Shown piece by piece: positions 1 through 64,000 of a stretch of DNA of 64,000 bases. The DNA is from Vulcanimicrobiota bacterium (GTDB lineage Bacteria; Vulcanimicrobiota; Vulcanimicrobiia; Vulcanimicrobiales; Vulcanimicrobiaceae). Both the position numbers and the translations under genes were made by a program. The DNA is taken from positions 1,777,226-1,841,225 of the forward strand of contig OY970335.1 in the NCBI GenBank assembly GCA_963717425.1. The letters run 5' to 3'. Each line of letters starts with the position of its first letter. Positions within the stretch are counted from its first letter, which is position 1. The notes beneath the pieces are model-generated. The model ran no database searches. It had not been told where the DNA came from and was given only the letters and a program-made list of their open reading frames with translations.

Positions 1-374
1 CGCTGACGCTCTACCGCGATCCGACGCTGCGCGAGGATGTTCCGGTCTATCGAAAGCTCTCGATGAGCCTCGATGCATTGCGCCGGCGCGCGGTAGCATA
101 CGTTTCCGCCATCCCACAAGCCGTCGCTATCGACAGCGACGCGCACGTCGGCGCGGGCGCGCTGCCGCAAACGCGGATTGCGTCGATCGCCGTAGCGGTG
201 ACGACGCCCAAGCCCGATCTTCTAGCCGCGACGCTGCGCGGCGGAAGCCCGCCGATCGTGCCGCGCATCGACGAGGAGCGCGTGCTGCTCGACCTGCGTA
301 CGATTGCACCCGACGACGATAACGTTGTGATCGCCAGGCTTGCCGACAGCCTGCGAGAAGAGGACTTACCTTAA
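1..374 (+). CDS. selA: L-seryl-tRNA(Sec) selenium transferase, C-terminal fragment. The 5' end lies outside the window.
   Basis: The frame of ORF 63..374 stays open back to nt 3 (LTLYRDPTLREDVPVYRKLSM...). The tail (GAGALPQTRIASIAV...PPIVPRIDEERVLLDLRTI) resembles the SelA C-terminus. selB and tRNA-Sec are in the same window. Confidence 0.65.
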   Translation, partial: LTLYRDPTLREDVPVYRKLSMSLDALRRRAVAYVSAIPQAVAIDSDAHVGAGALPQTRIASIAVAVTTPKPDLLAATLRGGSPPIVPRIDEERVLLDLRTIAPDDDNVVIARLADSLREEDLP

Positions 375-520
375 TCCGCGCTCAGAGGCGGAGCTCCGCG
401 AAGTCGCATTTAGTGCTTGATGAACACGATCGCTTTTGCGGCGGACCCCGGTAGTTCTGGTCCGGCTGCAACGATCGTTCGAAGAGGTCCCTTGGGTAGG
501 CCCGTTCCAGAGACTGTGCC

Positions 521-1099
521 GTGCGCGAGCGGCAGGTGAGCCAAGTGATTTCCATTCCAAAGGCTATAATTTCGTTGAGGTACGACTGGGATTTAGGGGT
601 TATTTTCGGAGCTACGGGTATGACTGTTGGCATGCTATCGCTGGTGTATGCGCGCACGCAAGCGTTGCACGCGCGCAGGCAGGCAGATGCGGCGAATCCC
701 GCTGCGACGCTCGAAGTGCAGCAAGCGATGGCCGACCGGATGTATCAGGCACGACTGGGCCTCACCAGCAATCCCGTTATTATGGCTTTGTACCTGGACG
801 CGAATCCGGAAATGCGGGAGTTGTACCCGGATGTCGCGAGCGTCGAGACCACGGTTGTGGTGCGCAATATCATAGACACCTTACAAGACATGTACTTCCT
901 ACGCAGGACCGCGATCGTCGGCGATCACTTCTGGCGAAACTGGATGGCCTCGTTCGGTCCGGTCGCCCGCATGCCGATCACGCGTGCAGTTTTCGATAAT
1001 GCCGTCAAGCGCGCGGCGATCGACCCGGAGTTTGCGTCGTTCCTGCGGCCGATTTTCGAATCCCAACCGCTGGAGGATCCGAAGTTCAAGCGCACTTAG
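521..1099 (+). CDS. Hypothetical protein with one predicted N-terminal TM segment. The start is uncertain (ATG at 619 is possible).
   Basis: 192-aa ORF that does not overlap a recognised gene. It has a hydrophobic stretch (GVIFGATGMTVGMLSLVYA) and non-repetitive composition. No family recognised. Confidence 0.4.
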   Translation: MRERQVSQVISIPKAIISLRYDWDLGVIFGATGMTVGMLSLVYARTQALHARRQADAANPAATLEVQQAMADRMYQARLGLTSNPVIMALYLDANPEMRELYPDVASVETTVVVRNIIDTLQDMYFLRRTAIVGDHFWRNWMASFGPVARMPITRAVFDNAVKRAAIDPEFASFLRPIFESQPLEDPKFKRT

Positions 1100-2635
1100 T
1101 TAACGATCTGAGAACCAACCCGAAGGAACGACGTCGAGATTGACGTTGATCTGTTTGACTTCCGTGTAGCCGTCGTAGCCGTACGTGCCGAGCTCGCGGC
1201 CGATGCCGGACTGCTTGTAACCGCCCCAAGGCGCTTCGTTATAGGTCGGGTGGTACGTGTTGATCCACGTGATGCCGGCGCGCATCTTGCGAATGACACG
1301 GTGGGCCTTCGCAATGTCTTGTGTGAAGACGGCGCCGGCCAATCCATAGATCGTGTCGTTCGCCAAGGCGATTGCCTCGGCTTCGTCGTCGAACTTCTGC
1401 ACCACCAGAACCGGCCCGAAGATCTCCTCTTGAACGATGCGCATGTCCGGTGTGGTTCCCGCGAAAATGGTGGGCTCGATAAAGTTGCCGTCGGCCAGCG
1501 GGCCGCCCAGCCGCTCGCCGCCGCACAGCAGTGTCGCGCCTTCCGCGACGCCGGCTTGGATGTAGCCTTCGACGCGTTCGCGATGAACCGGCGAGATGAT
1601 CGGTCCCATTTCGGTCGCTTCATCAAAACCATCGCCGACGCGAATCTTGCCCGCGCGCTTGACGAGGCGCTCGACGAAACGATCGTGCAGCGAGCGCTCC
1701 ACCACGAGTCGCGATCCCGCCGAACAGACTTGCCCCGCGTTGGCGAAGATGCCGAAGAGCGCGTAATCAACTGCCGTGTCGAAATCGGCATCAGCGAAGA
1801 CGACGTTGGGCGATTTACCGCCAAGTTCCAGCGAGATCTTCTTGAGGTTAGACGTGGCGGCTTGCATGATGCTGCGACCGGTCTTCGTTCCCCCCGTGAA
1901 CGCTATCTTGTCGACCAGCGTGCTGGCCGCCAGTGCGTGCCCGACCGTCGCTCCGGGTCCCGTGACGATGTTGACGACGCCGGGCGGGAACTCCAGCTCG
2001 TCGAAAATCATCGCCAAGCGAATCGCCGAAAGCGGCGTGAGCTCCGCCGGCTTGAGGATGCAGACGTTGCCCGCTGCCAGCGCCGGAGCGAGCTTCCAGG
2101 TTGCCATCAAGAGCGGATAGTTCCACGGCACGATTTGCCCGCACACGCCGATCGGCTCGCGTACCGTGAAGGTCTGCGAGGGTGCCGGGACGTCGAACGT
2201 TTGCCCGTGCGGCTTCGTAGCCAGCCCAGCGTAATAGCGAAAGCAGTTTGCCGCGTCGATCGCATCGTATTCCGTTTCGCGCAGCGGCTTGCCGTTGTTG
2301 AGCGTGTCGATCCGCATGAACTCGTCGCGATGTGCGTCGATGGCGTCGGCCACGCGGAAAAGAAGCGCCGCGCGATCGCCCGCGCTCGTGCTGCTCCACG
2401 GGCCGGTGTCGAACGCTTTGCGGGCCGCTGCGATCGCCGCTTGCGCGTCGGCAATGTCCGCTTCCGCGATCGTCGCAATCGGCCGCCCGTCGGCCGGATT
2501 GAAAAGCTCGCGGGCGTCCCGTCCCGCGGCGAGCCTCCAGCCTCCGTCGACGTACATTGGAATGACGCCCTCGATGCGCGGCAGGTCTCGGAGGATCTCG
2601 TGTGCGCGTGCGCTCGAGTCCGTTGTGGTTTGCAT
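1100..2635 (-). CDS. NAD(P)-dependent aldehyde dehydrogenase, probably gamma-aminobutyraldehyde/betaine-aldehyde type.
   Basis: 511 aa with ALDH hallmarks: catalytic Glu context LELGGKSP, catalytic Cys context NAGQVCSAGSRL, and EEIFGPV. It is the last gene of an operon with patA-like and gabT-like genes. Confidence 0.9.
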   Translation of the reverse strand: MQTTTDSSARAHEILRDLPRIEGVIPMYVDGGWRLAAGRDARELFNPADGRPIATIAEADIADAQAAIAAARKAFDTGPWSSTSAGDRAALLFRVADAIDAHRDEFMRIDTLNNGKPLRETEYDAIDAANCFRYYAGLATKPHGQTFDVPAPSQTFTVREPIGVCGQIVPWNYPLLMATWKLAPALAAGNVCILKPAELTPLSAIRLAMIFDELEFPPGVVNIVTGPGATVGHALAASTLVDKIAFTGGTKTGRSIMQAATSNLKKISLELGGKSPNVVFADADFDTAVDYALFGIFANAGQVCSAGSRLVVERSLHDRFVERLVKRAGKIRVGDGFDEATEMGPIISPVHRERVEGYIQAGVAEGATLLCGGERLGGPLADGNFIEPTIFAGTTPDMRIVQEEIFGPVLVVQKFDDEAEAIALANDTIYGLAGAVFTQDIAKAHRVIRKMRAGITWINTYHPTYNEAPWGGYKQSGIGRELGTYGYDGYTEVKQINVNLDVVPSGWFSDR

Positions 2636-2639
2636 ATCG

Positions 2640-4019
<1,380 letters not shown>

Positions 4020-5294
4020 TCACCTCTTGTAAACTTCTTCTGCGCTGGCTTGCAAAATTGCGAGGCCTTCCTCGAGTTCGTCGTCGCCGACCACGAGCGG
4101 AACGAGAATGCGGATGACGTTGCGCTCACTGGCTAAGAGCAGCAGTAGCCCGCGTCGACGAGCGGCTTCCAAGATTTCCGGAGCGCCGGAGGAAAGCTCC
4201 ATAGCCATCATTGCGCCGAGCCCGCGCACGTCCTCCACTTGGCGGAAGCGCGACTGTAAGGCGAGCATCGCGGCGGTGATGCGTTTCCCGACCGTCCGGG
4301 CGCGGGCTAAGAACGCGTCGTCCATGATCTCGAACACGGCGAGCGCCGCCGCGCATGCCACCGGATTGCCGCCGAACGTGCCGCCCAGTCCGCCGGGTTC
4401 GGGGGCGTCCATGATCTCGGCCTTTCCAACCACGGCCGCCAGCGGCAGGCCGCCGGCCAGCGATTTTGCGACGGCGATCAAGTCCGGCTCCAGATCGTAA
4501 TGCTCGCATGCGAAGAACGTACCAGTGCGCCCGAACCCGGTTTGAATTTCGTCGGCAATCAACACGATGCCATGTGCGTCGGCGATGCGCCGGATCTCGT
4601 GCAAAAACTCGGGCGGTGCGGGAATGAACCCGCCTTCGCCGAGCACGGGCTCGATGATCATCGCCGCGACCTTGTCTGGAGCGACGCGGGACTCAAAAAT
4701 CTGTTCGAGCGCGCCGATTGCGTGGCTCGTCGTCACACCGTGATGCTCGTACGGAAACGGCGCGTGGTAAATCTCGCTGCAGAATGGGCCGAAATGCTGT
4801 TTGTACGGCGCATTCTTGCCGGTCATGGACAACGCGAGCAGCGTGCGGCCGTGAAACCCGTGGGCGAAGGCGATGACGGCGGGACGGCGCGTGTATTCGC
4901 GAGCGATCTTGACGGCGTTCTCGGTCGCTTCGGCCCCCGTAGACAGCAGAAGCGTCTTCTTCGGTGACGCGCCGGGCGCGCGGCGATTGAGCTCTTCGGC
5001 CACGCGAACGTACGGTTCGTACATGGCTACTTGAAAGCAGGTGTGGGTGAACGCCGCCGCTTGTTCGGCGATCGCCGCCACGATCTGCGGATTGGCGTGG
5101 CCGGTGTTGAGCGTGCCGATGCCGCCGGTGAAATCGAGATAACGCCGGCCCTCGACGTCCCAGAGTACCGCGCCGCTGGCCCGGCCCGCCCAGATTGGGT
5201 GAGCCGTCGCGACGCCGCGCGCGACGCTATCGCCGCGGCGTTGCGCCAGCGACTCCGTCGTAACGGCGCTCGAACCTTTTTCGCGTACTGTCAT
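4020..5294 (-). CDS. gabT: 4-aminobutyrate aminotransferase (class III PLP aminotransferase).
   Basis: 424 aa with GabT-like motifs: DFTGGIGTLNTGH, IIEPVLGEGGF, ADEIQTGFGRTG, LGGTFGGNPVACAAALAV. Its stop directly abuts the patA start. Confidence 0.85.
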   Translation of the reverse strand: MTVREKGSSAVTTESLAQRRGDSVARGVATAHPIWAGRASGAVLWDVEGRRYLDFTGGIGTLNTGHANPQIVAAIAEQAAAFTHTCFQVAMYEPYVRVAEELNRRAPGASPKKTLLLSTGAEATENAVKIAREYTRRPAVIAFAHGFHGRTLLALSMTGKNAPYKQHFGPFCSEIYHAPFPYEHHGVTTSHAIGALEQIFESRVAPDKVAAMIIEPVLGEGGFIPAPPEFLHEIRRIADAHGIVLIADEIQTGFGRTGTFFACEHYDLEPDLIAVAKSLAGGLPLAAVVGKAEIMDAPEPGGLGGTFGGNPVACAAALAVFEIMDDAFLARARTVGKRITAAMLALQSRFRQVEDVRGLGAMMAMELSSGAPEILEAARRRGLLLLLASERNVIRILVPLVVGDDELEEGLAILQASAEEVYKR

Positions 5295-5345
5295 GGGAGG
5301 GCGAGGAAGTTGTATTCGGCGAGTTTAAAGGCGCTCTTCTTTACT

Positions 5346-8300
5346 ATGGGAAAGCGAATCGCCGGGCTCGCCCTCCTCCTGGCCGTTATTTCGCCCCTCG
5401 GAGCAAGGGCGGGAACGACTGGAACGCTGCGTGGCCGCGTGGTCGATGCCGCGACGCATGCCCCGATAGCGGGAGCAGTCGTGAGCGCCGTATCGCCGTC
5501 GCAGGCGGCACAGAGCGTTTCCGACGCAGCCGGCGAGTTTTCGTTCATTTCGCTGCAACCGGACACCTACACCGTCAGCGCGACCAAGGCGGGTTACGAG
5601 CCGCAGTCGCAGGCCGGAATCACGATCGTCGCCGATCAGTCGGCGAGTGTCGGTCTGACGCTGCAAAAGGCGCTCAAGACCATTGCCCGCACGACCTCGC
5701 GATCCGCGCAGTCGCTGGTTCATTCGGGAGTCACCAGCGACGTCTTCTCGATCAACTCCGCCGGGCAAAAAGCGGCCGCGACGCTTGCCGGTTCGGGATC
5801 GTTGACGCAAGCGTACGGCGCCATTGCGACCGCGCCAGGCGTCAGCATCCCCTCAAATCAGCAGGGATGGTACCAGAGCGTCTACATTCGCGGTGGCGAC
5901 GTCGATCAGGTCGCATACGAGTTCGACGGCTTGCCCACCACACGCCAATCGGACCTCGCACCGATCGCCACGCTGTCGTCGCTCGGCAATCAGGAAGTCC
6001 AAGTGTACACCGGCGGAACGCCGGCTACGTCAAACTCTTCCGGGCTCGCCGGCTACATCAACCAAGTGATCAAGACCGGCACGTCTCCCGGCTACGCCAA
6101 CGCCGATTTGGGAATCGGCGGTCCGGCGTTCTATCATCAAGCCACCGTCGAAGCCGGCGGCGCGACACCCGATCGACTTTTCTCCTACTACGTGGGGCTC
6201 TCCGGAACAAACCAGACGTTTCGCTACGGCGATAACTTTGGCGCCGTAGGCGTCCCTCTCTATTTCTATCCGCTCTCGGTTCCGTCGAACAACAACGTCT
6301 ACAACATTCTCGACGGGTCGGGGGGAAAGGCACCGAATTACGGCTTCATCGCGCAGCCGGGATACAGCTACGCGCAAGCGGCCGACTTCGATCGAGAAAA
6401 CGTCGTCAACTTGCACATCGGCGTTCCCCACCACGACTCATACTTGCGAGACGATTTCCAGCTGCTCTACGTCACCGGCGGCATCGCCGCTCAGTTTTAT
6501 AGCTCGGCGAACGACATCGGCTACACTCCCGGGGTCGGCGCGCAGACCGGCATCGGTTATCCGATGCCATACCTGGATTCGCTCTACTACGGCGGCCCGC
6601 TGATGCGTACGCCCAACCCGAGAGACCTCGTCGTCGGGCTTTTCCCCAGCAGTCCCACGGCGCGGGCCGCCGGAGCGCCGGTCGACCCCAGCAACCGCGA
6701 CGGCAACTACAACGGGTACTCGATCGAGAAGCTGCAGTATCAGAAGAATTTCGACACGCATTCGTACCTGCGCGCCCTGACCTACGGCGAATATTCCAAC
6801 TGGTTCATCAACGGTCCGAACAGCGCGCAGCTCGTCTTCGGCTCCGATCCGGCCGACTACGAAGTGTTCGAGCACGGCTACGGCGCCGGACTGATCTATG
6901 CCAACCAGCTTTCTTCGCGGCACTTGATTACGGCCGAGGCCACGTACATGACGCAGCGGCTGCAAACCTACAACGCGATGTTCAGCTCGACCGATCCGGT
7001 AGCGAGCAGTCTCGCACCCACGGGTTTGGGCACCATTCTTTCGAGCTACGGAACGCCCAACGGCAAATGCTACAATTACGTAACGGGGCAGCCGTGGAGC
7101 TGCTTCGATGCCGGAAGCCAAGGCGGGTGCCTGACGTCGACCGGTTGTTATCCGGGTGAGGGCTCGTACGACTTCAACCTGACGCCCGGATATGCAAAGC
7201 CGGGAACGCCCGCCGCAGAGGCTCACGCGCGCTGGATGATGACGGAAAACGGGCAGAGCGCCCAAGTGGACAACGTCACGCCGCGCTTCGACTCGTTTGC
7301 GTTGACCGATCTTTGGCAGCCCAACGACCGCATCGTCGTCAACGTCGGCGCGCGATTCGATCGCTACGCCTACCTTACGAACGATCTCGAAGCCGGCTAT
7401 CCGGCGCGGCAGTTCTGGTTTGACGCCTATAACAACGAGCACTGCGGCGCTCCGGCCGCCCCTCCGCAGTGGACGTGGAACTCGTCAACCGGTGAATTCG
7501 GCTCGTGTTCGGCCGGGTTCGCGCCGATGACGCAGCCCGGAAACGGTTTGTACAACGTTGGCGCCGGCACGAACGTCGCCAACGTCTTTCAGCCGCGCCT
7601 TTCGTTCACGTATACGATCAATCCCGACACCGTCATCCGCGGCTCGGCGGGAAAATACGCTCGCGCCGAAGGCTCGTCGTACTACCAGTACAACACGTTC
7701 CAGCAGAACCTGGCGTCGTTCATCGCGCAGTTCTATCCCTTAGGCTACCATACGCCCGACCACGACATATCGCCCGACACCTCCGACAATTTCGACCTCT
7801 CGCTGGAAAAGCACGTCAAAGGCACGCAGCTCTCGTATAAGGTGACCCCTTTCTATCGGGACACGAGCAACCAGCTGCAGTTTCAAGCGATCAACGCCGT
7901 GCAGGGAACGCTGGCCGGGCTCAACGTCGGCACCCAACGGTCCTATGGCGTCGAGCTTTCGCTGCAATACGGCGACTTCAGCCGAAACGGCTTATCGGGC
8001 TTGTTTTCCTACACGCACACCCAAAATCAGATTCGCTTTAGTCCGATCAACGGCGTCAGCGTGATCGACTCGCTCAATTCGCAAATAGAGCTCTACAACT
8101 CGTATACGTCCGCGTGCGCGGGCGTGAGCGCTAACTCGCCCAACTGGGCCGCTTGCGGAAGCGGCGCATATTCCGGCAACGCCGCGCAGATGCTGCACAA
8201 CAGCCAGTCCGGGACGCACGATCAAGGGAAGCTGCGGATACCCAACCCCTACTACCGCGACCCGCTCCAGCCGCTCTTCGCCACCGGCGCGTGGTATACG

Positions 8301-8906
8301 CCCTACGACGTCATCCCGAGCCCCTTCAATGCGGCCAACGGCTACGAAGTGCCCGACATCGCGTCGCTGATCCTCAATTACCGGCGCGGCCGATTCGCCG
8401 TGACGCCTTCGCTGCATTACGTGGACGGCTCGAACTACGGCTCGCCGCTGGTGTATCCCGGCTACGTGCCGCAGTCGTGTTCGGCGCAACCGATGAAGAC
8501 GCCGATGACGCCCGGCGTGAGCTGCCCGGGGGGCTCGATCGGCGCGGTCTTTCTTCCCGATCCCTACAGCGGCCGATTCGACAACCTCGGCGCGTTCATG
8601 CAGCCCGCGCAGCTTACGCTCAACTTGCAGACGAGCTACGATCTTACGCCGCGCGTGACTCTGACCTTTATGGCGGTCAACCTCTACGACAAGTGCTTCC
8701 AACGCGGATATGCCTGGGACAATTCCGCGACCTGCGTTTACTCGACCCTACCTTCGAACATTTTGGCGCCGTCCGGGAACTTCGTGAAGAATCCGCCCGT
8801 GCAGCTGCGATATCCCTATGGAACGTTTTACAACATTACGGAAGTAGGGATCTCATCGGTGATGCAACCTTTCGGCTTCTTCGCCGACATCAGCGTTAAG
8901 ATTTGA
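5346..8906 (+). CDS. TonB-dependent receptor-like outer-membrane protein with an N-terminal CarboxypepD_reg-like domain.
   Basis: ATG at 5346 gives a signal peptide (MGKRIAGLALLLAVISPLGARA). This is followed by GTLRGRVVDAATHAPIAGAVV...SGEFSFISLQPDTYTVSATKAGY (carboxypeptidase-regulatory fold), a plug-like YIRGGD...EFDGLP, and a long beta-rich region ending in an aromatic-rich C-terminus. The 5031 start would overlap gabT. Confidence 0.8.
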   Translation: MGKRIAGLALLLAVISPLGARAGTTGTLRGRVVDAATHAPIAGAVVSAVSPSQAAQSVSDAAGEFSFISLQPDTYTVSATKAGYEPQSQAGITIVADQSASVGLTLQKALKTIARTTSRSAQSLVHSGVTSDVFSINSAGQKAAATLAGSGSLTQAYGAIATAPGVSIPSNQQGWYQSVYIRGGDVDQVAYEFDGLPTTRQSDLAPIATLSSLGNQEVQVYTGGTPATSNSSGLAGYINQVIKTGTSPGYANADLGIGGPAFYHQATVEAGGATPDRLFSYYVGLSGTNQTFRYGDNFGAVGVPLYFYPLSVPSNNNVYNILDGSGGKAPNYGFIAQPGYSYAQAADFDRENVVNLHIGVPHHDSYLRDDFQLLYVTGGIAAQFYSSANDIGYTPGVGAQTGIGYPMPYLDSLYYGGPLMRTPNPRDLVVGLFPSSPTARAAGAPVDPSNRDGNYNGYSIEKLQYQKNFDTHSYLRALTYGEYSNWFINGPNSAQLVFGSDPADYEVFEHGYGAGLIYANQLSSRHLITAEATYMTQRLQTYNAMFSSTDPVASSLAPTGLGTILSSYGTPNGKCYNYVTGQPWSCFDAGSQGGCLTSTGCYPGEGSYDFNLTPGYAKPGTPAAEAHARWMMTENGQSAQVDNVTPRFDSFALTDLWQPNDRIVVNVGARFDRYAYLTNDLEAGYPARQFWFDAYNNEHCGAPAAPPQWTWNSSTGEFGSCSAGFAPMTQPGNGLYNVGAGTNVANVFQPRLSFTYTINPDTVIRGSAGKYARAEGSSYYQYNTFQQNLASFIAQFYPLGYHTPDHDISPDTSDNFDLSLEKHVKGTQLSYKVTPFYRDTSNQLQFQAINAVQGTLAGLNVGTQRSYGVELSLQYGDFSRNGLSGLFSYTHTQNQIRFSPINGVSVIDSLNSQIELYNSYTSACAGVSANSPNWAACGSGAYSGNAAQMLHNSQSGTHDQGKLRIPNPYYRDPLQPLFATGAWYTPYDVIPSPFNAANGYEVPDIASLILNYRRGRFAVTPSLHYVDGSNYGSPLVYPGYVPQSCSAQPMKTPMTPGVSCPGGSIGAVFLPDPYSGRFDNLGAFMQPAQLTLNLQTSYDLTPRVTLTFMAVNLYDKCFQRGYAWDNSATCVYSTLPSNILAPSGNFVKNPPVQLRYPYGTFYNITEVGISSVMQPFGFFADISVKI

Positions 8907-10447
8907 TACGACGGGAGTTCGTTCGAGGCGTTGGAATGGCCGCGCTCGGCGCGGCGACGGTCCCGGACTTTGTTGCTTGCGGGAGCTCGCAAGCGCGCGA
9001 GCGCGAGAAAGTCGCGATCGTCGGCGCGGGCATCGCGGGCCTGGTGACGGCGCTGCGCCTGCACGATGCGGGCATCGATTCGACGATCTACGAGTCGTCC
9101 GAGCGGATCGGCGGACGGATGCACTCGGAGCGCGCATACTGGAATCAGGGGCAGCATACGGAGTGGTGCGGCGCGATGGTCGACTCCACGCACGTCAACA
9201 TCCGTCAGCTTTCGAGGCGGTTTGGCCTGGGCTTGCTCGACACGCACGCGGCTCGCCCCGCGCGCGCCCGCGACACCTGTTACCTCGACGGCCGTTACTA
9301 CTCCATGACCGACGCGGATAGGGATTTTGCAAAGATCTATCCCACGCTGCAATCCCAGCTCGCGCAAATCCCTTCGGCGACGACGTACGCAAACGCCACG
9401 GCGATGGCCCGGCGGTTGGATTCGATGAGCATGCGCGACTGGATCGAGCGGTACGTTCCGGGCGGCACGAGCTCGCAGCTCGGGCGCCTGATCGCAGAGT
9501 CCTATCGCAACGAATACGGGCGCGAGATCGAAGAGCTCAGCGCGCTCAATTTGGTCGAGCAGCTCGGCCTGCAGCGCCACTACGCGGAAAATCGCCAAAT
9601 GAACGTCTTGGGATATTCCGACCAGCGCTATATCTTGGCCGACGGAAGTCAGGCGCTTCCCGAAGCGATTGCGGCGGCGCTGCCCGCCGGAAGCGTCGTG
9701 CTCGATTGCCGTCTTGTCGCGCTGCGCCGGCTGCGCGGCGGAACGTACGAGCTGCGCTTCGCTCGCGGTGGGACGACTGAAACGATCTATGCGGATCGCG
9801 TAGTGCTGGCGCTACCGTTCATCGTGCTGCGAGCTCTGGACGTTTCCGGCGCGGGGTTTGATTCGGCCAAGACCGATGCGATCCAGAACCTCGGCTACGG
9901 CTACCACACCAAGCTGCATCTGCAGTTCGATCGCCGCGCTTGGATGCGCGCCACACATCCGTGGCCCGAACCGACCACTGGGCAGATTTGGACGACGCTA
10001 CGGGTGCAGAGCGCACTCGATTATTCGCTGGGTCAAAGCGGCCGCGACGGCTTGATCGAGGTCTTTACCGCTGCAGGCCCCGCAATGCTCGACACGCCCT
10101 CGATGCCGTACGCTCGCATTTCCGAATCCGACGAGGTCGGGCGACACGTGCGCAGTTTCTTCGATCAGCTGGATCGCATTTGGCCCGGCGTAGCGTCCAC
10201 TTGGAACGGCAAGGCCACGTTGGGGAATGCCCAAGCCGATCCGAATATCCGCGCGAGTTATTCGTGCTGGCTCGTTGGGCAGTGCACGACGATTGCGGGC
10301 CACGAAGCGACGCCGCAGGGGCGCGTTCACTTTGCCGGCGAGCACACTTCGGTCGACAACCAAGGATTCATGGAAGGGGGCGCGGAGTCGGGCGTTCGCG
10401 CCGCGGGAGAAATTCTGGCAGATTATCGCATTCGCGCCGTCGGTTAA
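8903..10447 (+). CDS. FAD-dependent amine oxidase (flavin monoamine/polyamine oxidase family), with a Tat signal and a possible lipobox.
   Basis: The TTG start overlaps the upstream stop. N-terminus IRREFVRGVGMAALGAA...VACGSS. Dinucleotide-binding VAIVGAGIAGLVTALRL...YESSERIGGRM. C-terminal FAGEHTS motif. Confidence 0.85.
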   Translation: MIRREFVRGVGMAALGAATVPDFVACGSSQAREREKVAIVGAGIAGLVTALRLHDAGIDSTIYESSERIGGRMHSERAYWNQGQHTEWCGAMVDSTHVNIRQLSRRFGLGLLDTHAARPARARDTCYLDGRYYSMTDADRDFAKIYPTLQSQLAQIPSATTYANATAMARRLDSMSMRDWIERYVPGGTSSQLGRLIAESYRNEYGREIEELSALNLVEQLGLQRHYAENRQMNVLGYSDQRYILADGSQALPEAIAAALPAGSVVLDCRLVALRRLRGGTYELRFARGGTTETIYADRVVLALPFIVLRALDVSGAGFDSAKTDAIQNLGYGYHTKLHLQFDRRAWMRATHPWPEPTTGQIWTTLRVQSALDYSLGQSGRDGLIEVFTAAGPAMLDTPSMPYARISESDEVGRHVRSFFDQLDRIWPGVASTWNGKATLGNAQADPNIRASYSCWLVGQCTTIAGHEATPQGRVHFAGEHTSVDNQGFMEGGAESGVRAAGEILADYRIRAVG

Positions 10448-10455
10448 GACACTCC

Positions 10456-12303
10456 GTGCACATTATTGGAACGGCCGGACACGTCGACCATGGGAAGTCC
10501 GCGCTCGTCGCGGCCCTCACCGGAACGCACCCCGATCGCTGGGTCGAAGAGCGCGAGCGCGGCATGACGCTCGACCTCGGGTTCGCACATCTGCGCTTCG
10601 AGGACGGAGTCGAGGGCGGCATCGTGGACGTGCCCGGCCACGAGCGCTTCTTGCACAACATGCTCGCGGGCGCCGCGGGCATGGAGCTGCTGCTGCTGGT
10701 CGTGGACGCCAATGAAGAAGTCATGCCGCAAACGCTCGAGCATCTTGCGATTTTGCAGTTTCTCAACGCCCGCCGCGTGCTGGTCGTCGTGACGAAGATC
10801 GACCTGTGTTCGGACCCGCCCGCCGAAGCCTGCCGTCGCATAGCCGAGCAGCTTATCGGGACGATCGCGGAAGACGCGCCGATCTTTCCGGTTTCCGTCG
10901 TTACGGGCGAGAATGTGGACGTGCTGAAACGCGAGCTGCATCAGGAGCTCGCGGCCATGCCGCCGCGCAAGCCCAACGCACCCGTCTATCTTCCGGTCGA
11001 TCGCGCGTTTACGTTGCCGGGGCTCGGCACGATCGTCACCGGGACGCTGATGCAAGGAAGCATCACGGCGGGTGAAACGCTCTCGCTGCAGCCGGGCGGC
11101 AAATCCGTGCACGTTCGCGGCCTCGAAGTGTTTGGATCGGCGCGCGAACGGGTCGAGGCGGGTGCGCGCGTGGCCTTGAACCTGCCCGGGATCGACCGCA
11201 AGGAAGTTGCGCGCGGCCAGGCGATCGTCGGTCCGGAGTTTTCCGCTCGCCAGAACCTGACGGTGCACTTCGTTCCATTGCCAGACGCCATGCCGCTCTT
11301 GCGCAGACGCATGCCGGTGCGCGCGTATTTTGGGTCCGCGGAAGTTCTCGGTACGCTCGTCGCGCCGGGCGTCGAAGCATCCGAGATGCGCGCCCACTTG
11401 CATCTGCGCGAGCCGGTCGTTGCGTTTCCTGGCTTGCGATTCGTCTTGCGGCGCCCTTCGCCCATGACGCTTTTGGGCGGAGGATTCGTGGAGCTTGCCG
11501 ACGCGCCGGCGCTCGAGCAGGCCGCCACGTCCGACGAAGCGACGGTGCTGGCGATGTTGGAGGAGAGGAAGCTCGAACCGGCCGACGTCAACGCGATCGC
11601 GGTTGCGGTGAATCTTCGCGAAGCCGCCGTGTTGGAGGCGCTCGAGCGGCTCGTCGAGCGTGGGAACGTCATCGCGGTTTCTCGGCCGCCAGCGTACGTC
11701 GACGCCGCTGCCGCGCGAGCTTTGCTCGCGCGTGCTCTCGCGCAGCTCGAAGCGTCGCATCGCGACGAGCCGTGGGCGATGGGCTCGACGTCGCTCGCGC
11801 TGGCCCGATCGCTCGCTGTCGCAGAATCTCCGCTGGTGCGCGTTCTCGAACCGTTCGTCGGCGAAGGCCGGCTCCTGAATCGAGACGGATACTATGCGGC
11901 CGTCGATCATCAGCCCTCGTTCACCGCGGAGCAGCGCGCGTTTTTCGATCATCTCGTTCCGGTCGACGGGTCGCGGCCGTTCCTGCCCATACCCTTTGCC
12001 AGTGCTGCGGCCGCGGTGAAGCTTTCCCAGCTGTTCGGCGTGAGCAAAGCGTTCGATACGATGCTCGCGCGCGGCGCATTCGTCAAAGTCGGTGAGGACC
12101 TCTATCGGGGATCGCAGATCGTTCAGATTCGGGCGAGCGTCGAAACGCTTTTGCAGGAGGGCCAACGCATGACCGCTTCCCAATTCCGGGATCTATTGGG
12201 AACCTCGCGGAAATACGCGGTCCCCTTGCTGGAATGGCTGGACTCCCACGCCGTTACGGTTCGCGACGGCGATTATCGCACGTTGCGAAGGCGCTCGGCG
12301 TAG
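10456..12303 (+). CDS. selB: Selenocysteine-specific translation elongation factor.
   Basis: GTG at 10456 gives VHIIGTAGHVDHGKSALV (G1), followed by DVPGHERF (G3) and TKID (G4). A long C-terminal winged-helix region is typical of SelB. The part of the ORF upstream of 10456 is the tail of the amine-oxidase region read in another frame. Confidence 0.9.
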   Translation: MHIIGTAGHVDHGKSALVAALTGTHPDRWVEERERGMTLDLGFAHLRFEDGVEGGIVDVPGHERFLHNMLAGAAGMELLLLVVDANEEVMPQTLEHLAILQFLNARRVLVVVTKIDLCSDPPAEACRRIAEQLIGTIAEDAPIFPVSVVTGENVDVLKRELHQELAAMPPRKPNAPVYLPVDRAFTLPGLGTIVTGTLMQGSITAGETLSLQPGGKSVHVRGLEVFGSARERVEAGARVALNLPGIDRKEVARGQAIVGPEFSARQNLTVHFVPLPDAMPLLRRRMPVRAYFGSAEVLGTLVAPGVEASEMRAHLHLREPVVAFPGLRFVLRRPSPMTLLGGGFVELADAPALEQAATSDEATVLAMLEERKLEPADVNAIAVAVNLREAAVLEALERLVERGNVIAVSRPPAYVDAAAARALLARALAQLEASHRDEPWAMGSTSLALARSLAVAESPLVRVLEPFVGEGRLLNRDGYYAAVDHQPSFTAEQRAFFDHLVPVDGSRPFLPIPFASAAAAVKLSQLFGVSKAFDTMLARGAFVKVGEDLYRGSQIVQIRASVETLLQEGQRMTASQFRDLLGTSRKYAVPLLEWLDSHAVTVRDGDYRTLRRRSA

Positions 12304-15059
12304 TGTCCGTTCGCCCGACCGGTACGGTGACGTTTCTGTTCACCGACATCGAAGGAAGCACGGAGCGCTGGGAACGCGATCCCGGCGCAATGGCGGCGGC
12401 GTTGCGGCGTCACGATGCGCTGATGCGCGATGCGATCGAAGCGCACGGCGGGTACGTGTTCAAGGTCGTCGGCGACGCATTCTGCGCCACGTTTGCAAAG
12501 ACGCCGGACGCCGTCGCCGCGGCGCTCCGCGGCCAGCGCGCGCTGCTCGCGGAAGACTTTCTGGACGTCGACGGCGTGCGCGTCCGGATGGCGGTGCATG
12601 CCGGCCACGCGGAGGAGCGTGAGGGCGACTATCTCGGCCCGGCGGTGAACCGAGTGGCCCGCCTGTTGGCTGCCGGACACGGCGGGCAAATTCTCGTTTC
12701 CGGTACCGCGGCGGACCTGCTGCAAGACGAGTTGCCGCGCGAAGGATCCTTGCGCGACCTCGGCGAGCATCGGCTCAAAGATCTCGCGCGTGCCGAGCGC
12801 ATCTATCAGTTTGTCGCGCCCGGTTTGCCCGAAACGTATCCGGCACTGCGTTCGCTCGAGGAACTGCCCAACAATCTACCGGCGCAGCTCACATCCTTTG
12901 TGGGGCGCGAGCGAGACCTCGACGAGATCAAGCAGCTGATGCGAGAGCACCGGCTGGTCACGCTCGTGGCCACCGGCGGCGCGGGGAAAACGCGCTGTGC
13001 GATCCAGGCCGGTGCCGAATTCCTCGAGGGGTTCAGCGACGGCGCTTGGCTGGTGGAGCTGGCCGTCATTTCCAACGCCGCGCTGGTTACCGGAGCCATC
13101 GCGCACGCGCTCGGCGTTCGAGAGGTGCCGAATCGCCCGCTGCTCGATACGCTCCTCGCCCATCTCCAACGCCGTCGGCTGCTCCTGATTTTAGATAACT
13201 GCGAGCACGTGATCGACGAAGTCCGAAACGTCGTCGCCGCGATCTTGCGCGGCTGTCCCGGCGTCCGCATTCTCGCGACGAGCCGGGAGCCCTTGAATAC
13301 CGCCGGCGAGCGCGCTTTTCGTTTGCCGTCGCTCGCCGTGCCGCCCGCGGGGGCGCCGGTGACCGCCGAAAAAACGCGCGAATACGGTGCGGTGACGCTC
13401 TTCACCGATCGTGCCATCGCTTCGGACGGTCGTTTCAAGCTCACCGACGCGAACGCAGCCTCCGTTGCGGAGATCGTTGCCCGTTTGGACGGCATTCCGC
13501 TGGCAATCGAACTCGCGGCGGCGCGAGTGAAAATCGTTTCGCCGCAGCAGCTCACGCAGAAACTCAACGAGCGCTTTCGGGTGCTCACCGGTGGCGACCG
13601 CAGCGCGTTGCCGCGCCAGCAAACGCTTCGCGCGACGATCGATTGGAGTTTCGATTTGCTCGACGAGCGCGAGCGCGCTCTCTTTCGAAGGCTCGCGATA
13701 TTTTCCGGAGGCTGGACGCTCCAAGCGGCAATTGAAGTCTGTTGCGAGGAAGGCGGCCCCGACGAGTGGGAGATGCTCGACGTCCTTACGTCGCTCGTGG
13801 ACAAGTCGCTCGTTGTCGTGGATACGCTCGGAGCGGAACAGCGCTTCCGCATGCTCGTCTCGATACGAGAGTACGCGCTGGAGCGCTTGGGCGAAGCGAG
13901 TGAAGCCGAACGCACGGCCGAGAGACATGCGCGATTCTTTGCCGCGTTCGTCGAGGCGCTCGCGCCCCTGGTGCTCGCGCTGGAAGACGTCGAGTGGAAA
14001 CGCGAGTTTGGTGCCGAGCTCGACAACGTCCGCGCCGCAATCGAGTGGACGATCGTCGGGCGGCACGATCCCGCGCTCGGCCTCGCGCTGTTGGCTGCAC
14101 TCGAGTGGCCCGAGCTCGTCGTTACTCCGCAGGAGGCATTGGGTTGGTTCGAAGCAGCTGCGGCTTGCGTCGACGCCGAGACCGACTCTATCGTGCACTC
14201 ACGGATTCTTCGGCACTGCGTGCTGCTGGAATGGCTCGAGGGCCGCCCGCTGGGGCAACTCGAGCAAACCGCTCTCAATGCCGTCGAGGTCGCAAGAAGA
14301 ACCGGCGATGCGAACGAGATCGCCCGTGCGCTTGCGAATCTGGGTGCCTGTTACCGTTCGGCCGCGCGTTTCGAGGAAGCCGACCGCACCTTCGCCGCTG
14401 CGTACGAGACGCCGCATCTGCTCACGCGTATCACCGCCAATGCCGTGCTGCGATTGTGGGCGGTGACCGATTTGCAGCGACAGAACGTCGAGCGCGCGCG
14501 CCAGCGCTTCTCCCAGCTCGTCGGCTTGGAGCGGCCGGCGAGCGAAGCGCACGCGAGCGCGTTGCTCAACCTCGGGGAGCTCGAATTCGCCGTCGGAAAT
14601 ACCGAAGCTGCGCGCGATTCCGCGCGGCGAGCAAAGGAAACCTACGAGCGTTCGAATTCCGTCTACCTCGTTCTGGTTCTGTCAAACCTCGCGGCATATG
14701 CCCTCGCCGCCGGCGATATCGCAGACGCGGGCACGCACCTGCGCGAGGCGCTTACGCTCCTACGATCGGCCGGCGCAGGCTGGCTCGCGGCGGTGGTCGA
14801 GAATCATGCGTTGCTCGCCGCGACCCTCGGGGAGCACGAGCGTGCGGCGCTCCTGGCCGGCTTTGGCGACGCCCAATATGCGTCGCGCGGCGAGGTGCGT
14901 CAACACACCGAAAACTGGGGCTACGAACGCCTGCGGACGCTCCTCGCGAACGCCTACGCAGCCGAGGAGCTCGCGCGGCAGATGGATGCCGGCGCGCGCT
15001 TGACCGAGGAGCAGGCGCTCGAACTGGCCGCGGCGATACACGAATTAGCAACGCCGTAG
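12303..15059 (+). CDS. Class III adenylate/guanylate cyclase domain fused to a STAND/AAA NTPase and TPR repeats.
   Basis: TFLFTDIEGSTERWE...FKVVGDAFCATF (cyclase). LVATGGAGKTRCA (P-loop) and LLLILDNCEH (Walker B). The C-terminus is helical and TPR-like. GTG at 12303 overlaps the selB TAG. An ATG at 12234 is an alternative start. Confidence 0.85.
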   Translation: MSVRPTGTVTFLFTDIEGSTERWERDPGAMAAALRRHDALMRDAIEAHGGYVFKVVGDAFCATFAKTPDAVAAALRGQRALLAEDFLDVDGVRVRMAVHAGHAEEREGDYLGPAVNRVARLLAAGHGGQILVSGTAADLLQDELPREGSLRDLGEHRLKDLARAERIYQFVAPGLPETYPALRSLEELPNNLPAQLTSFVGRERDLDEIKQLMREHRLVTLVATGGAGKTRCAIQAGAEFLEGFSDGAWLVELAVISNAALVTGAIAHALGVREVPNRPLLDTLLAHLQRRRLLLILDNCEHVIDEVRNVVAAILRGCPGVRILATSREPLNTAGERAFRLPSLAVPPAGAPVTAEKTREYGAVTLFTDRAIASDGRFKLTDANAASVAEIVARLDGIPLAIELAAARVKIVSPQQLTQKLNERFRVLTGGDRSALPRQQTLRATIDWSFDLLDERERALFRRLAIFSGGWTLQAAIEVCCEEGGPDEWEMLDVLTSLVDKSLVVVDTLGAEQRFRMLVSIREYALERLGEASEAERTAERHARFFAAFVEALAPLVLALEDVEWKREFGAELDNVRAAIEWTIVGRHDPALGLALLAALEWPELVVTPQEALGWFEAAAACVDAETDSIVHSRILRHCVLLEWLEGRPLGQLEQTALNAVEVARRTGDANEIARALANLGACYRSAARFEEADRTFAAAYETPHLLTRITANAVLRLWAVTDLQRQNVERARQRFSQLVGLERPASEAHASALLNLGELEFAVGNTEAARDSARRAKETYERSNSVYLVLVLSNLAAYALAAGDIADAGTHLREALTLLRSAGAGWLAAVVENHALLAATLGEHERAALLAGFGDAQYASRGEVRQHTENWGYERLRTLLANAYAAEELARQMDAGARLTEEQALELAAAIHELATP

Positions 15060-15079
15060 CGGCACCGCCGCGAAGGGAG

Positions 15080-15274
15080 ATGAACTCCATGTCCGATGCA
15101 AAGGCCGATGCGCGTAGCGCGCTCGACGCGCACGCGCGTTCCATCGACGCCCTCCACGACAAGCTCGCCGCCCTGCCGGGGTGCGATCGCCCGCGCCTGG
15201 CAAGCGCCGTGGCAAAATACAAAGCCGCGCACCAAACGTTCCACGACGACGCATTGGGCTGCGTTGGCTTCTAG
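15080..15274 (+). CDS. Small hypothetical protein (64 aa, or 61 aa from ATG 15089).
   Basis: GGGAG sits at 15075-15079 immediately upstream of ATG 15080, with a second ATG at 15089. The product is helical-looking. No family recognised. Confidence 0.3.
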   Translation: MNSMSDAKADARSALDAHARSIDALHDKLAALPGCDRPRLASAVAKYKAAHQTFHDDALGCVGF

Positions 15275-16791
15275 CGCAGCATAGCTTCGATCGCGTTGCC
15301 GGCTGGAACGCCGAGCCCCGTGCAGGGGTTCCAACCCGCCGCGCTGTGGAAGCGATCGTTGCTCCCCGACGTCACGTCGCGAAAGAACGTTGACGCGGGC
15401 GCACCATACAGGAGAGGCGAAAAAAAGCCGAGCGGCTTTTCTAGTCGCTCGTTTAATCGCGCCGTAAGCGCCGCCCATACGGGCGCGACCGCACTCGTTC
15501 CACCCATGGCAAACGTCACGCCTTCAAAAACCACGGAGTAACCCGGCATCGCCTGCGCGGCGAAATCCGGAACGCCTCGGCCCGGCGCCAGCCGATAGCC
15601 GACGGCGGCCGAAGCGGCGAGGCTCTGCCACGGCGGCACGCCGAAGCGGCTGCTAAATCCGCCGCCCGTTTTACTCCACGCTATTTCTGCGGTCGTGCCG
15701 GAGCCGGCGACGATCTGCGTTCCGCCGCAGGCGTGCGCGAATGGGCTCGATGCGGGCGCCAGAACGTGCGGCGTACCGTCTGCGTCGAGTTCCGCGCCGT
15801 TGTCGCCCGATGCGCAAAAGATGCTCACGCCGAGAAGTGCGGCAACCGTAAAGAGTTCGTCCAGAATGGTCAGGGCGATCGGCGTCCATAAGTACTCCGG
15901 AAATCCGAAGCTGATTGAGACGATCGACGGCCGGTTGTCGTCGTCGAAGAGTGCGGTTCGGATCGCGTCGAGCACGCCGCGTTCGTCGTCGGGTGCCGCA
16001 TACAGAACGATCTGCGCACCGGGAGCCAGCGCCGCGACGATTTGCGTGTCGATGGCGGACTCGATGTCCTTCGCGGTAGCGATGTCGTGCGCCAGCTCCG
16101 CGTTGTCGACGCGCTTGACGATCGGAGTTTTGACCGCGACGCCCTGCGCCCTCATGCACGCCGCGAAATCGTCGGCCCTGAACGTGCCGCGCAGCTGCAA
16201 GATTGCAACGCTTTGGCCGGAGCCGTCGGCATCGGGGAATTGGTAACGGCTTATCACGTCTGCGGTCGAGAGCGGCGCCGTGTGCGGCTGTAGCGAACCG
16301 ATCGCATGCGAGCGCGGCCACTGGTGGATTCCAAAGGGTCCTCGCAGCATCTCGGCAATCTCGGGTGGCGCATACAGAGGCTTCGAGCGATGCCGGAAAC
16401 GCCGCTTATCGTCGAGCTGATAAATCCCGGCGGTCGCTCCGAAGGCCGCGACGAATTTTCCGATCGATCCGCCCAAGACCACCGATCGCCAGTGCGTTCC
16501 GACCGTCTCGATCCCGAACGTTTGGCAGTAGCGCTGCAAGCGCGCGAGGTCGTTCGGATCGGCATCGGTAGCCCTCGCAAGGTCGGCCCGGGTCGCGTAG
16601 CTGCGCTCTGCGAGCGGCGTGGCGCCGAGCGCTCGCGCGCGGTCCACATCGAGATCGCCGCCGGGTTTGGGCCGTAGCCAGGCGGTGAGCAGAACGTCGT
16701 CGTCCGACAACGCGTCCACTGGAGTGGCTCCCGGCCAGACGTTGCGATGCGTCCCAGCGATCGGAACGCGGCTATCCGAAGTCGACGTCAT
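15271..16791 (-). CDS. S53 (sedolisin/kumamolisin-like) serine peptidase with a pro-kumamolisin activation domain.
   Basis: 506 aa. The N-terminal pro-domain is followed by a catalytic region with SGDNGA and GGTSAVAPVWAAL (Ser nucleophile context). Confidence 0.85.
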   Translation of the reverse strand: MTSTSDSRVPIAGTHRNVWPGATPVDALSDDDVLLTAWLRPKPGGDLDVDRARALGATPLAERSYATRADLARATDADPNDLARLQRYCQTFGIETVGTHWRSVVLGGSIGKFVAAFGATAGIYQLDDKRRFRHRSKPLYAPPEIAEMLRGPFGIHQWPRSHAIGSLQPHTAPLSTADVISRYQFPDADGSGQSVAILQLRGTFRADDFAACMRAQGVAVKTPIVKRVDNAELAHDIATAKDIESAIDTQIVAALAPGAQIVLYAAPDDERGVLDAIRTALFDDDNRPSIVSISFGFPEYLWTPIALTILDELFTVAALLGVSIFCASGDNGAELDADGTPHVLAPASSPFAHACGGTQIVAGSGTTAEIAWSKTGGGFSSRFGVPPWQSLAASAAVGYRLAPGRGVPDFAAQAMPGYSVVFEGVTFAMGGTSAVAPVWAALTARLNERLEKPLGFFSPLLYGAPASTFFRDVTSGSNDRFHSAAGWNPCTGLGVPAGNAIEAMLR

Positions 16792-16832
16792 CGGGATGCA
16801 TTTCGACTGCGGCGCCTAAGAAGCTCCTGGCC

Positions 16833-17357
16833 GTGAGCCAAGTCATGCTGACCGGGGAGCGCTGCCGAGTAAGGCGATATCGCGTCGAGGATGCCGATGC
16901 GCTCTGCGCGGTCGCGGACGATTTCCTCGTTGCGCGTTGGATGACGCGAGCTTTTCCGCATCCGTATACGCGAGCGGACGCCGATTTTTGGGTTAACGCC
17001 GCCTCGAGCGATATGCGCCAGCGCTACTTCGCGATCGAGGTGGATGGGGTGTTGGCCGGCGGCATCGGCGTCGAGCCGTACAGAGGCGAGCGAAGCGGGG
17101 TGGCCGCATTTGGATATTGGTTGGGCCGGCGCTACTGGGGGCGCGGTATCGGAACCGATGCGGCGCGAATGTTTTCGGAGCATGCGCTCGCGAGCGGAAA
17201 GCTGCACCGCCTGGAAGCCTCGGTGTTCGCACAGAACGTCGCCTCGGGGAGAGTGCTGGAAAAGTGTGGCTTCGTATTGGAGGCGCGATTACGCGACTAC
17301 TATGTGGATCGGCACGCCGCGATATGCGACGCATTGCTGTTCGCACGGCTAGCCTGA
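16833..17357 (+). CDS. GNAT family N-acetyltransferase (RimJ/RimL-like).
   Basis: 174 aa. GYWLGRRYWGRGIGTDAARMF is a typical acetyl-CoA-binding Q/RxxGxG/A motif, followed by N.AS.RVLEKCGF. Confidence 0.85.
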   Translation: MSQVMLTGERCRVRRYRVEDADALCAVADDFLVARWMTRAFPHPYTRADADFWVNAASSDMRQRYFAIEVDGVLAGGIGVEPYRGERSGVAAFGYWLGRRYWGRGIGTDAARMFSEHALASGKLHRLEASVFAQNVASGRVLEKCGFVLEARLRDYYVDRHAAICDALLFARLA

Positions 17358-17397
17358 CGGACCCAAACCAAATGGCTTTCCTGAGGGTTGAAATGAC

Positions 17398-20385
17398 GTG
17401 ATGCTGGGACGTTTGATTCTCTGTTGCACGATCGTTGGGCTCGCTACGCAGGCGGCGGCCGCCGATTCGACGTCGACGGGGCTTGTCGGCCTGAAGTACC
17501 GCGAGATTGGGCCGGCGATCAGCGGCGGCCGCAGCAGCACCGTCGCGGGCAGCAATCGGGATACGCACGTCTACTACGCCGGCGGTGCCGGGGGCGGCGT
17601 TTTCAAGACGATCAATGGCGGCGCCTCGTGGTTTCCGGTCTTCGATCGCGAGCCCGTGGCACCGATCGGCGCGATCTCGATCGCTCCGCAAGACGTGCGC
17701 GACGTGTGGGTCGGAACCGGCGAGTCCAATCCGCGCAACGACGTGGAATCGGGCGACGGCATCTACCATTCCATCGACGGCGGGGAGCACTGGCTACGCG
17801 CGGGCCTCCAGCGCTCCGCGCACATTTCGAGTATCACGATCGACCCGCGCGACCGACGCGTCCTCGCCGTCGGCGTGCTCGGCCGAGTTTCCGCCGAGGA
17901 TGCCAATCGCGGCGTTTACGTGACGCGCGACGGCGGCGCACATTGGAAGCGTACGCTCTACGTTGGTCCCTCCAGCGGCGTCTCGTCGCTGGTGCGCGTT
18001 CCCGACCGCCCCTCGACGCTGTTTGCCGGCGTGTGGCGGTTTGCGCGCTCGCCTTGGCGGCTCGACAGCGGTGGACCACGAGGCGGCATCTTTCGATCGG
18101 ACGACAACGGCACGACCTGGCGTAAGCTGACCGGAAACGGCTTGCCAAACGGCCCCACCGGAAGAATCGGTTTAGCCGCGGGTGGGCGGTCACGCGTGTA
18201 TGCCGTCATTCAATCCCGCGCCGGAGAGTTGTGGCGCTCCGACGATGGCGGTGCGCATTGGCGGGCGATGCCGCACAGCCCGTATTTGGGCGCCCGCGCA
18301 TTCTATTTCAGCAGCATCTTCGTCGATCCGGCCGACCCGAATCGGCTGATCAACGTTTCGCTGATTCTCACGATGAGCTCGGATGGCGGACGCACGTTTC
18401 ATCCAATCGCGGAAGGCGGGGGCTGGGATTATCACGCCATCTGGTGGTCCGCGGACGGACGGCGAATCATCAACGGGAGCGACGAGGGCGTGATTCTCTC
18501 GTCCGATGGCGGCAAGAACTTTTGGCAGCCTTACGACTTGCCGTTTGCGCAGCCGTATCACATCGGATTAGGGTCCCGGCTGCCGAACTATCGCGTCTGC
18601 ATCGGGCTGCAAGACGACAACTCGTGGTGCGGCCCGTCGTCGCCTCCAAATGGAATCGGGGTCATGAATCGTAACTGGACGCAAGTCGGTCCCGGGGACG
18701 GCATGTGGGCGGTTCTCGATCCAAAGGACGCCAATTTCGTTTGGTCGACGTCGACCAACTCGGACACCGGTCAAGTTTATCTGTGGAACGATCGGACGCG
18801 CCAAGCGTACGACGTGTCACCGGATGCCGAGTCAAACGGCGAGCTGCCCGCACGAGACGTACGCTACCGATTCAACTGGGATACGCCGATCGCGTTTACC
18901 GACGACGGGAAAGCGCTGGTCGGCGGAAACGTCGTGTTCGAGAGCGCGGATCGCGGCCAGACCTGGAGCGCGATCAGCCCGGACCTGACGCGCAACGACG
19001 CGAGCAAACAGCTCTCGTCGGGGGGGCCGATCGCGTACGATCAGTCCGGCGCCGAATTCTACGACACCATTCTCTATCTTGCGACCACGCCGCGCGATCC
19101 GGGGGTCATTTGGGCGGCGACCGACGACGGGCTCGTGCAGATCACACGCGATGCTTCGACAAACTCGACACGACCGCAGTGGCGCAACGTATCGCCTCCA
19201 ACTTCTCTGGTGCCGCCCTGGGGGCGGATAACCTGCGTCGATCCGGGGCGCTTTTCCGCGGGCACGGCCTTTGTCGCAGTCGAGCGTCATCTGCTCGGCG
19301 ACGATCGCCCATACGTGTTGCGCACCGACGACTACGGAACGTCGTGGCACTCGATCGTGGGGGATTTGCCGCCCGACGAGTTCGTGCGCGCGATTCGGCA
19401 AGATCCGCGCAACGCCAACGTCCTTTACGTCGGAACGAATCGAGGAGTGCGAGTGACCTTCGATGCGGGTGCGCACTGGCATTCGCTGCGCTTGAACATG
19501 CCTGCGAGCGCGATCTACGACATCGAAATTCAACCTGCGGCAAACGACCTCGTGGTTGCCGCACACGGACGCGGTGTTTGGATCCTCGACGACTTGGCGG
19601 CCGTGCAGCAGTGGCCGGCGGCGCAGTTCTCGGACGTGACGCTCTTGCCGATGCGCGACGCATATCGAATGTGGCAGTGGTCGCCGGTGAACACCTTTAC
19701 CGATCCCAAGATTCCGCCAAACGAATTCGTTGGCGCGAACCCTCCCTACGGCGCCATCCTCACGTACTATTTGTCGAAGACGCCCAAGCGCGTCGAAATC
19801 GGAATCCTCGACGCGCAGGGCCGCATCATCCGCCACCTCAAAGGCGACGACGTTCCCAAGCACGCCGGAATGAATCGCGCGTCCTGGGACCTGAACGAAG
19901 ACGGCCCGGTAGAGTGGAGCGGCACCTTCAAGGAAAATCGGGGGCCCGATACGGGTGCCGAAGTCGTTCCGGGGACGTACACGATTCGCTTGATCGCCGA
20001 CGGCGCTACCAAAGATCAACCCGTCGCGGTCAAGGCCGATCCGCGAGATCCGGCGAGCGGCGGCTACGTTCGACGCCACGATTTTCTGGCCGAGCTCTTC
20101 GCACAGCTTAGCGGGGTCGACGCGATGCTCAACGGAATCGACGCGCGCCTGAAGCACGCTCCAGAGTCGCGATCCTCCGCCCTGATTGCTTTCAGACAGC
20201 AGCTGACGTACGACCCGCGCAATATCGAGGATTTGAACGGGCCCGCGCAGCTGCGCGAACGGCTGCTCGATTTGATTTCCCGGATGAGCACGTCGTTCCA
20301 AGCCCCCACGGCAGCGCAGCTGTCGCAAGCCGCAGTCTACAAGGCTCAGTACGACCGGCTCTACGCCGCCTACCTCAAGCTCTGA
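17398..20385 (+). CDS. Secreted BNR/Asp-box repeat protein (sortilin/VPS10-like beta-propeller).
   Basis: Has a signal peptide and at least 9 Asp-box-like repeats (INGGASW, SIDGGEHW, TRDGGAHW, SDDNGTTW, SDDGGAHW, SSDGGRTF, SSDGGKNF, SADRGQTW, TDDYGTSW). Confidence 0.8.
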   Translation: MMLGRLILCCTIVGLATQAAAADSTSTGLVGLKYREIGPAISGGRSSTVAGSNRDTHVYYAGGAGGGVFKTINGGASWFPVFDREPVAPIGAISIAPQDVRDVWVGTGESNPRNDVESGDGIYHSIDGGEHWLRAGLQRSAHISSITIDPRDRRVLAVGVLGRVSAEDANRGVYVTRDGGAHWKRTLYVGPSSGVSSLVRVPDRPSTLFAGVWRFARSPWRLDSGGPRGGIFRSDDNGTTWRKLTGNGLPNGPTGRIGLAAGGRSRVYAVIQSRAGELWRSDDGGAHWRAMPHSPYLGARAFYFSSIFVDPADPNRLINVSLILTMSSDGGRTFHPIAEGGGWDYHAIWWSADGRRIINGSDEGVILSSDGGKNFWQPYDLPFAQPYHIGLGSRLPNYRVCIGLQDDNSWCGPSSPPNGIGVMNRNWTQVGPGDGMWAVLDPKDANFVWSTSTNSDTGQVYLWNDRTRQAYDVSPDAESNGELPARDVRYRFNWDTPIAFTDDGKALVGGNVVFESADRGQTWSAISPDLTRNDASKQLSSGGPIAYDQSGAEFYDTILYLATTPRDPGVIWAATDDGLVQITRDASTNSTRPQWRNVSPPTSLVPPWGRITCVDPGRFSAGTAFVAVERHLLGDDRPYVLRTDDYGTSWHSIVGDLPPDEFVRAIRQDPRNANVLYVGTNRGVRVTFDAGAHWHSLRLNMPASAIYDIEIQPAANDLVVAAHGRGVWILDDLAAVQQWPAAQFSDVTLLPMRDAYRMWQWSPVNTFTDPKIPPNEFVGANPPYGAILTYYLSKTPKRVEIGILDAQGRIIRHLKGDDVPKHAGMNRASWDLNEDGPVEWSGTFKENRGPDTGAEVVPGTYTIRLIADGATKDQPVAVKADPRDPASGGYVRRHDFLAELFAQLSGVDAMLNGIDARLKHAPESRSSALIAFRQQLTYDPRNIEDLNGPAQLRERLLDLISRMSTSFQAPTAAQLSQAAVYKAQYDRLYAAYLKL

Positions 20386-20400
20386 TATGATGGTTACAAA

Positions 20401-23034
20401 ATGAACGTAGAAAAAATGACGGAACGCGTCGCTGAGGGGCTCAATGCCGCGTATTCACGCGCCCTTCACGAGCACAACACGCAGACGGCGCCGGAGCACA
20501 TGCTGGCGGCGCTCCTCGAGCAAGAGCGCGGCATCGCGCCGGATGTTCTGGCGGCGGCCGGGGCCGACCCGAAAACGATCGCGCGGAAAGTCGATGATGC
20601 GATAGGGAGGCTTCCGCGCCTGAGCGGCGCAGGCGCCGAGAGCGCTCAGGTGACCCTGTCGCCGGAGCTGGCGCGCATCATGAGCGTCGCGGAAAACGAA
20701 GCCAAGGCGCTTCAGGACGATTACACTTCGGTCGAACACGTGCTGCTTGCGATGGCGCAGGCCTCGGGCGAGGTGGGGAAACTGCTGCGCGACGCCGGTT
20801 TGAACAAGGACAAGCTGCTGCAGGCACTGCGCGAGGTGCGCGGCAACCAACGCGTGACCACCAAGGATCCCGAAGGCACGTACAAATCGCTCGAGCGTTA
20901 CGGCCGCGACCTCACCCTCGAAGCGGAGAAGGGAAAGCTCGACCCGGTCATCGGACGCGACGAAGAAATTCGTCGCATCGTTCAAGTGCTCTCGCGCCGG
21001 ACCAAAAACAATCCGGTGCTGATTGGCGATCCCGGCGTCGGTAAGACCGCGATCGTGGAAGGCCTGGCGCAGCGCATCGTGCGCGGCGACGTACCCGAAG
21101 GGCTGAAGAGCAAGCGCATCGTTTCGCTCGACATGGGGGCGCTGATCGCGGGTGCGAAGTATCGTGGTGAGTTCGAAGAACGCCTCAAGGCCGTGCTCAA
21201 GGACGTCTCCGCATCGGAAGGTCAGATCATCCTGTTCGTGGACGAGCTGCACACCGTCGTAGGCGCCGGCAAGGCCGAGGGTGCGATGGACGCCGGCAAT
21301 CTGCTCAAACCGATGCTCGCGCGCGGCGAGCTGCACATGATCGGGGCGACGACGCTCGACGAATACCGCAAGTACATCGAGAAGGATGCCGCACTAGAAC
21401 GCCGTTTTCAGCCCGTGATGATCGAGCAGCCCAGCGTCGAAGACACGATCTCGATCCTACGCGGCCTGAAAGAGAAATACGAGGCGCACCACGGCGTGCG
21501 AATCAAAGATGCCGCCCTCGTCGCAGCCGCGACGATGAGCAACCGGTATATCACGGATCGCTTCTTGCCGGACAAGGCGATCGATTTGGTCGACGAGTCC
21601 GCGGCAAAGCTTCGCACGGAAATCGATTCGATGCCGCAGGAGCTCGATGAGGTCTCGCGCCGGGTTCTCCAGCTCGAGATCGAGCGCGAGGCGTTGCGCA
21701 AAGAAGACGATAACGCGAGCCGCCGGCGTTTGGAGCAGCTCGAGAAAGAGCTAGCCGAACTGCGCGAGGATCAGGCCCGGCTGCGCGTGCGCTGGGAAGC
21801 GGAGAAGAACGCCGCGATAAAGTTGCGTCAGCTTCGCGAACAGATCGAGCAGACGAAGGTGCAGATCGAGCAGGCCGAGCGCCAGTACGATCTCAACAAG
21901 GTCGCCGAGCTTCGCTACGGCACGCTCGCGCAGCTGCAGAAAGACCTGGCCACCGAAGAAGAGCGCCTCGCGAAGAAAGACGGCGCGCGGCTTTCCAAGG
22001 AAGAGGTCGACGAGGACGACATCGCCGGCATCATCGCGCGCTGGACGGGGATTCCGGTGACGAAACTTCTCGAGGGTGAGAAACAAAAGCTGCTGCACCT
22101 GGAAGACGAGCTGCACCAGCGCGTTATCGGGCAAGACGAAGCGGTGGACGCCGTGGCGGAGGCCGTTCTGCGCTCCCGTTCGGGGCTTGCGGATCCGAAT
22201 CGCCCGATCGGTTCGTTCATATTCCTCGGCCCCACCGGCGTGGGCAAGACCGAATTGGCGCGCGCGCTCGCGGAGTATTTGTTCGACGACGAACGCGCGC
22301 TGATTCGCATCGACATGTCGGAGTACCAGGAGCGTCACACCGTTGCGCGATTGCTCGGGGCGCCCCCGGGATACATCGGCTTCGAAGAAGGCGGACAGCT
22401 GACCGAAGCGGTGCGGCGCCGGCCGTACTCCGTCGTGCTGTTCGACGAGGTCGAGAAGGCGCACCCCGACGTCTTCAACGTGTTTTTGCAAATTCTCGAC
22501 GACGGACGGCTGACCGACGGTCAGGGGCACACCGTCGACTTCAAGAACACGATCGTCATCATGACGTCGAACGTCGGGAGCCATCGCATCCTCGATTACA
22601 AGGGTTCGTTCGAGGGGGCGGACTACGCGATCATGCGCGCGACGGTGCTCGACGAGCTGCGCCAGCACTTCCGCCCGGAGTTTCTCAATCGCGTAGACGA
22701 GATTATCGTGTTCCACGGGCTCACCGAGGACGAGCTGCTCGAGATCGTCGACATCCAGCTACAGCGGTTGCGCCGGCGCCTGGCCGAGCGCCGCATCACT
22801 CTCGTGCTGTCCGAAGACGCAAAGCGGCACATCGTCAAGGTAGGATACGATCCGAACTACGGCGCGCGTCCGCTCAAACGCACGATTCAGAAGGAAGTGG
22901 AAACGCCGCTGGGGCGCAAGATCCTCGCGGGAGAGATCAACGAAGGCGACACCGTGGACGTGGGATTCGACGACGCTCGCGGCGAGCTAACGATTACGGT
23001 AGAAGACCGCGTCCCCGCCGCCGCGTCATCCTGA
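20401..23034 (+). CDS. clpB: ATP-dependent chaperone/disaggregase ClpB.
   Basis: 877 aa with a Clp N-domain, two AAA+ modules ([15 protein letters not shown]; [15 protein letters not shown]), a long middle coiled coil, and [10 protein letters not shown] at the C-terminus. Confidence 0.97.
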
Positions 23035-23071
23035 CCATGTTGACGAGCCGGTCTAAAGCGTAGGGACCGTC

Positions 23072-25150
23072 ATGCTCTTAGCCGCTTTTACATTTGCCCA
23101 GATTCTGGGCTACCCGTTTCCTGCGGGGCTCGCTCGAGACGCCCACGGCACGGCAATCGCTTATGCGTTGGACACCCGCGGGGTGCGCAGCATCTGGTTT
23201 GCGCGAGCGCCGGATTTTGCGCCAAGGGAGCTGTTTTCTTCAGGAGCCGATGACGGTCAAGAGTTGAGCGATCTGGTCATCGCGGGGGATGACGCGCACG
23301 TCGTCTACGTTCGCGGCGGCGATCACGATGCGAATTGGCCGTTGCCGCTGCAACCGGGCCCGGCTTCGATGCCGGCACAACCGGAAATGCAGGTGTGGTC
23401 GATTGCGACGAACGGCCCTTCGGCTTCGCTCGGGGTAAACTTGCCGAAGCTGCTCGGCGCCGGTGACGCGCCGGCGATCTCGCCCGACGGCACACGCGTC
23501 GCCTTTACGAGCGGCGGCGCCGTGATGATCGCACCGATCGACGGCGGCCCTGCAGCACGCCGCCTGTTCTTCGATCGCGGTCAAGACTCGGATCTGCGTT
23601 GGTCGCCTGACGGCTCGACGCTCGCCTTCGTCTCGACGCGCACGGATCACAGTTTTATCGGAACCTATCGCAACGACGCGACACCCATCGAGTATCTCGC
23701 GCCGACGACGTCGCAAGACGTTATGCCGCGCTGGTCGCCGGACGGCCAAAGCATCGCCTTCATCCGATTGCCGGGCGATGGCGGTCCGCCGCAAAATCCG
23801 TTGAACTGGATTCCGACGCCGTGGCAGATTTGGGTCGCTGATGCGCGCTCTGGGAGCGGAAGGCTCATGTGGTCCAGCTCGAACACCCCGAGAGGTTCGT
23901 TGCCGCAGACCGGGCTCGGCCCGTTCTTGGAGTGGGTCGCCGACCATCGCCTCATCTTCAACAGCGAGCAAGACAACTGGCCGCATCTCTATGCGGTCTC
24001 CGCGAACGGTGGAGCGGCGCGGTTGCTCACGCCCGGCAATTTCATGGTCGAAGACGTGTCGGTCTCACCGGATCTGCAGTCCGTCGTTTACTCCGCGAAC
24101 ACGGGTTCGACCGCGGGTGACGACGATCGGCGCCACGTCTTTCGCGTTGACGTGACCAACGGGGCTATCACGCAGTTAACCAGCGGCGCGAGCAGCGAAT
24201 GGCAGCCGGTCGCGCTCGCGGGAGGCGCGGCGGCTTTCGATGCGGCGACCGCGCAGCGGCCGCCGCTCGTAACGCTCCAGACAGGCGGCGCACAAAAAGC
24301 GCTGGACGCGGATCTGTTGGCCGCCGACTTCCCCACGTCACAACTCGTGACGCCGCGCGAGGTGTCGTTCCGCGCTGCGGATGGCGGACGCGTCTACGGT
24401 CAGCTCTTCGTACCGCGCAGCGGGGGTAAACACCCTGGAATAATCTTCGTGCACGGTGGTCCACCGCGGCAGATGCTGCTCACGTGGCATTACATGGACT
24501 ACTACTCAAACGCGTACGCGGTCAACCAGTATCTGGCCAATCACGGGTTCGTCGTGCTCTCTGTCAACTATCGGCTCGGCATCGGCTACGGCCACGACTT
24601 TAACTTCCCGCCGCGCTGGGGCCCGACCGGGGCGTCGGAGTATCAGGATGTCGTCGCCGGCGCTCGCTTTCTGCAGCGCGACCCGAACGTAGACGCGCGC
24701 AAGATCGGGATCTGGGGCGGCTCCTATGGCGGATATCTCACCGCGCTCGCGCTGGCGCGCAACTCCGACATCTTCAAGGCGGGCGTGGACTTCCACGGCG
24801 TGCACGACTGGTCGCTGGACATCGATAACCCGGTGTGGGGCTTCACGCAGCTCAAGCGTTACGAGCAATACGACATGCGCGCGATGATGAAGCTGGCGTG
24901 GCAATCTTCGCCCGACTCGTCGATCGCCACGTGGAAGTCGCCCGTGCTGCTGATTCAGGGCGACGACGACCGCAACGTCGAGTTCCATCAAATGGTGGAT
25001 TTGGTCGCGCGGCTTCGGCTCGCTCGCGTACCGTTCGAAGAGATCGTGATTCCCGACGAGATTCACGGCTTTCTTCGCTACGCATCCTGGCTGGAAGCCG
25101 ATACGGCAACCGCCGGCTATTTCAGCCGGCAATTTTCAGGCGGCTTGTAG
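23072..25150 (+). CDS. S9 family serine peptidase (prolyl oligopeptidase/dipeptidyl peptidase type) with an N-terminal TolB-like beta-propeller.
   Basis: Repeated SPDG motifs in the N-terminal half. Catalytic GGSYGG (Ser), GDDDRNV (Asp) and EIHGF (His). Confidence 0.9.
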   Translation: MLLAAFTFAQILGYPFPAGLARDAHGTAIAYALDTRGVRSIWFARAPDFAPRELFSSGADDGQELSDLVIAGDDAHVVYVRGGDHDANWPLPLQPGPASMPAQPEMQVWSIATNGPSASLGVNLPKLLGAGDAPAISPDGTRVAFTSGGAVMIAPIDGGPAARRLFFDRGQDSDLRWSPDGSTLAFVSTRTDHSFIGTYRNDATPIEYLAPTTSQDVMPRWSPDGQSIAFIRLPGDGGPPQNPLNWIPTPWQIWVADARSGSGRLMWSSSNTPRGSLPQTGLGPFLEWVADHRLIFNSEQDNWPHLYAVSANGGAARLLTPGNFMVEDVSVSPDLQSVVYSANTGSTAGDDDRRHVFRVDVTNGAITQLTSGASSEWQPVALAGGAAAFDAATAQRPPLVTLQTGGAQKALDADLLAADFPTSQLVTPREVSFRAADGGRVYGQLFVPRSGGKHPGIIFVHGGPPRQMLLTWHYMDYYSNAYAVNQYLANHGFVVLSVNYRLGIGYGHDFNFPPRWGPTGASEYQDVVAGARFLQRDPNVDARKIGIWGGSYGGYLTALALARNSDIFKAGVDFHGVHDWSLDIDNPVWGFTQLKRYEQYDMRAMMKLAWQSSPDSSIATWKSPVLLIQGDDDRNVEFHQMVDLVARLRLARVPFEEIVIPDEIHGFLRYASWLEADTATAGYFSRQFSGGL

Positions 25151-25155
25151 CCGCG

Positions 25156-26982
25156 TCAAGCTTTCGCGGCCTCGCGTTTGCGCAATCGCAGGCGGCCGCC
25201 CTCGTTGAGGATCCGCTTGCGCAGACGGATCGATTTGGGCGTCACCTCGACGAGCTCGTCGTCCTCGATGAACTCCAGCGCGCGCTCTAACGAAAGCTCT
25301 TCCGGGGGCGGCAGCTTTACGTTCTCGTCCGAACCGGCGGCGCGCATGTTGGTGAGTTTCTTTTCGCGCACGACGTTGAGCGCGACGTCGTACTCGTCGT
25401 TAGCGCGTCCGACGATCATCCCTTCGTAGGCGTCCACTCCGGGACCGATGAAGAATCGTCCGCGCTGTTCGAGCCCCATCATCGCGTACCCGGTCGTCCG
25501 CCCGGTATCGCTGGCGACCAGCGCGCCAACGTTGCGCCCGGGCAGCTCGCCCTGCCACGGCTGATGATCGTAGTACGTGTGCGAGAGCACCGCGGTGCCG
25601 CGGGTCGCGGTCAAGAGTTCGCCGCGCAGGCCGAAGATTGCACGCGTGGGCATCGTATATTCCAGCCGCTGTGCATCGCCGATGTTCAGCATGTTGGACA
25701 TCACGGCCTTGCGTCGTCCGAGCGCCTCGATCGCCGCACCGGCGTAAATCTCGGGAACGTCCACCACCGCGTATTCGACCGGCTCGTAGCGCTTGCCGTC
25801 GCGTTCGGTGATAATTACCTGCGGTTTGGAAACGGCGAGTTCGAAGCCTTCGCGCCGCATCGTTTCGATCAGAATGGCGAGATGCAGTTCGCCTCGTCCT
25901 CGCACCTCGAACGTGTCTGCCGACGCCGTATCCGCTACGCGCAGGGCCACGTTCGACTCGAGCTCGCGTATCAAACGTTCGCGAATCTGACGCGAAGTGA
26001 GAAACTTCCCTTCCTTGCCGGCAAACGGCGAGTTGTTGACGCTGAAGAACATCGAGACCGTCGGTTCGTCCACGGCGACTGCGGTGATCGGGTCCGGCGC
26101 ATTGGCGTCGGCAATCGTGTCGCCGATGTTGAGGTCTTCGATGCCGGAAACGCAGACGATGTCGCCGGCCGAGCCTTCCTCGATGTCGATGCGCTCGAGG
26201 CCGGCAAACGCCAGCAGCGTTGCGAGGCGCAGCCCGGTCGTGACGTCGCCCTCGCGCGAAATTTTCACGATCGGCTCGTTGCGGCGGGAGCTTCCGCGGA
26301 AGATTCGGCCGATGCCGATTCTTCCTACGTAGCGATTGTGATCGATCGCGGAGATCAGCAACTGGAAGGGGCCGTCTTCGGACGGCGCCTCGGGCACGTG
26401 CGACACGATCGTTTCAAACAGCGGTTCGAGCGAGTCGCTTGCTTCGTCGAGCGAGCGCTTCGCTATGCCAGCCTTCGCGTTGGTGAAAATCACGGGAAAG
26501 TCGGCCTGTTCGTCGTTTGCGCCAAGTTCGACGAAGAGGTCGAACGTCTCGTTGACGACCTCTTGCGGGCGCGCATCTTTGCGGTCGATCTTGTTGATGA
26601 CGACGATGGCGCGCAAATCGAGCTCGAGCGCCTTTCGGAGGACGAAGCGGGTCTGCGGCATTACCCCTTCGGCCGCATCCACCAGCAAGAGCACGCCCTG
26701 GACCATTTGCAGCACGCGCTCGACCTCGCCACCGAAATCCGAATGCCCCGGCGTGTCGACGATGTTGAATTTGACCGGGCCGTGCCGTACGGCGGTGTTC
26801 TTCGAGAGAATCGTGATGCCGCGTTCCCGCTCGAGGGGATTTGAGTCCATCACGCGCGTCGCAACGTGCTGCCCTTCCCGGAACACGCCGCTTTGCCTGA
26901 GCATCGCGTCCACGAGCGTCGTTTTGCCATGATCGACGTGCGCGACGATTGCGACGTTCCGGATGTCGGGACGAGTCTTCAC
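25156..26982 (-). CDS. typA: Translational GTPase TypA/BipA.
   Basis: [38 protein letters not shown], and BipA-specific C-terminal similarity. Confidence 0.97.
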
Positions 26983-27061
26983 GGATCCTTCATTCGCTAC
27001 GCTAATCCAACGTTCATGGAAAATTCAGCGGCCGCGCAGCCACGCGGGTCAAAATGAGGGC

Positions 27062-27490
27062 ATGAATCTCTTCGACCTGGGCCGCGCCGTGCTGGCGGCA
27101 GCCGTCCTTGCTGCTGCGTGCTTCGCAGCTCCCGCCCTGGCCGTAACCAATGGCGGAGGAACCACTTTCTCACCATACGTCGCCGCCTTCACGCCGGAGT
27201 TCGGTCCCTCGGGCGTTCCCTACGTCGGGAGGATGCAGCTCGTCGTGCGCGATGGAACGATCGACGGCACGTATACCGGGATATCCGCACGGCCGGACTT
27301 TCTGACGAATCGCATTTCGCAGGTAACCGGAACGGTGAATAGCGGTGACGGCTACGTGCAGCTCAATGTGGGCAACGCGCTGGCGTTTAGGGGAACGATG
27401 GATGCCGACGGCACGATCTCGGGAACTGCCACATATCGTGGCCGTCTTTACGAATTCGTCGCTAAACCAGGTTCGCCCGCGCGGCGCTAA
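27062..27490 (+). CDS. Secreted hypothetical protein.
   Basis: ATG 27062 gives the signal peptide MNLFDLGRAVLAAAVLAAACFAAPALA. It does not overlap a recognised gene. No family recognised. Confidence 0.55.
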   Translation: MNLFDLGRAVLAAAVLAAACFAAPALAVTNGGGTTFSPYVAAFTPEFGPSGVPYVGRMQLVVRDGTIDGTYTGISARPDFLTNRISQVTGTVNSGDGYVQLNVGNALAFRGTMDADGTISGTATYRGRLYEFVAKPGSPARR

Positions 27491-27563
27491 CGCGCTCTAG
27501 GATTTCTGCGTTCTCGCGGCCAATGCTCGCGGTTCCCCCTACGCTATGAGATGAGGCCAACAG

Positions 27564-27983
27564 ATGAATCTGGTACCCTATGTGTTCTTTACCGGAAACT
27601 GCGAAGAAGCCTTAAACTTTTATAAGAGTATATTCGGCGGCGAAGTCGCCGGACTGACGCGATGGAAGGACATGCCGAAAGATGCCGGCGGCCCGGAAGT
27701 CACGCCCGAAAACGAACAGAAGGTCATGCACGCGCGCTTCGAATCCGGTGCGGTCGTGTTGATGGCGGCCGACGCCTCCCCGGGCAAGACCTACGGAGAG
27801 GGGCCGATATCGCTATCGCTCGGCACGAGCGATCCGGCGGAGGCGCAACGCGTATTCGATGCGCTCGCCGCGGGCGGAAACGTCGAGATGCCGTTTGCAG
27901 ACATGTTCTGGGGCGCGAAGTTCGGCATGCTTACCGACAAGTATGGCATCGATTGGATGATCAACTGTCAGCCTGAAGGCTGA
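27564..27983 (+). CDS. VOC/glyoxalase-fold protein (PhnB-like).
   Basis: 139 aa. The pattern PYVFFTGNCEEALNFYKSIFGG...MHARF...FWGAKFGMLTDKYGIDWMIN is typical of the PhnB/3-demethylubiquinone-methyltransferase-like VOC family. Confidence 0.8.
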   Translation: MNLVPYVFFTGNCEEALNFYKSIFGGEVAGLTRWKDMPKDAGGPEVTPENEQKVMHARFESGAVVLMAADASPGKTYGEGPISLSLGTSDPAEAQRVFDALAAGGNVEMPFADMFWGAKFGMLTDKYGIDWMINCQPEG

Positions 27984-28022
27984 TGCCTACCCGATCTTAA
28001 AATCCAACGCGCCGCAACTTAA

Positions 28023-28116
28023 GGGAGTGTACGGGTCTGGTGGCCCGCACGGTCTTCAAAATCGCTGAGGTCGTCGCAAGGCGACTGGTAGGTTCGATTC
28101 CTACACGCTCCCGCCA
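28023..28116 (+). tRNA. selC: tRNA-Sec (anticodon TCA) with encoded CCA.
   Basis: Folded by hand. 8-bp acceptor stem (GGGAGTGT/ACGCTCCC with one G-U). 6-bp D stem (CGGGTC/GGCCCG) with the 4-nt loop TGGT. Anticodon loop CTTCAAA. Long variable arm (GTCGTC-GCAA-GGCGAC). 5-bp T stem (GTAGG/CCTAC) with a TTCGATT loop. This is the bacterial 8/5 tRNA-Sec architecture. The anticodon stem pairs imperfectly in my fold. Confidence 0.85.
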
Positions 28117-28192
28117 AGCTTTATTTTCCAATGGTTTTTGCTCGAGCGAGAGAGCAATTTAGCGACGGTAAACCGGGTCTGGCTCCCCTAAC

Positions 28193-28214
28193 GTGTCTCC
28201 TAAGTGTCTCCTAG
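28193..28214 (+). repeat. Tandem 11-bp direct repeat GTGTCTCCTAA/GTGTCTCCTAG between selC and the integrase gene.
   Basis: Read directly from the sequence. The position inside the presumed attL arm suggests arm-type recombinase binding sites. Confidence 0.6.
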
Positions 28215-28226
28215 ACCCAATGCTCG

Positions 28227-29447
28227 CTACGCCTTCGCGGCGTCCGAGACCACCGAGTCGATCGCATCGGCGGCAGCAGTCTGGCCGTCGACGAACAGGT
28301 GACCGTAAGTGTCGGCCGTGATCGCGATGCCGCTATGCCCCAAGCGATCGCTCACGCGCTTTATGTCGACGCCCTGCGCTATCAAAATGGAGGCGGACGA
28401 GTGGCGCAGGTCGTGCAGTCGGAAAGGACCGATGCCCGCTTGTTTGACGACAGTCCCGAAGCGCCATCCGAACGTCGCAGGCGGCCAGACGGCACCGTCT
28501 TCGTGCCCGAACATCAAATCGAGGTTTTCGTAGCCGAGGCCAAGCTGTCGTCGGCGGAAGATTTGCGCATGCTGCGTCTTCCGGTGCTCTTGCAGAACGG
28601 AAAGGGTGAAAGCACCAAGCTTGATCGTGCGGGGGCGGTTGTTCTTTGGGGATTTGAAAGCTAGCTGGCCGCGCGTCTGCTCGACCGAGCGCGCGACGGT
28701 GAGGGTAGCGGTCTTCTCATCGAAGTCTCGCCACATGAGGCCAAGCAACTCGCCCCGTCTGGTGCCGGTCGTGAGAGCGACGATGATGGGCGCGAACATC
28801 AGGGTTCCTTTTGCTGCGGTGAGGAGTTTCGATGCCTCTTCGACGTTCAAGGCGCGCGTTTGAGGACGTGCCATGCGTGGGGCCTTCACGTAGTCGGCAA
28901 CGTTGCGCGAGAGAAGCCCCCACTCCATGGCGCGCTGCAGGCCGTTGTGCAGCACGCGCAAGACGTGCAATACAGTTCTCGCGGCGAGGGGCGTGCCTTT
29001 CCGCCCATCCTTCCGGGCGCTGCCGGCGCGCAGCCACTCCCGCTTGGCGGCATCGATGTGGGCTGCCGTCAGCTTTCGGAGACGAACAGCGCCGAGGGCC
29101 GGAACAAGTTGATGCTCGACGATTCCCTGGTAACGAATGTACGTGCGCAGAGCGAGATCCGCTTGAACCGAGGGTAGCCAACGTTCGAGCAGGTAGTCAC
29201 GCAGCGTTTCGTTTGAAAGACTCAGGAAGCCATCGGCGGCACGTATCCGAAGACGTGCGAGTTCTTGCTGAGCCTCGTCCTTGGTTCCCCTATACCGAAT
29301 TTTTTTCCGTGCGCGCTTCCCCTCGGCACCGGTGGTGCTGAGCTGCAGCACCCAAAGCCCGCGGCCGTCTGCGTCGAGTGGTCCGCAAGCATAGATGCTT
29401 CCTTCGCCGCGGGGTCGGCGGCGCGCCCGATTCTTAGGTCTACTCAT
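28227..29447 (-). CDS. int: Tyrosine-type site-specific integrase (phage integrase family).
   Basis: 406 aa. The C-terminal catalytic region has RLHDLRHSSASILIAQGVDIKRVSDRLGHSGIAITADTYGHL (R...HxxR...Y). It has an N-terminal SAM-like/arm-binding region and lies adjacent to a tRNA. Confidence 0.95.
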   Translation of the reverse strand: MSRPKNRARRRPRGEGSIYACGPLDADGRGLWVLQLSTTGAEGKRARKKIRYRGTKDEAQQELARLRIRAADGFLSLSNETLRDYLLERWLPSVQADLALRTYIRYQGIVEHQLVPALGAVRLRKLTAAHIDAAKREWLRAGSARKDGRKGTPLAARTVLHVLRVLHNGLQRAMEWGLLSRNVADYVKAPRMARPQTRALNVEEASKLLTAAKGTLMFAPIIVALTTGTRRGELLGLMWRDFDEKTATLTVARSVEQTRGQLAFKSPKNNRPRTIKLGAFTLSVLQEHRKTQHAQIFRRRQLGLGYENLDLMFGHEDGAVWPPATFGWRFGTVVKQAGIGPFRLHDLRHSSASILIAQGVDIKRVSDRLGHSGIAITADTYGHLFVDGQTAAADAIDSVVSDAAKA

Positions 29448-30352
29448 GGTGCTCCTTTCGATCGTAGAATCGAATATCGAATGATGTCCCTGAAAATGGG
29501 ATACACGAAATCAAATTGGTAATGGCGCCCGTCGACTTCGTTAGCCCAGCTGTCCATCAGAAGCCCGGCGACCTCCCAGCGAAGGAGCACTGGAACACCC
29601 CTCGCACCAGCCGCTTCGGCGTTTTGGACCGCTAAGGATAATGTCGCGCCGTAATTTTTTAAGGCGTCGGTCTCGTAATGCAGCAAGTCTGAGTGCCGCG
29701 CATTCCAAGCCTCTTCAATCTCGGCCGAGGCAAGTCGTCGCCGCATAGCTGTGACCAGATCGCGCGCCCCGTCGATGGCTTCGATGTAGCCGACGCCATT
29801 CTCGAAAATGTACGTCGGCGGCGTCTTAATGGGTAAGCGAGGTCCGAGGAAGACTTCGCCGTTTTTTAGCCGCCGGTGCTCAAAGAAACTGGACCATCCT
29901 TGGGCGTCTGCGACGTCTGCTTCCGCGAGTAGTGGCAAGCTAGGGATAATCTCGGCCGCAAAACGAGCGCCCTTAGTGGTTGTGCCAAGGGCTCGTATCG
30001 TTCGCAAGAAGTCACCGTAGTGACCGGCCGCTAGGACAGCAAAGAGACCGGACGCGTAGGGATGCGCCGTTTTTGTGGCGAGCGCCGCCCCAACCAGATA
30101 CGCGCTATCTGCGGTAGCTGGCGTCTTTCCTCGCAACCATTTTTTCACGAGAGAGCGAGGGCTGTTACTGTCCTCGACGTCTTCGCCTTGAGCAATGGCG
30201 CGAGCGTCGTTGTATCTCGCCGCAAGCCCGTCCGGGCCAACCCTTGCACTTTCGAGCGCGACGCCAAGCCACGGACCCCAGCGCCCAAGAACGAACTCCT
30301 TGATCTCGGCTTTCAGCTTCGACAGGGCAAGAGCTCCTTTGGATTTATTCAA
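29444..30352 (-). CDS. Hypothetical protein, translationally coupled to the integrase.
   Basis: 302-aa ORF whose TGA overlaps the integrase ATG (ATGA at 29444-29447). No family recognised. Confidence 0.6.
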   Translation of the reverse strand: MNKSKGALALSKLKAEIKEFVLGRWGPWLGVALESARVGPDGLAARYNDARAIAQGEDVEDSNSPRSLVKKWLRGKTPATADSAYLVGAALATKTAHPYASGLFAVLAAGHYGDFLRTIRALGTTTKGARFAAEIIPSLPLLAEADVADAQGWSSFFEHRRLKNGEVFLGPRLPIKTPPTYIFENGVGYIEAIDGARDLVTAMRRRLASAEIEEAWNARHSDLLHYETDALKNYGATLSLAVQNAEAAGARGVPVLLRWEVAGLLMDSWANEVDGRHYQFDFVYPIFRDIIRYSILRSKGAP

Positions 30353-30437
30353 TCTAGCATAGTACCCTAGTACCGTCTACTCCCATTTGGTATCATACGG
30401 GCTGATCCTGGACTTTATTTTAAGAAAGGCTGCGAAT

Positions 30438-30686
30438 ATGGCAAACTCGAGCCAGGGTGCACAGGCAGCTGAGCGCACGAACTCGCGCGTCACCAACCTC
30501 GCTTCTGATAAGCTGGCCTACACCATCGCGGAGGCTGCGGCTGCGTTGTCCATGGGAGAGACGAACCTGAGGCGCCTCGTCAAGGAGGGAGATATTGCGG
30601 CCGTTCATGTTGGGGTCCGGAAAAAGAAAATCCTCATACCCGCGGCCGCGCTTGAAGCGTGGCTTCATCGCGAGTCCGCTGCCTAG
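30438..30686 (+). CDS. Excisionase/AlpA-like helix-turn-helix DNA-binding protein.
   Basis: ATG 30438 is preceded by AAGAAAGG. YTIAEAAAALSMGETNLRRLVKEGDIAAVHVG...ILIPAAALEAWL matches the MerR-superfamily excisionase HTH pattern. Confidence 0.75.
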   Translation: MANSSQGAQAAERTNSRVTNLASDKLAYTIAEAAAALSMGETNLRRLVKEGDIAAVHVGVRKKKILIPAAALEAWLHRESAA

Positions 30687-30740
30687 TTAGCCTTAAGCGA
30701 AAGCGGCGCCCGACAGCGCCGCTTATTTGGGGGATTTACC

Positions 30741-31184
30741 TTGTCTCAATATACTGCGGCAGCGCAAGCGCGGCCTTCAATTGTTCACATCGACAACGCC
30801 CGGCAAAGGAAGCGGCGTCTTCGTTCCCTTCCGAGACCGCGCTCGGTCGCAGCACATCTGAGCCGCGAAAACCGATACACCCTCTTCGATCTCGGCTGGT
30901 TGCACAACTTGACTAAGCTAAACGAGCTTCGGGTTTATCTCGTGCTGGCGGCGCACGCGGATCATAACCGCGGGACCTGTTTCCCGAGCGAAGAGACAAT
31001 AGGCAGGGAGGCTAGAATCAAGGACCGCCGCGCCGTCAGGCGAGCTCTTCAAGGGCTCGAGGAAAAGGGAGCAATCCGGCGCGAGTTTCGCAAGATGGCG
31101 ACGACACTCTATGAAGTCCACCCGCCGCAATGCGTTGAGGCTGTTCGCCGGTTGTACCAAAAGCGGACCGGAACTACCCCCTAG
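30741..31184 (+). CDS. Winged-helix DNA-binding protein (HTH_36-like, as in phage/plasmid replication-initiator N-domains).
   Basis: LRVYLVLAAHADHNRGTCFPSEETIGREARIKDRRAVRRALQGLEEKGAI is the typical pattern of this wHTH family. An iteron-like array follows. Confidence 0.6.
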   Translation: MSQYTAAAQARPSIVHIDNARQRKRRLRSLPRPRSVAAHLSRENRYTLFDLGWLHNLTKLNELRVYLVLAAHADHNRGTCFPSEETIGREARIKDRRAVRRALQGLEEKGAIRREFRKMATTLYEVHPPQCVEAVRRLYQKRTGTTP

Positions 31185-31349
31185 GTCCGGGTAGAAAGTA
31201 CCCTCCAGAAGCGACCACGTTAAGCGACGCAACGAATTAAGGCTATGAAGGAGGGAATGCATTATGGAATTACCGATCTTACTTCAAAGAATTCTCCGCC
31301 GGCGCGATGCTCGTCGCGTTGACTCACGCGGACTTTGAGGCCGGACGCG

Positions 31350-31520
31350 GAGCAGACGGCTCTGGACGGGAGCCGAAGGTTTGACAGCTGAGCAGACGGT
31401 TCGAGAGCTGAGCTGACTGCTCAGCGGCTGAGCAGATGGTTCGGCGCGAAGCACACGGCTCGATCGCGGAGCAGCCGGTTCGACGAGCAGCAGCCGGTTC
31501 GACGCGCGAGATGGCTCGGC
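31350..31520. repeat. Iteron-like array: about 8 degenerate copies of GAGCAGNCGGYTCGR.
   Basis: Copies start near 31350, 31390, 31410, 31430, 31450, 31469, 31488 and 31508. After the 40-bp gap between the first two copies, the remaining seven are spaced 19-20 bp apart. Examples: GAGCAGACGGTTCGA, GAGCAGATGGTTCGG, GAGCAGCCGGTTCGA. Confidence 0.7.
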
Positions 31521-31759
31521 GTGGAGGTCGTGCCGACAAGCCGAGGACGCCCGCGTCGCCCAGTGAGGGAGGGTTGTTGTAAAGTGGCCACGCGGCTTTG
31601 GGGCTAAGCGTAGAGCGATCCGTAAACCTCAGCTCACCGCGACTCATCTCGTTGACTAAGCGCCGAAGTGAGGACAGCGGAGCGACAACGGCCGACTTCT
31701 TTTTGCCCTAGATCGGTACCAAATGGGCGGCTCTGCCGACCTCGGCGAATAGGAGGGCC

Positions 31760-32680
31760 GTGTCCAGAGAGCCTCGCCACCGAGCTGATCACAGCGCGGG
31801 TGAAATCCACGAAATGTTCGCTGGGGTGTTTCGTGAGTTAGCCATGCCGTTCGCAGACGAAGAGCGTGAAAGCGCGATGATGCGTATCGCGGTCGATGGA
31901 GTGCCGTTTGGCGAACGGCCGCCCGAATTTCGGCGCCCAGGTTCCAACTTTTACGCAACTCGTTATCTTGAAGCTCGAGCGGTACTCGGCATGCTCGTGG
32001 AACTCGACCTCGGTGGCGGCGTAGTTAACGTCATCCGCGGGGACTCACCCGACGTGACGGTCCAGTACGCCGATGCTCGCACCATTTACGTCGAGCACAG
32101 TATGGTGCTCGACGAGGGCGCGCAGCAGTACTCGATAGGTGTGGAAGACGCCAACGTCGCCGTTGGGGAGCTCGTCAAACGAAACCCGGCCGCACTGCGA
32201 GCGTTCGAGAGCGGACTGCTTACCGTGCGGCTAAACACGGTCGATCTCGACAATCGATTCGAACCGCTGCCGATTGCCCAAGAGATCGTTGTTTTGCTCG
32301 AGGGTCTCACGGAGCGCGTTGACCTCATGAGGGTCGACCCTGCGCAGATGCCCGTGCTCGCGTCCATGGACGCACGGATTTTCTACCGACCCGGCATCCA
32401 AGGTGGCGGCCCCATCGATACGCCAGCGTACCACGCGCGAATTAAGATACTAGAACCGTCGTTCAGAGCCGTCCTGGCCAAGAAGGTCCGGAAGGCGGCG
32501 CGTTACCCCGCGCAGTGCCATCCGCTATGGCTGCTGCTCACCGTAGATCTGCACTTCGACGATCCACCCTATGCGGAACGCATAGCCAAACACATCCTCG
32601 GGGAAGGCAACTTCGGACCGTTCGACCGCGTCGTGGTGCAGATATCCCGCCTCAACTCCGTCGTCGCGGACTCGCGATAG
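31760..32680 (+). CDS. Hypothetical protein. The start is uncertain (ATG 31814 is an alternative).
   Basis: 306-aa ORF with ordinary composition and no overlap with other calls. No family recognised. A D...EHS...K pattern hints weakly at a nuclease-like fold. Confidence 0.5.
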   Translation: MSREPRHRADHSAGEIHEMFAGVFRELAMPFADEERESAMMRIAVDGVPFGERPPEFRRPGSNFYATRYLEARAVLGMLVELDLGGGVVNVIRGDSPDVTVQYADARTIYVEHSMVLDEGAQQYSIGVEDANVAVGELVKRNPAALRAFESGLLTVRLNTVDLDNRFEPLPIAQEIVVLLEGLTERVDLMRVDPAQMPVLASMDARIFYRPGIQGGGPIDTPAYHARIKILEPSFRAVLAKKVRKAARYPAQCHPLWLLLTVDLHFDDPPYAERIAKHILGEGNFGPFDRVVVQISRLNSVVADSR

Positions 32681-32711
32681 CTCGCCCCTTGGAGCCTTGC
32701 CACATCGGCGG

Positions 32712-33356
32712 TCAGTTCCGCGACCATAGGTCGTGGGCCACTTCCTCGCCACTTTCGTCGTCGATAGCAATACTGAGGCCACCATCGGGTAACCGGCGCT
32801 CGTTACGGTCACCGCCGTGGGGCTGTCGATACGCCGCGACGCACGCGACGCCGGCGATCCGGAGGGCTATCCGCTTGTCCTGTTCGCTCAGGCCCTCGTA
32901 GATGTTCCCGTCGACCGTAAGCGTGCAGTTGGCCAGGCCGATTGCCGCCTTCTTGAAGAGCCTCTCCCCATACTGGGCGTTGATACCGTTTATGCGGTTG
33001 GTGAGCTGACTGAGCGATGCTCCGTTGATGGAATCGATATAACGCTGCTGACGAGCCTCCGCGGCAGTCGGGCGATAAGTTTTAACGCCTTCAGCGGTTC
33101 GCTGCCCAAGCATAGCGAGGCCCGCGCACCCCGCAATGAGCGCGAGGATGATACCGCCGGTCCAAAGCAAAGCAGCACCGCAACCCTTATTTGCGTTCTG
33201 TCGCAAGGCTGGCGACGACGTCACCGGACGAGCAGTTTGCGGTGCACCGCCGAGCGGCTCCCCCCCAGCAACGTTGGCCTGCGATGCAGCGCCACAGGCC
33301 GGACAGAACTTCGCAGAATCGGCGAGTTGAGAACCACAGGCTGAGCAAAAGGCCAT
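32712..33356 (-). CDS. Zinc-ribbon domain membrane protein.
   Basis: N-terminal MAFCSACGSQLADSAKFCPACG (double CxxC zinc ribbon), a Pro/Ala linker, one TM helix (GAALLWTGGIILALIAGCAGLAML), and an extracytoplasmic domain. Confidence 0.6.
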   Translation of the reverse strand: MAFCSACGSQLADSAKFCPACGAASQANVAGGEPLGGAPQTARPVTSSPALRQNANKGCGAALLWTGGIILALIAGCAGLAMLGQRTAEGVKTYRPTAAEARQQRYIDSINGASLSQLTNRINGINAQYGERLFKKAAIGLANCTLTVDGNIYEGLSEQDKRIALRIAGVACVAAYRQPHGGDRNERRLPDGGLSIAIDDESGEEVAHDLWSRN

Positions 33357-33535
33357 CTTACCCTTTCACGAAGCGCTCTAGAGGCTTAGCGTAGCAGCGA
33401 TAGGCGCCGCACGGCGTTCCTTTCGCTTGGCGTCTAAGCGTGGAGATCTGTCACCGCGGCGACTGTTGCCGCCTAGTATGTGCCATTTAGACCCGCCTGG
33501 CGTGGCGTCCCGCCTTAGAAGGCGTAAAACACGCC

Positions 33536-33799
33536 TTGCCAGGCGTGGGCACAGGGTCGCGGTCGCTGGACAATCCGGGCGTGGCGTCCTATGATCGCGC
33601 ACGACGGGCACTGGCGCGGCGCATACGCGAGCGTCGGGCTGAGCTGGGTATTACGCAAGAGGACTTGGCCGAGCGAGGCGAGTTTGACGTCCGCCATGTG
33701 CAGAAGCTTGAGGCCGGCGAGTTGAACGCATCGCTGAAAACCTTGTGTAGGCTGGCGTCTGCTTTGAAGTTAAGCCTCAGCGAGTTAGTCGAATGGTGA
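33536..33799 (+). CDS. XRE-family helix-turn-helix transcriptional regulator.
   Basis: LARRIRERRAELGITQEDLAERGEFDVRHVQKLEAGELNASLKTLCRLASALKLSLSELV is a canonical HTH_3 pattern. Confidence 0.8.
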   Translation: MPGVGTGSRSLDNPGVASYDRARRALARRIRERRAELGITQEDLAERGEFDVRHVQKLEAGELNASLKTLCRLASALKLSLSELVEW

Positions 33800-34286
33800 T
33801 TTCAATATCCATAAACACGCGCACTTCCGAGCGCCCTAAGAAACAGTCGCTGACCGTCCAAAACGGTCCATCGGAATCTTTTTGTGGAATCGCGACGTCG
33901 ACAACGCGACGAAAGAGCGCACGACAAAAAGCGTGCGCTTCGCTTCGCTCCCAATCCGGCGTCTCGCAGGCCTGGTACTCATAGCCGCGGATCGCCATAA
34001 GCGCTTGGCTCGGCGTGTACTCGCGCTCCGTCGGCCGATACAGGTAGGTGAGCGCCGCCGGATCTCGCACCTCGCGGTAGCGGTAAGCCACCGATTGCGC
34101 GTTTTCGGATAGGAGCATGCGTCCGATTTGGGTCTCCGTCTGATCGCGCAGCGAGCGACTTTGGCCAGGGTTCCCGAAGTACCAGGAGAGCTGGCCGTGG
34201 CCGATCCCGCCATACTCGCTCTCGTACTGCTTGGCGATGTCGATCAGCGCGTCGATGTGGGCGTCGTCGATGACATATGCGCTCAC
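33777..34286 (-). CDS. Hypothetical protein, last gene of the recombinase operon.
   Basis: The GTG at 34286 overlaps the upstream TGA (GTGA). Upstream of that point the long ORF is Arg/Ala-rich and probably not coding. No family recognised. Confidence 0.5.
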   Translation of the reverse strand: MSAYVIDDAHIDALIDIAKQYESEYGGIGHGQLSWYFGNPGQSRSLRDQTETQIGRMLLSENAQSVAYRYREVRDPAALTYLYRPTEREYTPSQALMAIRGYEYQACETPDWERSEAHAFCRALFRRVVDVAIPQKDSDGPFWTVSDCFLGRSEVRVFMDIEITIRLTR

Positions 34287-34732
34287 GACTGCAGCGCTCC
34301 GAGATGGAGCGCGTGCAGGGTCGCATCGACTGTCTCCCACGGAAGGTGAAAGCCGGCCGCCTTCAGCGCTCGCTGTGCCGCGGTCACATCGGCCTTGGTG
34401 AAGCCATAGGGCCAGCGGCTCGGGTCCGAGTTGCGCATCGGCCAATTCGGGTGAGCCGTGCCCTCGTACTCATTGATGAAGACCATCGACCGATAGCCCG
34501 AGGGTTTAGTAGCGCGGATAATCTCCTTGGCACGCTTGGGGATGTTCGGGAATCCGAAGCGCGCGCAGCGGTCGCACTCCAGACCCTCTTGCTCGACCAC
34601 GACCGCGCGCTCTTTCTCGATCCTTGTGCGACAGCGGAGAACGCACCATTCACAGTACAGGCGTCCGCGAACGTGATAGAGCGTCACGGGGAGCCGATAG
34701 GTGGGTTTTCGGGCCCGCATCTCAGAGTCCAA
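34283..34732 (-). CDS. Hypothetical Cys-rich protein.
   Basis: ORF coupled to both neighbours. Contains CEWCVLRC...CDRC, a possible zinc finger. No family recognised. The start is 34732 or 34720. Confidence 0.5.
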   Translation of the reverse strand: MDSEMRARKPTYRLPVTLYHVRGRLYCEWCVLRCRTRIEKERAVVVEQEGLECDRCARFGFPNIPKRAKEIIRATKPSGYRSMVFINEYEGTAHPNWPMRNSDPSRWPYGFTKADVTAAQRALKAAGFHLPWETVDATLHALHLGALQS

Positions 34733-35696
34733 CGCGCTGTGCGGCGTTCATCTGCCAAATCGTTGCTGGTCGGGTGTAGCGCTGAACCATCGAAAGGCTC
34801 TTGTGCCCAGTTTGACGCGAGATCTCAAGTGCATCCACGCCCGCCAAGGCGGCCGATGTCGCGAAGCCTGCGCGCAACGAATGACCTGCGAACCGAGCAG
34901 GGTCGAGCCCAATGCGTTGCGCATGGCGCTTGACGATCAGGGCGACAGCTGCGCCTGTTAGGCGCGTCGGCGCAACGTTGCCGCTACGATCGACCGAACG
35001 AAACAGCGGACCGTCGACAATGCCCGAGAGGTCGAGCCAGGCTTTCATCGCGCCAGCGGGGCAGGTCACCGGATTCGACCCGTTAGGAACCCCGATCAGA
35101 CGGCCTTCGCCTTCCTGATCCGTCTTCGACCGACGTAAAGTGACCTCGAGACCGTCAGCTACGAACCGGACGTCGCCGCGGTCGAGGGAAACCAGCTCGG
35201 ATCGGCGGAACGCGCCGGCGAATCCGAGCAACAAGAGCGCACGATCGCGGAGGTCGATCATCGCTTCGGTCAACGGTTGCAGCATCCGTCGAAGGTCGGC
35301 AGTTAGAATCGCATCTTTTCGGTCTTGCGTCACGCCCAGCGCGCGGCGAATGCCTGCCCAGACCTCGACCACTCGCGGGTGGGTAAATGGGCTTGGAAGG
35401 CCGCCTTTTCGGTGTTCTTGTCCGATCGCTGCGATGCGCCGGGCGATTGTAGCGAGCTTGTACTCTCGTGCGAGCTCGGTTAGGTACAACACCACCGCCT
35501 GTGGCTGAGCCGGCAGCGGCGAAACGCCGTGGGCACGACACCAGGCTTGAAACTGCCGAAGGTCGGTACGATACGCGCGTCGAGTACTCTCGGCGTTGGA
35601 GGACTCGGCGAACGCCTCAGCCTCGTCTCGAAGACTCTCGAGATGCGCGAGCCCGGCCGACGGAGCCGGAAGTATGGGGACCAACGCGGTGCTCAT
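34722..35696 (-). CDS. Tyrosine recombinase, XerC/XerD-like.
   Basis: 324 aa with an N-terminal SAM-like domain (TRRAYRTDLRQFQAWC). The catalytic region has LLLLGFAGAFRRSEL, GHSLRAGFATSAA and GHKSLSMVQRYTR. Confidence 0.9.
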   Translation of the reverse strand: MSTALVPILPAPSAGLAHLESLRDEAEAFAESSNAESTRRAYRTDLRQFQAWCRAHGVSPLPAQPQAVVLYLTELAREYKLATIARRIAAIGQEHRKGGLPSPFTHPRVVEVWAGIRRALGVTQDRKDAILTADLRRMLQPLTEAMIDLRDRALLLLGFAGAFRRSELVSLDRGDVRFVADGLEVTLRRSKTDQEGEGRLIGVPNGSNPVTCPAGAMKAWLDLSGIVDGPLFRSVDRSGNVAPTRLTGAAVALIVKRHAQRIGLDPARFAGHSLRAGFATSAALAGVDALEISRQTGHKSLSMVQRYTRPATIWQMNAAQRVGL

Positions 35697-36157
35697 GGGT
35701 CGTCTCTCGGCAGACGCTCAAGACCCAAGTGAAGCTGCTCGGCGAGATAGCGACGGACCGCATCCAGATCGTCAATCGACGGAATCAACTTCGAAGTTTT
35801 TCGTGCGGCCGTACTCACCGGCGCGTTTAGCTCGGGGACATCAATGCCCAGCGTGGCCGCAAGCCAACCCGCGACAATTAATCGATGACATGGAATGCCC
35901 GGCTTCTCGTGGCAGAGCAGGAGCGCATCAGGGCCGGCGAGCGCAACGAGATCCCTATACACACGCTGAGGATCGAGCGCTTCAAGCCGCGCCCAGTACA
36001 GCGCGTCAAACTCGGTAGCATCCATCTTTAGCATGACTGGGGTCGGTGCTAATGCAGCGTAAGAGCGACCGGAAAACCTCATCCAACGCGGCCCAAAACG
36101 CGCGATCGAAATAGCGTTTGGATGCGTTCCGGCAGTATGAAAGCAGGCCGTTTTCAA
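35693..36157 (-). CDS. DUF488-like protein (phage/plasmid subclade).
   Basis: The pattern ISIARFGPRW...EFDALYWARLEALDPQRVYRDL...LLLCHEKPGIPCHRLIVAGWL resembles DUF488 proteins. Its stop overlaps the recombinase start (ATGA). Confidence 0.45.
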   Translation of the reverse strand: MKTACFHTAGTHPNAISIARFGPRWMRFSGRSYAALAPTPVMLKMDATEFDALYWARLEALDPQRVYRDLVALAGPDALLLCHEKPGIPCHRLIVAGWLAATLGIDVPELNAPVSTAARKTSKLIPSIDDLDAVRRYLAEQLHLGLERLPRDDP

Positions 36158-36189
36158 AGCCTCTCCTGAATATCAATTGGGGTAATCGC

Positions 36190-36198
36190 AGTATAGCA
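36190..36198 (-). promoter_or_regulatory. Extended -10 promoter element TGCTATACT upstream of the DUF488-recombinase operon.
   Basis: The reverse complement of AGTATAGCA at 36190-36198 lies 33 nt upstream of the 36157 start. The same 9-mer recurs at 36624 and 37718. Confidence 0.45.
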
Positions 36199-36425
36199 AG
36201 TTTACTTACTTTAGTATATGGTTACGCTTGCCGTCGAATCAATATTGTTGCTCGATCGCTCATCGCTTCGCAAACTGTCCGTCTGCAATTTGTCGTCAAT
36301 GCTGCATCACGTGTCGGGGTCACAAGTGTAAGGACGAACCTGTGCGAAGAGCGGATGCCCACTCCGCCGTTAAACGCGCGCCGCATGAGGCTCGCAAAGC
36401 CCGAGGAAGGCCATCGTGCGCCGCG

Positions 36426-36617
36426 CTACTTGCGTTGAGCTGAAGGTTTTTTCTTGAGCAGTTTTTGGCGAGAAGCCTGGACTCGTTCGATCGCAGCAGC
36501 ATTGCACTCTTCGCACGTCCGGCGGCCTTTGCGTGCCTTCCGCTTGGCGCAAACTACGCAAGCCGTCGGAGGGGCCTTTGCCCGTTTGCGCGCCATCCGC
36601 TCCGCCGACGTGCTCAT
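36426..36617 (-). CDS. Small basic zinc-ribbon protein (63 aa), possibly leaderless.
   Basis: MSTSAERMARKRAK...CVVCAKRKARKGRRTCEEC. ATG 36617 sits 6 nt downstream of a TGCTATACT element. Confidence 0.35.
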   Translation of the reverse strand: MSTSAERMARKRAKAPPTACVVCAKRKARKGRRTCEECNAAAIERVQASRQKLLKKKPSAQRK

Positions 36618-36623
36618 CGTCAC

Positions 36624-36632
36624 AGTATAGCA
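36624..36632 (-). promoter_or_regulatory. Extended -10 element TGCTATACT positioned for a leaderless transcript starting at ATG 36617.
   Basis: 9-mer identical to those at 36190 and 37718. The -10 to ATG distance is 6 nt. Confidence 0.35.
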
Positions 36633-36868
36633 CCCATAGCAAACGACGCGGAGGGTCACTCGTTTGAACCGAACGCGATCTGCGCTGGGTTTACTTCGGA
36701 GGTTTCGGCGAATGTCGCTTCCGCTTCAAGCGATGGCCCGCCCGGGGACGAATAGCGCGTCCGCCGGCGGGGCCGGGTGGCTGGATTGCGCCACGTACCT
36801 CCGCGAGCTCCTGGGATGTTGGCCGAAAGCGATCGCGTTCCATTCGGCCGTCGCGTCGAATAGGTCGT

Positions 36869-37387
36869 TCAAGCCGCGTTCTCAAAGTGCTGCTCCAAAA
36901 GCTCGAACATGGTTGGATGCAAGGCGCGAAGGCGTTCGCGGCTTACCCGAGGCCATGCCGAGGCTTCGGAGTTTGCTCCGCACCAAGCGCGAAAACACTC
37001 AGCGAAGAATTCGTCCACTCCGGTCGCCGCGTAAGGCGTCACGAAACTGCGTGCCTCCGCGAAGGCCTTGCGAATGGTAGGATCGATTCCGGAAAAGTAG
37101 ATGCCGCTGCCAAACGCGCAATCTATCGCGTGCCCGTACTCGTGTACAACGGTCATCGGATCGAGGCACCGAAGGTAGACCGTACGCTCTTCCACGACGA
37201 ATAGCCCGGCCGGTGGCGCCGGCCAAGCGTCAACGTCGATTTGCAGACGCGAAAGAGTGGATGAGCGATCCTTGTATAGCTCGCCCGGTCCGAGCGCTGC
37301 GATCGAGCAGTCCGCTCGCGCGAAGAGCGCTTGCGCATGGGGAGGAACGTGTTCCTTCAGGATGCGGGAAATCTTGGTATCCATCAC
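36869..37387 (-). CDS. Zinc metallopeptidase domain protein (ArdC C-terminal/MtfA-ATLF-like).
   Basis: HEYGHAID (HExxH) plus a downstream EFFAECF motif. The start overlaps the stop of the ArdC-N-like gene. Confidence 0.7.
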   Translation of the reverse strand: MMDTKISRILKEHVPPHAQALFARADCSIAALGPGELYKDRSSTLSRLQIDVDAWPAPPAGLFVVEERTVYLRCLDPMTVVHEYGHAIDCAFGSGIYFSGIDPTIRKAFAEARSFVTPYAATGVDEFFAECFRAWCGANSEASAWPRVSRERLRALHPTMFELLEQHFENAA

Positions 37388-37671
37388 GCCACGCCTTCCC
37401 TCGGAAGCGCGTCGGTCTGCGCGATTGCGAAGACGGTATAGCCGCGCGGACCCTTGAGCCTGTGCCCCTTGCAGTCAATCTTGTCGCTTTCGACGATTTT
37501 TACGATGCGGCAGCCGTGCTCGCCCTTGCGAACGCACCGGCCAATTGAAAGCGCTTGCCTGAAGGTGACGAATTCCGGGGCGTAACCATTGGCGGCCGCG
37601 TACGCCGAGAGGGCGAGATGGTTCTTGCCTGCGTACGGTTCGCGCGTAATGTGATTGATAGCGTCTTGCAT
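37384..37671 (-). CDS. ArdC N-terminal-like ssDNA-binding domain protein (DUF1738-like).
   Basis: YAGKNHLALSAYAAANGYAPEFVTFRQALSIGRCVRKGEHGCRIV matches the N-domain pattern of ArdC antirestriction proteins. Confidence 0.65.
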   Translation of the reverse strand: MQDAINHITREPYAGKNHLALSAYAAANGYAPEFVTFRQALSIGRCVRKGEHGCRIVKIVESDKIDCKGHRLKGPRGYTVFAIAQTDALPREGVA

Positions 37672-37703
37672 AGTGCCTGCTGTTCCGCTTGAAACGTTGA
37701 AAT

Positions 37704-37746
37704 GTTACTGTAACATGAGTATAGCACGGTTACTGTGACGAATCAA
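37704..37746 (-). promoter_or_regulatory. Sigma70-type promoter with a candidate operator pair.
   Basis: Read on the minus strand: TTGATT (37746-37741), a 17-nt spacer, then TATACT preceded by TGC (37726-37718). The palindrome GTTACTGTAAC (37704-37714) lies just downstream of the -10, and the near-copy GTTACTGTGAC (37729-37739) lies in the spacer. Confidence 0.6.
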
Positions 37747-38112
37747 TAAATGTTTACGACCGATTCTTTACGGGCTGTTTGCCGATCTCCTAACGCATTG
37801 GCGCAAGCATGGAACGCGCGCGCATCAACGTTGATCCCGAGACGTACGGGCGCTTCGAAGACATTTACTATTATTTGGCTGCCGGGTGCCTCCGCTTATG
37901 ATGGCGAGACGGCGGAGTACATGATCGGCGCGAAATGATTGAAACAGCGGTTTCTCGATGCGGAGACAACTGCGGGTCTCTTACCCGCTGCGAGTCAAGC
38001 GCGCAGACGAACATATGGCTCGGACCTCGGCGAGACGCTTGCGCGGCCTTTCGCTAGTGAGAATGGCTATTATCGCTGGCGGGGCGTTCCGCGCTTTCGA
38101 ATATTACTTCCG

Positions 38113-41100
38113 CTAGGAGGACTGAATAGCGATCTGCTCAAGAGAGCCTAATCGATCGGGCACGCCAATCACGACGACATGCTTCAGTCTAACCCAGTCG
38201 AATAACGAAGTTCTTAGCACCCGACCGCCATTGAGCCAACCTGGGTCATTGTGAAGAAATGGATGTGCGAACACAATTCTGTGGTCCTTCGAAGAGGCTA
38301 TCGCATGGTGAGGACCGGAGCCGGTGAAGGTGTATGTGCCGTCGATCCGCGCCAGAGACGCCACCGCTGCTTCATAATCTACCTGTCGACCGGGTAACGA
38401 TTCTCCCTTCAAGAGGTGTACAAAGTCTAGGGCAAGACGCCAATCCAATAGTGGGTGCTTTTGGCGATTGGCGTAGCTACGTAGGCAGCGATAGCATGAA
38501 GAGTCACAACGATGCTGCGTGGCATCTTCGAACTTCTCGCCAAAAGTTTGGCCGAGCATGTCGGCCAACAGCGATTCAAAAAACCGTGGGTCGCCGATTT
38601 GCTCGGAAAAGCCGGCGCCATTCTCAAGTTCATCGGCAAGAAAGACGAACGCTCGTGGCCTTCTATTCTCATCGATCTCCTGCCAAAGGCCCTGCTCAAG
38701 CTCATGTGGATCGAGGTCCATTTTTGCGGTAGCTGCGGTCGCTATCAAAGCGGCCAATGACGTCCACGCGGCGCGGCGTGCGGGACTTGTCGGAGCGAGA
38801 TCGTAGGACCGCCGAAGGCGATTGCTCGCGCCTATCACGAGAACGTCGGTGCTGGTCTTGCACATCAGCGCTACATCGGAAAGGGGCTGTACGTACTCGG
38901 CCTTTTGCCATTCGAGGCGGCGAGTCTCGTCCTCATCTAGGATCCCGGGTTGACCGAGCGCGGACACGAATGTAAACGCGGCGCCGCCATTATCATTAAC
39001 AACATACACCATACCGTGACCCGTCCGAAGCTCCGCCTCGATGCATGGCTCTCCGGACGCGGGTACCGGCGCTCCGGTTAAACGTGCGTTGCCGCCTCTT
39101 GCGACGAACTCAGTCCCCCACTCATATGTTTGGGGTTCGTCCGAGTAATCGGTTCGGAATCCCAGTGGTTCAACCAGTGTGATCGGTTCGAAGGAGCCTT
39201 CGTTGCAGTATCTACACGGACGAAATGAGGTGTCATCATTTTCGGCTATCTTGCCACAGCTGACACAAACGTCTCTTACCTCTCGATTCCGGTATGGTTT
39301 GGTTATCGGTTGAAACGCTGGATCGTAAGCTACAAGCCCGATAGATCGATGGATCGTTTTGTCTCGAACGATCTCGGCTCCCGGCGCGAACTCGGCCACC
39401 GCCATTTTGAGCTGCCGTGATATCGCAGTTTCATTAGGTGGCCACACATCCTGATCTCTTCGGCTTGGGCCTCGCACATACAGCGGGCGCACTCGTGTGG
39501 GAAAGCCGAACAGGGGTAGGATACCAGCGTAGGCGAGCTCGCGACTCAGCTGAGCCCGACGTGTTATTGCCGGCTCTTCCGCCACCTCGATAGTATGCTC
39601 AACGAATTCATCGATCTCTGCGATGAGAGGTTGCTGCAGATAGGACAAGAGAGTCTGACTGTCGACACCTGTGCGATTTGACAGCCTTTCGGCTATTGCG
39701 GCAATGGTAGGAGATTGGGCGAGAAACTGACTAACGAAATCTTTATAGTAATGCCACTCTTCAAGCGTTGCGAACGACCCATGCGCCGTCGTGTCTGGCG
39801 AATCGTCGATGTCTTCGAGGTCGTCGAGAGCGACGGTCGGGCGTGGCATAATAGTCGATGCCTCATGAAACGCCCAGTACAGAGCCTCTTGTGCGGCAAC
39901 ACGCCTTGCGATACGTTGCGGGTCTCGTACGAGTTTTGGGGGCGGCGGGACATCACCAGTAATGCTCGACTGATTTGCAAAGTAGTGATCGTCGTGGCTA
40001 CGGCTACGGCAGACAGTCAAAGAGATCGCAATGGTTCTGCCTGCGCGCCCGGCTCTACCTACGCGCTGCTGGTAGTTCTGTCGCATCGGCGGCACGTTTG
40101 CCAGCATAACAGTCTGCAGAGTCCCGATGTCGATGCCCGCCTCCATCGTCGTGGTAACGCTCAGTACGTCAATGCCGTCGAAATCGAGATTTTCATCAGC
40201 GAGCGCCACGCCGCGGAAAAGCCTTTGGCGCTGCTGTGCGTCGCTCAATGGCGTCTGACCCGAAAGCTCCTCGGTGTGGAGGCGGGACATGTCACGTTCT
40301 TGAGCAACGAACGCATAATAGTCTTCTGACCGATGTTCGAACTGTTGCTCAGTCAAACGAAACCCACACGTTATGCAAATCTCCCCATAGGCACTGAGAT
40401 GACGTCGTGAGCAACGACCGCACTTCCACTGAGAACCACCGGGCGGCGCGAAGGCGAGGAGTCCCGCCTGGATGTACATTCCAGAAACGAGTATATCCGA
40501 TCGCTCAAGTATGTTATAGAGTTCGTACCCGACGGAATTCCAATCTGGCCGATCTAATGCTCTGGCTACGTGTCTCGCGTAGCGTTTTGCGTCGCCCCAA
40601 AGGCGATAATTTCCCGTACGCTCTGGCTTGTTCTTAGGGCGGCGCAACTCTTCAAAACGGCGCATCCCGATTAGTACCTGAAGCATGCCTTCTGCAAATG
40701 GCAGTATTTCTGGGCTCCCGCGTAGCGAAGTAGCAGGAACGATTCGAGCGAGACCGATATTTTGAAAGTCGCGACGCGCGCCGGAGCCAGCCAAGTCGGC
40801 TATCTCGTTACGGAGCCTCGTCCGAATAGCAGTCACGAGCTCAAGAGCACCTTCATCTAGGCGCGCTTCGTCTATGGTGTAGTGCTCAAAAGCATCCCTG
40901 CGCCACAGATGGTACCACGGCCGCTCTTGCGTGCCTACATCGTAGGTTTGGAGGGAACGATCGATTCCCGCCGGGTTCGTATGTGCCCGGGAAACCAGGG
41001 CACTCTCGACAGACTCCCGCAGCAATCTGAATGGCAGCCCGGTCGTAAAGCGACTGATCTTCTGTCTAATTTCCTCTGCTGCGGTCGCAGCTATAAGATC

Positions 41101-43677
41101 GGGAGTCTGCTCTAGCGCCAATACTTCTGCCGCCAGCGCGCTGTGCCTTGAGTAGAACTCGTCTGCGAGCCTCGCAGTGCTCAAATCAAGTCTTTCTCGT
41201 CGCGCACGACGTACGAACGCATCGAGGCGCTCGATGTCCATGCGTACGTCAAATAACCGACTTAGAATGGCCTGTCGGATCAAATCCTTCCAGTGGCCTG
41301 ACTCGAGATCTGCTCCCAGGGTCGCAGCAGCATTCCTGCTATCAGAGAACGCGATCAGCTGGCGGAGCTGCGCAAACCCATCACTCTGGTTCGCCTGTGA
41401 CACTCGTTCCAGCAAGGCATCGGCCAGTATCTGAGTAGCCTTGTGGAGACCAGTCGCTGAATCACGAATCACGTTGTTCCTAAAACGGCGCCGATCAGCG
41501 AGGCCGACGCGGTCTCCCGGAATTCTCAGTGCCTGGTTATAACCGTCGTCACCACAAGCCGGACAGTGAATGGGGTAATGCGGAAGCGATCTGCGGAACG
41601 CGGAGACTTGCTCAAAAACGCGTCCTCGGTCTCGGGGGGCGCGACGGTATCGCGGGCGGATGTCATAGATAAAGAATGGTGCATTTGTTGCACCGAGGGT
41701 TTGTGTGTCCAGTAGACCTGTCATTGGGTCAAAATTGGTTGGGAAGAAGCCAATCTCTAGTTGAACGTTAGCTCCGTCGTCGGTGCGATCATCGATTTCG
41801 AGATTTTCGCTCTCGGGCCGTTTCCCCATGGAAGGCCAAAGTACCGAATACGTCGCGATAGTGCGTCGCTGCTCTTTCTGATCGCCTGCAATTTGCCTCG
41901 AATCAATTGCAACGGCAAAGTGATGCTCGTCGTGCGGATCTTCCCCTGCGCGAATCGCCCAACCACTTATAAGTTGCTCGCCGCAGGTTTCACAGTAGAG
42001 CAGGTGCAGGATGCGGCCGCCACATTCGCACTCGAAGCGCGGTTCGGCGTAAAAGCGCCCAACATTCCGATCATCGTCGGTTTCGGACACACGGTCGCAC
42101 AGCACGTTCGTGCACACCCATCCTCCCGGGACCGTACGCACGAAGAGATGCGCCCTGGAGGGCAGCATCGGAACGTCGATCTGCAGGCGCTCGTCGCGCG
42201 TTCGCAATGCCTCTAGAAGCCCCGACAGAGCTATGCTACCATTCGGGACGTCGCCGAAGGCAGCGTCCTGCAATTGGGTCCATGACGCGGGACGCGGTTG
42301 ATCGGCACCGCCGGCGCGCGTCGACGCGTCCAAGGCGGCTTCAATTACTCCCGCGCTTTCCAAGGCTAGGTCCAATCGATCAGCACCCAGGGAGCGCGCC
42401 AGACGAAAGGCGTCCTTATCTCGGTCGAATTCGGCAAAGCTCGCTGCGGTATCCCGCAGGATGGTCGACTCTGCGGGGCTGTGGAGAGGAACAGAAGCGC
42501 AAGTCTCAAAGCTGCTTCCAGGCGCACCAAAGAACGTTTCGAGGAATGTCTCAGTGTCGCGTTCCGCTCCGAGGGATGCGCTGGTAGCGAGTATCCGGAG
42601 CTGTGGCGAAGTGGGGTCCAGGCCAAAGCGGCTCAGCACATTACGCAGTAGCATCGCGACTTCGCTCCCCATTGTGCCGCGATATGTGTGTAATTCGTCG
42701 ACGACCAATGTGAACACGTGGTCCGGATTCTGGACCAACCACTCGGCAGTCGCTGCGAACATGCCAGCTTCTCGCTGACGTAACATCATGATATTTAACA
42801 TCGCGTAGTTCGTGATCATGATATCCGGCGGGTGCGCGATCATGTCCCAACGACCACGCATCTCGGCTCCATCTAAGCGCTGGACGTAGGTGTTGGATAT
42901 TCCCGCATCGATCGTCGCCTGTTGTTGGCGAAGCCATTTGCGATACCGCCGCTCTGAAGCTCCGCGTTCCGCGACCACGTCTCCCGGAACGTCTCCTGGA
43001 ACCGGTGTCCGTCCAGTGTACCGCCCAAAATATATCCGATTATTATTTAGATGTGACCGGTACCACGCACGAGCATAGTCAGAATCCAATGCCTCTCGCA
43101 TTCGTCTAATCTGATCGTCTACCAAGGCATTCATCGGGTAGAGAATCAATGCCCGAACTGCAGCGTGACGCGCTTCGCCCATCCTCTGTGCCCGAAAGCG
43201 ACGATTACCCGTCCACCATTGCGTGTCGCTGTCATTTGGGGCCGCCCAGGGTCGCCGGATGGCCTCAGCCGCAATGTTTGCGACGATTGGGAATAGGAAC
43301 GCTTCGGTCTTTCCTGACCCGGTACCGGATCGCACTAGTGCGTTTCGCCTGTCTGAAGCCCCCATCCCGAAGAACGCCCGAAAGGCTTTGCCCTGATGCA
43401 GAAAAGGCCGACCGACGAGGTCCGAAAACAGTCCGGGTTGGATCAGGGTGGCGATATCTGAACCCGGCAATACTGAGTCCACTAGCTCTGCAATCGTTAA
43501 GTCGTCAGACTGATAGCGGGGGATGAGCTCTATCAGGGGCTCACCCGAAACGGCTCCCGGCCGTTCTAGCTCAACACGGCGCTCCCGGGCCACCGCTGAA
43601 CTCTTGAGTGCAAATGCCGTATCATAATAACGTAGAAAATCGCTCAAAAGGTCTTTCTGAAGCCGTAGGGGATTCAC
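38113..43677 (-). CDS. Giant DEAD/DEAH-box superfamily-2 helicase fused to a C-terminal DUF1998 (MrfA-type zinc-binding) domain; Druantia DruE-like.
   Basis: 1854 aa. Motif [13 protein letters not shown] (nt 43306-43326). Motif [13 protein letters not shown]. Motif [11 protein letters not shown]. Motifs [16 protein letters not shown]...[12 protein letters not shown]-terminal [25 protein letters not shown] (near nt 38470-38514). Several inserted CxxC zinc ribbons. The GTG start overlaps the upstream TAG (TAGTG). Confidence 0.9.
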
Positions 43678-44633
43678 TATGAACCTCCCGATTTGGCGAT
43701 CGGCTTTAGCGCCGGCAACTCATCGAGGGCGCTGAGCAGCTTCATCGCGATTATCCTAGCTATTCGTGCCGATACGCCGTCGTAGCAAGCGTAGCTCCTA
43801 TCGCCGAAAGCCTCACGATGGACCCCAAGAAAGCGTGCGCCACAGAAATGCAAAACGCGCTCAGCGAGAATTGGTATTGGCACACGAGCGTCGACGGCGA
43901 GTCGGCCGGCACCGTAACGTAGGAATCGCAATCCGGTCCGGCCGGCTGCGTACGCAAGAGCCAACTCCAGCTCAATGCGGCGTGCGCCTCGGTAGTCCAC
44001 ATAATAGTATTCGGCTGCAGAAAACTGTCTTCTTACGCGCAGCACCTGGAAATTAAGTTCAGAGTCGGCCCGGTCCGCCGCAGGGTCAAATGTTAATGCA
44101 ATCGGGTCCAAGAAATGGACATCGCCGTCACCTATAGCATCCGTCAAGCCGATCAATGGTCTTGAGTAAATGATCGAACCGAGCTGGGGCAGAGCGGAAA
44201 GGAGCGCCCAACCGGCGTCTAGCGAAGAGCGCTCGATTCGAAAGTATTCCGGCATTTGCTCAAGAGACGCTATGTCAGCGCCTTCCCCAGCCAGAATCTC
44301 CGATCGTGTGTACGAAATATTTCTTGTGACGATTGCGGCGTTGGCCGCGATTACAAAACCGTTCCGACCAAGTAAGACTGAGCGACTATCGTCGATTAGA
44401 CCGACGCCCAACAGCCGTCCTGGAACGACACGAATGATGGTCAAGGGCGGTACGCTCCACGAGCGGTTCCCGAGCCAGTCGAACTCTACGAGGCCCCTGG
44501 CGGCCAACGCGCGTGCCGCAAAATATTCATGGAGATTCAGGCCCGTAATGTCCTCAACTGCCCGTTTGAAAGTATGCCAGCTGCCGGCGCCCGTTCCTGC
44601 GAGAAACGACAGAAGCGCATCGCCATTCAGCAT
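43677..44633 (-). CDS. Hypothetical protein, middle gene of the helicase operon (318 aa).
   Basis: ATG 44633 overlaps the upstream TAA by 1 nt (TAATG), and its TAG overlaps the helicase GTG (TAGTG). No family or catalytic motif recognised. Confidence 0.65.
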
Positions 44634-46510
44634 TAGAGTAATAGCCCGCCGATAACAATCACCACTCGGCAATTCATGTATTCGTTGGTCTGGGCTGCGC
44701 CCGGGCTTGTAGTAGGGATAGCGATGCCACGAGCACGGCAGATGTCGAAGCCCTCGCAATCGTAGGGATCCATGCTCGATGTGACTGACCGAAGCGTCAG
44801 GCTAAAGGACTTACGGACACCGAGGACCTGCACAAAATGCATCCCCGGGGAAAGGTTAAATGGCAACCCATATTCTTTTCGACGAATTGCTGGTTCGGGG
44901 AGCATCCCGTCGTCGAGTGTCACACTTGCTTCCTCGATAGTAGGATGATCAAAAAAGATTTGCGGCGGCGTGGGCTGAAAGTATTCCGTGCCAACTCGCA
45001 GGCCCCGGCGAAACGTTACTCGAGCGCGATCTGGCGCCAAGAGATCCTCGAGTGCTGCGGGAATCGCTTCCCGCTCTGCGCGAGGTGCCCGTGCAGTGAC
45101 GATCGCAAGCTGCGGGGCCCCGTAACAATCACGGATCGCACTGTTCGCCCCCGAAATTGAGGCGAACGCTGCGCGGAGCGTTTCGGCAGTCTCTCGCGAA
45201 CAAAGCACGGCACAAAGGTCTCCAGCTCGTAGTTGGGTAGTCGCGATCCAACCTGTTCCATAGTTCGCGAATGTCACCACGTCATCCACAGATACCAGGC
45301 CTTTAGTGCCATTTGCTAATTCGTACATTATCGCGCCTTCATCCCATAGAAAGGACGTGGTGTCGGCGTCTTGCCAATCGTCCCCACCGATCCGACGTAC
45401 TTGAACGGACAGCTTCCACGGCAGCGCACCAATGTTCGCTCGGAGCACCAGGCGCTTTTCGAACGTTGTCCGATTACGATGTCGAGATGGCAGAGCCGCG
45501 ACGCGCCCGATGGCGTCTGCGATCGGGCTTATACGTTCCCCTTTTTGAGTCGAAATGTGCGATGACGCGCGCTCGGCTGGCCCACTAGTAATTCCCAAAG
45601 GATCGTGAGAAGCACGAAGCCCTCTTTCGGCGAGCTTTCGGTGCACAGAAGGCATGACCGTATCCTGAGGGTCGCAGCGATCCAGAAACCACCGCACGTA
45701 CTCCGTTTCGACGAGGTCGACGAACCCCTCGAAGAGGTGGCCCTCAGCGTGGACGAGTTCCAGCGTGTGTTCGAGAGCGTGAGAAAAAGCGTAGTCTCCG
45801 GGGTGCTGTAGCTCGTCGAGCATCATGTCGCGAATATCGCTCCGTGTCAGCTCGCGTCGACCCGCGCAGCGATGATCGAAGTAAAAGGCGAGCTGACGCC
45901 TCGAAGAAGCGCTGAGCAATACCTGAACTCGCGCTCGCCAAACATACTTTCCACCAAATGCACTATTGACGAGTAGGAGGCGCCCACGTCGACCCCCGCA
46001 ATTCACCTCAAGATAGTCTCCAAGCTCACGATAAAAGGACGTTGCATCAGAGAAGTGTGGGACATACGGAGTATCTCCCAGACCGAGCAAGTGTCCGAGC
46101 TGACGATGGAAGTATGCGCGCCGTCCTCCTTCGATCGCGTCGCCACTTTGTGAAGCCGCCAATGAAAAAACCGCTAATAATCCGACGTAATATGGAGGAT
46201 CGCGGTCCGCGACAGAGCGGCGTAACCAAGGGTGCCACCAGATGAATGGGTCGGCGTCGTGATGACGGATCAGCGCGCATATACTTTCCTTGAAGTTTTC
46301 AGGCGAGCGACCCATTTCCGTCGCGACCGAACGTAACTCACCGTCATCGAAGGACAGGATCCGGACAGCACCTGTGTCGGTTATAGGGAAGTAGCGCTGG
46401 AATATGCGATCATTCCACTCAAAGTAATCGGCGGCGTGGTCTGAATCGACGTCCGTTGCGGAACTCGGTTGGAGCGGCATCCCGTCGCGATTGGTCGGAC
46501 CAAGCGCCAT
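44633..46510 (-). CDS. Hypothetical protein, first gene of the helicase operon (625 aa).
   Basis: Long ORF with ordinary amino-acid composition, coupled to the downstream gene. No family or motif recognised. Confidence 0.7.
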   Translation of the reverse strand: MALGPTNRDGMPLQPSSATDVDSDHAADYFEWNDRIFQRYFPITDTGAVRILSFDDGELRSVATEMGRSPENFKESICALIRHHDADPFIWWHPWLRRSVADRDPPYYVGLLAVFSLAASQSGDAIEGGRRAYFHRQLGHLLGLGDTPYVPHFSDATSFYRELGDYLEVNCGGRRGRLLLVNSAFGGKYVWRARVQVLLSASSRRQLAFYFDHRCAGRRELTRSDIRDMMLDELQHPGDYAFSHALEHTLELVHAEGHLFEGFVDLVETEYVRWFLDRCDPQDTVMPSVHRKLAERGLRASHDPLGITSGPAERASSHISTQKGERISPIADAIGRVAALPSRHRNRTTFEKRLVLRANIGALPWKLSVQVRRIGGDDWQDADTTSFLWDEGAIMYELANGTKGLVSVDDVVTFANYGTGWIATTQLRAGDLCAVLCSRETAETLRAAFASISGANSAIRDCYGAPQLAIVTARAPRAEREAIPAALEDLLAPDRARVTFRRGLRVGTEYFQPTPPQIFFDHPTIEEASVTLDDGMLPEPAIRRKEYGLPFNLSPGMHFVQVLGVRKSFSLTLRSVTSSMDPYDCEGFDICRARGIAIPTTSPGAAQTNEYMNCRVVIVIGGLLL

Positions 46511-46969
46511 TACGATGCAGCGGGCCGGGCGCGTCTCATAGCCATGCTGAACGAGCCCACGTAGGAACGGGGACTATAAGGAGTGACTCGGATCGTGTTC
46601 GCCACATCCGAGCAGTTTGAAATCGATCAGCCGCCAAGCGCCAGTTATCTTATAACCTCAAAATCCGGACGCCTTCATCCGGTCGGTTGGCGCCGTCTCG
46701 ATGTGATGGGGGGCCGGCATACAATCCGACCCCAAGTGGTCTCCCGCCTAGGTAATTTGCGCTTATGGTCGCACGCTCGGGTCTTGACGCAGGGACTACA
46801 GTGCAGTTCCTCGCAGCAGCGCTCCGTTACCCAGGGACAACCCGTCGGGATGCTAGAACCGAATCAAAGCAAGCTGGCTTTCGCTAGGCGACCGGCTCCT
46901 TTCCTTCAGTCCGTTTCGTTTTGAAAAGGGGAACGATGCTACCGTGCATTCGTAGTAGGTTGAAATCCG

Positions 46970-49045
46970 ATGACTAGGTTCGAACTGAAGACGACTCTCT
47001 CGGTGCTTGAGGACCTCGGAATCAACAACTACACCAACGCCGCCGCCGTTCTCTCAGAGATCGTGGCGAATGCTTGGGACGCTGACGCTTCCAACGTCTT
47101 CGTTACGGTCAGCGGCAGCGGCGCAAGCCGCGTGATGACGATCGAAGATGACGGCGTCGGCATGACTGCTCTCGAGATCAATGAACGCTATTTGACCGTT
47201 GGCTACAAACGGCGCGATGCGCCGGGCGGAGGGCGAACTCCGTTGGGACGCGCAGTGATGGGGCGTAAAGGGATCGGCAAACTAGCCGTATTTTCGATCG
47301 CTTCGAAGGTCGAAGTGCACACCGTTAAGGGAAGGGCGCGGAGTGCATTCTCGATGGACCTAGCAGATCTTCGAGCGGACGCCAAAGCACAACGGCCGTA
47401 TTATCCCAAGGATCTCGCCTGTGTTAAGAACTTGACACGCGGTACGAGAATCGTTCTGCGCGGTATCAATGCATCTCTGACCCTCACCGACCGCTTCCTG
47501 CGACGGCATCTTTCCCGTCGCTTCACCATCATTGATGGCGCTCACGGCTTCTCTATTACAGTCAACGGGAAGCCTTTGACGCTTGCGGATCGGGAGTATT
47601 ATCCGAAGCTACAGTACATCTGGCATTATCACATGCCCGTCGTGCCGACTCTCGCTACAGCGGCGGAACAGGAAGAGGCACGCAACTTCCAAGTCTCGGT
47701 CCCCAATAAGAGCGGCAACGCGACTAAGTATGCGATATCCGGCTGGATCGCTACGGTAAAACAGCGTTCCCAACTGGCATCGTCGGATGACGACAACCTC
47801 AATCGCTTGTCTTTGGTCGTGCGCGGTAAACTCGCACACGAAAACTTTCTCGAGGAGTTCAGTGAAGCAGGGGTGTATGCAACTTATCTCATCGGAGAGA
47901 TGAACGCGGATTTCCTCGATATTGACGACAAGCCGGACATTGCAACGCCGAGCCGCCAGCGAATCGTCGAGAGCGATCCCCGTTACGTGGCTCTCAAGAA
48001 GTTTGTCCAGGCCGAACTGAAACACATCGAGTCGTCTTGGACCGCAATTCGCAACCAGACTGGACTTGAGTCCGCCCTGGAGATCCCAGCGATTTTTCAA
48101 TGGTACCAAGGCTTACAGCCCCGCGAGCAGATGATCGCGACAAAGCTATTGGGTCGGGTCAACACCTTACCGATTGAAGCCGACGAGCGACGAACGCTAT
48201 TTAAGCAGGCCGTTCTCTCGTTCGAGGTCTATAGGGTCAAGAGCAATCTCGACGCCCTGGAATCGATGTCATCTGACCAACTAGCTGCAGTCGGAGAGAT
48301 CTTCAAGAGTATCGATGACATCGAGGCAGCTCTTTACCTGCAGCTGGTTCGACAGAGGATCGGGATAATCGACGCCTTCGATCGCATGGTAGGTGAGAAT
48401 CAGAAGGAAGTCTTCCTGCAAAGCCACGTTTTTAACCACCTCTGGCTATTAGACACGGCTTGGGAACACGCCACTGAGAACGCTGTCATGGAAAAGAGCG
48501 TTCTCAAGATGCTCAAGGACGCAACAGGGAAGCCCACCAGTTCACTTTCAAGAGAGGTCGCTAGATCTCGCGTCGATATCCGATACAGGCTCGTCAGCGG
48601 TCGGCACGTGATCATCGAGCTCAAGCGCGCCAACAGGGTAATGAACACCGCCGACCTGCTGAAGCAAGTACAAAAATATGCGGCCGGAATGCGGAAGCTA
48701 TTGGCGGATAGCGGTGGCGCTTACGAACCATTCGAAATCATCGTACTGGTGGGGAAGCGGTTGAGCGATTGGAGCAACGATCCTGGGGCGGAGGAAGTCT
48801 CGCGGAAAACCTTTGCTCCGCATCAGACCCGAATTATGATGTACGACGAGGTGCTACGAAACGCGAAGAGTATGTATGGGGAGTTCGTCGCCAGAGAGAA
48901 GGAAGCATCAAAAATTGGGGCTATTCTCGAAAGCATCGACGAATCGGATATTCCCAAATCCGGTATTCTGGTACCAGGAGCCAATAAGAAGAGCCTTCCT
49001 CAGACTTCGGCGATGAAGCCGATCGTGCGCAAGAAACGACGATGA
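46970..49045 (+). CDS. GHKL/MORC-like ATPase (HATPase_c_3) fused to a C-terminal PD-(D/E)xK nuclease-like module; candidate ATP-dependent restriction component.
   Basis: Bergerat-fold motifs SEIVANAWDA, TIEDDGVGM and GRKGIGKLAVFS. C-terminal VDIRYRL...HVIIELKR (D at 48576-48578, E-L-K at 48617-48625). The stop overlaps the vsr start (ATGA at 49042-49045). Confidence 0.8.
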   Translation: MTRFELKTTLSVLEDLGINNYTNAAAVLSEIVANAWDADASNVFVTVSGSGASRVMTIEDDGVGMTALEINERYLTVGYKRRDAPGGGRTPLGRAVMGRKGIGKLAVFSIASKVEVHTVKGRARSAFSMDLADLRADAKAQRPYYPKDLACVKNLTRGTRIVLRGINASLTLTDRFLRRHLSRRFTIIDGAHGFSITVNGKPLTLADREYYPKLQYIWHYHMPVVPTLATAAEQEEARNFQVSVPNKSGNATKYAISGWIATVKQRSQLASSDDDNLNRLSLVVRGKLAHENFLEEFSEAGVYATYLIGEMNADFLDIDDKPDIATPSRQRIVESDPRYVALKKFVQAELKHIESSWTAIRNQTGLESALEIPAIFQWYQGLQPREQMIATKLLGRVNTLPIEADERRTLFKQAVLSFEVYRVKSNLDALESMSSDQLAAVGEIFKSIDDIEAALYLQLVRQRIGIIDAFDRMVGENQKEVFLQSHVFNHLWLLDTAWEHATENAVMEKSVLKMLKDATGKPTSSLSREVARSRVDIRYRLVSGRHVIIELKRANRVMNTADLLKQVQKYAAGMRKLLADSGGAYEPFEIIVLVGKRLSDWSNDPGAEEVSRKTFAPHQTRIMMYDEVLRNAKSMYGEFVAREKEASKIGAILESIDESDIPKSGILVPGANKKSLPQTSAMKPIVRKKRR

Positions 49046-49431
49046 GGCGTTCCTCGTCCGAACGCATGCGTCGAGTTGGCCGACGCGATACTGACTGCGA
49101 GTTGCGCCTTCGGTCTCGTTTGCATGCGATTGGATTTCGGTATCGAGTTGACTATTGCGTCGAAGGTTTGCGCACGAAACCTGATATCGCATTCGTCCGG
49201 GCAAGGGTCGCTATCTTCATCGACGGTTGCTACTGGCACGGATGTCCGGAGCATGGGACAATCTCTAAGACAAACGTCGGATTTTGGCGAGCGAAGATCG
49301 AGGGCAATCGAGAGCGGGATCGGCGCTTGACGAAGGACCTGACTCGGGCAGGCTGGCGAGTCGTGCGGTTGTGGTCACACGAATCTCTTGGCACCATGCT
49401 GGAACGAATTCGCGACGCATTGACGCGTTAG
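49042..49431 (+). CDS. vsr: Very-short-patch repair endonuclease.
   Basis: RMRRVGRRDTDCELRLRSRLHAIGFRYRV...KPDIAF...VAIFIDGCYWHGCPEHG...FWRAKIEGNRERDRR...GWRVVRLWSHE is collinear with E. coli Vsr as I remember it. Confidence 0.9.
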   Translation: MRRSSSERMRRVGRRDTDCELRLRSRLHAIGFRYRVDYCVEGLRTKPDIAFVRARVAIFIDGCYWHGCPEHGTISKTNVGFWRAKIEGNRERDRRLTKDLTRAGWRVVRLWSHESLGTMLERIRDALTR

Positions 49432-50576
49432 AATGCCATCACCTCCTCGTGGTGAAGCAAGTCTTCTAAGAACTGCGGGGGATAATGAAGATTGCTCCTC
49501 TCAAGACGCCCACGGAAGCCACGCGTCGCGCGCTCCGACAGCGGTGGCGGCTCTTGCGTCAGGAATCGCATGATCGGCGTCATTTCTAGGAGTACTGGAA
49601 AGGCACTGACCTCTATCGAGTAACGCTCTCCGCTGCGCCCCCAGGCTGCGAGCGGCCACGGCCCCGATTTCGGGAACCTCCTGCCGCGCAAATCGCGTTT
49701 GGTTTCGGGCACCCGACCAAGCCTCTTACCGATCCAGGAGGCAACTGGGACGCTGACGGCATTCCCGATCATCTTCCAGCGTTTGCGCTCAAACCTGGGA
49801 ATATCGCTCCCGATATCCGTCCAACCGATCGGGAAGCCTTGCAACGCCTCGGCATCCGCGATCTGCGGCATGACAATGGACCGTCGACGCCTCACCCAGA
49901 TCGCCGGGGGTGATGGAATGTGAATCCCGGAGCCGCTCTTCAGTGGGGGTACGGAATCATCAGCCCAACCTAGCCCGGCATTACCCTCGGTCCAATAGAA
50001 GCCGTGCGCCTGAACGTCATCGTGTCTAGGTGCATGTCCAACATCCTGGTCGAGTAGAATGCTTGGCGCAGAGTCGTCAAGCGATGCAACAAGAAGCCAA
50101 CGTTTCCGACGCTGCGGCAATCCGAATGCGGAAGTATCGACGATGCGATACGACCACGTGTATCTCATTGCCTCAAGCAAACGTGTGACATACGCAAGCG
50201 CTTTCCCGCGCTCAAGGTGAACGATGTTTTTGACGTTTTCCAAAACGATAAACGTGGGAAGGCGCTTCCTCGGGGTCTTAGCGATGAGCGCGAACATCCG
50301 CCGCAGGAGATCACGGCTGCCGTGCAAGCCGCTCGTCGGACCCACCTGACTGAAAGTCGAACAAGGAAAACCCGCGAGAATTGCATCTGACCGAGGTAGC
50401 TGTGTAATATCGAAAATATCCCCCGCAATGTCGCTCGTGAACCGATGCCGAAGGACCGATCGGCATGCATCATCGATCTCGTTAAGAAAAACCGCGTGAT
50501 GCCCGGCATTCTGAAATCCGAGTTCCAAGCCGCCGATTCCGGAAAAGAGACCTACGACTTGCAATCTATCCTCCAT
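49428..50576 (-). CDS. dcm: DNA (cytosine-5)-methyltransferase.
   Basis: Start at ATG 50576 (MEDRLQVVGLFSGIGGLELGF, motif I). GFPCSTFS (motif IV), VLENVKN (VI), QRRKRWLLVA (VIII), GNAVSVPV (X). The 131 codons upstream in the ORF are Arg/Ser/Pro-rich and probably not translated. The stop overlaps the vsr stop convergently (TTAG). Confidence 0.93.
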   Translation of the reverse strand: MEDRLQVVGLFSGIGGLELGFQNAGHHAVFLNEIDDACRSVLRHRFTSDIAGDIFDITQLPRSDAILAGFPCSTFSQVGPTSGLHGSRDLLRRMFALIAKTPRKRLPTFIVLENVKNIVHLERGKALAYVTRLLEAMRYTWSYRIVDTSAFGLPQRRKRWLLVASLDDSAPSILLDQDVGHAPRHDDVQAHGFYWTEGNAGLGWADDSVPPLKSGSGIHIPSPPAIWVRRRRSIVMPQIADAEALQGFPIGWTDIGSDIPRFERKRWKMIGNAVSVPVASWIGKRLGRVPETKRDLRGRRFPKSGPWPLAAWGRSGERYSIEVSAFPVLLEMTPIMRFLTQEPPPLSERATRGFRGRLERSNLHYPPQFLEDLLHHEEVMAF

Positions 50577-50636
50577 TGAGCATCTGATCGAGGCGGTTCC
50601 ATCCACTGCGATCGCTGGAAAGGCGATAAGTACTCC

Positions 50637-50680
50637 ATTAGAAGCGTTTTCCCTCGAGATTAGAAGCGTTTTCCCTCGAG
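50637..50680. repeat. Perfect 22-bp tandem duplication ATTAGAAGCGTTTTCCCTCGAG x2 in the dcm/UDG-like divergent intergenic region.
   Basis: Read directly: 50637-50658 and 50659-50680 are identical. The repeat lies about 60 nt upstream of the dcm start. Confidence 0.9.
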
Positions 50681-50968
50681 CGGCCTTGGCTGGGCCGCGT
50701 CGGGCTTCGCACGGGACTGAAATACGCCGAAGAAAGACAGCCCGGATCAGCCACGAATAGGGGCGCCGCGATGCTTCGTGCGAGTGACTGGGACTCTGTT
50801 GATCCGCGAAGCCTGCCGTCGTTCGGGACGCGCGCTCTCCAGGCGCCTTGCCCGTAGGCGTCCGCTCGCGGCCTCCCTGCGGGCCAGTCTCATACGATCT
50901 CGTGCTGGGGCTTCGGGGTACGGTCGGCGAAATGCGGGCCGCTTGTGAACACTGCAAACGGGAGCCCA

Positions 50969-51706
50969 ATGACGGCAGTCCGAGAAGTCTTCGATTCGAT
51001 AGCCTACTGCAAGAACGTTGCGCTGTGCCATCACGGGGGCGAATCGCACCCCTGCGCCACGATCGTTCGGTCGCAGCACGTTTCAGACGCCAATTTTCAA
51101 CTGCCAGAGCCGTGGCGCGGCCGGATCGACAAGGCGCGCATCCTATTCATAGGCTCCAACCCTTCGATCGGCGACGATCGGTACGCGCTTCAGTCTTCCC
51201 CTGAAACGCAGGTCTGGGAGTCACAGCATCTCGCATTCGGCGGCGGAAGCCGGCCATACGTCATAGACGGCATCAGGACGACTACGGCCACTGGGTCGCC
51301 CGACCACGTCGTACGCTATTGGTCGTCGATTCGGGCCAGGGCGCGCGAGTTGATCCCATGCGCGGTCCCGGGCGAGGACTACGCGATTTCTGAAGTCGTG
51401 CACTGCAAGTCCAAGGGCGAAGAGGGAGTCGCCGAAGCAGCCCAGACCTGCTATGCCATGCACATGTCGGCCGTGTTTTCGGTCGCGGCCGCGAAGGTCA
51501 TAATCGTGCTTGGCAAGTTCGCCAAGGAACAGCTGCTGGGTGCCGTGCCCGCTCCTTCGATTCCATCGCAGCTGGAGCTGGGAGGTTGGAAGCGGACCGT
51601 GCTCTTCTTGCCGCATCCCAACGCCAGAGGCGTACGGAAAGCCCTTGCAGCGCACTATGCCGGTGCGGACTTAGAGGCGGTCAAAGAGCTAATCGCGGCC
51701 CCTTGA
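50969..51706 (+). CDS. Uracil-DNA glycosylase superfamily protein (MUG/TDG- or family-4-like).
   Basis: ATG 50969 is preceded by GGGAG. ILFIGSNPSIGDD resembles the GINPG/GMNPG catalytic motif. FLPHPNARG resembles the HPS/NPSG C-terminal motif. An N-terminal Cys cluster is present (CKNVALCHHGGESHPC). Confidence 0.55.
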   Translation: MTAVREVFDSIAYCKNVALCHHGGESHPCATIVRSQHVSDANFQLPEPWRGRIDKARILFIGSNPSIGDDRYALQSSPETQVWESQHLAFGGGSRPYVIDGIRTTTATGSPDHVVRYWSSIRARARELIPCAVPGEDYAISEVVHCKSKGEEGVAEAAQTCYAMHMSAVFSVAAAKVIIVLGKFAKEQLLGAVPAPSIPSQLELGGWKRTVLFLPHPNARGVRKALAAHYAGADLEAVKELIAAP

Positions 51707-51720
51707 GAACACCCAGGGAG

Positions 51721-52473
51721 ATGGACGACGAGACATTCCTCGCATTCGTTCGCAATAGCGCCGCCAAATGCGATCTCGAGACGCTTGAAAAAGCCGTTAA
51801 GGCGCTAAGCGATAGCATCGCCAGTCGGCGCTGGGGGAGGCCGCCAGGTCTCGAAGTTGGGTCTCACGTTGCGGCCGTCGATTTCGATGGATGCTTTGGA
51901 TGGTACGGCACAGTCATTCGGTTGACGGGCCAGGGTTGCATCATCGAGCCGCCGGCTGCAAAATATACCCAGCGAATCTCGTTCAAGAGGTTCATAGTGC
52001 GCATCGTGGACGAGTTTGAATGGAATCGCGCATGTATGGCCGCAGAAGAGCGAGCGCACGACTTCGCCGAAAAAAAGGTTCGAGAAGATGCCGAATTGGA
52101 GGCGGACCGGGAGGACGCAATTAAAGATCGCGCCCCTGCAGCTCAGCGCCCCAAAAATATGCTGGCGATGAATGGTGCGGTAAGTGTGTACCGAGGAGCG
52201 TTCGTTCACGCTTATCGTCCCGACTGCGATGACCACGAGTACGGCGTGGTCGTCTACATGACGCCGAAGGCCCTGGACCTGAGTAGCCCGGAATCCGCGT
52301 GGATCCATCGAGTCGTCGCGGTGAAACATGAAATCGACATCCTGAGCGAGGGAGAGTGGCAAGTGGTGGATGCCGAGTTACGACGGAGGCGAGCGGAATA
52401 CGAAGCAGCGGAAAAGGCCGGGAAAACATCCGATCTGATCGACTACAGTAATGTCAGGATCCCCCTGCGTTGA
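51721..52473 (+). CDS. Hypothetical protein with two similar small beta-rich segments, each followed by a charged helix.
   Basis: ATG 51721 is preceded by CAGGGAG. The internal repeat is seen by eye (...GWYGTVIRL...IVRIVDEFEWN vs ...YGVVVYM...AVKHEIDILSEGEWQ). No family recognised. Confidence 0.5.
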   Translation: MDDETFLAFVRNSAAKCDLETLEKAVKALSDSIASRRWGRPPGLEVGSHVAAVDFDGCFGWYGTVIRLTGQGCIIEPPAAKYTQRISFKRFIVRIVDEFEWNRACMAAEERAHDFAEKKVREDAELEADREDAIKDRAPAAQRPKNMLAMNGAVSVYRGAFVHAYRPDCDDHEYGVVVYMTPKALDLSSPESAWIHRVVAVKHEIDILSEGEWQVVDAELRRRRAEYEAAEKAGKTSDLIDYSNVRIPLR

Positions 52474-52609
52474 GAGGTGAAGCTGGAGCGCTGCGCTAGT
52501 GCCGGACTAGCGTCGCTGACGGGGCACTCGGAGTCCACATCGCAAGCAATTCGAGCAGGCAGACGGCCGCATCCCTCGAACGCAGCCTTGTGCGCGTGCG
52601 ATCCGCGGC

Positions 52610-53857
52610 TTGCCGTTCCTGGACAACCCGAGCCGCCACGGTCTTGATCGAAATGCAGTCACACTACCTGTGATACCCCAAGGCCAGGACCCACGCGGAA
52701 ACGCTCACACTCCAGCATCGTCCGAGCCCGCGTACCTCTTAGAAACTCTTCGTATCATTGAAGCAGCCACCAATCACGATGCGGAGAAGCTGTCGATCTT
52801 CGTCGCGGCCCTCGTAAATAAGCTCCGCGAAAACGGCTTCGCTCACGCTGGGAAGCTTATCGAAAGAGCGTTTAACCGGTCGCGCGAGAGGCAGCTCTCC
52901 CCACAGTCATTGGGGCGCACAGTCGAAGGAGGGCTGCGGATTCCAGTTGACCCGGAGACTCACGTACCGCTAGCGGACGTCGAAACGCTTTCGGTAGACG
53001 ACTTGGGCTACGAAGCCGATCCGTTGACGTCGGCTAATACGTCTTCGTTCCTGTCCTTCGCGCGTAATCGGGGCAAGCTTCTCGCGAGTGGAATCTTCGT
53101 GCCGACGAATCTTCTGCTGCACGGGCCGCCTGGCTCCGGCAAAACGATTACTGCGAGATACGTCGCCGCCGCTCTCGGCCTGCCTATTATAACCGCCAGG
53201 ATGGATGCCGTTGTCTCCAGCTACTTGGGAAACACTGCAAAGAACATCCGCTACATTTTTGATGCAGCATCGTCGCAAAATGTCGTGCTGTTCCTGGATG
53301 AGCTTGATGCGATCGCGAAGGCCCGAGATGATGAGCACGAGCTTGGCGAACTAAAGCGCGTGGTAATAGCGCTGCTCCAAAACATCGACTCCGTGAACGG
53401 GAAGCTGATCCTGATTGCGGCGACTAATCACGAGCATCTTCTTGATCCGGCGATTTGGCGGAGGTTCCCGCACCGCGTCGGATTTCAGTCTTCCACGCTT
53501 GACTTTAGAAGGGCGCTGTTCGCGAGGTTTTCGACCGGGTTGCCGCCGGTCTGGTATGATGCCCTCGCACATGCCTCGCGTGGCCTAAGCGCCGGGGATA
53601 TACGCGAGATAACACAACGCGAGCAGATCAGCGCCATCATTGAAGATCGACTTATCCTTCCGGCCGCATTGCTGCGGAGCACGCTTGGCGTCGCTTCAAA
53701 GGGACCGGGCGGTTCGTACATGCCGATCGCGGATGTCGCCCGACGCGCAGCTTCCCGTGATAGTAAGTATTTTACTATTACTAGGCTGGCGAATCTACTT
53801 GGGGTTAGCCGCAGCAGGATCACAAGTTACCTTCGTAGGGCACGGCGTGCCAGATAA
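52610..53857 (+). CDS. AAA+ ATPase (classic AAA clade), IetA-like.
   Basis: LLLHGPPGSGKTITARYVA (Walker A), VVLFLDELDAI (Walker B), LIAATNHEHLLDPAIWRRF (sensor/Arg finger region). An S8 protease gene lies immediately downstream. The TTG start is uncertain. Confidence 0.85.
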   Translation: MPFLDNPSRHGLDRNAVTLPVIPQGQDPRGNAHTPASSEPAYLLETLRIIEAATNHDAEKLSIFVAALVNKLRENGFAHAGKLIERAFNRSRERQLSPQSLGRTVEGGLRIPVDPETHVPLADVETLSVDDLGYEADPLTSANTSSFLSFARNRGKLLASGIFVPTNLLLHGPPGSGKTITARYVAAALGLPIITARMDAVVSSYLGNTAKNIRYIFDAASSQNVVLFLDELDAIAKARDDEHELGELKRVVIALLQNIDSVNGKLILIAATNHEHLLDPAIWRRFPHRVGFQSSTLDFRRALFARFSTGLPPVWYDALAHASRGLSAGDIREITQREQISAIIEDRLILPAALLRSTLGVASKGPGGSYMPIADVARRAASRDSKYFTITRLANLLGVSRSRITSYLRRARRAR

Positions 53858-53903
53858 CTTTCAGCTCCCCATCCAAAGGGTGCTCAACCGCGACGGAGAC
53901 CGT

Positions 53904-56108
53904 ATGGCACGGCACGCTGGCGGAGGAGCAGATACTGTTTTCGAGGATGACGGCGAAGGTGGAGGACAAGGGGGTGTGCTTGCGGTCCTACCTCAGATCG
54001 AGCGAGAGGTAAACGCGCTTTCAGCAAGGTTCCCCTCAGTCCCGGCCGTTCTTCGCGTTCGCCTTAAGGACAATGCGCTCGCAAAGACACACCGGCCGAC
54101 CTCCTTATTCGACGAAGAAGCGCCCATAATAGGCGGCGAGGGGCCCGGAGAGTTGCTTGTTGCGGCCATGCCGCACTCACTCGCGGTTGTACGGCGCCGC
54201 GTCTCCAACCCCACCTCGCAGCGGATGCGCGCTAATATCTCAACAATTAGAGAAATGAACCTTGTCGAGCCGCGATCGAAGGTGGCTGAACTCCCGCATG
54301 AACCGAATGCTGATGGGCGGTATCAGCTTAAGGTAAAGCTATTCGATTATCACGATCAAGGCGTAAACGATCAATCACTGCGGAGGTTCATGACGTATCT
54401 CCATGAGCTTAACGTTGACGATCCAACAGTCCACCAGTATGCGCCAGATCTAAGAGTATTCGGGCTTGAGGTCGCCGATTTAGGGTTGGCTGAGCGGATC
54501 GCAGAGTTTCCGACCGTGAGGGCGGCGACGGCCTTTCCTCAGTTTGGCCACGATATTGACTTTGCGGCAGTGTCACTGGGGGCGCTCCAACCGGAGCGTC
54601 TTCCTCCGCCGGCTGCCGGCGAGCAGTATCCAGTGGTTGGGATGATTGACGGCGGAACCGACCCCGCGAACGCGCCGCTTCGCCCGTGGATTACCAATCG
54701 GTATGAGCCCTCCCCAGGTGCTGACAGGAATTTCGCTCATGGCACCTTCGTGGCTGGACTGATCGCAAGCCCAAAATCCCTTAACGGGCTTCTTGAGGCA
54801 TTCCCACCCACAAAGTGCCGGATCGTCGACGTGATCGCGATGCCGACCACCGGCCTTAGGGAACCGGAGCTCCTTGCAACGATTGATGCGGCTCTCGTAC
54901 AATTTCCAGACGTCCGAATTTGGAACATTTCCCTTGCGCGCAACGTCCCCGCCCATAAGGATGAGTTCAGCGATGTAGCGCGGGCGCTCGACGCTCGGCA
55001 GGATCGTCACAATGCCCTTTTTGTTATCGCCGCTGGAAACTACCGGACGCCGCCGCTCCGATCGTGGCCACCTCAGCCCTTAGCAGATCGAGATCGTGTA
55101 GCAGCACCCGGTGACTCAGCTCGCGGCCTCACGGTCGGGTCCGTTGCACACCTCGATAACGGTATATCGGCCGTGAGGACCGGTGAACCATCACCATTCT
55201 CTCGCCGTGGACCCGGCCCGTCGTTTATCCCGAAACCCGAACTTCATCACCACGGTGGGAACTGTTCGGCAAACGGCGACTTTCGCCAAATTGGCGTTCA
55301 ATCTGTCAACGAGCAAGGCTTGCTTGCCGAAGACGTGGGGACGAGCTTCGCAACGCCGATCATCTCATCTATTGTCGCGAACGTCGATCGCGCGCTCGGT
55401 GGCGGAGCTTCGAGGAACCTCCTCAAAGCGCTAATGGTGCATAGTGCGCTACTAAATAGCGGTCCCGACGTATCACCAAGTGACTTAAACTACTACGGCT
55501 TCGGAAAACCAACTGACGTTGTTGACGCGCTCGCGTGCGATCCGTGGTCATTTACGTTCCTGTTTGAGCCTAAGCTAGTCGCGGGCTATTACTACAATAT
55601 TTGGCCGTTCCCGCTTCCGGCGTGCTTACATCGAAACAATCGGCTATATGGCGAGGTTATAATGACATTGGTTTACGATCCGCCATTAGACAAAAGCTAT
55701 GGCTTTGAATATTGCCGGAGCAACGTCGAGGTTTCATTTGGAACGTACCTAGAGGACGCGGAAGGGAAGCGCCACCAGGCCGGCAAGGTGCCTGCGGACC
55801 CGGCGAGTCCAGACCTGGCTTTCGAAAAGTCTCGAATCGAGCACGGTTTCAAATGGTCGCCGACTAAGGCGTATAGGAAGCGCTTTCGTGGGACTCGTGG
55901 CGACGTTTGGAGACTCATGGTAGAAATCTTACACAGAAGTAACTTCGCGCCGACTGACCCGCAGCGCGCTGCCATTATATTGACGCTACGCGATCCGGAC
56001 AAGAATCGACCAGTTTATACTGACACGATGGACGCGATTCGATTAGTGGGCCGCCCGATCAGCGCACTCCGCGTACGAGACCAAGCGCGCTATCGGCGCC
56101 GAGCCTAG
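53904..56108 (+). CDS. S8 (subtilisin-like) serine peptidase, IetS-like.
   Basis: ATG 53904 is preceded by GGAGAC. Catalytic contexts are VVGMIDGGTD (Asp), HGTFVAGLIA (His), VIAAGNY (oxyanion Asn) and GTSFATPIISS (Ser). The N-terminal region of about 230 aa is of unknown fold. Confidence 0.85.
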   Translation: MARHAGGGADTVFEDDGEGGGQGGVLAVLPQIEREVNALSARFPSVPAVLRVRLKDNALAKTHRPTSLFDEEAPIIGGEGPGELLVAAMPHSLAVVRRRVSNPTSQRMRANISTIREMNLVEPRSKVAELPHEPNADGRYQLKVKLFDYHDQGVNDQSLRRFMTYLHELNVDDPTVHQYAPDLRVFGLEVADLGLAERIAEFPTVRAATAFPQFGHDIDFAAVSLGALQPERLPPPAAGEQYPVVGMIDGGTDPANAPLRPWITNRYEPSPGADRNFAHGTFVAGLIASPKSLNGLLEAFPPTKCRIVDVIAMPTTGLREPELLATIDAALVQFPDVRIWNISLARNVPAHKDEFSDVARALDARQDRHNALFVIAAGNYRTPPLRSWPPQPLADRDRVAAPGDSARGLTVGSVAHLDNGISAVRTGEPSPFSRRGPGPSFIPKPELHHHGGNCSANGDFRQIGVQSVNEQGLLAEDVGTSFATPIISSIVANVDRALGGGASRNLLKALMVHSALLNSGPDVSPSDLNYYGFGKPTDVVDALACDPWSFTFLFEPKLVAGYYYNIWPFPLPACLHRNNRLYGEVIMTLVYDPPLDKSYGFEYCRSNVEVSFGTYLEDAEGKRHQAGKVPADPASPDLAFEKSRIEHGFKWSPTKAYRKRFRGTRGDVWRLMVEILHRSNFAPTDPQRAAIILTLRDPDKNRPVYTDTMDAIRLVGRPISALRVRDQARYRRRA

Positions 56109-56381
56109 CGGCTAGCCGCCGCGCCCCTGCCTCGCTGTACCCTAGGCCAAGAATTACTTGCGGTTGGACCTCGAAATTGTGCGCTCGACCTCGCCGCCGG
56201 ATAGGGGAATGTCGAGCGGACTGGCCGGAACGCCCGGGCGGGCGATGCAACTCTAGCGCGGATCCACTGCGTGCGCACAAGGTTCGCAGCAATCAGAATG
56301 CGATATTTACGCATCGAGGAGGGCGGAGTGCGACCCGGTCTGTAAACGCTCGGTTGACTCGTGGTTTCTTAGGAGGTTTCC

Positions 56382-57308
56382 GTGACCGTATCGAGGCGCG
56401 TAAAGGAAGCAGATGCTGAGGCTTTCGCGGAGGTTTTGTCTAAGACAGCGTTGCCAGGAGGTACGGCAAGATTTGGCCATTTCGCGCTGCGAGGAAAGAG
56501 TGGCGTTAGAGACCGGATCAACTGGTCGAACCGTACGAACGGCAACGACCTCATCCTCGGCAAGCAGGAGTACACGTTCCCTTGCGGCGCGGCAGACGTT
56601 CAACTCTCGCTGCAACTCTATTTCAACGTGCGCCGCCACTATCGCCTTTTCGCATATACGAGGGCTGGCGATGTAGAAGGCATGACGTTCTCGGTCAACC
56701 TTACGACGAAAAGAGAATCGCGAAGCGTCATATTCCTGGAGCAGCCGATCAGTTTCAAGGAACGCTATCCGGATGCCCGAGATGGTGGCATCGAGCGCCG
56801 CCGGCAAAAGCAGATTCTGCTCTGCGATGTGCTTAGGCGCATCGGCATGGACGTCGACGATGATGCGAGGCTGGTTCTCGGCGTCTTCGATCCGCAGGGC
56901 CGAATGCTGCTCGACGCCACACCCGAGAGCTTTCTGAATAACTTCGTCGCGGCAGCGCTGTTGAAGGGCCACTTTCAGGGCAATAAGGGATATGAGTTGG
57001 ACGTCATTCCTTCTATGCGGGCCGCATACGATCTCTTCGCGCCAGCGAAAATGAATCCAAAATGGAAATCGCTGAGGGGGCGTCGCCCTGCTGGGCGCCC
57101 TCCAATTCCGTTAGCGGTACGTTACAAGGTCCTCGCGAGGGATCGGAGCGTATGCCGAAGGTGCGGACGGGGAGTGGCGGGAGGTCTCACTCTGCACATT
57201 GACCACAAGACCCCGGTTTCGCTCGGCGGCGACAGTGGCCTGAAGAACCTCTGGACGCTTTGCAGCGAGTGCAACCTCGGCAAGGGCAACCGCATCATCG
57301 ACCGCTAA
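56382..57308 (+). CDS. HNH endonuclease with an N-terminal domain of about 230 aa of unknown function.
   Basis: GTG 56382 is preceded by AGGAGG at 6-nt spacing. The C-terminus is CRRCGR...LHIDHKTPVSLGGDSGLKNLWTLCSECNLGKGNR (HNH with a CxxC...CxxC zinc site). Confidence 0.85.
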   Translation: MTVSRRVKEADAEAFAEVLSKTALPGGTARFGHFALRGKSGVRDRINWSNRTNGNDLILGKQEYTFPCGAADVQLSLQLYFNVRRHYRLFAYTRAGDVEGMTFSVNLTTKRESRSVIFLEQPISFKERYPDARDGGIERRRQKQILLCDVLRRIGMDVDDDARLVLGVFDPQGRMLLDATPESFLNNFVAAALLKGHFQGNKGYELDVIPSMRAAYDLFAPAKMNPKWKSLRGRRPAGRPPIPLAVRYKVLARDRSVCRRCGRGVAGGLTLHIDHKTPVSLGGDSGLKNLWTLCSECNLGKGNRIIDR

Positions 57309-58261
57309 ATTCGCGTTATCGCCTTGAGGGCCGCGCATCGACAAAGTGCGTCCTCGATGAAATCCTCCGGCGGCTGCTCAGACTCGCTCGACTCGTTAAG
57401 CTCCAAGCCGCCGCGCAATTCATCCTCGGCCACCCCGCCGGAGGCGGGAGCGTCACGCGCCTCGCACCGGCAACGTCTTAATGCGGCGTAGCAAAATTTC
57501 CACGCAACCGACGACAGTGATGCGTCGGGTCGCGTTCGGCTACCGATTCGGCGATGCGCACGCTTCCGGCGCTCAACGCTGCGCTTCGCGCCACCGTTCG
57601 GCGGCAGGGCTGATCACGATTTTCCACGCGGCGCGCGTCGCGAGAGCGGCTAAGGAGCGCAGGCCTCGGATACTGACCAGCCCAGCTTTTGGTATCGAGA
57701 AGTACCATTATCGTTAGCTAAGGGGCGAACCGTGGCTCATCAGGGCGTCCATCGCCGAAACGGCTCCCGCTATCGCAATGGCTATGGGCTCATTGCGGAC
57801 TCATCCGAGCCGAAGGGTCTCTAGCGCGTTTGGCGACGCAGTCGGTTGTAGGGTATAGCGGCAGCCAACGTTTCAATCGAGGCCCTATCAGAGAGGCAAA
57901 CGAGGGTGACGACATGGCTGCGCGGGTTTCTCTGCAAGTTAGGCGCTTATTACACCCCGTGCGCGATGCCATGCCGCCGGCGATAGTTTAGCCGATTCCC
58001 GAATCCAATCTAGCCCGTTATAGTGCTTCAACAAGGTTGTGAATTGTGGCCTTGGGTTCGATCGTCCGAGTCAAAACGCGACCCACACTAGAGCCGGCTC
58101 GGGCACCGACGGTTAGGAAACGTGCAGCGCCTTTCTTATCAAACATTTTATTCGTTTATACAGGCATTCAGCTCCAGAGGGGGCTCAATTCAAACGCTTG
58201 CTCCAGATATTTGCGCCGACGCTAATGAGGAAGAACCAAGGTGAGTCACGTCAGCACTGGC

Positions 58262-58546
58262 TCACGCATCGATCTCTGCGGCTATCCCTTCAGCGACACG
58301 CCGAAGAGCATTTCCCCATTGCCCCCTCGGCAATCCGCTGACTTCAAAATAGTGTCTGGCGATGTCAGCGAAAAAGATGCCAAGCGCCGCTGGATCGGGC
58401 CACGGGTTCTCAGTTGTGGCAAAGCCAATGTCCTCATTTGGGAGCATCCAAGCGCACAGTATCTCCACAGCAGCCGGATTCTTAATAACATCATCAGGGA
58501 TCGTAAGCCTACGCATGTACTTTTTTATACCTCTAGGGCGGGACAC
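58262..58546 (-). CDS. Small hypothetical protein, possible (orphan) immunity protein, DUF5076-like.
   Basis: 94 aa. LTIPDDVIKNPAAVEILCAWM...WPDPAALGIFFADIARH resembles DUF5076-type sequences from memory. It lies downstream of the RHS toxin/LRR pair in the low-G+C segment. Confidence 0.35.
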   Translation of the reverse strand: MSRPRGIKKYMRRLTIPDDVIKNPAAVEILCAWMLPNEDIGFATTENPWPDPAALGIFFADIARHYFEVSGLPRGQWGNALRRVAEGIAAEIDA

Positions 58547-58651
58547 TAGTGTTTGCGCCTATTTGCGCGTTAAGCATGCAGATGCGCTGAGCCGCTAGCA
58601 AGGTCATGTGTGATCGGTGGCCGCCTGCAGGCCCGAAGGCTAGAAGTTAGC

Positions 58652-59536
58652 TTATTGAGCAAAACGGTGCGAATCCCTCTCTAACTTGGACCACAACTTG
58701 TTATAATTATAATTGTAATGCTTCCTATTCTGAAATGCAAAATTCTCAAGCTTCATTTCATTTACGATAGCAGTATTGCCATCGAGAACGTTTGTGGAGT
58801 CGGTAAAATACAACTCCTTCAGGTTATGGTCAGTCCGTAGGGGATTTAACGACGCAATATTTCCCACGTTGTCGAGGTGTAAGCACTCAAGCTTCGGTAA
58901 GTTGGTAATGACGTCGACGCTTTTCAACTTTCTACAGGTTTGAATCCTAAGGTCTCGCAGCGATTTGAGTGAACTAATGGCAGTAAAATCGTCTAGCTTA
59001 CGGAGGTGGGAGAGTGTGAGGTTTTTTATGCCATTGCATCGCTCGAGCCCAGACAAAGTGCGAAGCGGCCCTCCGATGAGCTCAAGCTCGCGCAAATAGG
59101 GGGCCGTACCGATGACTTGTAGATTCTGATCGCCCCATGAGAAAACTCGCAGCGTGGTTAGCAGGGGTGCTCGCCAAAGATTAACGAGCTTGGGTCCCCA
59201 TGGGACACTCAGCTCCTCGATCAGCGGCCACGACGCAGGATCAGCATCGAAAAAACTATCAGATTGAACCGTCAAGACCCGTAGGTTATGGAGGTTCGCA
59301 ATCCCATGAATATCAAATGCGGTCCGGTTTATTATGTGGAGTCGCTCTAGATTTCGAAAGCCTTGCAGTAGGCTGATGTCACCGGTCCTACGTCGCCACA
59401 GAGTCCAGATCTCTGTTACACAAGATCCGGCGGGTCCGATCTCTCGTAATAGTTCTGGCGTTAAAGGATCTGCTAGCAGCAGCGATATGCTATCATGCGC
59501 CGATTCAAGCCGAAAGCCAGACGTCGGAAGTTGCAC
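58652..59536 (-). CDS. Leucine-rich-repeat protein; candidate cognate immunity protein of the RHS toxin.
   Basis: 294 aa with repeated LxxLxLxxCxxL units (LRELELIGGPLRTLSGLERCNGIKNLTLSHLRKLDDF...LRDLRIQTCRKLKSV...LECLHLDN). The GTG start is 8 nt after the RHS stop. The gene is markedly A+T-richer than its surroundings. Confidence 0.8.
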   Translation of the reverse strand: MQLPTSGFRLESAHDSISLLLADPLTPELLREIGPAGSCVTEIWTLWRRRTGDISLLQGFRNLERLHIINRTAFDIHGIANLHNLRVLTVQSDSFFDADPASWPLIEELSVPWGPKLVNLWRAPLLTTLRVFSWGDQNLQVIGTAPYLRELELIGGPLRTLSGLERCNGIKNLTLSHLRKLDDFTAISSLKSLRDLRIQTCRKLKSVDVITNLPKLECLHLDNVGNIASLNPLRTDHNLKELYFTDSTNVLDGNTAIVNEMKLENFAFQNRKHYNYNYNKLWSKLERDSHRFAQ

Positions 59537-59544
59537 GTAGTTTT

Positions 59545-62500
59545 CTACGGAGGGCTTTGCTGCGTACTTTGCTGGGGCCGTGCTCCTTGAGCGTTGATCT
59601 TATTGGCTACGTTGGGATTACCCACGCCGCCCGCCTCATCTATTGCATTTTGCTCCGCGGTTTTTAGATTGCCAGAAACCGCCCGGGTCTGGACTGATCC
59701 AAAGTTCTCGCTTGTCAACTTTCCGCTCCTGATATGCTGGGCCATTCTTTGTCCGATGTTTATCGATCTACCGACATACGTCTTTCCTTGCGTGATGAAT
59801 CTGTATATTCCCCGAGCGACGCCACCCGCTAGCGCTCTGCCAGCAGCGGCGGCGGACGCCGCGGAGCGAGCGGTTGCGGCGGCAAAGCCTCTCGCGCTGC
59901 TCGCGAGCGCAGCGTCACCCACTGCTTCGGCGGCCTCACCAACAGCCAGAGCACCGCCTTCGACTACGACGGCGCCTACTGCCGCCTCTCCAACGCACGC
60001 GTCTTCGATACAATAACCGCTCGGATCGTTGTACTCGACTGGATTATTATCGTTCCACATGAAGGACTTTTGAGACATCGGGTCATGCACATCACCGGCA
60101 TATGCGTCAGGGGTCGTCCAAGATCCCGACGTGTTGTCATACGAGCGCGCGCCTTGGATTGTGTCGAAGCCGTCAGTCAATCCATCGGTCCGTGGCATGC
60201 CGAGTACGCCACTAGATCCCATTGCCCACCCTAAATCTGAACCATTGGTACCATCGTACGCTGAGCCAAACCATCTGATCGACTTTGGTTCATTCGGCGT
60301 CGTGAGAGGAAAGCACGGCGAGTGCCAAATGCTCACCTCATTCCGGAAGAAGGTTTGATTCCAACTGTCGCCGAGACCGGCAAAGGTACTTGCGTTAGCG
60401 TTATGGCAGCCGATGACCACGCCGCCGGGGCCACGATCGTAGAAAGTTAAGCCGGCATATCCCGTATCTTGCGGCAGGATGTCACCTTGGGCTCCGATCT
60501 TGATGTCGTCGAGTGCTGCAGTCGAGCCGTCGCTGGCAAATAGCAACTGATTTCCGTCCCAGTGAAGGACCTCGTTGTGCAGTTTTCCAGAGCTGTCAAA
60601 AGTGCCGATCATAATCGGATGGCCGTTGGGACCCCAGCTTATTCCCTGCTCGACCGGGGGGCTCACATTTACTCCCGAAAACTCCGTGTTTAGTAGATGA
60701 TTTTCGGCGTCGTACGTTCGGCCCACTGTTGTGGCCGCAAACGTTCCGGTGCTAAACTGCTTCCACGGCGCGGATTGACCATTCATTTGGCCTGCATTAC
60801 TGTAATTCCAGGTCGTAGGGATAGAGTTGCTGCCAAAAGGGACCTGTTGGGTCTGCACGCCCATAAAGGCGTCCCAGTAGTACGAAGTTGCGCTGCTAGG
60901 CTGTAGTCGAATCATCACGCCGTTAGCTAAGAATCCACCTCCGCCAAGATAGTTCTGAGAACTTGGCGATGACACCAGCTCCCCACGCAAGCTGTAGCCC
61001 CACGTGGGTGGCCCCTGAGAGGAGCCTTGAATGGTGGTGCTGAGTAACTCGCCCTCCGCGCTGTATGAGAAGTTTAACAGGCTGGTGGCCGGAGAACTAT
61101 ATGAACTCTCTTGTCCATAGCCGTCGTAGGTTATGGTTGTCGGAGTCGCGTTTTTAGCGATGCCAGTCTCAGCGCGGTTGTTCATTCGTCCCGTATTGTC
61201 GTATGTGTAGACGATATTTGTTATTCCCGCATTCTTGATTTGGCTGCCAAGGGTTCCATCATTGATGGTTTCCGTTCCGATAAGCCCATCCTGACGGTAA
61301 GAATAGCTGAAGAGCGCAGCTTGCGTTACGGCCGCCGAAGAGACGTCGACGCTTTCCAGCGTGCCGTCGGGATAATAGTTATGCGTAACGACGGCGGATG
61401 ACATCCTGTCGCTATTTGTATCACCGCTGGGATCAGTCGAGGTCCGGAGCCGCCCATCGAGGTTGTACGTGTATAGCTGGGGGTTGCTGTAAGCTCCCGA
61501 CGTAATTTGTGCCGGCTGACCGTCTGGGTCATACAGATAGTCTCGTTCTGGAGAAGATCCGCCGCTGGACTCGAAGGTCTTCTCTTTCCCATCCTCGCGA
61601 TAATCGAACTTCTGGCATTGGCCTAAAGCGTTACAATCGGTACCAAGCAGTCCTGCAACATTACCGCTTCCGAGCGGAGTGATATCCCAAGTCAGTGCCT
61701 CTGTACTCAGTGTCTCCGTATTCGATTGGTTAACTAAGGAATATTTCGCAACGGCCCGATCGACATCATCGTATGCGGTTGCCTTGATGTTTTGATAGCT
61801 AGTATTAGGTACCGTTTGCGGGTTAGCATTGTACTGTATAGAGGGATTCGCTGATCCCAAAAGCTCTTGCGTCGCGTAGAGGTTACCGTAGGCTTGAAAC
61901 TGCGCGCCGTGAAAAGATTTTTGGCTGCCGTCCAAATCGTACAGGTAGCGGGTTACCCATGGATTCTGATATGCATCGCTGTCGGCTTGCGGGAGTTTGA
62001 CCTCGACGAGCCGATCGAGCCCGTCGTAGTACTTGCACGTCGTTCCGGCGCCAATCGAGGCGCTCGGCGTGCACCATGACGGCGTAGACTTTCCCGCCTT
62101 GCAGCCTCCGGGCACGCAGTTGTGGTGGCGCGCCTCGGTCGCGACATCACCGTCGGGATCGTAGCCGTACGCGACAGCGTACTGCGGTGGTGTTGCGCCC
62201 GACTTCAACTGGCTATCGGTCGGACACGATGGTCCCCCGTCGAGGTGATACTGCCAGCCGGTCTCACTGTAGAAAACGCTCCCATCGAGATTGTAGCAAA
62301 TATTAGATGATATATGCAGATCGGGATCGGTGCGCCTGGTTACACGGTTCATTCCATCGGTAGTGTACTGCAACACCCATTGGGTATTGCTCGTGGGGTA
62401 GCTGCTGTATGTAGACAAGTTGCCGGCGGTCGTATAGGCAAACTTTTGGTGCGGGATTCGATTGTTGTCCTGACCGATCGCAGTGCCTGTGACATCGGTG

Positions 62501-64000
62501 GGAAGACCCATTCCACAGTTCGATCCGGGATAGTTGATGGTTCGAGCGTAGCCGCCGAATGTGTCCATTTCGATTAGGCAGCCGTATGGTTCCGCAGCGT
62601 CGTTTGGATTAAAGATAAACTTGGCGTGGTTTGTGCCGTACGTTTGGCACAAATTGTCCGCCGGTACCTGCCAGCCGTTGTTGTTACCGTTGTTGGCCGG
62701 ATCGCAGTAAAACTTCACATTGTTGTAGCTGTCGTAATCATAGAAGCTCGTCGGGTTAATCGACCCCTGAGGGAATATGGTCATCTTAGGAAGGACGACC
62801 TCCACGGTGTTGCCGTTGACGTCGTAGCCCATCTTCGTCACATAGCCGCGCGCGTCGGTTGTACTTGTAAGGTCGTTGTTCGCGTCCCAGGCCTGGGATG
62901 TTCCGAGCCATGTGCTTCCCCCACCCGTAGTGAGAACGTACGTCTGAATCGCACGATTGCTTCCGTCGTAACACCACTGGGTATTATGCTGGAAGGCATC
63001 CACCATTTCGGCCATTGATCCAGTGCAATTGCTCCATGGGATTTGATTGTTGAAAAAGTCTGTATCGTCCCATTGTACGAAGCCGGTATTCTCGCCGCTC
63101 TGTATAGCCGAGGGCGATAAGACATTGTCCTGAGGAGTGGGGTTAAGCACGCCGCGCGTATACCAGTCGGAAAGCTGATGACTGGAATAGTCGAAGTCGA
63201 CGCAAGCTCCATCCGTGGGGTGTCCGCTCGTGTCGATGTTAGAAATTGTGGCGCGCGGACCGCACACCTCCATGAGTCCTGGCGGTCCAATATCGTAGGT
63301 CTCAGGTAGGTTGCCTCTGGCGATAGGCGCTCCGTCGAGAAAACTTGTCGGCATGGTTTCGTTCGCGAGCACCGGGGTGTTCCCCGGCTTATCGACATCG
63401 TCAACCTCACCATTACTGGAATAATGATAGTTGACCGTTTCGTTATCTGGCAACGTGATCGACATCAGCTCGGTAATAGGGGGACTAGAACCTGCAATCT
63501 GTCCGAATGTCATCGTTAGCTGAGCGCCGTCAGGCTGGTGTGTCGCGACGATCGTTGCAAGATTTTCCGGGTTACTAGCGTCTGGGCTCCAACTATATGC
63601 TAGGTTAATATAAAAGTTCGTATTGCGCCCATAAATTGCCAGAAGCCGCCCGTAGTATCCCGCTTGATTGCTCGTGCAGTTAGAGTAGGGCGCGTCAAAC
63701 ATGTAGCTCGTTCCGGATTTCTTGGTCCATTGCAACTGGCAGGCAATGCCGTTGCCGCCGAGCTGGGTCGTCGCAAGAATTTCATACACACCGGGGGTCA
63801 GCGACGTGCACGTAGCCACGGTGTTGATCGTGCAACTATAGTCGTCACGGGCGCCATCACCGGTATAAACGCTTACGGTCCCCGTGTTCTGGCCGGTTGA
63901 CGACCAACCAAGGTGAACATCCAAGTTGTTCGTCCAGCGGTTGCCAAATACGGATGGCGTCGACCCGTCAGTATTAATCGCGTCGTGCCCTGACTGGGAA
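59545..64000 (-). CDS. RHS/YD-repeat polymorphic toxin with a C-terminal GIY-YIG nuclease domain. The N-terminus lies outside the window.
   Basis: Many YD repeats (YDVNGN, YGYDPDGD, YLYDLDG, YTYNLDGR, YLYDPDG, YTYDNTGR). The core ends at NDPSGYC and is followed by an Ala/Gly-rich linker. The last 88 aa (nt 59548-59811) are GIYRFITQGKTYVGRSINIGQRMAQH...AEQNAIDE (GIY...YVG...R..H...E). I translated the frame upstream of the listed TTG (63924) and it stays open to nt 64000. Confidence 0.9.
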   Translation of the reverse strand, partial: SQSGHDAINTDGSTPSVFGNRWTNNLDVHLGWSSTGQNTGTVSVYTGDGARDDYSCTINTVATCTSLTPGVYEILATTQLGGNGIACQLQWTKKSGTSYMFDAPYSNCTSNQAGYYGRLLAIYGRNTNFYINLAYSWSPDASNPENLATIVATHQPDGAQLTMTFGQIAGSSPPITELMSITLPDNETVNYHYSSNGEVDDVDKPGNTPVLANETMPTSFLDGAPIARGNLPETYDIGPPGLMEVCGPRATISNIDTSGHPTDGACVDFDYSSHQLSDWYTRGVLNPTPQDNVLSPSAIQSGENTGFVQWDDTDFFNNQIPWSNCTGSMAEMVDAFQHNTQWCYDGSNRAIQTYVLTTGGGSTWLGTSQAWDANNDLTSTTDARGYVTKMGYDVNGNTVEVVLPKMTIFPQGSINPTSFYDYDSYNNVKFYCDPANNGNNNGWQVPADNLCQTYGTNHAKFIFNPNDAAEPYGCLIEMDTFGGYARTINYPGSNCGMGLPTDVTGTAIGQDNNRIPHQKFAYTTAGNLSTYSSYPTSNTQWVLQYTTDGMNRVTRRTDPDLHISSNICYNLDGSVFYSETGWQYHLDGGPSCPTDSQLKSGATPPQYAVAYGYDPDGDVATEARHHNCVPGGCKAGKSTPSWCTPSASIGAGTTCKYYDGLDRLVEVKLPQADSDAYQNPWVTRYLYDLDGSQKSFHGAQFQAYGNLYATQELLGSANPSIQYNANPQTVPNTSYQNIKATAYDDVDRAVAKYSLVNQSNTETLSTEALTWDITPLGSGNVAGLLGTDCNALGQCQKFDYREDGKEKTFESSGGSSPERDYLYDPDGQPAQITSGAYSNPQLYTYNLDGRLRTSTDPSGDTNSDRMSSAVVTHNYYPDGTLESVDVSSAAVTQAALFSYSYRQDGLIGTETINDGTLGSQIKNAGITNIVYTYDNTGRMNNRAETGIAKNATPTTITYDGYGQESSYSSPATSLLNFSYSAEGELLSTTIQGSSQGPPTWGYSLRGELVSSPSSQNYLGGGGFLANGVMIRLQPSSATSYYWDAFMGVQTQQVPFGSNSIPTTWNYSNAGQMNGQSAPWKQFSTGTFAATTVGRTYDAENHLLNTEFSGVNVSPPVEQGISWGPNGHPIMIGTFDSSGKLHNEVLHWDGNQLLFASDGSTAALDDIKIGAQGDILPQDTGYAGLTFYDRGPGGVVIGCHNANASTFAGLGDSWNQTFFRNEVSIWHSPCFPLTTPNEPKSIRWFGSAYDGTNGSDLGWAMGSSGVLGMPRTDGLTDGFDTIQGARSYDNTSGSWTTPDAYAGDVHDPMSQKSFMWNDNNPVEYNDPSGYCIEDACVGEAAVGAVVVEGGALAVGEAAEAVGDAALASSARGFAAATARSAASAAAAGRALAGGVARGIYRFITQGKTYVGRSINIGQRMAQHIRSGKLTSENFGSVQTRAVSGNLKTAEQNAIDEAGGVGNPNVANKINAQGARPQQSTQQSPP

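Follow-up and report, generated by a model that had tools for sequence, protein, structure and literature searches.

What is the function of an AAA+ ATPase gene followed closely by a subtilase gene in an uncultured bacterium? The question is raised by a locus in a Candidatus Cybelea MAG, from an uncultured member of the Vulcanimicrobiota (Eremiobacterota), for which the first-pass annotation had proposed a distant IetAS-type antiphage system. The locus lies in a window of 64,000 nucleotides, the whole stretch of DNA that was analyzed, and consists of the following two genes.

52610-53857, + strand: ietA, classic-clade AAA+ ATPase, putative antitoxin/regulator (ORF, Pfam, PADLOC, NCBIfam)
53904-56108, + strand: ietS, cytoplasmic S8 (subtilisin-like) serine peptidase of 734 aa, putative toxin/effector (ORF, Pfam, PADLOC, NCBIfam)

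Assignment of the pair to the IetAS family

The reading of the locus as a 415-aa AAA ATPase followed by a 734-aa S8 peptidase agrees with the ORFs and with Pfam, in which IetA matches AAA at 5e-31 and IetS matches Peptidase_S8 at 2e-25 over residues 242-534, both E-values being far past chance. Profile matching and conserved pairing had been set beforehand as the joint refuting test of the IetAS assignment, and neither refuted it. The profiles gave highly significant matches over the full length of both ORFs: residues 43-411 of IetA aligned with positions 4-371 of the 374 in PADLOC PDLC02196 (E = 2e-100, 334.8 bits), and residues 30-728 of IetS with positions 47-747 of the 749 in PDLC02197 (E = 5.4e-229, 760 bits). 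The NCBIfam models IteA_antiphage (NF042959; 1.2e-94) and IteS_antiphage (NF042956; 4.7e-210) also matched, but the scores of 317.5 and 699.6 bits missed the respective cut-offs of 510 and 900. These two are narrow equivalog models, whereas the PADLOC IetA and IetS profiles describe the broader family; membership in the sense of Gao_Iet was judged with the PADLOC and NCBIfam profiles as equivalents. The public names of the proteins, "AAA family ATPase" and "S8 family peptidase", are explained by the scores below the NCBI equivalog cut-offs. Full-length IetA and IetS matches, adjacency, co-direction, the ATPase motifs, and the Asp/His/Ser triad are all found at the locus. Judged from its sequence, the pair is an intact IetAS module, an ordinary addition to a described family, and it belongs to the broader IetAS family and not to the NCBI equivalog class. 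The proposed family was therefore correct, while the word "distant" was an overstatement that is fair only with respect to the NCBI equivalogs.

Gene pairing and genomic context

The two genes lie on the same strand with a spacer of 46 nt and are probably co-transcribed, and a scan for promoters and terminators at 51600-56600 found nothing beyond shuffled expectation in a useful position. The pairing is conserved elsewhere: an IetA homolog is encoded upstream of IetS on the same strand in each of the 74 related loci for which 1 kb or more of upstream DNA was available, with a median of 53 nt across related loci between the IetA stop and the aligned IetS start, and the same arrangement is found in four annotated plasmid loci. 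The identities of IetA and IetS co-vary between loci (r = 0.60). To look for a third conserved gene, the 158-aa ORF upstream, the UDG-like protein, and the HNH protein downstream were used as tblastn queries; none had a homolog in 87 related loci, and they are not regarded as parts of the system. Because no further neighbor is conserved, IetAS here is a self-contained two-gene module. A search for repeats at 51500-57500 returned short chance-level matches only.

The island bearing the pair begins at a tRNA-Sec and an integrase, where the GC content falls, and two integrases in it adjoin the tRNA-Sec. The Rfam scan of the window detected the tRNA-Sec alone, and the window contains no repeat of the tRNA-Sec 3' end that would delimit the island. 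The cargo includes Druantia-like genes, a type II restriction-modification system, an HNH nuclease, and an Rhs toxin, so that the placement in a defense island proposed by the first-pass annotation is borne out; the island is a horizontally acquired defense island. The nearest neighbors of IetAS are defense genes, not maintenance genes, while the gene directly upstream of ietA (51997-52473, the 158-aa ORF) matched nothing in Pfam or PADLOC. A single helicase, DruE, is encoded nearby; its gene is on the opposite strand in the Druantia-like cluster and ends ~9 kb upstream.

An AAA+ unfoldase beside a protease recalls the logic of FtsH, Lon, and the PAN-proteasome, and the pair might be regarded as a housekeeping two-component ATP-dependent protease that works in protein quality control without any role in conflict. 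We consider this very improbable, because the pair sits among defense genes in a low-GC, integrase-bearing island, its relatives are spread patchily, on plasmids and in unrelated genomic contexts, and the profiles matched are specifically those of IetA and IetS, with far lower scores for proteasomal ATPase and FtsH profiles. Moreover, subtilases are not chambered proteases.

Features of IetA

The start of ietA is ambiguous: TTG at 52610 gives the 415-aa form adopted by NCBI, and GTG at 52670 gives the 395-aa form chosen by another gene caller (P0121), while the alignment with the family profiles begins only at residue ~43. The protein is composed of an N-terminal helical domain, an AAA+ core, and a C-terminal motif, with the following features (residue numbers of the 415-aa form).

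53123-53146, + strand: Walker A, GPPGSGKT, residues 172-179 (translation)
53216-53230, + strand: pore-loop-1 equivalent, S-S-Y-L-G, residues 203-207 (translation, alignment)
53288-53308, + strand: Walker B, LFLDELD, residues 227-233 (translation, alignment)
53753-53851, + strand: C-terminal helix-turn-helix (HTH)-like motif, FTITRLANLLGVSRSRITSYLRR (structure prediction, alignment)

The translation agrees with the GPPGSGKT and LFLDELD motifs reported earlier. Residue conservation was evaluated with alignments of 25 IetA and 25 IetS sequences. Walker A is invariant in 25/25 IetA homologs, and the sensor-1 Asn and the arginines of WRRF (arginine fingers) are intact according to the translation and the homolog alignment. 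In the pore-loop-1 equivalent, all 25 aligned homologs have the S, S, L, and G residues, with Y or F at the aromatic position; this residue is Tyr in the present IetA but Leu in the Acidovorax and pRi1724 homologs discussed below. A conserved HTH-like motif, newly noted here, is predicted at the C terminus: it is modeled as three helices with pLDDT > 88, its F/T/L/S/L positions are kept across the family in the homolog alignment and the motif is retained even in the distant pRi1724 homolog, and several HTH families of Pfam match the site, all below threshold. The nearest solved folds are those of protein unfoldases, namely Rpt subunits, FtsH, and p97, and the sequence search against PDB likewise returned generic AAA+ unfoldases only; the oligomer is most likely hexameric.

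Catalytic and terminal regions of IetS

The public record (P0001, 734 aa, 100% identical) likewise starts ietS at the ATG at 53904. The features of the gene and its product are as follows.

53893-53897, + strand: Shine-Dalgarno sequence GGAGA, 6 nt before the ATG (sequence read)
53904-54608, + strand: N-terminal family-specific region, residues 1-235, two alpha/beta modules (AlphaFold model)
54627-55505, + strand: S8 catalytic domain, residues 242-534 (Pfam, alignment, translation)
54648-54650, + strand: D249 (translation)
54738-54740, + strand: H279 (translation)
55038-55040, + strand: N379 (translation)
55344-55346, + strand: S481 (translation)
55536-56063, + strand: C-terminal beta-rich domain, residues ~545-720 (alignment, AlphaFold model)

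The Asp/His/Asn/Ser set had been described as intact, and D249, H279, N379, and S481 are indeed present in the translation and invariant in the 25 homologs; their counterparts in an alignment with subtilisin BPN' are Asp32, His64, Asn155, and Ser221. Neither a hydrophobic segment nor a signal peptide was found in IetS, and IetA also lacks a hydrophobic segment, which suggests that both proteins are cytoplasmic. The sequence search with IetS found no PDB match at E <= 0.01; there is no solved IetS structure. The uncertain start of IetA and the lack of a recognizable promoter might hint that the genes are decaying into an inactive remnant, but with ORFs that are full length against the family profiles, intact catalytic and nucleotide-binding residues, and a good Shine-Dalgarno sequence before ietS, such decay is hardly credible.

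The N-terminal region of ~230 aa had been left unassigned, which holds for Pfam, as residues 1-241 (and also 535-734) received no domain, but not for the IetS family profiles, which do span it. Matches to the region occur only at the N terminus of IetS-like proteins, with 207 representatives found at E <= 1e-3 and the query alone at E <= 1e-30, and it is the least conserved and fastest-evolving portion of the protein. In the AlphaFold model of IetS (pLDDT 87, pTM 0.90), the second N-terminal module, residues 140-210, is predicted to have the beta-alpha-beta-beta-alpha-beta topology of subtilase propeptides. The top PDB matches in the fold search were pro-forms of subtilases (3afg, 3whi, and PCSK9), with aligned lengths exceeding those of mature subtilisins, and subtilases that bear C-terminal beta domains also ranked among the best. 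The N terminus of IetS, newly noted here as IetS-specific and fast evolving, thus looks prodomain-like, a reading based only on the ranking of the fold search and the secondary-structure topology. A Pfam scan of 25 IetS homologs at E <= 1 found neither a propeptide (Inhibitor_I9) nor any other N- or C-terminal domain, and when the IetS alignment was compared with pre-pro-subtilisin BPN' by hhalign, the catalytic domain aligned alone and the propeptide was undetected. At the other end of the protein, the motifs EYCR, HGFKWSP.K.Y, and WRL of the C-terminal domain are strongly conserved. The alignments with KP-43 (1wmd) and Tk-SP (3afg) run ~180-270 columns past the ~305-317 of mature subtilisins, which is consistent with the modeled IetS covering the additional domains of these enzymes.

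Comparison with known systems

The pair on plasmid p1-T1 of Acidovorax sp. T1, named IteA/IteS by PGAP, shares gene order, strand, protein lengths, and domain layout with the present pair, with end-to-end BLASTP identities of 38% for IteS and 39% for IteA. The two differ in that the Acidovorax genes overlap, whereas a 46-nt spacer separates the present ones, in the N-terminal extension of 20-40 aa that the present IetA has in common only with its closest relatives, and in the host phylum. Given the scores below the NCBIfam cut-offs and the identities of ~38-39%, specificity, trigger, and targets may differ from those of the named IteA/IteS.

In plasmid pRi1724, which stands here for the Ti/Ri lineage because pTiC58 was absent among the plasmid matches listed, an AAA ATPase is likewise encoded upstream of an S8 peptidase of ~750 aa. 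Its IetA is 36% identical to the present one over the full length, including the HTH-like motif, while its IetS aligns over the full length but at 25% identity with many gaps, the N-terminal region being barely recognizable. The Ti/Ri pair is plasmid-borne, unlike the present pair in a chromosomal island. In mycoplasma TA132/133, likened by description, the gene for a 353-aa AAA protein precedes that for an S8 protein of 757 aa, and the genetics are alike, the protease acting as toxin and its ATPase partner as antitoxin (PMC6755753, PMC8562856), but it is a chromosomal toxin-antitoxin system in a minimal genome. The ietHAS system (Liu-DS4) has the IetA and IetS components in common with the present pair but requires the adjacent SNF2-family helicase IetH (PMC13069673). 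The present locus is not an ietHAS variant, as no helicase gene adjoins it and the 158-aa ORF upstream is unrelated.

Possible function and mechanism

According to PMC13069673, IetAS was first defined on pTiC58 as a toxin-antitoxin pair with IetS as the toxin and IetA as the antitoxin, and its activity as an antiphage system was reported by Gao et al. (2020). The same article states that attempts to clone a mutated ietA alongside ietS failed and that defense needs the protease activity. In JCVI-syn3A, knockout of the AAA gene alone is lethal while that of the pair is viable (PMC6755753), and neutralization of the toxicity has been demonstrated in mycoplasmas and E. coli (PMC8562856). Homologs from E. 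coli and Bacillus protect against phages by abortive infection (PMC13069673; 10.1101/2022.08.27.505566), and SPbeta YosG activates a homolog that shows this phenotype (10.1101/2022.08.27.505566). The literature search, including PMC13069673, found no published molecular mechanism for any IetAS, neutralization included.

By analogy with these homologs, toxin-antitoxin-type abortive infection is most likely the function of the pair. We think it quite probable that the locus encodes a complete, apparently functional IetAS in which IetA restrains toxic IetS until a phage trigger elicits abortive infection. Family membership, intact catalytic motifs, obligate pairing, and the island context support this directly, and the toxin/antitoxin relation, the protease requirement, abortive infection, and the phage trigger are taken from the literature on homologs. 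Free IetS would be toxic and kept harmless by IetA in uninfected cells. On infection, a phage protein or process might disable or divert IetA, or act on the variable N terminus of IetS, and the released IetS would cleave essential cellular and/or phage proteins, so that the infected cell would halt growth or die before progeny release.

By the same logic, the pair could serve the mobile island that carries it as an addiction module. One possibility, which we hold to be real although doubtful, is that post-segregational killing that stabilizes the island is the primary role, with the antiphage effect secondary or absent in this host. IetAS of pTiC58 was, as PMC13069673 and PMC8562856 recount, found as a stability and incompatibility determinant (Yamamoto et al. 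2009), homologs are often located on plasmids and beside integrases, and two integrases by a tRNA-Sec accompany the present pair in its island. Such a role is, however, compatible with defense and not exclusive of it; homologs confer phage protection, with a phage protein as the trigger (10.1101/2022.08.27.505566; PMC13069673), and the immediate neighbors of the pair are defense rather than maintenance genes.

Another possibility is that IetS inhibits itself as a zymogen and that IetA acts as its sensor/activator and not as its inhibitor, which on infection would unfold or strip the prodomain-like N terminus of IetS or feed unfolded substrates to it, so that the ATPase would serve killing and not restraint. 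The unfoldase-type fold and pore loop of IetA agree with such a role, as do the resemblance of the IetS N terminus to subtilase prodomains and its rapid evolution, as a surface for regulation or sensing would be expected to show. In the genetics of three lineages, however, cells die when the protease is left without its ATPase but can do without the ATPase once the protease is gone (PMC6755753; PMC8562856). This result and the failure to clone mutated ietA with ietS (PMC13069673) both run contrary to the prediction for a pure activator, and we regard this role as improbable.

Returning to restraint by IetA, our preferred guess is that IetA engages the prodomain-like N terminus of IetS in an ATP-dependent manner via its Tyr-Leu-Gly pore loop, which would hold IetS zymogen-like. 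The HTH at the C terminus of IetA may autoregulate the operon or bind DNA. The occurrence of Leu at the aromatic position of the pore loop in some IetA homologs weakens a universal threading model. In its most elaborate form, an AAA+-gated zymogen switch, the fast-evolving N terminus of IetS, read as a tandem of prodomain-like modules, would be both intramolecular inhibitor and phage sensor, the IetA unfoldase would grip it at the expense of ATP and so keep the protease latent, a phage protein competing for IetA or blocking it would free the subtilase, and the HTH would couple the switch to DNA or the operon; we offer this as a speculation that is rather unlikely to hold in full.

Significance

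The locus and its relatives deserve the IetAS label in annotation. The host range of IetAS is extended to the Vulcanimicrobiota (Eremiobacterota), and a tRNA-Sec-linked defense island is documented in a little-studied phylum. The present copy offers nothing beyond a better-behaved E. coli or Bacillus homolog, but the IetS-exclusive, fast-evolving, prodomain-like N terminus, the strongly conserved C-terminal domain of IetS, and the conserved HTH-like tail and pore loop of IetA provide concrete starting points from which the mechanism of any IetAS could be studied. If true, the AAA+-gated zymogen switch would be a regulatory principle so far undescribed for bacterial immunity.

Identification of an IetAS gene pair

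The pair consists of an AAA+ ATPase gene and an S8 peptidase gene, which are named ietA and ietS (NCBI uses IteA and IteS for the proteins).

52610–53857, + strand, ietA, 415 aa from a TTG codon
53904–56108, + strand, ietS, 734 aa from an ATG codon, 46 nt downstream of ietA

A GGAGA sequence stands at the proper distance ahead of the ATG at 53904, and the public record uses the same start for the peptidase (P0001, 734 aa, 100% identical). The start codon of IetA is uncertain: the NCBI start gives 415 aa, while another gene caller chose GTG 52670 to give a protein of 395 aa (P0121). Homologues are mostly 369–390 aa long, and the alignment of family profiles to IetA begins only at approximately residue 43. 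Pfam detected AAA in IetA (5e-31) and Peptidase_S8 at residues 242–534 of IetS (2e-25), with no further domain in the latter. Translation confirmed GPPGSGKT, LFLDELD, WRRF and S-S-Y-L-G in IetA, and D249, H279, N379 and S481 in IetS. These four residues are invariant in an alignment of 25 homologues and align with the catalytic Asp and His, the oxyanion Asn and the catalytic Ser of subtilisin BPN'. The ATPase and peptidase described in the first-pass annotation, with their lengths, motifs and intact catalytic set, were thus all recovered. The N-terminal region of IetS, which the annotation had left unassigned, is indeed blank in Pfam but is largely covered by a family profile, as described below.

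Against the PADLOC-DB models, residues 43–411 of IetA matched positions 4–371 of the 374-position profile (E = 2e-100), and residues 30–728 of IetS matched positions 47–747 of 749 (E = 5.4e-229). The NCBIfam models also matched over full length (IteA, 1.2e-94; IteS, 4.7e-210), but the scores fell under the curated equivalog cut-offs (317.5 versus 510 bits for IetA and 699.6 versus 900 bits for IetS), which accounts for the bare name "S8 family peptidase" in the public record. An Acidovorax plasmid carries PGAP-named IteS and IteA proteins, to which IetS and IetA are 38% and 39% identical. The pair of pRi1724, taken as a stand-in for the Ti/Ri-plasmid lineage in which IetAS was first defined, aligned end to end at 25% (IetS) and 36% (IetA). 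The nearest relatives among 5.8 billion proteins were two metagenomic proteins with 67% and 62% identity, and the rest were near 40%. The locus shows all the features by which PADLOC/DefenseFinder define IetAS, as far as they could be tested, and misses only the narrow NCBI equivalog thresholds. The pair clearly belongs to the IetAS family, within a moderately divergent clade. The IetAS-type reading of the first-pass annotation holds; its word "distant" agrees with the sub-threshold scores and the identities of 38–39% to named proteins, but is too strong for so clear a family member.

Conservation of the pair and its mobility

Related loci were gathered as 80 metagenomic loci found with an IetS profile, plus genome, plasmid and contig loci, and all were searched with the IetA of the window by tblastn. 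Where a locus extends 1 kb or more beyond IetS on the upstream side, an IetA homologue lies there on the same strand in every case (74 of 74), giving a positive answer to the question of conserved pairing raised in the first pass. A median of 53 nt separates the IetA stop from the point that corresponds to IetS residue 1 in the alignment, and the identities of IetA and IetS co-vary across loci (r = 0.60). None of the related loci (87 loci, tblastn) contains a homologue of the 158-aa ORF, the UDG-like gene or the HNH gene that neighbour the pair in the window. Because IetA is always paired while these neighbours are absent, the two-gene module is the unit of inheritance. The helicase-containing variant ietHAS (PMC13069673) was also considered, but it does not apply because no helicase adjoins the pair. 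In L009 (JGI 3300034842, Ga0377260_0264, positions 1169–7753), the closest IetAS relative (67% and 62% identity) is flanked by a phage-type integrase, an HTH_17 excisionase-like gene and a STAND/NB-ARC-like ATPase, a neighbourhood completely unlike that of the window, which indicates horizontal transfer of the pair as a cassette.

Genomic context

The source is a MAG of Candidatus Cybelea, phylum Vulcanimicrobiota. Positions 1–27,000 hold housekeeping genes (TonB-dependent receptor, SelB, ClpB, S9 peptidase and TypA/BipA). GC content falls from approximately 0.63–0.66 to 0.55–0.59 at the tRNA-Sec and integrase genes and stays lower to the window end.

12234–15059, + strand, cyclase/P-loop/TPR protein, 941 aa, outside the island and adjoining selB
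28023–28116, + strand, tRNA-Sec
28227–29447, − strand, tyrosine integrase, directly after tRNA-Sec
34722–35696, second integrase
38113–46510, − strand, Druantia-like cluster
38113–43677, − strand, DruE helicase, 1854 aa (PADLOC E = 0), with an MrfA Zn-binding domain
46970–49045, + strand, GHKL-ATPase-type "type II restriction enzyme" (PADLOC REase_II, 1e-89)
49428–50969, − strand, ORF of a divergent C5 cytosine methyltransferase (378 aa in the record)
50969–51706, + strand, UDG-superfamily protein
51997–52473, + strand, 158-aa ORF immediately upstream of ietA
56451–57308, + strand, stand-alone HNH protein, 285 aa, directly downstream of ietS
58652–63924, − strand, LRR and Rhs polymorphic-toxin locus

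The tRNA-Sec and integrase genes seem to mark the left end of a genomic island, 36 kb or longer, that is integrated at a selC-equivalent locus; its right end was not found because the window contains no second copy of the tRNA-Sec 3' end. The Druantia-like, restriction-modification, HNH and Rhs genes alongside IetAS confirm the placement in a defence island proposed in the first pass.

Upstream of DruE, a 360-aa protein weakly matches DruL4 (3e-09) and a 625-aa protein weakly matches DruF2/F4 (1e-13), and the cluster is of either subtype II or IV. The nearby C5 methyltransferase matches DruM2 (1.8e-31), yet its match to a type II MTase model is far stronger (1.3e-107). The UDG-superfamily protein beside it, as a glycosylase, might be a counterpart of Vsr in function, acting in T:G mismatch repair after 5-methylcytosine deamination. 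Neither Pfam nor PADLOC gives a match for the 158-aa ORF, which apparently stands outside the IetAS system. Between it and ietA, a perfect 7-bp inverted repeat (CGCTAGT-N5-ACTAGCG, 52494–52512) lies approximately 100–160 nt before the candidate ietA starts. The repeat might serve as an operator for an HTH-bearing IetA or form the terminator stem of the upstream gene, or may be due to chance; its sequence is not conserved in L009, the 67%-identical relative. The HNH protein has its nuclease domain at the C terminus (7e-11) and approximately 230 N-terminal residues without assignment; its pairing with IetAS is not conserved elsewhere, and it may act as a defence nuclease in its own right. At the island edge, the 294-aa leucine-rich-repeat protein sits downstream of a very large Rhs-repeat protein (1459 aa as an ORF in the window; 1619 aa, with a weak DUF6531 match, in the public record), and a secretin gene comes next in the source contig. 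Outside the island, the 941-aa protein has an adenylate/guanylate cyclase domain at its N terminus, together with a P-loop (AAA_22/STAND-like) region and TPR repeats, and matches only PycC, very weakly (6.7e-4).

Structural features of IetA and IetS

The PDB copy contains no solved structure of IetS or IetA. The IetA model (pLDDT 85) comprises, from the N terminus, a three-helix region, a conserved PVD.E...LAD linker, a classic-clade AAA+ core, to which proteasomal Rpt subunits, FtsH and p97 are the closest solved structures, and a three-helix tail. This tail bears the conserved signature FT..RLA..LGVS...I...L, is kept in the pRi1724 protein, and is where several sub-threshold HTH matches coincide. 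Neither protein has a hydrophobic segment, and both are therefore cytoplasmic.

AlphaFold modelled IetS with good confidence (pLDDT 87, pTM 0.90), placing two alpha/beta modules at residues ~45–135 and ~140–210, the second in the beta-alpha-beta-beta-alpha-beta order typical of subtilase propeptides, and a beta-rich domain at ~545–720. In a fold search of the PDB, the model was matched best by pro-forms or multi-domain subtilases: ProN-Tk-SP (3afg, E = 7e-23), KP-43 (1wmd), pro-subtilisin E (3whi), Kex2/furin and PCSK9. Because pro-forms align over more columns (~435–580) than mature subtilisins (~305–317), the search suggests that a portion of the N-terminal region may be superimposable on a subtilase prodomain; Pfam scans of homologues and hhalign against BPN' detected no propeptide. 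When residues 1–235 were scanned against 1.84 billion representatives, 207 proteins matched at E ≤ 1e-3, always at their N termini, the complete ones being ~740–790 aa long, and the query alone reached 1e-30. The region, which is the least conserved part of IetS, is thus exclusive to IetS and evolves fast. The C-terminal domain carries the strongly conserved motifs EYCR and HGFKWSP.K.Y.

Possible mode of action

In pTiC58, IetS acts as a toxin and IetA as its antitoxin, defence needs protease activity, and mutated ietA cannot be cloned together with ietS (PMC13069673). In JCVI-syn3A, deletion of the AAA gene alone is lethal while deletion of the protease gene or the pair is harmless (PMC6755753), and mycoplasma pairs act as toxin-antitoxin systems in several hosts (PMC8562856). 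Bacillus cereus IetAS works through abortive infection and becomes toxic upon expression of the SPbeta protein YosG (10.1101/2022.08.27.505566). The anti-phage mechanism itself "remains unknown" as of 2026 (PMC13069673), as the first-pass annotation also stated, and our literature search found no mechanistic paper.

Because of these results on homologues, the pair of the window most likely works in the same manner: IetS would be a latent cytoplasmic subtilase held back by IetA, infection would set it free, and its proteolysis would lead to cell arrest, while the same property would addict the host to the island. The genetics of the homologues speak against IetA being a pure "activator" of IetS, and the context and the intact motifs speak against a housekeeping protease or a dead remnant. 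As for how IetA might restrain IetS, the unfoldase-type core, the Tyr-Leu-Gly pore loop and the prodomain-like, variable N terminus of IetS suggest ATP-dependent engagement of that N-terminal region. The aromatic pore-loop residue is, however, Leu in some IetA homologues, and the restraint may instead be simple sequestration.

The family itself is already known, and what is new here is a member from an under-sampled phylum. Beyond adding one more copy, the present analysis corrects an under-annotated public record and, at the level of the family, provides structural hints in the fast-evolving, prodomain-like N terminus of IetS, its conserved C-terminal domain and the possible HTH tail of IetA.

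Follow-up and report, generated by a model that had tools for sequence, protein, structure and literature searches.

An HNH protein downstream of an IetA/IetS pair carries a conserved N-terminal domain that is not represented in Pfam or the PDB

The 64,000-nucleotide stretch of Vulcanimicrobiota DNA analysed here (the window) contains a gene for an HNH nuclease with an unassigned N-terminal region, located directly downstream of an ATPase-protease gene pair. The question raised by the locus is whether this gene provides a third, effector component of the pair or encodes an independent enzyme, possibly a type IV-like enzyme with a new reader domain. The initial annotation had offered both readings. 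The features concerned are listed below, with positions counted from the first nucleotide of the window.

52610 to 56108, plus strand: IetA/IetS two-gene defence system, a neighbour only (IetA 52610–53857; IetS 53640–56108, longest open reading frame)
56371 to 56376, plus strand: Shine-Dalgarno sequence AGGAGG, read from the sequence, 5 nt before the GTG (56377–56381)
56382 to 57308, plus strand: complete open reading frame of 308 aa, N-terminal domain plus HNH nuclease, GTG start and TAA stop
56382 to 56996, plus strand: N-terminal domain, residues 1–205 (alignments; domain model with pLDDT 92.6)
56997 to 57116, plus strand: basic linker, residues 206–245, poorly conserved (alignment, structure model, charge)
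57117 to 57305, plus strand: HNH (His-Me finger) nuclease domain, residues 246–308 (Pfam PF01844 and PDB profile matches)

Full-length relatives of the 308 aa protein fall into more than 200 clusters at 90% identity, with 41–72% identity to the query and E-values down to 1e-144, thus the gene is real. An identical NCBI protein (P0001, Candidatus Cybelea sp.) is annotated 23 residues shorter. A helix with the conserved residues D11-A12..F15..L19, present in the family alignment and confident in the models, lies upstream of that shorter start, which makes the GTG at 56382 the better start. The start had been described as AGGAGG-N6-GTG; the AGGAGG and the GTG are both present, and the GTG is backed by the conserved helix, but the spacer is 5 nt and not 6. 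The AlphaFold2 model of the whole protein has a pLDDT of 81.6. The linker carries a net charge of +6 in the window protein and model confidence is low over residues 210–216.

What had been described as an ATPase-protease pair upstream is identified by PADLOC matches as the known defence system IetA/IetS (IetA E-value = 2e-100, IetS E-value = 3.5e-231). The NCBIfam IteA/IteS models match as well, below their equivalog cut-offs. The case for the HNH protein as the effector of this system consists of position: the gene is on the same strand as IetS, begins 273 nt after the IetS stop at 56108 (the gap had been given as about 270 nt), and a promoter/terminator scan of 55900–58700 finds no terminator-like site between the two. 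Co-occurrence does not follow. IetA/IetS is near relatives at none of 24 loci. Of these, 21 come from species-representative genomes and were searched by tblastn over flanks of at most 10 kb, less on short contigs, and three belong to the closest relatives found on long contigs. These three, with 61–68% identity, have as neighbours CinA and NAD synthase, S6/SSB and IS21, or uncharacterised genes. In the opposite direction, four related Iet loci were found, and the only one with more than 1 kb of downstream sequence has no HNH gene there. PADLOC and NCBIfam each model two Iet proteins, the ATPase and the peptidase, with no third member, and the HNH gene has no conserved neighbour of any kind. 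The proposal that the HNH protein is a third component of the Iet system is therefore close to refuted. Judged by gene co-occurrence, the HNH gene stands outside the Iet system and merely adjoins IetA/IetS in a defence island, and its annotation should be corrected so that it is not read as an Iet component.

The relatives show no other partner. An all-against-all BLAST of the 204 neighbouring open reading frames at the 21 loci detected no conserved antitoxin, immunity protein or methyltransferase, and no neighbour family is common to more than three of the loci. Methyltransferase families are absent from the recurrent Pfam families of 131 neighbours. The amino-methyltransferase motif IV, (D/N/S)PP(Y/F/W/H), appears in two of the 204 open reading frames and the C5 PCQ motif in none. 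The gene is thus a solitary nuclease gene of the kind found in the type IV class, and it has no adjacent cognate methyltransferase as a type II restriction-modification enzyme would; the only methyltransferase gene nearby sits beside a BbrUII/HgiDII-family enzyme and Vsr.

Occurrence of the gene is sporadic, with 21 loci in 185,579 species genomes in a pattern scan, and the relatives come from Bacteroidota, Bacillota, Myxococcota and others. Such sporadic occurrence across phyla, combined with strong conservation, is what would be expected of an accessory gene that moves horizontally. Some contexts are housekeeping ones: one relative is found between an aldehyde dehydrogenase gene and a BMC shell gene, with EutA and EutB in the same locus; another overlaps RarA (stop/start) and precedes Nth; others adjoin FBP aldolase or serine hydroxymethyltransferase. 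Other contexts are defensive, e.g. a PDC-S37/Hhe-like giant protein at one locus (L017) and Cas9 at another (L019), and neighbours elsewhere match ThsB, ShosA, SoFic, RmrA, PDC-S22 and PDC-S32. Mobile genes (resolvases, integrases, IS91) are also among the neighbours. A QueC-like/DpnII-domain protein is near one relative, and a DEAD helicase and DUF1998 are beside a relative on a Hymenobacter plasmid. Two copies are situated inside a repeat array of one Bacteroidia genome, and an Rfam scan of this array found no Rfam family. The association of the relatives with defence islands is partial, and semi-quantitative as measured here. Placement at random with respect to defence genes, which the initial annotation had named as a weakening observation, thus applies in part: housekeeping genes surround some of the relatives, while others are found in defence islands. 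The presence of several relatives within housekeeping operons (eut/BMC, RarA-Nth, CinA/NAD synthase) counts against reading the protein as a defence nuclease.

The C-terminal domain displays the motif C258-R-R-C261 (57153–57164), H272-I-D-H275 (57195–57206), N289 and C294-S-E-C297-N298. The canonical zinc-stabilised HNH described at the outset (CxxC...HIDH...N...CxxCN) can therefore be read directly. Pfam PF01844 matches residues 258–304 (E-value = 7e-11; 42.5 bits, where the cut-off is 21.4), and none of the motif residues (D274, H275, N289, N298, C258, C261, C294 and C297) varies among 35 relatives. C258/C261 and C294/C297 are the predicted zinc ligands, and D274-H275 the predicted catalytic pair, with N289 and N298. 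On these residues, which include those of the beta-beta-alpha-metal motif and the zinc-stabilising CxxC pair, the protein is assigned to the HNH, or His-Me finger, family (PF01844). When the family profile is searched against PDB sequences, matches are confined to the HNH part and include a phage HNH protein (5h0m, E-value = 2.7e-6), EcoKMcrA (6ghc, E-value = 3.3e-4) and the HNH domains of IscB and Cas9. The ZRANB3 HNH is also among the matches of this domain.

The N-terminal domain is a different matter. About 230 residues had been called unassigned; residues 1–245 indeed match no model in Pfam, NCBIfam, PADLOC or PHROGs. A domain-only model of residues 1–205, built from a more diverse alignment, has a pLDDT of 92.6 and a pTM of 0.91 and shows an alpha/beta arrangement: a helix at 2–20, an antiparallel beta-meander at 28–122, a helix at 137–153, a strand at 163–170 and a helix at 181–199. 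The domain is strongly constrained, with 41–72% identity among Eremiobacterota-like, Bacteroidota, Bacillota and Myxococcota proteins, and is basic (median pI 8.9). Its signature motifs are SLQLYxN, RLF, GMxFSxNLTT and KGHFxGNKGY. In the alignment Y80, R88, N106, G196, H197, N201 and K202 are invariant across the superfamily, and Q78, N82, S104 and K195 are nearly so. This cluster of conserved polar and aromatic residues suggests a putative binding pocket.

Foldseek against 350,542 PDB chains gave best E-values of 1.1 for the whole protein and 1.6 for the domain-only model, with TM scores no higher than 0.29, and a profile of the domain against PDB sequences gave nothing at E-value ≤ 10. With the whole protein, Foldseek against the PDB and BFVD returned HNH-domain or spurious beta-sheet matches only. 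A phmmer similarity of residues 16–47 to PDB 2PH0 (E-value = 0.2) covers conserved positions; it disappears when the family profile is used and is attributed to chance. Known reader folds (SRA, EVE, YTH, ASCH and SBD) had been named as candidates for the N-terminal region. Neither Foldseek nor the profile gives a PDB match, so the domain is new. Within the reach of Foldseek and HMMER, it is probably none of SRA, EVE, YTH, ASCH, SBD, DUF3427, winged-helix, McrB-N or EcoKMcrA-N, and the structures and models compared (PDB, Pfam, NCBIfam, PADLOC) do not place it in a known family of modified-base readers. A literature search found no description of the N-domain/HNH family. Thus the sensor of the window protein is not represented in Pfam or the PDB, while the fusion of a sensor to an HNH domain is itself a known architecture. 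The lack of resemblance to any known DNA or modified-base reader counts against reading the protein as a defence nuclease.

The N-domain is found fused to, or beside, several different partners. A profile of residues 1–212 searched against 1.84 billion representative proteins recovers 137 clusters, 109 of them at E-value ≤ 1e-10. The combination with HNH PF01844 is the architecture of the window protein. In a sister subfamily, which comprises four distinct clusters at 50% identity from five contigs, the N-domain is joined to HNH_2 (PF13391). All of these genes are flanked by a BrxD-like ATPase gene upstream (PADLOC E-value = 1.9e-148) and a BrxHI-like helicase gene downstream (E-value = 1.7e-44), and the stops and starts of the three genes overlap in four of the five contigs; the contigs are short, and for several variants the context is taken from just one such contig or a few of them. 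By its gene arrangement this subfamily shows the N-domain to be a probable working part of DNA-targeting defence modules. One stand-alone N-domain gene has a PD-(D/E)XK nuclease gene directly after it (E-value = 1.2e-42). A stand-alone N-domain gene is also seen within an ATP synthase operon. The N-domain precedes the nuclease in every fusion examined, and three kinds of nuclease are partnered (HNH, HNH_2, PD-(D/E)XK). The same N-terminal sensor with different nucleases is the modular architecture of the type IV sensor-nuclease class.

Some partners are of another kind. The N-domain is fused to TPR and HNH in P0121 and to a transmembrane helix in P0186 and P0188. Two further cases are weak leads: P0246, a JAB fusion with a partial N-domain match (E-value = 5e-6), and the fragment P0215, where HNH_2 is accompanied by a DUF3427 match below the Pfam cut-off (24.5 versus 27.7 bits). 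One form that lacks a nuclease has a HEAT-repeat protein and a membrane protein on either side, with a DUF2357/PDDEXK_7 gene in the same island. The transmembrane, JAB and TPR fusions together with the HEAT and membrane neighbours suggest a sensor or adaptor role that is broader than base reading, which counts against the defence-nuclease reading. The N-domain was found in none of 50,697 phage genomes, in one truncated copy in 72,556 plasmids and in one full-length copy in 2.9 million viral contigs.

In the window, the gene lies among other defence and conflict genes. Upstream, on the opposite strand, are a BbrUII/HgiDII-family restriction enzyme, a Vsr gene and a C5 methyltransferase (Dcm). 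A UDG-like gene is further upstream of the Iet pair, and a Druantia-like block is also found upstream (DruE E-value = 0). Downstream of the HNH gene are a DUF5076 gene, an LRR gene and a 1459 aa RHS protein. The Druantia-like DruE, the BbrUII/HgiDII, Vsr and Dcm genes, the Iet pair and the downstream RHS protein place the HNH gene in a large defence/conflict island. The m5C methyltransferase (49428–50969) is 5 kb from the HNH gene and immediately beside the BbrUII/HgiDII-family enzyme and Vsr. With this methyltransferase resident, an HNH enzyme broadly dependent on 5mC would be self-toxic, and the enzyme, if it is modification-dependent at all, would have to spare the sites of that methyltransferase.

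The reading preferred here is that the gene encodes an independent DNA-targeting defence nuclease gated by its N-domain, to which we give a probability of about 0.5. The protein would act alone: the zinc-stabilised HNH domain at the C-terminus would cut DNA, and the N-terminal domain of approximately 200 residues would govern the timing or the site of the cut. Invading DNA would carry a feature that the N-domain requires for cleavage, and the host genome would thereby be spared. The closest analogy for such a feature would be modified or otherwise non-self DNA, as in the type IV enzymes EcoKMcrA, TagI and VcaM4I. The absence of a methyltransferase partner, the solitary gene and the expected order of the fusion make a type IV-like mechanism the leading specific hypothesis. 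The narrower claim that cleavage is modification-dependent is drawn by analogy and is somewhat unlikely, and "type IV" is used for the window protein as an architectural analogy. Of the initial proposal of an independent type IV-like enzyme with a new reader, the independence holds, as the relatives are solitary, and so do the absence of a linked methyltransferase, the shuffling of the N-domain and its novelty, but no known reader fold is matched.

A rival account is that the protein is a trigger-activated nuclease of the abortive-infection type, in which the N-domain would sense a phage protein or another signal that is not a DNA modification and the HNH domain would then cut any DNA, that of the host included. 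The pairings with transmembrane segments (P0186, P0188), JAB (P0246) and TPR (P0121), and the nuclease-free form between a HEAT-repeat and a membrane protein, are typical sensor-effector combinations and speak for it, as does the failure of the N-domain to match a solved reader fold. However, the transmembrane, JAB and TPR forms amount to only one or two clusters each, and most partners are DNA nucleases. The HNH_2 form is moreover encoded together with a DNA helicase and an ORC-like ATPase, and this setting, together with the nuclease partners, argues for DNA as the thing that is read. The basic character of the domain also fits poorly with a trigger of this kind, and we consider the account unlikely.

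Two further possibilities both appear improbable. The single-gene insertions in conserved operons (between the aldehyde dehydrogenase and BMC shell genes in eut, and at RarA/Nth with its stop-start overlap), the stand-alone N-domain gene within the ATP synthase operon and the two copies in the Bacteroidia repeat array are what a free-standing selfish, homing-like endonuclease gene inserting between host genes might leave. Yet no two insertion sites are alike, and the putative recognition domain hardly varies, which is the reverse of site-specific homing. Unlike homing endonucleases, the family shows no association with introns or inteins, and the phage genomes lack the domain, which is also all but missing from viral contigs and plasmids. 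The relative that overlaps RarA and precedes Nth, the match of the HNH domain to ZRANB3, and the C5 methyltransferase 5 kb upstream in the window might be taken to indicate a structure-specific nuclease of housekeeping or DNA repair, or else a type II enzyme whose methyltransferase gene is not linked to it. The sporadic, cross-phylum distribution and the lack of a recurring repair-gene neighbourhood speak against a repair enzyme. The window methyltransferase, for its part, is immediately beside the BbrUII/HgiDII-family enzyme and Vsr, and no methyltransferase is near the relatives.

Nucleases that depend on modification or are gated by a sensor form a major layer of bacterial immunity and are a source of tools for mapping DNA modification. 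To our knowledge, nearly all those characterised use a few reader folds (PUA/SRA/EVE, winged helix, DUF3427, SBD and inactivated EndoIII). We tentatively propose, at less than even odds, that the N-terminal 200 residues are a new fold and define a new invader-sensing superfamily that gates HNH nucleases, HNH_2 in BrxD/BrxHI triads, PD-(D/E)XK nucleases and membrane effectors, with the window protein as the prototype of a type IV-like class that recognises a DNA feature no known reader detects. If this is true, the feature would be a modification, a hypermodification or a structure. The domain is tractable for such work: it has no Pfam or PDB relative, is conserved across phyla and is joined to at least three nuclease types and to BrxD/BrxHI modules. 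With a single gene and a protein of about 300 aa, it would offer a compact and testable route to a new principle of recognition.

Among known systems, EcoKMcrA (type IV; PDB 6GHC) is similar in being a single polypeptide of approximately 280–310 aa, in which an N-terminal domain with its own fold confers specificity and is followed by a C-terminal zinc-type HNH. It is likewise a solitary gene with no methyltransferase partner, and its HNH aligns to the window family profile (E-value = 3.3e-4). However, the N-domains are unrelated, as that of the window protein matches neither 6GHC nor any other PDB chain by Foldseek or profile. The HNH enzymes of the PUA superfamily (TagI and ScoA3IV, which are SRA-HNH; VcaM4I and TspA15I, which are EVE-HNH) also have an N-terminal sensor and a C-terminal HNH. 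Genes for these modification-dependent enzymes do not adjoin methyltransferase genes, and their sensor and nuclease domains are shuffled (PMC6765204, PMC6212794, PMC7897488); Lutz et al. (2019) used the lack of a linked methyltransferase to argue for modification dependence of the PUA-HNH fusions (PMC6765204). The window sensor differs in that it is not a PUA, SRA or EVE fold, and with respect to the nuclease the window's own family has PF01844, PF13391 being confined to the sister subfamily.

IetA/IetS resembles the window gene in adjacency, strand and defence island, but the two do not co-occur in the other genomes examined and the Iet system is modelled as one of two genes. The BrxD-BrxHI dyad of type 2 BREX and the SngB-SngC pair of Shango are related to the present case through the sister subfamily, where the N-domain with HNH_2 lies between BrxD-like and BrxHI-like genes; the window protein is instead a member of the solitary HNH subfamily, and neither BrxD nor BrxHI turned up in its neighbourhood. 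The END nucleases, which combine PLD with an inactivated EndoIII (PMC12191111), are a different family and share only the modular logic. With three nuclease partners and the N-domain always before the nuclease, the domain reported here follows the logic of sensor-nuclease defence enzymes as known from the PUA-HNH (PMC6765204) and END (PMC12191111) proteins.

A Druantia-like block lies upstream of the HNH gene (56382–57308, N-domain plus C-terminal HNH), and thus the defence island reaches well upstream of this gene. DruE in the block is 1853 aa (E = 0, PADLOC) and is accompanied by two weak matches. A restriction enzyme, Vsr and methyltransferase stretch is also found, directly followed by a UDG-superfamily gene. 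Features of the window are:

28023–28116, plus strand: tRNA-Sec gene, the sole tRNA in the window
38113–46510, minus strand: Druantia-like block
43677–44759, minus strand: weak DruL-like gene
44633–46510, minus strand: weak DruF-like gene
within 46970–51706: BbrUII/HgiDII-family restriction enzyme (NCBIfam E = 3.5e-210)
within 46970–51706: Vsr gene, overlapping the restriction enzyme gene
within 46970–51706: divergent C5 methyltransferase
50945–51706: UDG-superfamily gene
58262–63924, minus strand: DUF5076 gene, then LRR gene, then 1459-aa RHS protein

Antiviral DNA glycosylases were reported in a 2025 preprint (10.1101/2025.10.29.685425), and for this reason the UDG-like gene may have a defence role of its own. 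The next open reading frame, 51586–52473 (295 aa), shows no family match.

In the two-gene IetA/IetS defence system, the longest IetS open reading frame starts with TTG at 53640 and shares its first 218 nt (53640–53857) with IetA. Alignment to the PADLOC IetS model begins only at residue 75, thus the true IetS start is probably further downstream.

On the 3′ side of the HNH gene, no open reading frame of at least 80 aa is present in approximately 950 nt (57309–58260), and GC content falls from 0.61 to 0.49 near position 58000. The DUF5076, LRR and RHS genes that follow appear to form a separate toxin and immunity module.

At one locus (L113, 55–5395), several small additional genes break up an operon that encodes the ATP synthase subunits b, delta and alpha. 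These genes are:

Asp-protease-like open reading frame
open reading frame of 201 aa, no function assigned
stand-alone N-domain protein, 199 aa
PD-(D/E)XK nuclease, 207 aa

The Bacteroidia MAG OZ257142.1 carries two copies of the HNH-family gene that are 97% identical and separated by 34 kb. Each copy sits within a dense direct-repeat array (approximately 7000–20900) with units of 93 to 300+ nt in up to 6 copies. The array resembles a cassette array in that repeats alternate with short genes; the repeats match no Rfam family.

In the sister subfamily, where the nuclease domain is HNH_2 (PF13391), the gene order BrxD-like ATPase, N-domain-HNH_2, BrxHI-like helicase is kept in five contigs (L120, L122, L123, L030 and L031), with stop/start codon overlap between the genes in four of them. 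This triad, seen on short contigs, appears to be a hitherto undescribed module that contains a nuclease and is related to the BrxD/BrxHI dyad of type 2 BREX or to Shango SngB/SngC.

Follow-up and report, generated by a model that had tools for sequence, protein, structure and literature searches.

We asked what kind of toxin is encoded at the end of an RHS gene of Candidatus Cybelea (Vulcanimicrobiota/Eremiobacterota) and which of the genes behind it would protect the producing cell. The gene lies at the edge of the window, that is, the whole stretch of 64,000 nucleotides analysed, and is followed by a leucine-rich-repeat (LRR) gene and a second conserved gene encoding a DUF5076 protein, such that LRR, DUF5076 or both may neutralize the toxin. 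This is a well-formed, conventional polymorphic toxin locus from a little-studied, uncultured phylum, Vulcanimicrobiota, with the following elements:

58262..58516 (ORF to 58546), minus strand: DUF5076 gene, candidate second or extra immunity (Pfam PF16826)
58652..59536, minus strand: gene of a 294-aa LRR protein, candidate cognate immunity (Pfam LRR, AF2, conserved adjacency)
59545..59826, minus strand: predicted GIY-YIG (URI-fold) nuclease toxin domain and stop codon (family profile, Pfam, AF2, Foldseek)
59827..60012, minus strand: Ala/Gly/Val-rich pre-toxin linker of about 62-66 aa (composition)
60013..60042, minus strand: core/tip boundary motif PVEYNDPSGY, of the PxxxxDPxG[LY] type (sequence; conservation in 72 core homologues)
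60013..64000, minus strand: RHS/YD-repeat core, the part within the window of a gene that runs on past its edge (Pfam RHS_repeat, 37.7 bits)

The RHS ORF extends from 59545 to beyond 64000 on the minus strand, is open at the window edge and has 1484 codons inside the window, in agreement with a preliminary description of this DNA, which had reported a YD-repeat protein of more than 1480 aa, open to the edge, whose core ends at NDPSGYC. The core terminus reads ...NNPVEYNDPSGY|C, the last nucleotide of the Y codon being 60013. At full length the protein has 1588 aa (P0164) or 1619 aa (MGA8475006.1) and carries DUF6531 at its N-terminus; the precomputed Pfam domains of this protein and its homologues are PF05593, PF25023 and PF20148. 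Only one repeat of the core passes the RHS_repeat cutoff by itself (37.7 bits versus 22). The score of TIGR03696 was 22.3 bits, under its cutoff of 32.5; nonetheless, the boundary motif is present. We found 128 homologues of the core, and the N..P....DPSGY boundary is common to 72 of them. Beyond this motif, the tips of the 72 fall into 49 unrelated clusters, and the GIY tip is carried only by the window protein; an orthologue with 72% identity (P0166) has another tip and another downstream gene. These numbers support the earlier proposal of an RHS polymorphic toxin. PVEYNDPSGY is the presumed autoproteolytic release site, by extension from established knowledge of RHS proteins.

By eye, neither a PAAR domain nor a hydrophobic leader or signal peptide was seen at the N-terminus of P0164 and P0284, where DUF6531 stands alone. 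No secretion genes were visible on the downstream side of the RHS gene, which is the side that the window covers. In locus L014, the RHS orthologue has a divergent secretin gene on its upstream side.

The GC content is 0.541 in the RHS core, 0.528 in the tip, 0.484 in the LRR gene (0.445 in its 3' half) and 0.541 in the DUF5076 gene, and it is 0.633 in the genome backbone (window positions 1-28000); therefore, the RHS locus as a whole, including its core, is A+T-richer than the backbone. The tip and the downstream genes had been described as clearly A+T-richer than the core, which holds for the LRR gene but not for the tip or the DUF5076 gene, and for the tip itself the argument of an A+T-rich cassette is weak. 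Matches to promoters and terminators around the cassette were no commoner than in shuffled sequence, an Rfam search of 56-60.2 kb gave nothing credible, and a search of the downstream part of the window for an att-like repeat of the tRNA-SeC 3' end was negative.

The C-terminal tip and its family

The stretch that follows the core is Ala/Gly-rich, as had been noticed, with 51% A+G residues, a GC content of 0.69 and a peak Kyte-Doolittle hydrophobicity of 1.68 (19-residue window). A similar linker is found in P0014, the closest relative of the tip, and in the rest of the family the pre-toxin region varies but is often Gly/Ala-rich. From GIYRF to the stop codon (TAG, 59545-59547) the tip comprises 88 aa and contains GIY, YVG, R-x3-H and a downstream E (in AEQ). 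The length and the motifs are those given in the preliminary description; the spacing is not, since it is GIY-x8-YVG instead of GIY-x9-YVG.

With the tip alone as query, a word-indexed protein search gave no matches, and a genome scan with the alignment of its subclade found no relatives. The homologues came from exhaustive phmmer searches: at least 249 representatives, in all of which the domain is C-terminal, with DPxGL or HINT modules upstream of it in family members. In an invariant-column analysis of 34 sequences of this family, G8, Y10, Y19, G21, R29, H33 and E60 (numbering of the 95-aa tail) were invariant, and all of them are kept in the window tip; N77 and N80 reach a conservation of 90% or more. 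Single-sequence phmmer with the tip against the PDB returned only noise. The family profile matched I-TevI (1mk0) at E=1.5e-4 and aligns R29 and H33 with R27 and H31 of that enzyme. Pfam GIY-YIG (PF01541) was matched by 32 of the 34 members at E<=0.01, the best E being 2.3e-7, and the window tip by itself reached 22.1 bits (E=1.9e-4), 0.5 bit short of the cutoff of 22.6. The AF2 model of the tip (pLDDT 85.6) has a β-β-α-β-α topology with strands at 8-14 and 17-23, and I-TevI (1ln0) was its top and only meaningful Foldseek match, with a probability of 1.00 and modest TM and E values (0.54 and 0.019). Pfam, the PDB profile search, AF2 and Foldseek thus support the GIY-YIG nuclease tip that had been recognized from its motifs, and the sequence evidence for a GIY-YIG identity of the family is strong, although the window tip scores just under the Pfam cutoff.

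Genes downstream of the tip

The LRR gene starts with GTG at 59536, exactly 8 nt past the toxin stop codon, and encodes 294 aa, as previously reported. Pfam LRR_EndoS matched the protein with 33 bits, and AF2 modelled it as a solenoid (pLDDT 87.1, pTM 0.84) whose best Foldseek matches were InlA, InlF and a Roco LRR (E about 1e-7). The repeats are of about 22 aa and internalin-like, at 16-20% identity to the internalin matches. By inspection of the sequence, the protein has no signal peptide or anchor.

The association of the tip with its neighbours was followed in 80 listed metagenomic loci found by the tip alone; they were picked through two peptide patterns, up to a limit of 80, and therefore the proportions are rough. 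In 56 of the 80, the gene right behind the tip encodes an LRR homologue; the direct partner is RraB-like in 17 and DUF5076 in 3, and 4 loci end before the next gene. One of three families therefore follows the tip wherever the next gene is visible, RraB-like or DUF5076 being next in 20/20 non-LRR loci with enough downstream DNA; the partner proteins match LRR families, RraB (PF06877) or DUF5076 (PF16826), and no Imm family. Searches with the LRR protein added 7 loci of several phyla with the same adjacency (L005-L007, L009, L011-L013). Pedobacter, Planctomycetes, Chthonomonadaceae and Rhizobium MAGs and GCA_007680005.1 are among the places where it is seen. The distances between tips correlate with those between LRRs (Mantel r=0.79; 0/2000 permutations as high), and partner type clusters on the tip tree. 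Because of the adjacency in 56 of 80 loci and this correlation, the LRR protein is the majority partner of the tip family and no oddity. The preliminary description had not recognized the pairing as standard; it is instead the majority arrangement, and a similar pair was predicted in a 2026 preprint. Its suggestion that the LRR protein would be the immunity factor for a GIY-YIG DNase gains support, at the level of sequence, from the 56 and the 7 additional loci and from the co-variation of distances.

Across these loci, the LRR gene begins 0-40 nt past the toxin stop codon, the position that RraB-like and DUF5076 genes hold in other tip clades. It accompanies the C-terminal tip on delivery scaffolds that are unrelated to each other, and also where the tip cassette is an orphan; tandem tip and LRR cassettes occur in L058 and L059. 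Tip and LRR are a mobile two-gene cassette that is attached to many delivery scaffolds of unrelated kinds. The arrangement seen most often is LRR alone, since 31 of the 48 tip-adjacent LRRs with downstream room have neither DUF5076 nor RraB next.

The small ORF that had been listed at 58262-58546 does exist, and it matches PF16826 (DUF5076) with 37.2 bits versus a cutoff of 25. Its product would have 94 aa from the GTG at 58546 or 84 aa from the ATG at 58516, and both the homologues and the gene call of L001 suggest that the latter is the real start. The spacer that separates it from the LRR gene is of 135 nt, versus 8 nt between toxin and LRR. The order tip, LRR, DUF5076 was found in 11 loci. 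DUF5076 genes lie directly after the same tip family in L051, L074 and L087, where the relatives score 90-106 bits, and in a Ralstonia megaplasmid (L095); by position, then, other clades of this toxin family have DUF5076 as their direct partner. In R. pseudosolanacearum, a DUF5076 gene also belongs to a poly-immunity array that follows a different RHS-like toxin. The guess that the small ORF might be an orphan immunity gene is supported and can be sharpened, as DUF5076 is an alternative direct partner of the tip family. We found no mention of DUF5076 in the literature searched.

Proposed toxin and immunity functions

We consider it quite probable that this locus encodes an RHS shell with a self-cleaved GIY-YIG tip, that the LRR protein is the cognate immunity protein and that the DUF5076 protein provides extra or second immunity. 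The shell would bear the small C-terminal toxin, which would be freed by self-cleavage at PVEYNDPSGY. The sequence and the predicted fold point to a minimal GIY-YIG (URI-fold) nuclease of about 80 aa with every catalytic residue intact, which most likely would nick or cleave DNA of the target bacterium in its cytoplasm. The producer would be shielded by the co-transcribed cytoplasmic LRR solenoid. Ribonuclease inhibitor is an LRR horseshoe that tightly inhibits a small secreted nuclease, RNase A, and the LRR protein probably clamps the tip in a comparable way. This is a functional analogy to a eukaryotic LRR nuclease inhibitor, with no homology implied: the repeats here are internalin-like instead of the 28/29-aa class of ribonuclease inhibitor, and the candidate target has a DNase-type fold, unlike RNase A. 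As its family directly partners other clades of the same toxin, DUF5076 most likely would give extra protection against related toxins or form a second layer of immunity.

A stricter arrangement is conceivable, in which the three genes are one unit and the LRR and DUF5076 proteins bind the same toxin at different surfaces. The recurrence of the trio in 11 loci fits such dual immunity, and so do the DUF5076 subclade of the window and L006, which mirrors the subclade of their tips and LRRs, the correlation of LRR and DUF5076 distances in the trio set (r=0.85), the intactness of the third-position DUF5076 copies and the precedent of Tde5, neutralized independently by Tdi5a and Tdi5b (PMC13392607). 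However, the 31 tip-adjacent LRRs that have neither DUF5076 nor RraB argue against it, and DUF5076 stands by itself directly after other tip clades, so that each protein seems sufficient by itself. Moreover, the correlation between tip and DUF5076 was gone without the deep window/L006 split (r=0.14, n=10, with low power), and the long spacer before DUF5076 differs from the close junction of toxin and LRR. We regard dual immunity in this sense as unlikely. To take DUF5076 as the true inhibitor and the LRR protein as an accessory factor (chaperone, adaptor or regulator) would agree with the usual immunity type, small α+β proteins, and with the DUF5076 and RraB-like genes directly after the tip where LRR is absent; yet most tip-LRR loci have no DUF5076 or RraB gene, and the LRR gene occupies the very slot past the stop codon that these genes hold elsewhere, which makes this exchange of roles highly improbable. 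Delivery adaptors track N-terminal delivery domains, and their genes are usually upstream. The LRR gene follows the tip over unrelated scaffolds and in orphan cassettes, and not the scaffold, and we rejected a delivery adaptor.

The cognate role of the LRR protein and the activity of the tip could each be doubted on other grounds. Internalins and T3SS LRR effectors are the best structural and NCBIfam matches of the LRR protein, which might suggest an unrelated internalin/BspA-type surface or host-interaction protein that neighbours the RHS gene by chance. The low identity of the internalin matches reflects the generic LRR fold, however, and a protein that lacks a leader or anchor by inspection, and whose adjacency to the tip is conserved and co-varying in more than 60 loci of several phyla, is hardly credible in that role; this candidate was also rejected. 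Similarly, the sub-threshold Pfam score of the tip, its place in a divergent subclade and the split of neighbouring LRR homologues in L009 and L010 would be expected of a decayed, non-catalytic GIY-YIG remnant in a toxin system no longer active. Against such decay, to which we give very little weight, every invariant family residue is kept, none of the three ORFs (toxin, LRR and DUF5076) is broken, and the assemblies of two further samples (L001 and L002) contain cassettes identical to that of the window.

Under the preferred reading, with LRR as cognate and DUF5076 as extra or second immunity, the tip-LRR pair would give ribonuclease inhibitor a counterpart in bacteria, and a very small GIY-YIG nuclease and an LRR protein of about 290 aa would make up a mobile toxin-immunity cassette that appears widespread from its sequences. 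A broader proposal, which we make tentatively and with slightly more doubt than confidence, is that three structurally unrelated immunity families (an internalin-like LRR solenoid, an RraB fold and DUF5076) neutralize one GIY-YIG toxin family and are swapped between toxin clades, LRR and DUF5076 being together here either as dual immunity or as a cognate and a cross-protective protein. If true, this would be the first function for DUF5076 and a new role for the RraB fold as an inhibitor of nuclease toxins. A testable function is thereby offered for DUF5076, and the sister toxin clades with RraB-like or DUF5076 partners are a tractable case of unrelated folds evolving to inhibit one enzyme.

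Relation to known systems

RHS GIY-YIG tips (Tox-URI1) and Imm-LRR were both catalogued by Zhang et al. (2012; PMC3482391), and a Salmonella PAAR-RhsA-GIY-YIG protein appears in a survey (PMC11669294). As in Tox-URI1, the URI/GIY-YIG nuclease of the tip family would be the very last domain of RHS (and HINT) toxins, with an immunity gene immediately downstream (PMC3482391). The likeness was judged by the published signature, as Pfam and NCBIfam, which were searched, contain no Tox-URI1 model: its Y, YxG, R, [RK]xxE and N correspond to Y10, Y19-V-G21, R29, K57-T-A-E60 and N77/N80 of the window tip, whereas the main tip clade has R-E-x-A-E in place of [RK]xxE. The partners of Tox-URI1 are Imm14, Imm26, Imm44 and Imm51 (PMC3482391), and those found here are LRR, RraB-like and DUF5076 proteins. 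Unlike in Tox-URI1 and PAAR-RhsA-GIY-YIG, no PAAR or T6SS context was seen here, and the host belongs to Vulcanimicrobiota.

With Imm-LRR, which Zhang et al. (2012; PMC3482391) list solely beside T5SS toxins, our protein shares an LRR solenoid encoded in a polymorphic-toxin or poly-immunity locus. In Stenotrophomonas, an LRR protein named "314" was predicted with AF3 to block "C6 UvrC-like endonuclease" Rhs tips (bioRxiv 10.64898/2026.07.13.738213); compared by description only, this is a pairing of the same kind, in which an LRR protein opposes an Rhs tip that is UvrC-like and hence of the GIY-YIG type. In neither work is LRR shown to be the main partner across an entire toxin family, nor are the RraB-like and DUF5076 alternatives described, and within the literature searched we found no experiment that validates an LRR protein as immunity against a GIY-YIG toxin. 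For Tde5, a T6SS-delivered ββα-Me DNase, immunity by Tdi5a and Tdi5b has been proven experimentally (PMC13392607). As in that system, two genes for candidate immunity proteins of unrelated structure come after the nuclease toxin here; unlike in that system, dual action is one possibility among others.

Finally, the tip has the motifs and the predicted β-β-α-β-α core of the catalytic domain of I-TevI and the N-terminal domain of UvrC (1mk0, 1ln0, 1ycz), members of the GIY-YIG superfamily. Unlike these enzymes, it is of only about 80 aa, lacks a linker or DNA-binding domain, forms a fusion with an RHS delivery shell and has a dedicated candidate protein inhibitor.

The RHS protein and the layout of its locus

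The preliminary description had drawn an RHS frame open at the edge of the window, a core end, a linker, a GIY-YIG tip, an 8-nt gap, an LRR gene and a small ORF, and this arrangement was confirmed on the sequence:

window edge to 59545-59547 (TAG stop), minus strand: RHS ORF, 1484 codons in the window, stop-free up to 63999
58652-59536, minus strand: LRR gene, 294 aa, GTG start 8 nt past the RHS stop
58262-58516, minus strand: DUF5076 gene, 84 aa (94 aa if the GTG at 58546 is used), 135 nt beyond the LRR ORF

The RHS core ends in ...SQKSFMWNDNNPVEYNDPSGY, whose Y codon finishes at nt 60013, and is directly followed by an Ala/Gly/Val-rich stretch of 62-66 aa; after this linker the tip, the C-terminal candidate toxin domain, reads GIYRFITQGKTYVGRSINIGQRMAQHIRSGKL...TAEQNAIDEAGGVGNPNVANKIN... 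to the stop codon. The spacing of its motif is GIY-x8-YVG and not GIY-x9-YVG, as counted initially.

G+C content along the locus
RHS core: 0.541
Linker: 0.690
Tip: 0.528
LRR gene: 0.484
LRR gene, 3' half: 0.445
DUF5076 gene: 0.541
Backbone, window 1-28000: 0.633

The G+C content of the entire RHS locus is low with respect to the genome, and inside the locus the LRR gene alone stands out. The earlier statement that the tip and the downstream genes are A+T-richer than the core thus holds for the LRR gene, whereas the difference is weak for the tip and absent for DUF5076. Ahead of DUF5076, the A+T-rich 3' part of the LRR gene contains a promoter-like TTCAGA-17-TATAAT (58706-58741, minus strand); promoter-like matches around these positions were not more frequent than in shuffled sequence.

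Pfam recognized one RHS repeat over threshold in the window RHS protein, and the NCBIfam model Rhs_assc_core gave a sub-threshold match just ahead of the core/tip boundary. In the database search, the full-length protein (P0164) has 1588 aa with RHS_repeat and DUF6531, and its cluster mate at >=90% identity, P0284, is MGA8475006.1, 'MAG: DUF6531 domain-containing protein [Candidatus Cybelea sp.]', of the Vulcanimicrobiota. The search returned 128 homologues of the core, the majority without a name or annotated as 'YD repeat-containing protein'; most of the matches cover ~90% of the query and stop at the boundary. The motif N..P....[DN]P[ST]G[Y/F/L] was located in 72 of the 128; the sequences past it belong to 49 unrelated clusters, P0164 being the only protein with the GIY tip. 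The orthologue P0166 (72% identical) carries another tip, and another gene, of 226 aa, begins 10 nt downstream. Divergence of the tip behind a shared core is the defining behaviour of polymorphic RHS toxins, and by this comparison of sequences the protein behaves as one of them, as had been proposed. A paralogue, P0167 (67% identical), is encoded on the same 3.15-Mb contig as P0164. On the contig that holds P0166 (L014; contig_4713, ERZ25039460), the 226-aa gene is followed by a DUF6438 gene, and a 790-aa secretin gene lies divergently upstream. Neither a PAAR domain nor a hydrophobic leader was visible in the RHS N-terminus; the source organism is probably diderm, because the window encodes a TonB-dependent receptor.

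A GIY-YIG domain at the C-terminus

A word-indexed protein search with the tip gave no matches; an exhaustive phmmer search gave 249 cluster representatives at E<=1e-3. Among the best 150 of these 249, the match is the extreme C-terminus (median of 11 residues after it) of carriers of up to 2745 aa, and DPxGL boundaries or HINT modules lie upstream of the tip in many carrier proteins. In an alignment of 34 tips, numbered along the 95-aa tail, G8, Y10, Y19, G21, R29, H33 and E60 are invariant, and conservation reaches at least 90% at S23, G37, I64, G69, N77 and N80. All of these residues are retained in the window tip, which also agrees with the signature 'Y, YxG, R, [RK]xxE, N' published for Tox-URI1. 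Pfam GIY-YIG matched 32 of the 34 members (best E 2.3e-7), the window tip itself scoring 22.1 bits against a cutoff of 22.6. The family profile found I-TevI (1mk0, E=1.5e-4) and, more weakly, UvrC, SLX1 and T4 endonuclease II. The AF2 model is confident (pLDDT 85.6, pTM 0.72) and has the order β-β-α-β-α, and the sole meaningful Foldseek match was the catalytic domain of I-TevI (prob 1.00, TM 0.54, E=0.019). The profiles and the predicted fold thus bear out the assignment of the tip as a GIY-YIG nuclease domain, which would act as a toxic nuclease.

Partner genes of the tip

The 294-aa protein is an LRR protein by both Pfam and NCBIfam; its AF2 model is a solenoid (pLDDT 87) resembling internalins, Roco LRR and SDS22, and inspection of the sequence showed no leader peptide. 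Through its 13 homologues in the database, three loci were reached, L006, L007 and L005, with the same tip directly upstream; in L005 (GCA_007680005.1) the LRR protein is 26% and the tip 31% identical to those of the window. A genome scan found the adjacency also in Rhizobium, Pedobacter, Planctomycetes and Chthonomonadaceae MAGs. Orphan LRR copies occur in L003, L004 (IS-flanked), L008 and L010 (split). The homologue is divided into two ORFs in L009 (606-1433, Rhizobium MAG) and in L010 (6007-6853, Eremiobacteraeota MAG), which may reflect a frameshift, a pseudogene or an assembly error.

As a reverse test, stronger than the LRR-seeded search, 80 metagenomic loci were listed by the tip alignment alone; they were chosen through two peptide patterns, with the number of loci capped at 80, such that the proportions below are rough.

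Gene directly downstream of the tip in 80 tip-seeded loci
LRR homologue: 56
RraB-like protein of ~120 aa (PF06877): 17
DUF5076 (PF16826, 90-106 bits): 3
Downstream DNA too short to tell: 4

Where enough downstream DNA was available, the next gene was always one of these three, and the partner type clusters on the tip tree. Pairwise distances of tip and LRR protein are correlated over 48 pairs (Mantel r=0.79, reached by 0 of 2000 permutations). Two loci, L058 (1818-5121) and L059 (743-4046), each contain two tandem tip+LRR modules, as expected of an orphan toxin-tip/immunity cassette placed behind the main gene. Taken together, the tip-seeded adjacency, the clustering of partners, the Mantel correlation and the tandem modules are strong comparative evidence for tip+LRR as a toxin–immunity cassette moving between delivery scaffolds, in which the LRR protein would bind the tip physically. 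The immunity role first suggested for the LRR protein is upheld by this comparison; the doubt about whether the pairing is standard does not apply to this family, in which LRR proteins are the majority partner. We consider it quite likely, from the sequence comparisons and the models, that the locus encodes a GIY-YIG DNase delivered by an RHS protein, together with its LRR immunity protein.

The RraB-like gene follows the tip directly in L038, L050, L052, L054, L063, L064, L066-L069, L072, L075-L078, L081 and L084; the proteins match PF06877 with up to 58 bits and end in YDGWGT. In five further loci (L033, L044, L055, L057, L060) an RraB-like protein comes after the LRR protein. The literature searched gave no link between the RraB fold and toxin immunity, and no mention of DUF5076.

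Pfam assigned the small ORF of the window to DUF5076. The order LRR then DUF5076 occurs in 11 tip-LRR loci, the window and L006 included, and these third-position copies are intact; LRR alone is the commonest layout, neither DUF5076 nor an RraB-like gene following in 31 of the 48 tip-adjacent LRRs with room downstream. DUF5076 directly follows sister tips in L051, L074, L087 and L095, in keeping with the proposal that the small ORF is an orphan immunity gene. In L095 (Ralstonia sp. RRA.1 megaplasmid NZ_CP146092.1, 584047-598322), the C-terminus of an RHS-like protein of >2429 aa is this same GIY-YIG tip, a DUF5076 gene of 88 aa begins 4 nt after it, and the locus has no LRR gene; this is a cultured bacterium, and the region is without annotation in the PLSDB table. 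In R. pseudosolanacearum, DUF5076 is one of several small genes arrayed behind another RHS-like toxin. DUF5076 may provide spare immunity to sister toxins, or it may act on the toxin of its own locus as a second inhibitor, for which Tde5–Tdi5a/b is a precedent (PMC13392607). The DUF5076 proteins of the window and L006 form one subclade, paralleling their tips and LRRs; a test of co-variation between tip and DUF5076 had no power once the deep window/L006 split was removed.

Precedents and the adjoining island

URI/GIY-YIG tips of RHS toxins were described in 2012 as Tox-URI1 and Tox-URI2; the recorded partners of Tox-URI1 are Imm14, Imm26, Imm44 and Imm51, and Imm-LRR is on record only 'next to T5SS toxins' (PMC3482391). 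Surveys report PAAR-RhsA-GIY-YIG in Salmonella (PMC11669294); GIY-YIG tips are also reported in surveys for Dickeya. In a Stenotrophomonas preprint of July 2026, AF3 predicts an LRR protein blocking 'UvrC-like endonuclease' Rhs tips (10.64898/2026.07.13.738213). Precedents therefore exist for this type of system and even for the tip–LRR pairing, and the window is a further case in an uncultured phylum. Three aspects appear undescribed in the literature searched: that LRR proteins are the partner of most members of a large tip family, that RraB-like or DUF5076 proteins stand in as alternative partners, and that the trio of tip, LRR and DUF5076 recurs.

A defence island (38113-57308) adjoins the RHS cassette, and integration genes lie further away:

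9940-12303: SelB, near tRNA-SeC
28023-28116, plus strand: tRNA-SeC gene
28227-29447, minus strand: tyrosine integrase, directly after tRNA-SeC
34722-35696, minus strand: second integrase
38113-43677, minus strand: DruE-like helicase (PADLOC DruE4, 1388 bits)
43677-46510, minus strand: DruL-like and DruF-like genes (weak)
46970-49045, plus strand: type II REase-like HATPase_c_3 protein
49042-49431, plus strand: Vsr
49428-50969, minus strand: C5 methylase
50945-51706, plus strand: UDG-like gene
52610-53857, plus strand: IetA
53640-56108, plus strand: IetS
56382-57308, plus strand: HNH protein, 308 aa

The tRNA-SeC gene, the integrases and the fall in G+C, which is 0.633 at 1-28000, then 0.57-0.60 and finally 0.536 at the RHS locus, suggest an integrated island, of which the RHS cassette may be a part. 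Within the window, the tRNA-SeC end had no att-like repeat. The ~950 nt between the HNH and DUF5076 genes (57309-58261) gave neither a convincing ORF nor a match to Rfam or a tRNA, and could mark the junction of an island or of a cassette, or be the remains of decayed genes.
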